A stretch of DNA of 42,103 bases, from assembly GCA_013115145.1 (NCBI GenBank), contig JAAPAO010000294.1:1-42103 (forward strand), given 5' to 3'. Under the pieces are notes generated by a model that worked only from the letters and a program-made list of their open reading frames with translations, was not told where the DNA came from and did not search any database. Each line of letters begins with the position of its first letter. The stretch's first letter is position 1. The stretch comes from Perkinsus chesapeaki ATCC PRA-425 (Eukaryota > Protista > Perkinsozoa). Shown piece by piece: positions 1 through 42,103 of this stretch. The position numbers and the translations under genes are program-made.

Positions 1-2
1 TT

Positions 3-968
3 GGTACAACTGTACGACGAACGAATGGATATGATATGATGGCTAATAATAATATGATGGGTTTGATGTTCTTTGCTATTATGATTGGTGCTGGTTCATT
101 ACAAGTCTATGGTTTTGAGAGTCTTGCTTTCCAGCGAGATGCTTCAGCTGGGACGTCTGTTTTGGCTTATTGGGCATCCAAGACTATCTGTCATTTGGTT
201 GATACTTTTCTATTTACCCTCATTTTCACAGCTACTTGGTATCTTATTATTCAGGCTAATTACAATTCCGCCTATGGTTATTGTATATTCTTCTTCTTTG
301 CCTGGTGGGTTACTGGATTCGGTCAGCTTATGACAGTTGTTTTCCCATTAGCCATATCATTATTATTGGCTGTTATTGTACCCGTTGAGTTTGTCTCTAT
401 GTTTGGTGGTGTGTCTCCTCCTATATCATCTGATGGCTTCTTCCAGAAAGCAGCTACTTACTTCGGTTGTGGTTATTATGCCACTGAACTCTTAACCATG
501 GCTGAATTTACTGCATTACCTCCAAATATCATCCATCTAGATGATGTTGCGGAGACGGTCCATGAGCTCAAATACGGCACCCCATATTACGTCCTTCGTG
601 ATTTCCTGGTGTTGTTTGGTATGGGCCTGTTCTGGCGGCTCCTCACGTTGGCTTGGCTTGAAATCATTGTTAAATATCAAAGAGATGGTCTAGACTCTAT
701 GGTCCCATGGTTGGCACATTTGATCGATTATTTCAATGGTAAATTCAACCCTGTTGTTAAGGATGCCCGGAGCCGTCAAGCTGGAGAAGGTGAAGAAAAG
801 AAAGTCTCGTCATCCTCTGAGGATAGCCGGACATCGTCATCCAGTTCATCATCGTCGTTAACTGGCTCGTCTGATACTCAATCGAATGAAGCAACTCCTG
901 CTGCTGCTCGACCGACGACACAGCCATCAACCCGAAAGGAGTCGGAACGAATCTCTTATGCAGTCTAG
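3..968 (+). CDS. ABCG-family (white/WBC-like) ABC transporter, C-terminal membrane domain; 5' end lies outside the window
   Basis: The frame is open from position 3. The ABC2-type membrane domain reads GSLQVYGFESLAFQRDASAGTSVLAYWASKTICHLVD (compare the F.RE.ASG.S..AY..AK motif of ABCG half-transporters), followed by several hydrophobic helices, a Ser-rich tail and TAG at 966-968. Confidence 0.8.
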   Translation, partial: GTTVRRTNGYDMMANNNMMGLMFFAIMIGAGSLQVYGFESLAFQRDASAGTSVLAYWASKTICHLVDTFLFTLIFTATWYLIIQANYNSAYGYCIFFFFAWWVTGFGQLMTVVFPLAISLLLAVIVPVEFVSMFGGVSPPISSDGFFQKAATYFGCGYYATELLTMAEFTALPPNIIHLDDVAETVHELKYGTPYYVLRDFLVLFGMGLFWRLLTLAWLEIIVKYQRDGLDSMVPWLAHLIDYFNGKFNPVVKDARSRQAGEGEEKKVSSSSEDSRTSSSSSSSSLTGSSDTQSNEATPAAARPTTQPSTRKESERISYAV

Positions 969-1434
969 AAAGTGCCACTACTACCACCGCCGCTGCCATG
1001 CAGCCGTACAGACTTAACCCGTACAGTCGATTTTATGTCCACCTCGTTGCCTTGTTCCTCGAGATGTTTCTCGCTTTAATATCCTTACTTGGCTCTCTGA
1101 GCCCACGTGGTCCCGTAATAGGGACCGCGGGAGATGTGTTTGATTGTATATAGGATAAATTATTGTGGTACACATTACTATTCAGTCTCTTATTAATTTG
1201 CGTTCAAGTACCCACGGGAAGGCACAACATGTTTTCGGCTGTACAGGCTCGTAAAGGATATTAATTGTTCTTGTGCAGCAGCACACAATAACTGTCCCTC
1301 AACTAATTGCGGAGCAGCTCATGGCCGTGTATGCGTCTAATAATGTACGTATATAACTTAATCTGCTCAACACAAGGGCAGGTAGAAACTTTAAAAAAGA
1401 CCTCGAAATGAAGGTTACATAATAACCTGAAAAA

Positions 1435-3622
1435 CTAGTGAAACAAGGCTGACTGGAGTGGCAATAACTTCACCTTTTCAGCATCGGCAACCAGCATCTT
1501 ATCCTTGCCAGATAACGAGCGACCGTTGAGCTGCAAATGCAGGCGTGAAAAAGAGGGGCTTTCAGGGATCCTTACGAAGCGTCTTATCATATCCAACGCT
1601 GCTTCAGGCTGGTCAGTGGGAACCATATGCCCAGAATTCGATACCCAAACGAAAGTTAAATCACCGCCTGACGAGCTTTGATGAAAATACATCATCATCG
1701 AGAGGCTTTACCGGATTGCACGAAACCGAAGGGATGATCAGAGCCTTCCCAGAGCTCCCTCGAGGCAGTTTCGAAAGGCTCATAATTGAGCATGTGCAAC
1801 GACTCGACAACACTCAAGTGACCGCCTGACTTGAGGCTTGGAAATGATACCTGGAAGATGCTCCTCGCTTACATGAGCTTCCGTCAAAAACACCGGCGTA
1901 AATGAGAGTCGGAAGCTTGGCAGATAAAATCGATTGGACTTCTTTGAGGACCTGATTAAACGATCACCAGTGGCACAGGAAGATGGAGTCTACAGGTGTC
2001 ATGAGATGGCCTTCCAGTTTGATTGCAACCGGATTTGGGGTTGCCGTGCCATCACCATTCTGCCACTCAACGCCACGAGTGTGAAGCGCTGCGGCTACGT
2101 CTTGACGTGAGAAATACTCCTTCATTGCCGTCGAATATATATTGTTGAACGTATCGCCCCATTGGCGCGTGTCATACCTGTCCATAATGCATAGTGATAG
2201 ACTGAGGAGCTTACAGGAATGGATGACCAGCAGTAGCTTGCATGAACTCTTGCATTTTCTCAGCTGTTCTGAAGGCTTCAAGTTCCCTACCTTCGCCCAT
2301 AAGCGCCTCAACCTGTCAACAGACGCGAGCTTGGAAATTACCACCGGCGAGCAATGGAATTTTGAAGAGATTAAAACTGAATTTGCTCCGGTTTCGTGCA
2401 TCTCATCAATCAAGAACGCTGTCGTTGTGCTGAATTGCTGAGCGAGAATGCTTCCCCACAGGGAAGACCAACATAATGGCGAGCGCGCGCGATGCTCTGT
2501 ATGATGCTTACTCTTCGCCACATTTCTTCAGCTTCGCCCTTGGCGTCCTTCCCAATAAGTCCTTGGACGTAGTAGTATTCAATTGGCGCTCGATATCTGA
2601 GAGCAGCACGTGACTGAAGGCAGCAGCAGCGGCAGCTTACTGTGTCCAATGGAGGTTCCCTGGATTGCCAATTATCATGCCCTTCAAGTGAACCTGCTTA
2701 TCTTCGGCAAGTCGCTTATTCCTCTCGAGTAAATACGAAGTTATAACAGGAATGTAGACTCCAGCAAAAGACTCTCCGGTGATGTACCTGCTCCACAACC
2801 TTCCACCGGGTCAAACCCAGAGGCTTACGTATCGGCCGATCGGAGCTTGGGGTGAATGTCGAAGAAGTTGTCAAGAGCTGTGGAGAACTGCTCGGCTATT
2901 TGCTTGAAGTTGGCAACATAACCTTCTGTACTCGCATACGAAAAGCCCGTGCCTGAAGAGCCAACATACCGCTCTTTTCGCCAAGGAATGACATGAAGCT
3001 ACCAACAGGTTGATCAAAGTAGACACTGTGACCGAGATTAGCCCATGTAGAGGGGTTGCGAGTCAGGGACATATTCGGGTTCAGTCGGTACGGCCCGTTC
3101 TCCAGCAGATTACCGAGAGAGCTACCTAAAGCACAAGCGGCTTCACTGAGGGAGTCGAAAAGGAAGATCGAGAAGAACATATTTCAACAGGTCGCTTTCC
3201 CAATTGAAAACCTAAAGCAAACTATCAGACTTTCTATCATATCGCAGCATTGCGAACATTTCGTTATTTTCAAGGAACACGTCCCCTGAGGCTGGATAAG
3301 CTCTGGATTCCTGGCCACAGACCTTTAATACAGCCCTACTTGCACCAGGGCCACCATTGAGCCATATGAGCAGCGGAGTGTCGACGTTGGCGTCCTCTTG
3401 TTCGAATAACATATACCAGAGATGACCATCGGCCGAATTGTTGGCAATGACCTGAGGAGGGAACTTCGAGGAGCACAGTGAGCCGCGGGCTACATGGCCG
3501 GCATAAACACCATCAACTTGACCATAACCAGGCAGAGAGACGACACGATGGTCATCGGCGAGGGACGCCGAAGCCGAAGGGAAAAGTGATAGGAAGGGAA
3601 GGAGGAGGAGGAAGGCTCTCAT
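1435..3622 (-). CDS. Secreted serine carboxypeptidase (peptidase S10), multi-exon
   Basis: Signal peptide MRAFLLLLPFLSLFPSASA (ATG 3622). Family motifs across exons: PLLIWLNGGPGAS, GPYRLN, W...GHSVYFDQPVG, YITGESFAG (catalytic Ser, about 2770), IYAGVFDGSSC (Asp, about 1885) and NSGHMVPTDQP (His, about 1630). Short GT-AG introns. Internal exon boundaries are not all resolved. Confidence 0.92.
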
Positions 3623-4143
3623 GCGAGGGAATGAAAACAACTAGAGGGAACAGACGGCCGTTTGGAACGGGGAGGGTCAAAAGGAACGCACGCGGGTCAA
3701 TGAGATATGTACTGAGCAACACATCACAACGAAGATATTGCAGAAACGAAGCGAAAGGTATATATGGGAATAATGAGAAGCTCGATAGGGATGGATTTGA
3801 CGGAAAAGGGGAACGATGGGGTACAGGAGATCTCAGTTTGAGTATCATTCGGACAGGGATAACAAGTGGGGGTCATTGACCTGTTCAAAATTGAAAGAAG
3901 CTTCCCATTGATTTTATCTCCATTTTTGGAAAATAATTCATCTTTACATGAGTAGTACTTCAGCCGGAAGGTGATATAATATTTTAAAGACGAACGGAGG
4001 TGGGAAACTCAACAGCCGGTCAGATCAGAAAGGAACGCTGACGAAGTGCTTCGATGACGACACAAAAGGGGACAGAAATGATGACTATGAATTGAATAAC
4101 TAAACATAATGGTGGTGGAGAAACCAATTACAGTAAATATTAT

Positions 4144-6376
4144 CTATCTTATTTTAGCAAACCATCTAAGCCAATACAGCGCCAATGGGGCAGAGGCTGC
4201 ACCAAGCAGATGAGCTGAATGTGACACACCAGGGCTGTGGCTCATCAGACCACCACGTCCACCAGCTTGACTCTCGCCGAGGGAGGCAAACGCCCATATA
4301 GCTTCTAGGGCTAGAACCTGCGGGTGATGAGTTGGGTTGGAGCCGAGCTCCGATGAATCAGAGATGCGAGAGACAGCCTATGGTATGTAATGCTTCGAAC
4401 TTTAACGAGTGCACTGAGAGATACGATTCAGTGAATTGCCCGAGGATCAACCGAAACCAGATTGCCGGAAAATAACCCACTATGAACGATTGTGACGATT
4501 GTAAGCCTTCGGGCGTGAATCTCCCACTCACCCCAGCGAGGAGCTTCTTCTGTGTTATCGGCCACATTCCCCAAATGTAAACAGTGAGGTTCGGTTCCAG
4601 CAAACATGATGCTGTGAGAAGGCCGAAGGCAATCCCACTGCCACCAACAGCGGCGTCACGGCGATCGCTAGCTGTCAGTACCTGGGCAGGTGTGAAGCAC
4701 TAGTAGGGGAAGTAAGTAGCCTACATGACCGAGACTGCCAGCGATGGCGCTAATCATAGCTATCCTTATTAGAGCAGCCCCACCGAGGAGCTTCTCCAGC
4801 TGCGTACCGTAAATGAAAACGACAAACTGATATCAGAAGTGCAGAGGGTGGCGAAGGAAAAGGAGGAAGTACCGAGTTAACAAGTAGATGCGTGAAACTG
4901 GTATGTGATAAACTTGCTGTCAGTAAAGTGTGAAAGCGTCCATGCATCAGGTTCTCCCTACTAACGGTGAAGTTCCGGTTCCTGAGGAGGTGAGCTGCTG
5001 AAAGGGGTATGGATTGAAGCAGAGCTTACATGAAGCGGGGCGGCAGGAACCCCCATAGGAGGTAGGTCATGCCGGCTAACACCAGCATGGTCCATGTTAC
5101 TGGATAGGCAGTTTCTGGAACAGAGGAAGAAGAAGTGTGGGTTGATAAATTCTGATTCCACAAGGATCCAAGTATAATATAGTGGCAATAGGGCACAATG
5201 CGTATAACAACAACAATAATACTGTGGCCCTGCTTCAAACAGTGCTCAATTATAGAAGGTTGTATGCAATATAAAATGATAAAACTACTTCCTATTTCAC
5301 ATATACATCACTGCCCAAACGTCTGGTGCTACTCTCTAGGAGCAAGCGTCCAAGTAACAGAGAGCGCCGCCGACCCTACTCGATAGAGAGCTCCACGGAC
5401 TCGCTTATCAAGACACTACTACGAACTTTACAATACAACTTCTGTAAACTTACTATCATTAATCCAGCGCTTATACTTATATTTCCATTCGGAAGCCCCC
5501 ACTCCCACAGGAGACCGAAAAACTGGCTGAAGGCGTTGAAGAGCCGTCTGAGGATACCAGACTAATACCATCTCTACGGTTTATGATTTCCTACCAGTCG
5601 CTGCTGCTCCAGTCTATCCACTTTAGATATGACACCTCGGGATGGTGGCGTCTCCATGAAGGTTTCAAGTTTGTCAAATCCACGATCAACAAATGCATTT
5701 ATCCGCTTGAGAAAGGAACCTAAGCCATGAATTAATTTGCCCGTGCCAGGTATATGGAAGAGTGAAAGCTGAAGCAACACAGTAGCCCAGATACAAGCAC
5801 AGGAAATGAGATCTCCGAACGTGCCACACGCCACTACACGCGTACACATCGAGTCCTTTGTTCCATTATCAGCTCCCGGGGCGATCTGCTAATAGGATTT
5901 TCGAACCAGAGCCAAGTACTCGAAAATAGTGATTGATGCCTATTATACAGAAACTAACTATTTTGTGAATATAGGATTGTCCTGGTCGATGAAATACTGC
6001 CTTGTGAGGAGTGATGACATTCGAAGTAACATCTAATAGTGGATCATATCACTGTAAAAATGAAGGGCGAAAAATCTTACCATTCTTTCGAGGTTCAAAT
6101 GGGCTCCGTCCGTCTCCTCCAGGATAATATTCCCACTGCGAGGACCCCTTCGCAAATCGATTAATACGGTCCTGAGTATCTTTTAAGAAGCTCCTACCGC
6201 CTGAAAAATAATACCTTAATGCGAACGTCGAAACGGGCCGAACACGCGCCGTGTAGAGTCGGTTGATATTAAGATAACTCACGTTGGCTATATAGCACAC
6301 GAGACTGGGTGCTCAATGTTGGAGCGGTTAGCCTTATGACTTCGACGTAACAACGTCTTACTTCACCAGCTGCCAT
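4144..6376 (-). CDS. Rhomboid intramembrane serine protease, PARL-like (probably mitochondrial), multi-exon
   Basis: Manual splicing gives PPRFMNRNFTVSRENLMHGRFHTLLTASLSHTSFTHLLVNS...AIAGSLGHVLTASDRRDAAVGGSGIAFG (GxSG catalytic Ser)...VSHSAHLLGA (catalytic His)...WFAKIR* with the stop at 4144-4146. The core (4144-5130) is solid. Linking the upstream exons (5300-5850, 6070-6376, ATG 6376) is tentative. Confidence 0.8.
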
Positions 6377-6615
6377 ATTCCATGAGAGGAAAGCAAAACC
6401 TTCAACGGTGGAGATAGAACGGATTATTAATTTATCGACTTATATTAGGAGACGTTCAATATGCCGATGCAAAGCGGTAGACAATGAAGGTTGAGAAGTG
6501 GGGATAAGCTGCACAGTGAAAGCTGCTAGTGTTCATAGTTGTTCTTAATCCTCTAGGTCTTCATGAAGAGTAAGGGCTGTCTAACCGAACTCCGGGCCCA
6601 CTGAGAAACATGCCT

Positions 6616-7160
6616 AGTAACTGCAAACGTTGTAACGGTGAAACGCATATGTTGGGGGTCTGAAACGTTATCGCTATTCTCGTCTAAACTTTGTGTCACA
6701 GAAGTTGTGTACCTCACTCACTAAGATACCTACAATGGGAAGGCGAAGATACGAAACTGGAAATCTGTAAGAAGCTCAATATTTACTTGGAAGCTGTGAT
6801 AAACTTCCCGTTCAGTAAAAAAAGGTTGTAGAGCATGAATATGTTGATACTAACAACATGTCCAGCTTGAAATATTCAGCTTATCAACTTGATGGAATAC
6901 ACTTCGAATCTTGAGCAAGACAGCTTCGTGATAAGGAATAATATCCCTAATAATAAATTCGCAATAGGAACTTATATTATAAGTTCTTCCATTTTAGCCT
7001 ACCATTCACGAGCTCCTTTTTCATGAACTAGTAGGACAGGTTCTGCCTCTCGCTTCAAAGTTTGAAGTTCAAACCCAGTATAGTTCCCTGAATGTATGTT
7101 TCCCCGACAGTGGCATCGTCGATGCCGCATCGACCATAAGAGCTCCTTGGCTGATGTTAC
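6616..7160 (-). pseudogene. Diverged duplicate of the last two XPD exons (pseudo-exons or alternative terminal exons)
   Basis: Exon 7160-7003 (VTSAKELLWSM...AEPVLLVHEKGAREW) is homologous to XPD exon 9680-9565, with the same acceptor and donor. An intron at 7002-6730 is followed by a copy of the final exon (G TAT CTT AG...GACCCCCAACATATGCGTTTCACC) that reaches TGA at 6714-6716. Confidence 0.75.
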
Positions 7161-7558
7161 CTGAGGAGAGGAACTAATAAGGCGAATTGAGACAATGTAT
7201 GGCCAAATGTTTGCGCTCCCGGGAATGGTGCTGATACACGTATTACGTGTATCAGCGAATACCCGAAAAATCTGAATCAGATTACTAATCTGATTCAGAT
7301 TTTGCGGTGAAAATTCTCCGAATTTTCGCGCCACGGAGTACCCTTCCCACCGAGAAGCATTCGCGCTAGCGTCTATTATACACAACGCAACTACGATCAT
7401 CACCTGTCAGCAACTGAATAACATTATATGTACAAGAAGTGGGAGTCTAGAAAGCATAGTTCGCCGGAGGCTCGTATGGTCTTTGTGGAGCCATTCAACT
7501 TGAAATTTCAGTTTTCCGGTGAAGTCGCTGCTACGAAACGTTGATCTTTTTACCAGCC

Positions 7559-8100
7559 TTACACCATTTTTCTAAGGACTGGCCTTTCCGCCTTGGATGG
7601 CGGGGTCCGTAAACTCAGGTTCCGGTTCTTGACTTTCACTTCTGTCTTGCCCTCAGCGGATATCCTGTGAACCGCGTCAATCCAGAACCACAAACTGGGT
7701 TGAGCCATGCCACGCAAAAGAGTGTTCCATTTACGGTGGAAGCCATCTTGGCAGTTGTTAGTGCTCTCTATACCGGTCACCACGCGGCTACGCTGACTCC
7801 AAAACTGAGATGCGAGTAACTTGAAAGCGGTCATAATATGACCGCGAATAAGTTATGATGTTCTCATTTTCACAGTACGGGAGCACGCCACATGAGAAGC
7901 GGGCACCGAGTAATAATCAAGGTTGGTAGGAAAGACAATGAGTCATTGTCAATAACATCCAGTTATAAAATGTCTTCTCTCGATTTGCTTCAAGTGCATC
8001 ATCTGCCGACCTCTACAGCTTAGAAGCACCAACCTTGTAATAAAGCGCTCCGACAAGTCACATGAATGACTTGGTGAAGTAGCGTCTCTAGTGGAGACTC
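7559..8100 (-). mobile_element. Degenerate Mutator-like (MULE) transposase C-terminal fragment
   Basis: QFWSQRSRVVTGIESTNNCQDGFHRKWNTLLRGMAQPSLWFWIDAV resembles the MULE motif W....R...G..RTNN..EGWH...N.......P..W.FI. Upstream frames contain stops and a frameshift. No TIRs or TSD were found. Confidence 0.5.
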
Positions 8101-8176
8101 TCCGCTGGGGATATGCGAGGCAGCATTCGGCCACTTTCATGGCGAATTATGACCGTATGTCGGTAAACTGTATAAA

Positions 8177-8289
8177 AGATTACACATGTAATCTAAGTTA
8201 CCCAGACTTAATAAAAACTCAGTGCTTCAACACTGAGTTGCAATGTAACTGTTACATTATGAATGCATAGTACTCAGTATTAAATACTG
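8177..8289. repeat. Cluster of five closely spaced short inverted repeats
   Basis: agattaca-ca-tgtaatct (8177-8194); taagt-7nt-actta (8194-8210); aactcagtg-cttcaa-cactgagtt (8216-8239); aatgtaac-t-gttacatt (8242-8258); cagtatt-a-aatactg (8275-8289). Confidence 0.85.
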
Positions 8290-9309
8290 TAATAAATGTG
8301 TTACCAAATACGACGAATATTTGGATTTTCACGCGAATTTCTGACGTTATCCCAGGCCCCGGAACTCAGAGCCTAAGTGGGCTTCATCCAACCTCCGTTT
8401 TCAATTCTCCATTCCTCGGAACTCCAGGAGTAGCTCCCTAGGAACTCACCGTGAGGAATGTTTCGAAAACCTATTCACACGATCATGAGTGCCTCTCAGG
8501 AAACTTTAAACACCGGAAAAAGCATAGTTCTCTGCGACGAAATAATGCGTACAAGTGCGCTCTTCATAGCGATCCACTCAGGATTCGACCGCAAATCAGA
8601 CCTCGGAAGTGTGATGTACTGTGTATCCTGAGTATATGCATCATACACAATGCATGCGTCCGCGCATGTGCTGCTAGCAAGAAAATCTAGCTAAATTCCT
8701 ATTTATATTGCACTGGGAACCGTATCACATGTGGCGAATCGACTAGAAAATTCCAAACCCTCCAACAGGGTTAGTCGTAAAAACCGAGTAATGCTCCCAA
8801 GTCTCAGCCTGAAGCTCTTAGTCCAAGAGAGGTTCTCCTTGGACTAAGACAAGAAGGCTCTTCTCCAAGAAGGCTTACCCTGATTGTATAACAGTCTTAG
8901 GACTTCGACGCAGCCGCGTCTTACATCACCGAGTCGGTGACACTGACTGACATACCCAATATTAGGGACCGCATGAGCAAGCACCCAACTTCAAGGTATC
9001 TCTGAGACAGGAGTAGCAGAAAGACGCTTTCATCAAGTCGGTATAACGAATAACGATAATTGGTCGTCGATAAACAAGCCAGCTGCGGATCAACGGGATT
9101 ATGTCATTCACATACTTGACGGACTGTACATGCCGATTCACTAACTGATACGATATAGAAGCAACGAAGCTACCAGACGGAACTCTGCTACGGTCAAAAC
9201 GCTACTGCTGTTCCCAGTCCTGCAGGAACACACTGAGAGACTCTTGGTGAGGATACGGCTACTTTACTAAGGCAGCTCTAACCAAACTCAAAGCTAACTA
9301 AGAAACGTA

Positions 9310-12300
9310 TTAAGTAACTGCAAACGTTGGATCGGTGAAACGCATATGTTGGGGGTCGGGACCGTTATCGCCTTTATCATTCAAACCGTGCTTTCCTCTC
9401 TCTCTAAGATACCTACGATGGAGGGGATGAATACCAAATTCTGGACAATCAGAAAGGTGCGAATCTGTGAGTAAAGCCGGTCCTGGAGATATTAGTTTAT
9501 AGAGTGACGATGTTTTTATAATATATTTCGAATACAGATTCGTTATTAGCATCATATCGTCTACCATTCCTCAGCTTCCTTTGCACCAACTAGTCGAGTA
9601 GGTTCTGCCCCTCCTTTGAGGCCCACTGTATGCTTTACTGGCTGCGACATTGACAATAAGAACTCCTTAGCAGATGTTACCTAAGGAAGGAAAATGGCAG
9701 AGACTGGTTTCCAGCCGAAAATTGCAGGAACTTAATATGCACGATATGACAAGGACGGTTCTGAACCGGAAGCTGTTGCCAAAAAGTGTTTCCCGCCAAC
9801 AGTAACCGTGTCGCTCGATCCGTGTGCGTATAACTCATACAGTATAAATATATGTTAACAGATTATACTGTTATAATGAATGGAGACAAGGAAAATAGTA
9901 CGATATATTGTGATCTATTGGTAATTAATAGTAATACGTATGTGGATAGTTATAAATGGTAATTACTAAGAAGGGGGGCTTACCGCCATATCAACTGTAA
10001 GGTTCGAGAAGGCTGGTACGAGGAATTTGCCGATCCAAGGCGGCAACTTCTTCCTCTTGTCGGCTCTTGCATACCTTGCCTGAAAAATACAAAGTTAGAA
10101 TTGACGGCGAACCTTCTTACATCAGCTAGAACCATCAACCCGTAATCTTGCTTGCTGCGTAGCACTCGACCAACACACTGTGCAGCAGCACGCATGGCAT
10201 CAAACGTAAGGAATTCCCCTTCAGATATACCGTGGGTGTCCCGGATATACCTGACACTCTATGAGCCGAGCTCGAGCAGCAGATTTTTAGTATTTATTTC
10301 GGTCTCTCAGTCGAGCTATCGAATTCGGTCGGTCTCGCATGGCAACGAGAAGTGCTCGAGACTGCGTTCGACCAGTACCAATAAAATAGCAAGCAAAATT
10401 CAGGGATGTAAGTATTTCTTACGCTAGTCGGGCTCGGAGCCTTCTCGAGAGGGAATACTGGAAAGGGACCCCAAATAGGACCACTGCTCGCCTGAAAAAA
10501 CGACGCTCTAGTAGACATCGGAAGGCTTTGGGGTGAACATGTCACCACCAATTCAGCGAAGATATCATTAAACCTTTGCCATGCGGATACTCATCAGAGA
10601 GGATTGGGTAGGACACACAGATGCGTCCTTAGTGAACGCATCAAACGAAATAATTGGTATGTCCCTGGGACTCGCCGAAGGTGCAAGTAGGAAACAATCT
10701 TACCCGTAGTGTCGATCGAAATCGATCCCTTCACTGACTTTCCCGCGCGCCACAGCCAAAAAGAGTCCGCCTCTCCCTTGATCACATGCTTCTCTGTAAT
10801 TGCTAAGTGCAATAGTAGTTGATACAACATCATCAGTCTCGAAGAATACAACCTTATGTGTACTCAGACGGGCTAGTGTACCATTATCGTACCATACCCG
10901 GATAACCTAAGCCACAACGGTTCTGGCAGAACTTACGCCGATTGAACCCCTCCGAGACTTTGGCCCAGATAAATCTATACCACTAATAATACACAGTAGA
11001 TCAATCATTCTATTGAATCAAAATTTAATAAATTTCTACAATCTGTTCATTAATTTAATATGATATCCTAGTATGGTGGGTCAACTTTTTTGCAATGCTT
11101 CAATTCCATTTCAAAAGATTGACCACCATACAAGACAGCCTTACTTGTTGCATATAAATCTTCGATGTGAAGAAGCATACCACACCATCGGGCACAACTT
11201 GTACCAGCTCTTCTAGTAGCGTACCATAACTCTTGGATACTTCCTCGTCTCTGAAAGTGATGGTAACAATATACCCAAATTACATCTAGGCTACTTTCGT
11301 GATTGGAAGCTGCTGCTGAGGACTATGTCATTGCTTCGAGTAACAATGAGCGGGCGAATGCAATCTCTTTCCAAAGAGATGTCCAATGCCTCACTCACCA
11401 CAACTCTGTCCAAGCCAAGCAGGCGAGGATACATTGATAGCGGCGACAACGTCCCCGAAGTTAAAACCTGGCAAACAAAGACTTGGCTACTGACTATACT
11501 TAGACTTAGGTGAACTGACACAGAGCCCCTTTGCCGGATTGAGCTGAAGTGCGCACATATACAGCGAAACCAATCCTACTCGTAAGGATGCAAATTGCAT
11601 CATGCAATGACTCTCCGTAGGTAGAAAAACTATTGCTGATTCTACGTAACAAATGTTATATAATTTATCGTATTAATATGAACCATCCTTGTTGAACCTA
11701 TAAATACACCACAGCAATGCCTACCACATTCTTATAACGTCTGACAACTGGCCTCATAGCGATAGCGGCATCCAGACACGACAGCTCAAGTTGAGGATCA
11801 TATATACCTAAGCAGAATCATACACAAATCGATCACCTGATCGATTCCGAAGAAGCCAACAGGTCCCACCTTCAGCTTCCGGGCATGGATCCGTTAAAAC
11901 TGCGAACCCTTTACTATGCAACGACGCTAGAGTACACAAATCACATATCTTAGTTAAAGGTGAAAACCTAAAAGGCACATATAAATAAGAAATGCAAAGA
12001 TATGAGATATCCTTGTATAAGGTAGAATCAACAAAGAGGATAAATCTTGGTTGCACCAAATGGATCATTTCCGAGTGTCGTACAATATAGTGCTATGCAT
12101 ACTAGTTTGGGCCAATAATCCCCCCATCTCAAAACTCCCCTTGATACTCGCATTTAACACGTTTCTTATATGGCCTTAAATTTTCATCAACACATAACAT
12201 AGATTCTGAATGCTAGAATCAATTTCAGGGGGGACTATATGATACAGCCGATATCATCAAGTTGATGATGACATCAACCCAACATGTACTCCTCCTATTT

Positions 12301-15300
12301 CCTACTCATCGATATCGGTAATCTTAAGCGTGTTCATAAGACTTCTCAATCGAGCATCAAACGCCTTCATCGTCCTGGCCTCGATGTACTGCTGTGACTC
12401 CAATTCATGCAAGAACATCAGTGGACCCTCCGCTCTGGCTTTATCAACTCTAAGCAAAAAAAGCTAGGCCTTCTCCTAGGAGTTCGGTGTATCGTCATCA
12501 CTGAATTCTATTGGATGGACGCAAGTTCGATCCCCAGCCCTGCCATATTTCTGCGGAAGACGACTCTGGCCCAGTATTTTAGGCCCTTCTCAACATCCCC
12601 AAAGGGAGAGCTATCGAATGGTGCATATTATCACTGATCATATCCTCTCTAGATCATCGATCATGCACCAAGTGTTGATTAAGCGAGGGTGATATAATGA
12701 ATGAACACTAGTAAGATTCCAGCAATGCTATCATCCATAACGGAACCAATGCCACCCCTACCTTATATAAGCTCTAAGGAAAGCACATACTTGTTGAAGT
12801 ATACCGAGGAAATGTTCAGCCTGTCGAACATTGCCAGGAATAACCAAATGAGATACTCCCGAGACCGCTTCCTTAAGCTCATTAGGCCCGAATTTAAGGG
12901 CACGGATTGATCTGAAAGGAGAGGCAATGTTGAATGACGCCGACAAAGACAATGTTGAGGTAGGGGCGTTCTGTATACGTGGAGACTACACTTTCATATT
13001 AGTCAACACTTCAGGCCATCATTTTACACAGTGTACACTTTTCATGTTTTTTCTACAACTTCCGTGTAAGTTGGAATATATTGATGAATCTAATAATGTT
13101 TTTGTAACATTGCTCTTGGAATATATAATAATTCGACCCTCCAAGCTCATCCGTATTACTCATCCTCTTCAGCCATCCCACCTGATGGTGCTAACCCTCT
13201 CATTAAGTTCTCGACTTCAGCTTTAAGTCTATTCTCATCTACCTTTTTCAATTCAACAACCTATACACCAACCATCACCCTACACCGTGGCCTCCTTCTC
13301 TCTCTACTCACCTCCCTCTGTAGCCGTTTTACGTTACTAGTAGCTCGATCGATTGTTCTGAGATTATTAAATGCATTCCAGTGGAATGATTCCACCACCA
13401 ACACTCAAACAGCATTTCGTTCAAGGGAAACGATTCTCCCTCATCGATCGTTATGCAAATGAAATCTGACCCGATTGCCCAGCGAATAGTTGCCTGAGTT
13501 CGTCTCAATTTCTCGCCTATTCCACCTTAAACTTTCCCATCAATATAAGTCTTTAAAGCTGCTAACTTGCACAAGATACAGTACGCGCAATCTAAGGCGC
13601 GCGTTTGGCGTCATCGGCACAACTAGACCACATATTGGCGACCTGAAATTTTTTGTAGGCACCATCCCAATACTGTTGTTGTATCGTTAAAATACTTCAC
13701 AGAACTTGAATTTTCTCAAAACTTTTTTTCATTGCTTTATGTGGTCTAGTTAAGAAGTTACGCCGGTGAAGGATTGCGCGTACTGTATTCCGAGCTAACT
13801 CGTAGTAAGTACTTGGTAGTTTTCAGATTGAGGACCTGCCCCCCTTCAAGTGCTGCAGTGCCTCCCCATCACCTTCTATCAATCGTAACTGTGAGAGCAT
13901 CCATGCAAATATCATCGATATTATGTGCCTCATCGAATATTACCACAGCTGGTTCGAACCTGCGTGCAAGGATCCTAAAACGGCACCCTTAACCACTACA
14001 CCACATTACTGCTGCTCATTCTCATTATCGGTAATCAACCCAGCTGGTTTCTCCTCTCCTTCCTTTGCCAATGCTCCATGACTCATCGCACCCCTCGAGG
14101 ATTCACCAGCAATCAGTGCAGACGCCGACACTCTTGGATCCAATACGTACCTGGATTCCGCATTGAACTTCTCATATTGGAAAGGATAGGAAAAAGAGTG
14201 GTATAATGCTCATTAAAATATAGTAAGCACGGCGGTCGTAATATGAAAGAGACTGTACTATTTTTTACCAAACCATCGTCGTAAAGCTTCGTCATCTCCA
14301 TCAATATTATCCCAACTTACTGATAGTTGAATACAATAACATCTGCATGCCTCAACAATCGCTTAGTCATATAATACGGACACCATCCCTCCGCTCCACC
14401 AGCTACTCTCAGATCCTCTAAGGTATAAACTCCTGATGGTATCTGACAACACAAACGCTGTCCCACATGACACTGAAACCATCCCATTTTATAATATACC
14501 CAACAAACACATAGCATATCGCCCCCAGTAATATTACCGCGAACTTCTTGTCCTTTGCGTCTTTGCCTTCGATATCTTGATCTCTTCGACCAACACCGCC
14601 AATGGCAGCATCGTAACCCTCAAAGAATGAACAACGATTGGCTGATGATGATGATGATGATGAACTGAGCAAATACGCAATAGCAACAACGCCTAAATAT
14701 CATATCAATATATGTTTCAAATTTATCAACTCACGCTCAATGTGAGTTCGCGTTCACATGTTACACAGTGAAGCAGCAGCAGCAGCTGCTCTTTCGACTT
14801 TGTTAATTTTCTCTATCCGATTGTGTGATATGAAGCGGGTGAGTCAATCTCCCCTCCTCAACATCAACTTATCTCCTCCTCCACCCATATATTACCTTTT
14901 CTTGATAAAGTTACTAGTCATCTCCCTACATTTAATATCTATTTTATCCCTGTCAGCTTGCCCAGCCACATCAGGATGAATGCACATATTGCGCCGAGCA
15001 GACAGGCCAATCCCGAGGAACCTCTGAACAACTTGACATCTCCAACCTAATCAGATATCATCATTCTTACATTCGGTGCCTCCTCCGGTTTCTCCTCAGA
15101 TAGCACTTTATCCCGATAATCAATGACAAGTTTAAGCTCTCTAATGGCTTGGTTCATCTCCGGAACTGTTCGAGTACAATAAACCAGCTTACCCATCTGA
15201 AAACGGCAAACCATTGCAACAGTTAATATTCCGCAATGCGTTACTATCTGAGCTTCACAACTAATATAATCTACAACTGAGATGACAAGTGCCACTTATG

Positions 15301-16421
15301 AAGTGGGCTTTGGTCTTAATCACAACAAGCTGTTTATTAACACTCCACTCTATCCCTCCATTCCGTGTTAATATGATTCATATACCTTTCACTATTAAAT
15401 ATAAGATCCATATTAATATCTTCATCTATAAATTTACGCATCGTTATCGGCTGCTACATCGAGAACTTATACAAAATGATACTGTATTTCGCATCCCCCC
15501 ATTACTCCGCCACTGAGACCTCGTCCCAGAATTCGCCCGAGGAATGCCCCCACATTGCTTTCTATTACCTCTGGATGCGCTATTTGATAACTAGTAACCA
15601 AGCTCATAATAGTTACTGTCTTACCAGTACCAGTAGGCATCTCTATTAATCCTTGACCATGTGATGCATCTAATGCTTGTTTTAAATAATACATATATTT
15701 CACCTACCACCACAACAATAGCATCATCATCATACTTACGAGGAAGGAGTTATACTCTAAATCAATTACAACCCACCACATCTAGTTGAAGTGTCTTATC
15801 AGTGGTGTTGTGTCTATAACCAATAATTACTGAGCAAAATGCTGCTCCTCGATCAATATAATACATAAGCCCGAAACACCACCACCATCCAAGCAACTCA
15901 ACTTCAACATCAAAGGGTAACACGTAAAATCCAGAATCACTTCACTAGCCACATTCATAAAAACCTTCCTGCCGGATGATGAAGCCAAGATAATTTTACA
16001 TACATGTATATATTATATAACTTAATATTTTATACATATTTTATCACTAGCAGCAGCACTCTTCCTTTTATCATTCAGTAAAGGAGAATGGCTGTATTGG
16101 GTTGATATTCAATTGCTCGTAGAAAGTAGGCTGAACCATCCTCTGCAGCAATGGAGAGGATACAATACTAATAGTATTATACTATTATGTCATACTATAT
16201 ATCATTATAATATTGTCTATTTTACTATATATAATCACTATACAACTCGCACGTTTATAAGTATATTTTTAAGACTAACAACGGCTTTTACGAAATTTAT
16301 CATTTCCCAAACTCCGCCGCCTGCCATCCTATCATCCCCCCATTATGACCTGTTCTGGATATATTGCATCATATGGGAATATAACTCTTAAACCATCAAT
16401 ATTAAGATTAGATATACCCAT
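9310..16421 (-). CDS. XPD: TFIIH DNA helicase XPD/ERCC2/Rad3, many exons
   Basis: Exon 1 (16421-16350) reads [24 protein letters not shown]. Walker [10 protein letters not shown]; [12 protein letters not shown]; all four Fe-S cysteine contexts present (NMCIHP, KCREMT, RCSFFE, WCPYY); DEAHNID; [16 protein letters not shown]; [21 protein letters not shown]; KRKKLPPWI. Penultimate exon 9680-9565 [14 protein letters not shown]; probable last exon 9412-9310. If the final intron is retained, the stop is at 9561. Confidence 0.96.
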
Positions 16422-17278
16422 ATAAATAAGGATAATAATAAAGCTAAATTAAAGATAACACTATTATTATCATTAACAAATTCACCAACACAACTGGTAG
16501 AAGAACAACAGGCAACACAGTTGGACCGCCGACATGCCCTTCGAATTGGAACCCACAGCTTTCGCCTATTTACGTAAAAAGTGGTCATTCGTCTAATATT
16601 ACTTACAATATCTTCACTCCAACAATTAGGTTACATTATTTCTATTTAACAACAATTATATGACTCAATAGATATCAGACATCAGTATATGCATATTGCT
16701 TGTTGTTGTATATTTAATATTATTGCTTAATATTTCTCTATTAATATACACTACTCATCCATCCTCCTTCCTTCATCCCAATAAGCTTTGTCATATATAC
16801 CATATTAATACAGCAGTTCAGCAGTGCATCACGTGTGTCAGCACCCAATTACATTTTTATTATTATTTTACAAACTCTCTAATAACTTATCTCTAATACA
16901 ATCTGCAGTTTCACCACCACGTCATCTACCGAAACAGAAATGTCTACGATAAATTCTGCAATATAGTATTTTATTAGCCCGACCGAGAAGTGGCAGTTGA
17001 TGCATATCTTTTGTGGCCTAACCGTTTGGTGTTCCTCCATAACTTATACCTTTATAGTTAAGTCCTTTCAGACACCTATCGCTAAACGTGAAAGGAATCT
17101 TACGATCAATCATACACCTCATGATCGTTACAGCAGCACTTTAGTGATCCAATTCACTTCGATGATGACAGATTAATAATAATATAAACTTAACACTATC
17201 ATGAGGGTAATACAAATAACATCTTAAACAGCACTCATGCATGTCATCATCATCGCCGCCAAATACACTGATAATCTA

Positions 17279-18479
17279 TTATATCGAGTGTAGCACAAAA
17301 CGAGTCCCAGAAATGTTAATAAACAAAGCTGCATCACCATCCGGTTGATCTACAGTGAAGGAAGAATCTTCCGACGAGAACTTGAACACGCGCATGCCCT
17401 CATGATGAAAAGTTAAGACCAAAGGTAAGTCATCCCAGACAGTGCGAGTGATCACACCATTGGACATGCAAATGGTGCAACGCTGTTGACCATGGTTATC
17501 TGTTACGAAGGAGGCCGTAAGCATTAAACCATTTTGGTAAAGACTAGCATAATTGCCGTCCTCTATGCCCATACTCACCGAATTTCTCAATGGCACTTGG
17601 TAAGGTGATGGCCGAGAACGTGACGCTTGATGAGGTGATGCTTGATGAGGTGATGCTTGATGAGGTGATGCTTGATGAGGTGATGCTTGATGAATTGGTG
17701 GTTGGTAAGGTGGTGGTTGGTAAGGTGGTGGTTGGTAAGGTGGTGGTTGGTAAGGTGGTGGTTGGTAAGGTGGTGGTTGGTAATNNNNNNNNNNNNNNNN
17801 NNNNNNNNNNNNNNNNNNNNNNNNNNNNNNNNNNNNNNNNNNNNNNNNNNNNNNNNNNNNNNNNNNNNNNNNNNNNNNNNNNNGGTGGCCCACTCGCAAG
17901 ACGGGTGCTATCATCATTGTGGATGGGATACAGATCAATAGGGGTTCCCCAGTTTATTACTTTGCCGTAGATCCTAGCTTTGAGATACAGTCTCATCATA
18001 GGCCCCTCTCTATCCGACATTCGCTTAGGATTTGTATAACATAATAAGAACCTGTCTTCCTCATCAAGCGTTAAACCAGTCGCTGTGAATGTCTCCTTAA
18101 TTGCATTGAGTCCTGAGCCTTGCCGAACATAACAGCATTGGGATATCCCCTCAGTTAGGAGCTGTGTAGTGTCATGAATTACCTTCTTTTCGCAGTTTAC
18201 ATAGTCAGGTTCTTGATTGTCATTCACGCGTACCTTATATCTTTGTCCTCCCTCTAACACAGCATCCAATGTCACCTCAACCGATCTCAAATACTGTGAC
18301 ATATCCTCAGGAATGCTTTTGGTCACAAAAGTTCCCGAAAGTGTGCTGCTGCTTGCTGTTGAGGATAATATAGCGGCTACGGCGTCGGCATTGGATCCTT
18401 CATGCTTAATACTTCCAAGACTTTTACCACGTACATAAAACATAACCAAAGTTATCAACAAGTCTTTTCCCCTCATCAT
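17279..18479 (-). CDS. Putative secreted two-domain protein with a Pro-rich repeat linker; interrupted by an assembly gap
   Basis: ATG at 18479 starts a signal-peptide-like MMRGKDLLITLVMFYVRG, and the frame stays open to the gap (17785-17883). After the gap, the frame with (YQPPP)n(HQASP)n continues about 115 aa to the stop at 17279. No recognisable family motif. Confidence 0.65.
17619..17784 (-). repeat. Two adjacent 15-bp coding tandem repeats (YQPPP x5-6 visible, HQASP x4-5)
   Basis: Plus-strand units ggttggtaaggtggt and gcttgatgaggtgat. The array runs into the N-gap. Confidence 0.95.
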
Positions 18480-18548
18480 CTTCTCGGCCAATTACAATAA
18501 CGTTAAAGAGGTGATCAGGGAAAAGGAGACACCAAAATATCAGACAAT

Positions 18549-18774
18549 TTAATGGCGCGCGAGAATTCTCAACCTGCCGTCTCGGTCCAATAATAAACGG
18601 AAATCTCTTCATGTGGGGTATTGTTCAACGATCACCATTGGACTCTCCGCGATGTGATCGATGGCACTACTGCATCACCTATAATTTAAGACCTCAAAAA
18701 TGCCACAATACAATAACCAAAGTGATGATCAGTGAAGAGACATGATTCCTATTAATTAATGGCGCGCGAGAATT
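18549..18774. promoter_or_regulatory. Duplicated upstream segment with an identical 19-bp motif TTAATGGCGCGCGAGAATT
   Basis: Exact copies at 18549-18567 and 18756-18774, each preceded by a similar tacaataac...gatcag...gagaca segment. The first copy lies about 70 bp upstream of the ATG at 18479. Confidence 0.45.
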
Positions 18775-19206
18775 GCCAGTACGTCTGGCCTCACCTCAAA
18801 ATAATACTTCTTCCTTGATAGCTCCGAATAATCGATACGAGCAAGAAATTGAATCTTCAACGATTAATTGAATATTAATTTTCTTATATAATAACGGTTT
18901 CTTACTGCCTCCTCAACACGGCATTAATTTTATTATTTTCTATAAGCCTATTATATTACCACTTTCCCAACACACTCCGGTGGTCACAATAAACTTCACG
19001 GCACTTCCTCTCTCCAATATCATATCTCATCCGTTCGATGCAGCACCGGCCATTCGATCAGAAGTCCGTTATTATATCTATTCCCTTCTAACTTTACTTC
19101 CAAAGGCCCTCCGAGGGCCTCTTTAAGTATTGTAAAACATATCAAGTAGGATGATGCAACTATCCTGCGACCTTCCCCCTTTTGTCTCCTCACGCCACAT
19201 TGATAG

Positions 19207-19430
19207 CCTTAGCCTTCCCTTCTAACAATATCACTTCAAGCCTTAGCCTTCCCTTCTAACAATATCACTTCAAGCCTTAGCCTTCCCTTCTAACAATATC
19301 ACTTCAAGCCTTNNNNNNNNNNNNNNNNNNNNNNNNNNNNNNNNNNNNNNNNNNNNNNNNNNNNNNNNNNNNNNNNNNNNNNNNNNNNNNNNNNNNNNNN
19401 NNNNNNNNNCTTAGCCTTCCCTTCTAACAA
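19207..19430. repeat. 34-bp minisatellite spanning an assembly gap
   Basis: Unit ccttagccttcccttctaacaatatcacttcaag starts at 19207, 19241 and 19275. Gap at 19313-19409; a partial unit at 19410-19430. Confidence 0.95.
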
Positions 19431-19595
19431 CCAGCAGTAGCAGGAAATAGCTAATTAATAATTCTTAACACCCCACTGGAACCAAAGACAATGGCTCAAT
19501 ATGAGGAACTTATTGGTCATAGTGGTAAGGAGGAGGAGGAGGAAGAGTTCTCTCTTGTTTATTATACATTAACGTAGTTCTTATTGACGTAGTAG

Positions 19596-21655
19596 TTAGG
19601 CAGTCGCTTGGACCGGAGGGGGGCCTTCATCGATATCCATCTGACCACCTGACTCATCGGCGACGGCGGGCTCTTCAAATACTGTGCCTAAAAAGGTAAA
19701 ATACCGTATCAAACTGTAATGTGTCATTAATGATGGAATTAAAGTAAAATACGATATGAAATTATACCCCGAGTTATTATTACATGTAGTATCCTCCTTT
19801 GACCATTGGGCCACCAGTGAAACTCTAAAGACTGCCATTGGAATGCCGAGAAGCTTAACAAGCTGGCATTGCTCAGGAGTGAGCGCCTAAAAATAAAAAC
19901 AATGTCTCCTCCAAGGATCGAACCCACGCCCTTTCGATTGCCAACCACCCACCTTGCCCGTTTTGCAAACTTCATAATCGCCCATCAGCCTGATCTTGCC
20001 ATTAACCAGTAGTGTCGGCAATCCCAATTTCCTAAGGAATGGCTCTTGACTGTGAGGGAACCGAGAGAGGGCATCATCGCCAGCTTCCTGAAAATACACA
20101 AGTCGAATCATCGTCATCGTCATCCACCGCTGCAGTAGCTGATCACTCACCAAAGTGATATCTGCCGTAGATATGCATCCACTCCTTGCGAAATTGGCTT
20201 GTTCATGATTGGCCAATACTTCCTGAAAATATACATACCTTTAGGGCCAAGGAGTCTTCAGTGTCCTCCTCTGCGAAACGACGCGAAGACTGAATTTAAA
20301 ATATGCGGAAATCTAAGAACCACTTCGAGGACCAGCTTTGGAAGGATCTCCTCAGCAGTGATGGCTATCATGCCAGGTGATATTACAAGTCCGCTGCAAG
20401 ATGTAATAGTTGAGCTGGCAACAAATGAGATAGAATTACAATATAAATACAACCAAATGAATCCAGTTAAACAATACAGACAATGAATCCTCATATGGAC
20501 CAACTTATCCTTGTTACGCAACAACACTAACAAACAAACCCCCTCAGCATCGCATTTCCTTCTACTGTTTACGAAGAGTCCACAATTCTAATACCGCGTC
20601 CAAGTCCATTATTATTTATACCAAACTTCCTTCACAAACTCACCATCACATGTTCAGATGTCATATCAGTAAGCAGCAAGCCAACCTCTCCACTAAGATA
20701 CTCCGTTAAACCATGAATGCCTGAGAGGGGAGGGGGCTTATACCATTCAACCTTCCACATATCTTACCGTCTTGACACTCAGATTCGGCATCTACTCCCA
20801 AAGCCACTTGCATAACCTTGTTTCTACCACAGAAAAGGCGGCCTAACAAAAATCAACAACACTCCGATACGTGCCTCTATACCGATACACACCATTTCAG
20901 GTAGCATGGTATTATTATCATTAACATCACCCCGTCGAAAATGACATGTCTGAGCTCGTAGTGAAGTCACAGGAGGAAAGTCAAACGAAATCGGATCTAA
21001 TCTCTATCACGCAATTAACATTCTGTATAGTGTGACAAAATCACACTCAAGCACCAACTTTTCAAATTCACCACACCGCAGTTTATGATTTTACGAATAA
21101 TCATACCCGTCCAATCATTTGCATGATGGTAAGTGACAGAGTTCGGTTAGCAATTTCTCAGAGATGACAGCATGAGTATTTCCAACATTTTCTTTAAACT
21201 AACCTTCTTATATCACATCTATCCCCAGAACTACGCCACCTCTATCGCGGTCTCCATTGTAGGAGATCTAAAATTCTTGAGTATTAATTTCACCATATAT
21301 GATACTAAATATCTATAATTAATATAATTTCCCCGACAATGAACCCGCAATGATATCTGCCTCTTCAGTGAAAAATGTCGTACTCTTTGAAGAGGACAGT
21401 ATTACTCCCTATAGCTCTACCTGGTTTGAGATCGTCCCGGAGCGCCTTCAACAAATTGTTACGTTGATTCTCCAGTTTAAGTACGTAAGCGAATCTAAAG
21501 ATGCAATAAAAACTGACATGTGTTTTATAAATTAGTCACCTGAACTTTTCCAAGCACTCTCTAATCTCCTCAATGGCCTTATCCTTCCTATCACGAGTCT
21601 GCCTCTTGGACACCTTGGTGAGGTTAACAACTTGATTACGCTTTGACTTAGGCAT
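19596..21655 (-). CDS. MRT4: Ribosome assembly factor Mrt4 (uL10 paralog), multi-exon
   Basis: [17 protein letters not shown] (ATG 21655), [83 protein letters not shown], then an acidic tail ending in TAA at 19596. GT-AG introns join these in frame. Confidence 0.95.
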
Positions 21656-21760
21656 ATGGACAGCAGTCTGTGGAGTACGATGAAATAGGGACACTTAACA
21701 CAACAAATGCAATATTAAAAATACCAAAACATGTTGGCTAAATCCTCCTCAATAATAATA

Positions 21761-22292
21761 TCAACCATTATTTCGCAGAGGCCCCAGGTCGGCAGGCGAC
21801 AAGTCGGCCAATACGTGTGCTATAGAAGTATTAATGATACCGATTCTACCACGAATCATCACATAATTGAGTATTGTCTGAGATGCACGCTTTAAGCTAA
21901 GATATCTAGGCCGCTTACCGTTATCCTTCGGCAGGAACATCCCACTGAAATAGTAGTTGGAATGCAACAAAGGTAAGATACCATGAAGTCCGCTCACAAA
22001 GCCGGCGATCCAATACAGATACTCGGACATTGGGTTGTGCATTCTGATAGAATTTCAGTAAAATACATCCTACCATAAACTCACTTCATCATATACTCAG
22101 CCAGATCGAAATGGTCCTCCAAGTTGTGGGCCATTCTCTGGCGAGAGCGACTGAAGAATGTGCGCTTGACCGTGTTCCCCACCACAGGACGGCGGCTCGC
22201 TTGTACCTATCAGACGTAGCCTGTCAACCTCATCGAAACCTATCCCTTACGAATTGACGGCCAGCGTTACGAGCAACAGCAGATAGGATCAT
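21761..22292 (-). CDS. Small spliced protein with an N-terminal mitochondrial-type presequence, unknown function
   Basis: ATG at 22292; introns 22250-22207 (44 nt) and 22084-22044 (41 nt) give MILSAVARNAGRQFVQASRRPVVGNTVKRTFFSRSRQRMAHNLEDHFDLAEYMMKMHNPMSEYLYWIAGF. The 3' exons are ambiguous. Confidence 0.55.
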
Positions 22293-23364
22293 CTCAAATA
22301 GAGGACTTTCGTGCTTGGTCCGGAGAACGTGCCGAAGTCACATCTCTGGGCGCACGCTTTTGAGACGCAAATCTCGCTCGCCATAATGATCGATTAATTA
22401 TATTAGCTATTTGAGAGGTTTATTCGTTAAAGTGCAGTCGTTGAATGTTGTTGTTTTTGAGGCTAGCTTGCCACGGCTGAGACGCTAATGGTCGTTTTAA
22501 GAGGCCTTCCAGAGCTAGCCTAGATGGTAATCGGAGTTAGGAAGCCACAATAGTATATTGTTACATTAGTGGTGCCGTAAAACTATCGAACATCTTAATT
22601 GCAATAATGATGATAAGTATTAGATAGGGACAGCTGAGCACCTTCTTGAAGGTTGTGTGCTGATACCAATTATTGACAGTATTATTACTGAATAATAGTA
22701 ATTAGGCAGTGATGATTTATTATTATCTATGAACGCTTGGCTGAATATGATGATGCCAACTTTATGCCATTACTGAGCCTAAATACATAACGCTTGAAGA
22801 ACGCTTCGTAACGCTACGTAAGAAGAAAGCTTGGTCAATGGTAGTGTATTTACCATTCGTTGTCATTGTAAGATTAGACAATAGAACTTGGCTCAGTAGA
22901 TCTTACGAGGTCTAGAGCAGCAGTGGCGATAACATTTGACTAAAATGTTCTTGTTAAGCATCCACCAGTATTGTGAACGAAGAACGGTTGCTGCGGTAGC
23001 AAGAGGCAGTCGCATTGTCCGTTGTCAATAACATTTAATTTACATGAAGCTTTAAATCTTACAATAGTAAATACATTGATCTTGTATTGAGTTATTATTA
23101 GTATAAAACAGTCATCTTGTGCTTGTGGAGCAATAGCGATCAAGCGGGAAGCAACTTGACCTGTTTTGCATCCTTGGAGTGTTCCAACCTGAGTATCTTC
23201 GCGCCGAATTGATTTGGGCGAATATCTTGGCTCGAACCATGCAAGATTCTCGGAGCTCAATTCCGTGTGCCACGTAGTATCTTCGAGTACTCGTATGTTG
23301 TCCCATATTATATTTGATAATAGCTTCTGTAATAGCTGTAAGATTGTCTGTTTTTCTTCGTCTT

Positions 23365-24525
23365 ATGAGCATCGATCGGAAATGGCATCGTAAGCTGTCC
23401 CCATATCTCCACCCTTGTATTAAAGTAAACCCATTATGTGTTCAAAGCCAGACAGCCAAGACCGTCCTTATGGTTATTATATGGTACGCGGCTGCCACTT
23501 TCTCCAACACATTCTGCAAGAGATTGGTATCCCTCTATAAGGTCTCTCCACTTACTTTGACCATGGTCGATGCCGTACCGGCTCTATTGCTGCTCAAAAG
23601 GGACCCAAAGTCTCGGAAGATTTACCGGGACAACTGGAAGGCGTTGCTGGTTATTTCACTCTTCGCCACGAGTGCCACTTTGCTTCACAGGATCTCCCTC
23701 ACATACGCGCATGTTTCGACGATCCATACGGCTAAGGCAACTCAACCGTTGATATCTGCGGTGCTGTCGGGGGTGTTCCTAGGGGAGCATATTACCGGGG
23801 AGATGGCTATGTCTTTGGTATTGATAGTCGTCGGTGTGGTTATGGGCACTTTGAAGGGTAAAGGCCCTAAGGTGGCTGACCAACTAGAGCCATCGACCGC
23901 AGCTGGAGTTACACTGGCTCTTTGTGGGACAGTCTGTACTGCTATAAATGGTATTAATATGAAGAAGATATGGCATAATGATAGGGAGATAACCAAGAGC
24001 ATGATCTTCTCCGTTTCACGGACGATTGCCGCATGTATATTCTTTCCGGTGTGGCTCATCAGAGACGTCCCCAAGATCCGCGATGGTAGTCTAGGTAACC
24101 CCTTGGATGGCCAGACGGCCCTCGCCTTGGCACTGTACTCTATTGTTATGGTCACTCAGCACCTCAGCTCTCTATCAGTCCTACACGTGCTCTCTCCAGT
24201 GAGCCATTCGGTCCTTAATGGACTCAAGCGCGTGGTGGTGATAGCGGTGTCCTGTTATATTTTCGGCAACTCTTTGAGCTTTACTAATTGGATAGGCATT
24301 GGGATTTGTACGGCCGCTGTTATTTGGTACTCGAGATTGAAAATGGCTGCTCCTAAGAAGAACGAAGGATACTCTGCGGTAGAGATGACCGGCGGTGCAA
24401 TCGTGGGGTCGGATTCTGATAATGGTAATGAAACTATTGCGAGCCGACGGAATCCTCCATCTCCGGAAACGAGCGATAATGACAGTCCAGAAGGCCAGTT
24501 GGAAAGGTTGGACAAGATCGTGTAG
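23365..24525 (+). CDS. Triose-phosphate/nucleotide-sugar transporter family (TPT, SLC35E-like), intronless
   Basis: About 10 hydrophobic helices with IWY...N...K, VSTIHTAKATQPLISAVLSGVFLG and LSPVSHSVLNGLKRVVVIAVS, all TPT-family motifs. First ATG at 23365. Confidence 0.9.
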   Translation: MSIDRKWHRKLSPYLHPCIKVNPLCVQSQTAKTVLMVIIWYAAATFSNTFCKRLVSLYKVSPLTLTMVDAVPALLLLKRDPKSRKIYRDNWKALLVISLFATSATLLHRISLTYAHVSTIHTAKATQPLISAVLSGVFLGEHITGEMAMSLVLIVVGVVMGTLKGKGPKVADQLEPSTAAGVTLALCGTVCTAINGINMKKIWHNDREITKSMIFSVSRTIAACIFFPVWLIRDVPKIRDGSLGNPLDGQTALALALYSIVMVTQHLSSLSVLHVLSPVSHSVLNGLKRVVVIAVSCYIFGNSLSFTNWIGIGICTAAVIWYSRLKMAAPKKNEGYSAVEMTGGAIVGSDSDNGNETIASRRNPPSPETSDNDSPEGQLERLDKIV

Positions 24526-24671
24526 GGTATCTTTAATTCTTCATAGTGCGTAATATTTGTCATAATCATCATCATCAAGAGTAAGGTCTCTTGTACGAGA
24601 TATTTGTTCCCTATCCGAGACGCCATTGCGTTTCCCGCACGCCGCTGTATTTGCAGTTTATTTTTCTAAAT

Positions 24672-27225
24672 ATGTTCCGCGCCTTCCTCGGCCGGAAGTT
24701 GGCGAATGCGTCAAGCTACTATCGGTCTGGTCCGCGGGAATCCATCGAATCTCGAGCTCAGCGGTTCGGCTCGTACAGTTTCTTCAGGAACAAACGTGTC
24801 CGTCGGTTCGTGATAGCCTCGCCGTTCTTGCTGTATCTGGTTGCATGGGAATGTGTGGTGTGGCGACGGAAACGGTTTTACGTTAAGCAGAGGAAGAACT
24901 TTACTGGAGACACTCCTTTCTACGGCAAAGCGTGGGGGATGGAGACCGACTACCTTTTGGAACTTGCATTGAACGACGGCGATCTTATTGTTGTCTGTTA
25001 CGATCCCGAGGCGCTCCATTGGCCTGTCGCCATGGGGTTCTATTTGAAGACGTTACTGTTGGGGAGAGCAGTTGGAGAGGGCTGGAATAGAATAGGAATA
25101 GTTTGCCGAAAAGGGTCGGAAACTTGGGTGCATTTTGCCGAGGGACCGGAGCTTTATGGAGAGGTGTTGGCGGACTATCGAGTGAGCTATGTGGCGGTGA
25201 GGAAGCTGCAGTTTGCGGATGAGGTTCGAGCTGGCCTACCTGGAGTAATTAGGGCGGTAAGGGAGGAGCAGCTTACTAATAGTTTACCGTATACGGATGT
25301 GTGGCGAAGGTGGAATGATATGTGGCATAGGAGGGGCGGGCCGGAGTCGTTGGGAGATGATCCTGTGGTGAAGCAGATCGCGAAGGAATTGGACAAGTCC
25401 CATAAGAGACATGATTTAAGGGAAATGATAAGGGAAATGGAGGAGGTAGTAGCAGGGAGAGGTTGGGGATATGGACGAGCTCGAGGTATATCATGACAAA
25501 TGCTTATTATCATAATCTTATAATATCTCTTCGCGTATAGCGTATATCAAAATGAATATTAAGAGTAACGTGAGTTGTTATATGTAATTAATAATGATAG
25601 TATCGAGTATGGTATAGAGTGCATCTCAGTAATAACATGCAGTACTGGTCGATGATTCCGCGCCTGCATACAATAGTGACAATTTTGTAACCGTCCAAGT
25701 AAAGGCATATTATGAATTAAAGCAGCGAGTGTAATAGATGAATGGAAGCCGGGAAAAGGGCACTTTAAGGGTTAACCGAAAACGGTTAGTTGTAATAACG
25801 TAATTTGTTGAATGATGATGATGCCAGTCTCACGGTGAGCATGTCGTTTTTGCAGTGTAGGCTTTGTAAATGTATTGAAAGGGTAGCTCCTGACATTACT
25901 TTCCTTTCAAACTATGCTTCCGAAGCACCGACGATATAGGGGCGTGTACTTTGTCGGAATGCTGTGTGCTGCTAGTGGTTGGGGGGATTTGATGACCGGA
26001 AGAGATACCGGTTTGTTAACAGGTCATCGATATAACGGATAGTCCAGCTGCAAAGGCAAAGCTCGAAGAGACGTTGAAAGCATCTGTGGATAGAGCGGAG
26101 AAGGAATTAATAGAAATAGGCCATGAAGATGACTGTGGGCTTATGAAAGGGAGTCTTGGACATGATGCTGGTAATGAGGGGAAGGGATGATCTATTGTGG
26201 GATAGAAAATAAGAGATAGTGTTGATATGGTTATACGTAATGGTGGTACCATTTTTTGTGGGTAGTGCAGGCATTGAGGCTATTAAATTGTTATGTATAA
26301 ATATGTTATTATGTGAATTCATATAACTCGATAATAACTAAGTTGATAAAATAAATCTATATACATGATATAATGTTAAGTAATATATATCAATAACATT
26401 TCTGGATGAGATACGAGTGTGATGTAGTATTGATAATAGTAAACGGGGGGAAGGGTTGCCGTCCATATGATCAATAGAAGCCCACAGTAGTAGTGGGGGG
26501 GGAGAATTTTCGTCGACCAGTTAGTGCGGAAAACACAGGCGATTTTCATTTTATTATTTATATAGTGTACAGTAGGCTTATCCGAGCAACGAGGTGACGT
26601 TTTTGCTAGGATTCGTTGGTCGAGTATTCCAGCGGCTTGGCCTATTGCCGAGTAATATCAATTTGCGGTTGATGACACCAAATGACTTTATGAGAATGAT
26701 GCGTTTAAGAGCTCAGGATGGAGAGCCACCGACCGGCAGTGATCTTGGCAAGGCCTATTTTGTTAGAGAGGTTATATGGGAAAGGGGTCGGTGCCGGTGA
26801 ACTGAATGTATTATTTTTACAGCGAGTCGTCCACGCTGTGAATTTACTGTACATACATTTCTGCGAGCTCCCAACTAGCGTTGTGGAACTCCAAAATTTA
26901 TTAGAACTTTCTTATTATTTACTACATATATGTTCGTATCTGGGGGCAGCGTACTCCCTTCTGTGGCAAACTGATGGGAAATGGCTGCGGGAGGTTCTGG
27001 AAATTCAAGTGGGTCTGTCTGATTCGATCAGCACGCTGATTCGTAGATCGTTTGTCGTAAGACGGATGTTTACAGGCCAACTATGAGTTCTTCGCTGATT
27101 ACACGTTGAAGAATTTTAAGATTGAATGGGAGAATCTCAAGGTTGATGATCGTAATTACTCCAGCAAGAACAGTTCGGCGGACAGCAGGTTGATGATGTC
27201 GCCAAGAAATAAACTGGTTGATTGA
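24672..27225 (+). CDS. Four-exon, single-TM protein with a permuted papain-like (YiiX/YaeF-type NlpC/P60) fold and degenerate catalytic residues
   Basis: Phase-compatible GT-AG exons at 24672-25445, 26023-26170, 26610-26770 and 27076-27225. Arg-rich presequence-like N-terminus and one TM segment, then LNDGDLIVV...WNRIGIV...WVHF...VAVRKL and DAGFVGRVFQRLGLLP...TPNDF. The fold is assigned by motif resemblance only. Confidence 0.6.
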
Positions 27226-27802
27226 TAAGTGGTGTTGGAATGGCATGTTTCTGACATTAGGAGGGTGTTTGGTTCGAACACACTCATCGAAGGAGGGTAA
27301 TTATATATATTATTATATATTATTATATAGGGTATTGGGGTATATTATATATATTATTTATAATTATACTCCGGCCTGTTGTTGTTGTTGAGGGTATGCC
27401 TCAGAGCATACCTATTACGAGGCTACGCTCGTCTGTTTCAGCTGTTATGACTTGCTCCTCACAAAGATTCACCGTTGTAGTGAAGATAGAAAGTACTCAT
27501 TGGTATGTCGATTGCTGATGTCCCAGGTAACTTTCAAGTTGTTCGGGGATCCACCAGATGAGGAAGCAAGTCGTTTGACGATTGGCCAGAGGTCTACTGT
27601 CTCGAACTTTCCTGATTATTTTATACGCCCAGGGGAAAGCTTTCGATTTCACTTCAGATCATCGGACATTGGGCTTCCCCATTGGCCGGGGAGGTTGCTC
27701 GGGTATTTCCGAGTGTTTCAGCGAAATACGCTCTGCGTTACTTGGTAGAAGGGACTATTCTTGTTTCCCTCTCAGTCTTGATTTCCTAAAAGCATAATAA
27801 TA

Positions 27803-29191
27803 ATGTCGTTTGATTCGGACCGGCTGCTGCTGCTGCATTCAGGATTGACTCCTCGCTTTCAGACCGGTCATTCTCTGCCATCACAGAGTATGGCAATGGT
27901 CAGCGATCTCCCCTATGAACTCAAAGGCGTTCAGACCTGCGATCTGATCCGTTATTGGCCGCTGAAACGGCATAGTCGAACGAGCCACGAGTGTGATCTT
28001 CATACCAAATCGCGGCCCGTGAAGAGCCTGGATATGTTTATCAGTCACACTTGGTCCACTCCTCCCTATGTCAAGTTCGGTTGTCTGGCGCTGCGGTGCA
28101 ACACAATGTGGGCGTTTGTGTTGGCGTTGGTGACTGGGGTTACGATGCAGTCCTTGGAGATGCCAGTTGCATTCATTTTTGTGGCCATGTGGCTTGCTCT
28201 CTTAGTTGGTTATGCATTTGGCGGGTATCTTTGCTTTGATAGGAGAACCATTTTCTACGACCAGTTCTGTATCCATCAAAGCAATGAAAGAAAGAAACTC
28301 GAGGGCATTCGAAACATTGGAAATTATCTGGCTCGTTCTGATAAGCTTGTAATTTTCTGGAGTGCCGACTACAACGAGCGATTATGGTGCATATTTGAGC
28401 TAGCTTGTTTCCTGAGAACTGACGCTTCTCGGAACGTCGAGATCTGGCCCCTCCTCATCCTGGAGAACAGAGTCCGTATAATGTCGCTGCAACAGCTTTA
28501 CTGGGCACTGCGTATCGCTGTTGGTGGGAGTGGTTTGGTTCCAGGATGGATTGTGGACTTGTTATTCTCCCTCTATACCGGCTACTTCTGTCTGTTCATC
28601 GACGGTAAACCCCGACTGAAGCTTCAAAGAGATCTCACTACAATCAGCGCCAAAACACTGCACTGCTACTTGCCTGCTGATAGGGTTATGATAATGGAGC
28701 ATATCAACCGTTTGTACGGCGACTTCGAAACTTTTCGTGAAAGTGCTAAGGCGCTGTTTGCGCATCTATTCAGTCAATGGGGAGCCAACGAGTACTCCTT
28801 GAGAATTACCTTGGTTACAGCGTTCCCTATGATCTGCGCTACAATGCTAACTGGGAGGATGATAACTGGCATAGTTGTAACGGCCTTGCGCATCTTGCTC
28901 CATATTATTTTCTATTGTATTTACGGTACCGGTGCTGTTCTTGGATGTTGTTCGATGGGCGCTAGGAACGTGTGCAGATTTGGATGCTTCTGCATGTCGG
29001 TTTTGCACTCGTTGGTTCTCACTAAAGTGTGGAAGTTTGAGGATTCCTTTACTTCCAAGCCGGGTCTTGGCATCTGCTTCGTTGCTGTTATGGTTCAAAT
29101 GATGGTTATTCTTTTCCTTAAGAAGATATTATTGCTCTTAACACAAAGACCTCATAGATACGTCGACCACATGTGTGAGTGGCTTTTATAA
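27803..29191 (+). CDS. TIR-like domain multipass membrane protein, copy 1 (462 aa, intronless)
   Basis: DMFISHTW, a two-helix hydrophobic hairpin, IFYDQFCIHQ, LVIFWSADYNERLWCIFELACFL (Glu199), then about six further TM segments. Confidence 0.85.
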   Translation: MSFDSDRLLLLHSGLTPRFQTGHSLPSQSMAMVSDLPYELKGVQTCDLIRYWPLKRHSRTSHECDLHTKSRPVKSLDMFISHTWSTPPYVKFGCLALRCNTMWAFVLALVTGVTMQSLEMPVAFIFVAMWLALLVGYAFGGYLCFDRRTIFYDQFCIHQSNERKKLEGIRNIGNYLARSDKLVIFWSADYNERLWCIFELACFLRTDASRNVEIWPLLILENRVRIMSLQQLYWALRIAVGGSGLVPGWIVDLLFSLYTGYFCLFIDGKPRLKLQRDLTTISAKTLHCYLPADRVMIMEHINRLYGDFETFRESAKALFAHLFSQWGANEYSLRITLVTAFPMICATMLTGRMITGIVVTALRILLHIIFYCIYGTGAVLGCCSMGARNVCRFGCFCMSVLHSLVLTKVWKFEDSFTSKPGLGICFVAVMVQMMVILFLKKILLLLTQRPHRYVDHMCEWLL

Positions 29192-29461
29192 CGATGAAAT
29201 GACAGTGAATGCAACACCTTGTGTAACTCACGATGCTTTGGCGTCGAGGCAGGTGGATGCTTTCCGTTATTGTAAATAGGCGGAGAAATCCGTTATTATC
29301 ACTTTAACCATGGTTCTCGTTCGAAACCAATTCAGTTGTAGCATTATCACGTGCACGTGGAAGACTGTCCACTGTTAACGTATAACTGAGTTTCGACCTG
29401 TACGAGTTTTTTCGTTTATTCAAAGAGGAAATCGATTGTTTCTATCTCAGAGTTTCCTTTT

Positions 29462-30832
29462 ATGCGCCAAACTTGTGATGCCCGGGAAATGTCGGGACCA
29501 TCTAGACCAGGCATTGTGAACGGCGACCGCAAACATTCGTCTGTGAACACAGCTGATCTGCGCGGAATCGAGGCGAGAGATCTCCTGTGCGTCTGGCCGC
29601 TCAAGCGAGATACGCGCCGCCGGAGCCACAGTGATCTCTACAAGCGCTCTAAAAGTGTGGAGATGCTACACGTTTTCATAAGTCACTCATGGTCAGCCAG
29701 TCCATTGGTAAAGTATGCGGTTCTATCGTTTCGTTATAATACCCCATTTGCATTTTGTGCATCTTTCTTAACATTTATTTTCCTCCGTCTTTGGGGTGTT
29801 GGTGATGCTCTATGCTTTATTGGTATGTGGATTGGTCTAGTTTGTGGATATCTTTGGGGAGGTCGAGCTTCATTTGATCGAACACTTTTATTTTTCGATC
29901 AATGTTGTATCCACCAAGATGATGAGACTAAAAAGCTCGAGGGTATCCGACATATAGGTGATTATTTAACAAGAGCTGAAGGCTTTGTCATCTTTTGGAG
30001 CCAAGACTACAACACCAGACTGTGGTGCATCTTTGAGCTCGCCTGTTTTCTCCGCGTAAATGGCCCCGACAACCTTGAAGTCTGGCCTCTACCAATCTTG
30101 GAGCACCGTTTCGTAATAGTGCTCTTCCATCAGTGCTACTGGGTGGTTTTCTCTATGTTACACCATCCGCACTACGAGCTACTGCTTGATATTGTGTACA
30201 CTACTGTGACTGGCCTTTATTGCCTCTTCATTGAAGGCCGACAACGCGTGCGTATTCAGCGGGACGTAAATCATTTGGACCTCTCAAAGTTGGAGTGCTC
30301 GCTCGATTCTGATAGGGAAATGATAATGGCGCATATTCGTCGAATGTACGGCGGCTTTGATGAGTTTAGAAGCTTCGCTGAAAACCTGTTCGCGGGTTTT
30401 CATCACCAATGGTCTATCAACGGTTACACTTTCCGTAACATTTTTGTAACATGTTTTCCGTCTATATGCGTGTCCGTGCTCAACGGCCGTATTCTTACAG
30501 CTGCCACGATAACCTGCGGGAGAACTGTCTTACTTATCTGCTTTTACACTATTACTTACACTGCTGTTCGGCTGGGATACACGAGCTCCCTTGCTCGTAT
30601 AGTGTGCCGGTCCCTTTACCTACTCTGTGGAGTTGTTCACGCTGCTGCGATCGTCTGGGTCCGGCATGTCGAGAGCTCCTTCTTGGAGGCTACTTCGTAT
30701 ACGTCCGAATACATAGTGATATGCCTCATAATAGAGATGGGCGCTGTAATGTTGCTTGAGAAGGCCCTGGGGCTGATGACCTACCCTCCTCACGCGTACA
30801 TCCTTCAGATGTGCAACTTCATCGATATGTAG
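29462..30832 (+). CDS. TIR-like domain multipass membrane protein, copy 2 (456 aa, intronless)
   Basis: HVFISHSW, TM hairpin, LFFDQCCIHQ, FVIFWSQDYNTRLWCIFELACFL (Glu192). Colinear with copy 1. Confidence 0.85.
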   Translation: MRQTCDAREMSGPSRPGIVNGDRKHSSVNTADLRGIEARDLLCVWPLKRDTRRRSHSDLYKRSKSVEMLHVFISHSWSASPLVKYAVLSFRYNTPFAFCASFLTFIFLRLWGVGDALCFIGMWIGLVCGYLWGGRASFDRTLLFFDQCCIHQDDETKKLEGIRHIGDYLTRAEGFVIFWSQDYNTRLWCIFELACFLRVNGPDNLEVWPLPILEHRFVIVLFHQCYWVVFSMLHHPHYELLLDIVYTTVTGLYCLFIEGRQRVRIQRDVNHLDLSKLECSLDSDREMIMAHIRRMYGGFDEFRSFAENLFAGFHHQWSINGYTFRNIFVTCFPSICVSVLNGRILTAATITCGRTVLLICFYTITYTAVRLGYTSSLARIVCRSLYLLCGVVHAAAIVWVRHVESSFLEATSYTSEYIVICLIIEMGAVMLLEKALGLMTYPPHAYILQMCNFIDM

Positions 30833-31875
30833 CTGTCATCAGCCACGTTGAAATATTGTACTACTTTAATGCTTCTTATTCTATATCTTCTTTGATGTAG
30901 AGTTATGAGTGGCGAATGGATACTCGGTGACTTGGTGACGATAAAGCTCTTGAGTAAAGAAGACGCTCATTCACGCGTTATACGCCGTTTGACCGAATGC
31001 GTCGCTAGCTGGTTGCATTCTTATGACAGTGGTCGAAATACTTGCCTCACAATTCTAGGTCGAATTCTTGTCATATAGAGCATCCTCCCAGCACCATTAA
31101 CGGAGCTACACCTTCAGGGAGTCTTTTTCGTTTACAGGGTAAATATGTTCACCAGAAGGGACGGCAATTTGGCGATGGCGCGGAATAGGAAGTAGAATTG
31201 TACGAATCAGGATACTTTATTATATACTCTACTGTGAGGCTCATAGCTTCAACTTGAAGGAAGAATCTTGCTGGTGCGTCGCTCGTGGGATTTAAGACGG
31301 TGAGAACCTGACTTGTTTCTGGAAGGGTAACTATCGACACTGTTGACCCGAAACATGTTCAACTAAGTCGACTCAACTTTCACGCCACCTCCGAGGAAGA
31401 CGTTGCTGATGCTTCGGAGCGAAGAACGATTAAGTATTGATGATATAGTCTACATCGTTTAGGCATCTCAACATCTAACTACAACTTGGTTTTGTGACAC
31501 GAATGGCATGCAGCGCGATTGCATGTGATTGATGAAGGCCTTGAGGAGTTGTCATGTCTTTTGGGGGGCCTTGGAGGAATGGGGCTGTCACCGTGTTAGA
31601 CTGCATCATCGAAACTCGGAAGCCCAAACAGATGTTTTCATTCGTGATATTGCATAGTTTAATCATCGCATCGTTTTAATTTACATTTATTCGACCACCA
31701 CCGCCAAATCCACGTCTCATCCGTGTACATGTGTCCGATGTCCTCATCCGCGAATTAAATTTCTCAAAGGCTTCAGCTATACATACTATTTGCACGCACA
31801 CTCCTGGTGGCACGCATGCGCAAAGTTGCCTGCTGCGAAGAAGCGCGATCTACCAACCGTGGTGAGTAGAGCAGT

Positions 31876-33201
31876 ATGAGTGCTCATGTAGCACGGCGAG
31901 ACAGCGGCCCGCTCGGATATGATCTCAGGGGTATAGAGGCTCGCGACATCCTTCGCTTCTGGCCGCTACAGAGAGGACCATCGAGGAAGAGGAGTCATAG
32001 TGAACTATATTATCATTCAAAGCCTGTGCGACACTTGCATGTTTTCATAAGTCACTCATGGTCAGCCAGTCCATTGGTAAAGTATGCGGTTCTATCGTTT
32101 CGTTATAATACCCCATTTGCATTTTGTGCATCTTTCTTAACATTTATTTTCCTCCGTCTTTGGGGTGTTGGTGATGCTCTATGCTTTATTGGTATGTGGA
32201 TTGGTCTAGTTTGTGGATACCTTTGGGGAGGTCGAGCTTCATTTGATCGAACACTTTTATTTTTCGATCAATGTTGTATCCACCAAGATGATGAGGCTAA
32301 AAAGCTTGAAGGTATCCGACATATAGGTGATTACTTAACAAGAGCGGAAGGCTTTGTCATCTTTTGGAGCCAAGACTACAACACCAGACTGTGGTGCGTG
32401 TTCGAGCTCGCTTGCTATATCAAGTCGGCTAAGATACCCTCCGTAGAGATCTGGCCAATACCGATTCTACAACGCAGATTCGTCATTATGACCATACATC
32501 AGCTCTACTGGGTTCTGGTATCTCTAATCCAAGGGCCGATAGCACGTCTCACTATAGATGCCATTCACGTAGCGGCTACTGGTTTATACTGTATGCTAGT
32601 TGATGGCAAGGCAAGGATAGAGTGTCAGATGCTGTTGAGCTCGTTTGATAGCTCGGCCTTGAAATGCTATATACAATCTGATAGAGAAATGATAATGCAA
32701 CACATAAACAAGCAGTACGGAAGCTACGAGGAGTTCCGAAACCATGCCGAGCGCATCTTCTCAAGACTTGACCAGCAATGGGATTGGAACAGTTATACTT
32801 TCCGTGTTGTACTATTAACGTGTTTTCCTACAATATGTTGTTACCTCATTACTGGACGTATTCTCACCCCGATGTGTATCACCTGTTTAAGAGTAATATT
32901 GCTAATATCGTTTTATGGCGTAGCTCTGTCATTTGTACTACTTGACTTTGTCTCTCCCCATGCCCATAAGATTTGCCGAATGGCATGCGTATTCGTAGCG
33001 CTCTCACATTTTTATACAATACGTTACGTAAGTAACTTCGAGGACGGATTGCTCGCAACGGGTCCCTACAGAATGTGGATATTTCCGTTCGCGATAGGTC
33101 TCGAGATGGTTCTAGTAGGCTTACTGAAAAAAGTGCTCTGTCATATGACCTATACCCCACACATTTATATGGCTAAGCTTATTGACTTTATAAAGTCTTG
33201 A
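31876..33201 (+). CDS. TIR-like domain multipass membrane protein, copy 3 (441 aa, intronless)
   Basis: HVFISHSW, TM hairpin, LFFDQCCIHQ, FVIFWSQDYNTRLWCVFELACYI (Glu177). Colinear with copies 1 and 2. Confidence 0.85.
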   Translation: MSAHVARRDSGPLGYDLRGIEARDILRFWPLQRGPSRKRSHSELYYHSKPVRHLHVFISHSWSASPLVKYAVLSFRYNTPFAFCASFLTFIFLRLWGVGDALCFIGMWIGLVCGYLWGGRASFDRTLLFFDQCCIHQDDEAKKLEGIRHIGDYLTRAEGFVIFWSQDYNTRLWCVFELACYIKSAKIPSVEIWPIPILQRRFVIMTIHQLYWVLVSLIQGPIARLTIDAIHVAATGLYCMLVDGKARIECQMLLSSFDSSALKCYIQSDREMIMQHINKQYGSYEEFRNHAERIFSRLDQQWDWNSYTFRVVLLTCFPTICCYLITGRILTPMCITCLRVILLISFYGVALSFVLLDFVSPHAHKICRMACVFVALSHFYTIRYVSNFEDGLLATGPYRMWIFPFAIGLEMVLVGLLKKVLCHMTYTPHIYMAKLIDFIKS

Positions 33202-33497
33202 AACTCTCTGGCCATGTATTATTATCCCATTATCAACAGTCCAGTTCTCTCCCTTCGACCAATGTGTTGCGATGGTAAAGGGGATCTTATTATTGCCGAT
33301 AAGGTGTAGCGATTGCGAGCCGAGTAGAGTTCCAGCGATAGAGAAAGCTGTCCTGCAGCCAAACATACTCGGCGCTGTGCTACCCCTATCTTTGGTGCCT
33401 GTCAAACTCGTACGTAACCTGAGCCTTTGGACCAGATGGTACTGTTGCGTTGCCAGTGTGTGGTAGCTTAGTGGTGATTGCATAAAGAAACCATTTG

Positions 33498-34255
33498 ATG
33501 GCAGCAGAAGAAGATAATGCTGATGGGCTTTCTGGAGACCTCGCTGGAATTGAAAAGTGTATAGGAAAGGTCGCATCGTAGTCGATATAAAGTCTGGGGA
33601 AGAGGAATGGTGCTCAGATTGATATGCTAGAAAAACTAGTAAAAGCACAGCAAAGACGGATAGACGCACAAGAGGTGCTAATTGAAGAGCTTTGTCAAGT
33701 AACCAGTCAAAGTAGCTATGGTATCACGAACTTGCAGGATCGTTGCGAAGTATGTCTCGCTCCGGAGACTGCCATTCGGGTCTTCAGCGATGAGGCGCGG
33801 TGGAGGAATTATGTAACGCAAGTCACTGAGGTTCCTCCTCTATCCTTTTCAGCGAGCCACTTGGGCTTTTCGGGCGTCCATGTTAATTTCTGGAGTTATG
33901 TTCGGAGTTGTCTCGAAGGTAGCTTAATCTGTGCATTATCTCTCATCAACTTTTCAAGGTGATGTACTCCCATTATCGATTGCAGTACTGTTTTGAACTA
34001 TTTTACAAAACAGCCAAAGATGTCCTGCCTGAGTTGGAGGAAATAGACTTCAATCAGTTCACGTATGGTCATGCTTCAATGCTTTGGGTTAACCAATCAT
34101 CAGGCCGCTTTACTTCTCTCCGATATCCGCGTCAGAGGCTACTACTGCACCACTATGGTTTGTCTTCACTGCTGTTCGCTTCGTGTGAGCTTGCTCGTGT
34201 GAATCTTTGATGCCGTGGAGGCTCTTTGTCAGATTTTTGGCCCTTCTTCACATAG
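33498..34255 (+). CDS. Small multi-exon coiled-coil plus single-TM protein, unknown function
   Basis: A manual model with 36-60 nt GT-AG introns gives MAAEEDNADGLSGDLAGIENLGKRNGAQIDMLEKLVKAQQRRIDAQEVLIEELCQ...ARWRNYRATWAFRASMLISGVMFGVVSKVMYSHYRLQYCFELFYKTAKDVLPELEEIDFNQFTY...WPFFT*. Several junctions are uncertain. Confidence 0.5.
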
Positions 34256-34968
34256 CGACCGTTATTGTCGACCGAGTGTTGAAGACAGTGCTGATGATGC
34301 TTGTATTTGCTGGAGGGGTTATGTTTGTATTCAAGTGATTGCCGACTTTACCCTTACCAAGAAGCAACTTCGGTTCCAGGAATTTCGATGCCATAGTAGA
34401 CTGGATAAGAGAAGACAGAAAAGCGACCGATAAGGATGGAGGACGAGATAATGCACGTGACGTCAAAGCGAGCGCGTCGAGTCTCACGGCGGTGAGCGGC
34501 CCCACTAGAGAGCGTCCAGTTCCCCTTAGATTGCCGCAAATGCGCTGGCAGCTGGGGAGCTGGCGGCGTCGGTAGCCGGCACTTTGCAGAAGGCCCAATG
34601 GTCTTCTTCGACACAGGAGCTCATGGACCGGAATAACGATGAAGAGAGTACAACGTCAAGTATAAGCTTCACGGGGCCTGTCACCAGGCAGCGAGCGAAG
34701 GTACGATTGCCGCACTAGTTGTACTAGAATTGTTCTATCAGGCGATCGTTGACAGCATGTCCAACAGTTGGAGCGAAACATTCGGTCAGTCGGCCAGCTC
34801 TGATAATGAAAGATGACATAATACTTCCACCCGCTCTGAGTGGGAAAACTAGCACTTCTTTTTAACATTAGCCGATAACATGCAGATCGCCATATTTGCT
34901 GCCCTTACCGTTGTCGTGTTACGTATCGCCTACAGCGGTTCCTCTAGTATTAATGAGCTATCTGTATT

Positions 34969-36274
34969 ATGGCTGTTTCAACCGCTGCTCTTCATCTGCC
35001 ATCTCGTGATGTCCTGGTTGCCTGCGCCTTTCAACTGTTCCTTTCATTCAAGCCATCTGAGCCTCATCTTACCACTTACTTAAGAGAGACTAAGTCATTC
35101 ACAGCTGCTGAGATCAATGACCAGATATATGTGACCTGCACTTATGCAGGTCTCGTAATGCTCCTCGTCATTGGCCTTATGGCCGAGTTCATCGACTACA
35201 AGCTCTGTATTGTGCTGGGTGCCCTAGCGAGACTTTTCACTCGAATGGTTCTTCTACTTGGAACAACAGTATTCCAAATGCAAGTAGCTGAAGTAGCCTA
35301 TGCTTTTGGCTCCGCCATGGAGACCATATTCAACAGCTATTTATTCTGCATTGTTGATGATAGTTCATTTGTCAGAGTCGTAGCATTGGTGCAAGCGTGC
35401 AAGCTAGTGGGAAAGTCATTCTCATCTATCCTTGGTGACATTCTTCATGACGTCTTCGGTTGTTCGCTCCATTCACTCTTCTGTATCTCTGCAGTATCCG
35501 TTGCTATCGCTTCCGTATTGAGCCTCGCTCTTGGTCGAATTCACCGATCGTGTCCTTCTCGACCGCGCGATGTTCTCAAGACGATAAAGCTCGTCTACAG
35601 TAACATGGGATACCTACCCATGGTTGTTTGGTGGTTTGGGTCCTTCGCATGTTATAATCTTACATATGCCTATGAGCCGTCTCTATATGATGCTATGATG
35701 GCCGAGTCCAATGCGCCCGACGTGAACGGTACCGTTATCGCTCTCGCTCAGGTAATATCACTCTGTTGTCCTCTCGCTTAAATGACTTTGTTTCCTTCAG
35801 ATTTGTTCGGCAATAGCCTCCTTGGCTCTGTCTTCCCACAAGCTAGCATCTTTATCCAGCAAGAGCCCCCAACGGTTCTTGTTGCTTGTCGGTTGGCTTG
35901 GCAGTATATCTGCTGTCGTAATGGCCCTGCCTAAAGCACTTACGGTTATGTGTTTTGGATTTGTATTTTTTCTAAGCTTTACAGCTGTCTCTAATGCGTT
36001 GGTTTCCGCGGAGACAGGCCGTGTCGTGAAGTCCACAGGTGCCACCGAAGCGTACGCTTTTATGGCTATGTGCAATACTTTGTTGGCGATAGCTGTTCAG
36101 ACCTTTCTCACCTGGCTCTTGCTCTCATTATTGAAGCTTGATATACGCAAGCTCTATGATATACTTATGATCGTGCAGCTGTCGATGATAACTCTGTACT
36201 CCCTTTCACTTATAATATCATCTTTAGTCTCTCACAGGAAGGTGAGCTCTTTAACGGAGAAGTTCCTAGCATAG
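34969..36274 (+). CDS. Reduced folate/thiamine carrier family (SLC19-like MFS transporter), two exons
   Basis: FLSFKPSEPHLTTYL and MQVAEVAYAFGSAMETIFNSYLF match SLC19 motifs (FRPSEPFL..YL; MQ..E..YG...A.E..Y.SYI). A 49-nt intron at 35752-35800 joins the two ORFs in frame; about 11-12 TM segments. Confidence 0.85.
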
Positions 36275-37025
36275 ACGCCGTTCGATAGGGAAGTCCAGCC
36301 TTTTTCATATTGTTGAGCTTCAGAGTGTAAATTAGGCGATCCGGCAGTTAAAGGCAATGAATGCCTCAAAATAGTAACACACACTCACTTCATGAAAGTG
36401 CAACGCAGAAGGCTTACCAGTAACGAAGGAAAATAGCTCATTCCAGTGACGAGCTGAGAATTATTACGCTGGGCATCGATTTCCGAAACAACTGTGATAC
36501 CGGGTTCAAGTGCCACAGTATAGACGACGACACAATTTTTTGTGTCGACTGTCTCTTTGGAGCACCTTGCACAATTGTCCCTCTAGCTCCGCCATAGCTT
36601 AGCGGCAATGTTAATCGATGAATGAAGCCATCGGTGTGAATGTGATCTTCTAATATGGTATGCAGGTCTTATATGTGATGTTATTGTTGAGGTGTAACGA
36701 TGTGAGTTGTTCTTGCTGAGGAGAAGTACCATACGATATGGTTTCGATTTCACTTGCATGTTTCAAAGGTGTTAATTATGATTCCTGGTTATCTATGGTG
36801 AATCGTGGTACCGTTTGAACTCGAGTAGGTAACATTGATTATTTCAAGTATGGCGAACTGTTGTTGGCCGAGTTTCTCGGGTACAACAACTCCTCGGATC
36901 GAGGAGTTTTCCTGTGCTTAAGTGCTTTGGTAGAATGAACCTTGTCTTCGTTTAATTGCAACTGGGGAGTGACCCTGTTGGTCGGGGCAGTTTCAATTAT
37001 ACATTGTGGTGTAAGGTATGCTACC

Positions 37026-39630
37026 ATATGATTATGGCAGTATCACTTGTTGTTCAACTGCTTTTCCGAACTTGGTACGGTTTACTAGGGTATGAATATG
37101 GTAGCATCACTTGCTTTTCGGAACTTGGTACGGTTTACTAGGGTATGAATATGGTAGCATCACTTGCTTTTCGGAACTTGGTACGGTTTGCTAAGGTATG
37201 GATATGGTAGCATCACTTGCTTTTCCTTACTTGTTACGGTTTACTAGGGTATGAATATGGTAGCATCGCTTGCTTTTCGGAACTTGGTACGGTTTGCTAA
37301 GGTATGAATATGGTAGCATCACTTGCTTTTTCGAATTTGATACGGTTTACTAAGGTATGAATATGGTAGCATTACTTGTTGCTCAACTGCCTTTCTGAAT
37401 TCGGCACGGTTTACTAGGGTATGAATATGTTAGCATCGCCTGCTTTTCGGAACTTGGTACGGTTTGCTAAGGTATGAATATGGTAGCATCGCTTGCTTTT
37501 CGGAACTTGGTACGGTTTACTAAGGTATGAATATGGTAGCATCACTTGCTTTCCCGAATTTTGAATGGTGTACTGAGGTATGAATATGGTAGCATCACTT
37601 GCTTTTTCGAATTTGGTACGGTTTACTAAGGTATGAATATGGTATCATTTCTTGTTGCTCAACTGTTTTCTCGAATTTGGTACGGTTTACCAGGGTATGA
37701 ATATGGTAGCATCGCTTGCTTTTCGGAGCTTGGTACGGTTTGCTAAGGTATGAATATGGTAGCATCACTTGCTTTTCTGAATTTGGTACGGTTTACTAGG
37801 GTATGAATATGGTAGCATTACTTGTTGCTCAACTGCTTTTCTGAACTTGGTACGGTTTACTAGGGTATGAATATGGTAGCATCGCTTGCTTTTCGGAACT
37901 TGGTACGGTTTGCTAAGGTATGAATATGGTAGCATCACTTGCTTTTTCGAATTTGGTACGGTTTACTAAGGTATGAATATGGTAGCATTACTTGTTGCTC
38001 AACTGCTTTTCTGAATTTGGTGCGGTTTACTAGGGTATGAATATGGTAACATCACTTGCTTTTCCGAATTTGGTACGGTTTACTAGGGTATGGATATGGT
38101 AGCATTACTTTTGCTGGATTTGGTACGGTTTACTAGGGTATGGATATGGTAGCATTACTTTTACTGGATTTGGTAGGGTTTACTAGGGTATGAATATGGT
38201 AGCATCACTTGTTGCTGAACTGCTCTTCGAATTTGGTACGGTTTACTAGGGTATGAATATGGTAGGATTACTTGCTTTTCCGAACTTGGTACGGTTTACT
38301 AGGGTATGAATGTGGTAGCATCACTTGCTTTTCCGAGCTTGGTACGGTTTACTAGGGTATGAATATGGTAGCATTACTTACTTTTCCGAACTTGGTACGG
38401 TTTACTAGGGTATGAGTATGGTAGCATTACTTGCTTTTCCGAACTTGGTACGGTTTACTAGGGTATGAATATGGTAGCATCACTTACTTTTCCGAACTTG
38501 GTACGGTTTACTAGGGTATGAATATGGTAGCATCAATTGCTTTTCCGAACTTGGTACGGTNNNNNNNNNNNNNNNNNNNNNNNNNNNNNNNNNNNNNNNN
38601 NNNNNNNNNNNNNNNNNNNNNNNNNNNNNNNNNNNNNNNNNNNNNNNNNNNNNNNNNTTCTTTTCCGAACTTGGTACGGTTTACTAGGGTATGAATATGG
38701 TAGCATCACTTGCTTTTCCGAACTTGGTACGGTTTACTAGGGTATGAGTATGGTAGCATTACTTGCTTTCCCGAACTTGGTACGGTTTACTAGGGTATGA
38801 ATATGGTAGCAGTGCTTGCTTTTCCGAACTTGGTACGGTTTACTAGGGTATGAATATGGTAGCATCAATTGCTTTTCCGAACTTGGTACGGTTTACTAGG
38901 GTACGAGTATGGTAGCATCACTTGCTTTTCCGAACTTGGTACGGTTTGCTAGGGTATGAATATGGTAGCATCAATTGCTTTTCCGAATTTGGTGCGGTTT
39001 GCTAGGGTATGAATATGGTAGCATTACTTGTTGCTCAACTGCATTTCTGACTTTGGTGCGGTTTACTAGGGTATAAATATGGTAGCATTACTTGTTGCTC
39101 AACTGCATTTCCGAATTTGGTACGGTTTGCTAAGGTATGAATATGGTAGCATTACTTGCTTTTCCGAATTGGTACGGTTTGTTAAGGTATGGATATGGTA
39201 GCATCACTTGCTTTTCCGGACTTGGTACGGTTTACTAGGGTATGAATATGGTAGCATTACTTGCTTTTCCGAGCTTGGTACGGTTTACTAGGGTATGAAT
39301 ATGGTAGCATTACTTGTTGCTCCGAACTTGGTACGGTTTACTAGGGTATGAATATGGTAGCATCACTTACTTTTGCGAACGAGGTACGGTTTACTAGGGT
39401 ATGAATATGGTAGCATTACTTGTTGCTCCGAACGTGGTACGGTTTACTAGGGTATGAATATGGTAGCATCAATTGCTTTTCCGAATTCGGTGCGGTTTGC
39501 TAGGGTATGAATATGGTAGCATTACTTGCTTTTCCGAACTGGTACGGTTTACCAGGGTATGAATATGGTAGCATCACTTGCTTTTCAACTGCTTTTCCGA
39601 ATTTGGTACGGTTTGCTAAGGTATGAATAT
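37026..39630. repeat. 53-bp satellite (with 50- and 64-bp variants), about 45 units visible, spanning a gap
   Basis: Consensus ggtacggtttactagggtatgaatatggtagcatcacttgcttttccgaactt. The 64-bp variant carries an 11-bp ttgctcaactg insert. Gap at 38561-38657. Confidence 0.98.
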
Positions 39631-41149
39631 ATGGTATCGTATTACCGCATCTTACCTTACGGTGTGGCTCGCTAAACTGTTGTTAAGGCTGCCTCTTATA
39701 AATATGCCTTTCGAGGTTAATTTTTCTTGAAGGTTTTCAGGTTCTCTTATCCTATTCGGTGGTTCTCCTATATATTAGAGTCTTATAGTTTGACCTATTA
39801 TTGAAGCCTCGAGGTCAGGCTAAAGACCATGAACTGTGGGGCCGATACGGGAGGGCTTGCAGGTCTCCTCAAGTCCTGGCAAGTCTTCATATTCTATCTC
39901 TTCATATTTTCATATATTTGAGGCCTCTCTCTGGCAGATTCGTGGTCGAGTGACTATCAGATGGTTTGGTTCTGTATGGTGGTATGACAGCTGTATTAGG
40001 TGCTTATGCTCAGTGGGTATTGCAATTATCTTCCCATTCCCACTCTTCATTTGATATATTGTGGTATATGTTTGTCTGATCGTGGAAGTGTGTGAAAATG
40101 GTGTAATTCATGTGTTGTACAACTTGGACAGAAGTCCCATTAATCTGGACAGGATGGACTGTAAATGTAGGTTCCGAACGATGCCTTAGAGTCTTTTGGC
40201 TCGGTTGATTCTGGTGAAGATGGCGAAGCAGAGGGAGACGTGTTAGTATCTTGCGAAGTAAGAGCCTCACTGTATGGGTGTCGGTCGTCAGTGTAGAAGT
40301 CGACCGTCATGGCTCATGTTATGGCCGCCTGTCGTTGGTGTCTATTTTGCCTCGGTATTTGAACATATTCTTTCTGTTATTCGTATCCTCTCCGTTCAAG
40401 TCTTGTGTTATACAGTAAAGTGGGGTTCGCCGTGAGTGTGCCTCGTGGTCCACAATAGTTATATAAGTCGGATTCTTGAATTCACTTTCCCAACTCCTTG
40501 GACTTTTAATGATTAGTGAATATTCATGTTACATTTGTTTGATCGTAATTTTAATGCCTGCATGTTCGCAAGGCAGACTAAATGGCAGTTGACCTTCTTG
40601 TTAGCATTCTTAACGTCCCATCTATCCAATCGTTTTTGCTGTAAGTCTGACCTTCGAACTCTCGTTCACGCGCAGTTTTCGTCATAACGCTATTGTGCTA
40701 TGATTGTACGCAATCGAGAACTCGTCGTCCCTAAAGTGAGAAGAAGACTTCATACGGTACGAGAATCGCATTTAGTGATGACCGTTTACCTACAATATTG
40801 TGTGAAAAGTTTTCACTGAAAACACAAAGCATTAAGAATAGAAGAACGGAAGAATGCAAAGTAAGGACTTATCATCCGTCACCCTGCTTCTGGCCCATTA
40901 GGCTTAGCATGTAGCCCTTCCATAACTGGCTTCAGCCGCTGAAGTTCAGTGTCGTGTAAAGTATAAAGCAGCCCTCCCCCAATTGGATAGAGTATTTATT
41001 TTCTGTTGATTCCCGGTTGACTTCGACACGCTAACATACTTTGACAGCCGCTAATCTATGGCGGCTGGGCACATGTAAGCAGCATTCTTGTTACTCTTGT
41101 GAAGCGGTAACTGCTGTCACTTACTATTATTACTATCACTTACTACTGT

Positions 41150-41504
41150 ACGACCAATCATATCATGCGCGGTATGCCAGGTGCACAGCTCTTGCAGGGT
41201 AATTGTACTGGGACTGTAAAATTCGTCCGTCTCATGTTGGAATAGTTTTCAGATAGTACCTCCTCGAAAGCGCCGAATGCATCAATTGAGTTTTCGATAG
41301 CCTCCAGCCTCCGTCAAGGGAGCCATGAAAGAGCCATGGGAGCCAGTAAAGTTGAGAACATTTACTTATCCTTGGCAAATAAGTTACCTTGACCTTTGTC
41401 TGTCTCGTGGAGTCTTGGATAGCCCCTGGTCGACTCAAGGACACTGGGGAGAAGAAGAGGTACGAACGTTATGCCATGTCGACAAGAACGATGAGTATGG
41501 CTTT
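41150..41504 (-). mobile_element. Possible highly decayed retroelement integrase relic
   Basis: A stop-interrupted frame, KAILIVLVDMA*RSYLFF...RGYPRLHETDKGQGNLF, loosely resembles the integrase core (LVxVD...GxPxxIxTDxGxxF). Weak evidence. Confidence 0.2.
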
Positions 41505-42103
41505 AAGTAACACATAACACAACAATATCCTCCGACGACGATGATGACATTTAACGTAAAAGAATTCGTCATAAAATGAAGCAACTGTGACAGAGTATGT
41601 CACAGGCGAGGTCCGCGAATGGCTTAGTTAATGTATTCTTGCTCAGTGGAACTTAGTGGTAGAAATAAGATAAGTGTAGCAGTAAATAAAGCACTAAGTT
41701 ATATATTATAATTACATAACACAATTCCTACGTATATCATGAGGGCATTTTAGTTGGGCTATGTGTTAGTTCGCAATGGATATGATATATCAGGATTAAC
41801 TCGTGAAAGGCGATATAAAGCAGCGATCAGCTGGCAACAACGATTGATATCTTCTCACATTAGCAAAACCAATTCTATCATTTTCAAGATGAAAGTAGAA
41901 GTAGTTGGCCCAGAAAGGCACTTGCCCCTGGAATGACCAAATCGTAGTTAATAAAAGCCATACGTCTAAGTGTCTTGTTGGGTCGGGAAGAATGTGTCGA
42001 AATTGAAGTTCCTATAGAGAAACTATAAGTTCATTGAGAAACTATTTTACTCGAATAATTCAAATGTGATGTAAACGATTAAATAGTGCTTTGTTAATGC
42101 TTC

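Follow-up and report, generated by a model that had tools for sequence, protein, structure and literature searches.

Three neighbouring genes (g1, g2 and g3) lie in the window, the whole stretch of 42,103 nucleotides of Perkinsus chesapeaki ATCC PRA-425 that was analysed (contig JAAPAO010000294.1). They are predicted to encode multi-pass membrane proteins in which a TIR domain, an NAD-cleaving module of immunity in bacteria, animals and plants, is interrupted twice by membrane hairpins and the catalytic glutamate is kept (Table 1). Consistent with the initial annotation, the genes are co-oriented intronless paralogues of 441–462 residues, and each reading frame runs without stop codons. All of the motifs quoted there were found (FISH[ST]W, F[FY]DQxCIHQ, KxEGIxxIGxYL, VIFWSxDYxxRLWCxFELA and C..DR.MI..HI...YG...F), and the glutamate numbering E199, E192 and E177 is right for g1, g2 and g3. 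The g1 protein shares 40–41% identity with g2 and g3, which are 58% identical to each other. No fourth copy was detected in the window by tblastn. Contigs from runs labelled RNA, a label that is a guess, match g1 and the 5' half of g2 (29614–30131) at 100% identity. By the same guessed label, g3 and the intergenic DNA are uncovered and no splice joints were seen.

Table 1. Positions of the three genes, the conserved glutamate codons, the conversion tract and the predicted g1 domain pieces (positions of the window).
Feature	Position	Strand	Description
g1	27803..29191	+	Uninterrupted ORF, 462 aa; predicted split-TIR eight-helix membrane protein
g2	29462..30832	+	Uninterrupted ORF, 456 aa; paralogue of g1
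g3	31876..33201	+	Uninterrupted ORF, 441 aa; paralogue of g1
g1 Glu199 codon	28397..28399	+	TIR catalytic Glu position (W195-x3-E199), aligned to plant WCLDEL Glu; codon checked
g2 Glu192 codon	30035..30037	+	Codon checked
g3 Glu177 codon	32404..32406	+	Codon checked
Gene-conversion tract, g2 side	29669..30045	+	betaA to just beyond Glu codon
Gene-conversion tract, g3 side	32038..32414	+	Counterpart of g2 tract
g1 TIR piece 1	28034..28093	+	betaA (MFISH, residues 78–82) and alphaA start (88–97); DSSP of models
g1 membrane hairpin 1	28094..28231	+	Residues 98–143; alphaA extends as TM1, TM2 back to betaB; pLDDT >90, hydropathy
g1 TIR piece 2	28232..28450	+	betaB, BB-loop region (DQFCIHQ), alphaB, betaC (LVIFW), alphaC (RLWCIFEL), betaD
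g1 membrane hairpin 2	28451..28639	+	Residues 217–279; helix 217–239 straight after betaD (alphaD position), helix 246–279 returns
g1 TIR piece 3	28640..28789	+	Residues 280–329; one-residue beta bridge near 286, helices 291–305 and 308–326
g1 C-terminal four-helix membrane bundle	28790..29143	+	Residues 330–447; least conserved part

The sole Pfam family matched by the three proteins at E ≤ 10 was TIR_2 (E 5.6e-4 to 0.11). The scores of 20.8, 15.6 and 13.4 bits are below the Pfam cut-off of 28 and cover only profile positions 42–105, so that the threshold of a curated TIR profile (PF13676 or PF01582) was not reached; the lack of a full-length match is attributed to the insertions in the domain. 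Among 90 homologues, 19 matched TIR_2 at E<0.01 (best 7.5e-6) and five matched TIR, and the only other Pfam family was DUF1275 in one member. In profile searches of the PDB, TIR chains made up 6/8 matches in one search and 12/13 in another, with RLWCxFEL falling on the plant SSWCLDEL. Besides its TIR_2 match at profile positions 43–105, the second TIR piece of g1 gave PDB profile alignments to AtTIR, Cat1, RPP1 and TLR2. Two weak pieces, one at betaA and one at the C-terminal end, were aligned by HMMER with PDB profiles in the AtTIR order, the collinear g1 piece vFlSH lying on AtTIR VFLSF. Eight residues are invariant in the 90 homologues at about 20% identity: S81, W84, D153, R193, W195, C196, E199 and D293. 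W195, C196 and E199 (90/90) make up the pattern of enzymatic TIRs, an alphaC glutamate in W-x3-E or SxWCxxEL. Because HMMER places E199 on the glutamate of WCLDEL or WCWDEL, the proposed retention of the alphaC glutamate holds, and judging by the alignment E199 probably sits in the active site.

The predicted structure agrees with the sequence matches. AlphaFold modelled the whole g1 protein with pLDDT 84.1 and pTM 0.83, and the domain alone with pLDDT 92.3 and pTM 0.86. With the whole model, Foldseek returned mostly ABC-transporter noise, and TIRs appeared at E of about 1. This noise was cleared by the domain-only model and VIA-align: the best 15 Foldseek matches of the domain model were all TIR, with weak E-values (best 0.047), and VIA-align of the Foldseek candidates gave TIR for the best 29 of 988 chains (Z 6.3–8.3, residues 72–340). 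A search of 48,161 PDB chains without Foldseek also placed TIRs at ranks 1–9 (Z 8.3–9.6), including SpbK (9.6), MyD88 (9.1), SARM1 (8.9), RPP1 (8.5) and ThsB (8.3); Z values of 8–9.6 are only modestly above the level stated by the tool for chance arrangements. These nine alignments cover 97–133 residues (112–133 in eight of them). The models thus predict a flavodoxin-like alpha/beta fold with a parallel sheet betaA–betaE, in which betaE is a single bridge residue. The sub-threshold TIR_2 matches, the PDB profile searches, the invariant motif residues and the predicted structure together support the TIR-fold domain that had been proposed.

The models also show where the domain is interrupted. 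The 2 + 2 + 4 layout of hydrophobic helices read from the sequence agrees with the AlphaFold secondary structure of g1 (H88–117/H122–143, H217–239/H246–279 and H330–350/353–379/385–414/422–447). The two-helix hairpin between betaA/alphaA and betaB is present in both the models and the hydropathy. The TIR fold had been described as interrupted only there; a second hairpin probably separates betaD/alphaD from betaE. The C..DR..YG..F segment exists as described, including the near-invariant C288, the invariant D293, and G306 and F311, which stand out for conservation across homologues. It is probably the C-terminal part of the TIR itself rather than a separate soluble module, because TIR structures align across model residues of about 72 to 340; their alignments reach about 336–340 in the full model and 249–261 in the domain model. 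With its two inserts, of 46 and about 63 residues, the split TIR reaches a length of about 250 residues, compared with about 125–170 for a contiguous TIR.

A putative topology was assigned from hydropathy, loop lengths and charge, and AlphaFold helices. The hairpins occur in pairs. Across the family, the far-side loops contain 2–7 residues with 0.03–0.33 Lys + Arg, and the TIR-side loops are rich in Lys and Arg. Both TIR halves must then lie on the same membrane face, as had been expected. Since the far-side loops are short and poor in Lys and Arg, a cytosolic TIR is expected, and the family-wide loop analysis leaves no ectodomain. The hydrophobicity of TM3 in g1, which has three Arg, is only moderate.

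The proteins belong to a large uncharacterised family. Word-indexed searches gave only 7–9 homologues, and an exhaustive profile search (E ≤ 0.001) was needed, which found 4,623 clusters when grouped at 50% identity. The members with a named source are from Perkinsus and dinoflagellates, in line with the suggested expansion in dinoflagellates; haptophytes probably also belong, according to automatic labels. No apicomplexan member was found among the named matches. Orthologues or paralogues are present in P. olseni and P. chesapeaki. The g1 gene and P. olseni FOL46_008487 (66% identity) are positional orthologues, each preceded by the same TPT/EamA transporter gene. A conserved tandem array was rejected for P. 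olseni, where no second copy follows the g1 orthologue in the 2.8 kb available downstream. Other Perkinsus paralogues are single genes with housekeeping neighbours, one of them adjoining an EF-hand gene. No recurrent partner gene was seen at these loci, so the term "system" in the initial annotation is unsupported, and a multi-gene system with partner genes was rejected. Neither an ectodomain nor a recurrent partner gene was found that would point to an immune role.

Conservation is highest in the TIR pieces (54–74% identity), and the membrane parts share 31–66%. In comparisons of g1 with each of the other three genes, pN (0.17–0.48) is far below the saturated pS (0.83–0.99); dN/dS was not computable for most comparisons because of this saturation, and only pN far below pS is given. 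This low pN and the relatives in the two species speak for reading frames that are not accidental. Between g2 and g3, the TIR and hairpin regions have a pS of only 0.43–0.46, which nevertheless exceeds pN (0.18–0.25). The lowered pS is explained by a gene-conversion tract of 377 bp at 97.1% identity, containing a perfect run of 179 bp; outside the tract the identity is about 50%. The tandem duplication, with its conserved enzyme module and divergent remainder, had been read as the pattern of immune receptor clusters. The near-identity of the g2 and g3 TIR regions does not support this reading, since it comes from the conversion tract and not from receptor-cluster selection.

From the computed reading frames, motifs, predicted fold, family and topology logic, we infer an enzyme activity, its regulation and a biological role. 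The reading that we favour, with slightly better than even confidence, is that all three gene products are stand-alone membrane proteins with eight helices, in which a TIR fold forms the cytosolic domain and is threaded into the membrane. AlphaA would run on as TM1, and TM2 would lead back to betaB. The helix after betaD would be TM3, from which TM4 leads back to the betaE/alphaE part, followed by four further helices. Both insertions would stand in for helix-to-strand loops, and the domain would be anchored on the membrane at three points. In a flavodoxin-like fold the catalytic edge and the edge with the helix-to-strand loops are on opposite sides, so the BB loop and W-x3-E should point into the cytosol. 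The domain would be an NAD+-cleaving enzyme, either a hydrolase or a cyclase making ADP-ribose-type signals. Packing or lateral clustering of the membrane helices may control its activity; these membrane helices would be continuous with the helices used by known TIRs for self-association. The likeliest use would be a signal or NAD+ depletion triggered by stress or infection, possibly in immunity. There is little chance, in our estimate, that the proteins form a new class of membrane-integrated TIR enzyme whose transmembrane bundle directly gates NAD+ cleavage through the helices continuous with alphaA and alphaD. The family in perkinsids and dinoflagellates would then either make the cADPR-type Ca2+ messengers whose source has long been missing or act as an antiviral cell-death switch that senses within the membrane.

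The same catalytic motif and the same cytosol-facing TIR without ectodomain would also suit a housekeeping second-messenger synthase, which would make cADPR- or NAADP-type Ca2+-mobilising messengers for growth, secretion or mechanosensing rather than for defence or cell death. The solitary Perkinsus paralogues, especially the one beside the EF-hand gene, fit such a role. No CD38-type gene is known in these lineages, which counts for this explanation, and the three proteins themselves have no match to the Rib_hydrolase profile of CD38-type ADP-ribosyl cyclases at E ≤ 10. Signalling by cADPR and Ca2+ is described in dinoflagellates (PMC9959387), and PMC8490419, citing Chini 2005, reports ADP-ribosyl cyclase activity in Toxoplasma. 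However, the family is a very large one of thousands of clusters and contains tandem arrays, its paralogues diverge fast and undergo gene conversion, and no apicomplexan is among its named matches. Such size, fast divergence and gene conversion are more to be expected of conflict-type families than of a single housekeeping enzyme, and we regard the messenger synthase as unlikely.

Two further explanations deny NAD+ cleavage. The TIR could act only in protein–protein assembly, as the TIRs of TLRs and MyD88 do, nucleating a membrane signalling platform or regulating an eight-helix channel or transporter. The large membrane part agrees with this, and the TIRs of MyD88, the IL-1R family and TLRs score level with enzymatic TIRs in the fold searches. 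A purely scaffolding role is nevertheless quite unlikely, since W195-x3-E199, D153, R193 and D293 stay invariant at about 20% identity, an active-site pattern, and the sequences that match best are those of enzymatic TIRs from plants and bacteria. Alternatively, the fold could carry a different chemistry, that of a nucleoside 2-deoxyribosyltransferase or a nucleic-acid-directed enzyme such as a 2',3'-cNMP synthetase. Nucleoside 2-deoxyribosyltransferases rank right behind the TIRs in the fold search (Z 7.3–8.3), and some plant TIRs act on RNA and DNA as well. But all of the sequence-level similarity is to TIR families and none to deoxyribosyltransferases, which makes this explanation highly improbable.

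The membrane-threaded NAD+-cleaving TIR would matter beyond this locus. In bacteria, plants and animals, TIR domains hold a central place in immunity and cell death, and those studied are all contiguous soluble domains, at most tethered by an outside helix. If the proposal is true, TIR helices continuing into the membrane would be a new coupling of membrane events to NAD+ chemistry, in a family that is very large in a shellfish parasite and in the dinoflagellates that live as coral symbionts, and probably also in bloom-forming haptophytes. No description of a split TIR was found in the literature on Perkinsus, Symbiodinium and haptophyte TIRs, and the supplement of one of two relevant TIR papers has no entries for Perkinsus, Symbiodinium or Emiliania. 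In a 2026 atlas of eukaryotic TIRs, entire clades confined to eukaryotes are given as uncharacterised (PMC13142454). Virus-responsive TIR genes with several TM helices occur in the haptophyte Gephyrocapsa (Emiliania) huxleyi (PMC12489294) and may belong to the present family.

The fungal HET domain (PF06985) was considered and rejected. Its string WIDxLCIxQxD ... vWLG ... W..QEL resembles FFDQCCIHQDD ... VIFWS ... LWC.FEL, and HET clusters appeared in ESM Atlas searches at low TM-scores of 0.25–0.29. However, HET proteins are soluble and the split-TIR proteins membrane-embedded, and no HET match was found in the three proteins (E ≤ 10) or the 90 homologues (E ≤ 0.01). The best sequence-level matches are plant TIRs (AtTIR/AT1G72930, RPP1, RUN1, RPS4 and SNC1), with fold Z of 7.8–8.5. 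Their block xS..Y..S.WC..EL with the catalytic glutamate aligns to VIFWS.DY..RLWC.FEL, and their betaA FLSF to FISH. In contrast to the split TIR, with its two membrane hairpins and four TM helices after, plant TIRs are soluble and contiguous, about 160 residues long, and occur alone or fused to NB-ARC-LRR; the split-TIR proteins have neither NB-ARC nor LRR domains. SARM1, AbTir, SpbK, ThsB and Cat1 share the fold (AbTir, Foldseek probability 1.00), and SARM1 and the bacterial TIR NADases share W-x3-E, but they are soluble, activated as filaments or oligomers, and have no TM helices inside the domain. Toll-like and IL-1 receptors and the slime mould Dictyostelium TirC, an active TIR NADase with a TM tether (PMC13142454), hold the TIR at the cytosolic side of the membrane, as predicted for the split TIR. 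They do so by a single TM helix outside an uninterrupted TIR, which in the receptors is C-terminal and accompanied by a large ligand-binding ectodomain, whereas the split-TIR proteins have eight helices joined by short far-side loops and TM helices continuous with those of the TIR. The two predicted membrane inserts set the split TIR apart as a variant within the TIR superfamily, Pfam clan STIR.

The array comprises three neighbouring genes, g1, g2 and g3, each encoding a membrane protein with TIR motifs. The initial annotation had described them in these terms, and this is confirmed by the ORFs, by the motifs, every one of which was found in all three proteins, and by the glutamate positions (E199 in g1, E192 in g2 and E177 in g3), which agree with its numbering. 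No further copy was found in the window by tblastn with each protein as query. Identity is 40-41% between g1 and either other copy and 58% between g2 and g3. The closest named proteins are P. olseni hypothetical proteins (66-69% identity), which places the window in a genome of the Perkinsus lineage.

Positions of genes, conversion tract (window nucleotides) and predicted structural elements (g1 residues)
Feature	Position	Strand	Description
TPT/EamA-type transporter gene	23314-24525		upstream of array
g1	27803-29191	+	462 aa, ORF without stops
g2	29462-30832	+	456 aa, ORF without stops
g3	31876-33201	+	441 aa, ORF without stops
Folate-carrier gene	34969-35781		downstream of array
Gene-conversion tract, g2 side	29669-30045		
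Gene-conversion tract, g3 side	32038-32414		
betaA	78-82		predicted structure
alphaA running on as TM1	88-117		predicted structure
TM2 helix	122-143		predicted structure
betaB	149-151		predicted structure
alphaB	162-177		predicted structure
betaC	182-186		predicted structure
alphaC	194-205		predicted structure; bears W195 and E199
betaD	212-216		predicted structure
Helix	217-239		predicted structure
Helix	246-279		predicted structure
Beta bridge, one residue	~286		predicted structure
Helices	291-305, 308-326		predicted structure
Four membrane helices	330-447		predicted structure

TIR_2 is the sole Pfam family matched by g1-g3 (20.8, 15.6 and 13.4 bits, below the threshold of 28), and the match is limited to profile positions 42-105. 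When 90 homologues were scanned singly, TIR_2 was found in 19 (best 7.5e-6), TIR in five and HET in none. With the family profile searched against all PDB sequences, TIR chains accounted for 6 of 8 in one search and 12 of 13 in another, including AtTIR, Cat1, RPPT/RPP1, IL1RAPL, RPS4, SNC1 and TLR2. The family VIxWS.DY..RLWCxFEL aligned over xxVVS.NY..SSWCLDEL, which places RLWCxFEL over SSWCLDEL and therefore the invariant family glutamate on the glutamate that is catalytic in plant TIRs. HMMER added weak pieces at betaA (vFlSH on VFLSF) and at the C-terminal end, collinear with AtTIR. TIR similarity as such is already known, a few members being automatically named 'TIR domain-containing protein' in UniProt.

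AlphaFold2, run with the 90-sequence alignment, modelled the whole protein at pLDDT 84.1 and pTM 0.83, and residues 70-330 alone at 92.3 and 0.86. Foldseek E-values were poor because ~100 inserted helical residues disrupt the alignment, yet the top 15 matches of the domain model were all TIR. When VIA-align was applied to the Foldseek candidates, the first 29 rows were all TIR domains, with Z 6.3-8.3. In a Foldseek-independent search of 48,161 PDB representatives, ranks 1-9 were all TIR, with Z values only modestly above the tool's reported chance level: SpbK 9.6, MyD88 9.1, SARM1 8.9, TRR-2 8.9, IL-1RAcPb 8.8, RPP1 8.5, RPS4 8.5, ThsB 8.3 and IL-18Rbeta 8.3. Nucleoside 2-deoxyribosyltransferases (common fold) came next. 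Because the top ranks are all TIR and the sequence evidence agrees, the TIR assignment is taken as secure for a prediction, and the fold proposed earlier is supported by the Pfam and PDB profiles, the model and the fold searches.

In the model, the TIR fold looks interrupted twice, by hairpin 1 (TM1/TM2, between alphaA and betaB) and by hairpin 2 (helices 217-239/246-279, before betaE). Known TIR structures align over whole-model residues ~72 to ~336-340 (domain-model residues 4 to 249-261), a span that crosses both hairpins and enters the soluble segment behind hairpin 2. This segment contains near-invariant C288 and invariant D293, plus G306 and F311, and is interpreted here as the portion of the TIR that comprises betaE/alphaE. 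Thus the membrane hairpin within the TIR, as first interpreted, holds and its extension to two splits is supported, while the soluble module proposed with it as separate is probably part of the TIR, since the TIR alignments include it. Both insertions are modelled in place of helix-to-strand connections. In flavodoxin-like folds these connections lie at the edge opposite the C-terminal, catalytic edge of the strands, so from fold topology the active site would be expected to face away from the membrane. Outside the TIR-aligned region, g1 residues 36-77 (window 27908-28033) form a conserved N-terminal element, L.G.....D....WP (pLDDT ~95), modelled as strand 40-44 and helix 45-51 packed ahead of betaA.

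As the insertions are helix pairs and the tail has four helices, all soluble parts share one side. Across the 90 homologues, the far-side loops have 2-7 residues (mean Lys+Arg 0.03-0.33), leaving no ectodomain, and the TIR-side segments are Lys/Arg-rich, which by the positive-inside rule predicts a cytosolic TIR. Paired helices and charge distribution thus agree on a common, cytosolic face for the TIR pieces, with the caveat that g1 TM3 is modestly hydrophobic and carries three Arg.

When 1.84 billion cluster representatives were searched exhaustively by profile, 4,623 proteins were returned at E<=0.001, of which the weakest may include ordinary TIR proteins; 2,616 of them reach E<=1e-10 and 632 reach E<=1e-30. 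The members with organism names belong to P. olseni, P. chesapeaki, Symbiodinium, Durusdinium, Cladocopium, Effrenium and Crypthecodinium. Family-wide, betaA and betaB are spaced 75-100 residues apart and RLWCxFEL recurs. ESM Atlas clusters that match the shape of the whole protein (TM 0.72-0.73) carry mostly haptophyte or Perkinsozoa labels, which are automatic and based on few members. In Durusdinium, near-identical copies with adjacent accession numbers form a run on a single contig. Many Symbiodinium gene models from AlphaFold DB clusters join the split-TIR module to unrelated domains (kinase, EF-hand, VPS29, peroxiredoxin-like or ABC); these may be true fusions or models merged from tandem arrays.

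For g1 versus its P. olseni orthologue, g2 and g3, pS was 0.83-0.99 (saturated) and pN 0.17-0.48. Amino-acid identity is highest in the soluble TIR pieces (54-74%), versus 31-66% in the hairpins and C-terminal bundle. Between g2 and g3, a conversion tract of 377 bp, which starts at betaA and ends just past the Glu codon, brings pS in the TIR and hairpin regions down to ~0.43-0.46. The tract is 97.1% identical with a 179-bp perfect run inside, against ~50% in the coding flanks. The near-identity of the 'enzyme module' in g2 and g3 therefore comes from recent conversion, and selection is not its sole cause. Three small runs, for which the label RNA is a guess, gave contigs that match the window at 100% over 27978-29278 (g1) and 29614-30131 (g2). 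These contigs have no joints and leave the spacer, upstream DNA and g3 uncovered, a pattern that fits unspliced transcription of g1 and g2.

The TPT/EamA-type transporter gene also lies upstream of the g1 orthologue in P. olseni, where no second copy was found within the 2.8 kb of contig left downstream. The other Perkinsus paralogues examined are solitary and intronless with unrelated neighbours, and no partner gene recurs across their loci. At one P. olseni locus (L002, 11612-13315), an EF-hand (AIF-1-like) gene stands immediately downstream of family member P0030, perhaps incidentally, and bears on a Ca2+-messenger role; no EF-hand match occurred among the neighbours examined at loci L001 and L004. 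Elsewhere in the window, 37059-39586 holds a satellite-like 53-bp tandem repeat (~46 copies, 80% matches) with a 64-bp variant at 38971-39158, set in a T-rich stretch of positive GC skew. In-frame 15-, 30- and 45-bp repeats at 17596-17783 within minus-strand ORFs (17279-18491), for which no Pfam match was found, may mark a repeat-containing coding region. GC is low (0.36-0.43) at 12000-22000 with strongly negative skew (to -0.30 at 14-16 kb), and the skew is positive from 24 kb onward; this contrast suggests a shift in coding strand or repeat content.

W-x3-E, D153, R193 and D293 are invariant although the homologues are ~20% identical, which argues for a catalytic function of the split TIR. 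By homology, its chemistry would most likely be NAD+ cleavage or cyclisation. Since alphaA and alphaD are continuous with membrane helices in the model, we infer that these helices may regulate the TIR. A physiological messenger role rather than immunity or cell death is a serious rival, because dinoflagellates are known to have cADPR-Ca2+ signalling (PMC9959387). Literature on ADP-ribosyl cyclases in Toxoplasma adds to this cADPR background. The immune 'system' originally suggested is unproven, and an immune or cell-death role would be drawn by analogy only. In the literature on protist TIR proteins, with most subscription journals outside coverage, no description of a membrane-interrupted TIR was found. 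For the immune or cell-death role, the comparisons are with the multi-TM TIR genes of G. huxleyi, possible members of the split-TIR family, which respond to virus infection (PMC12489294), and with Dictyostelium TirC, a toxic NADase with a TM tether (PMC13142454).
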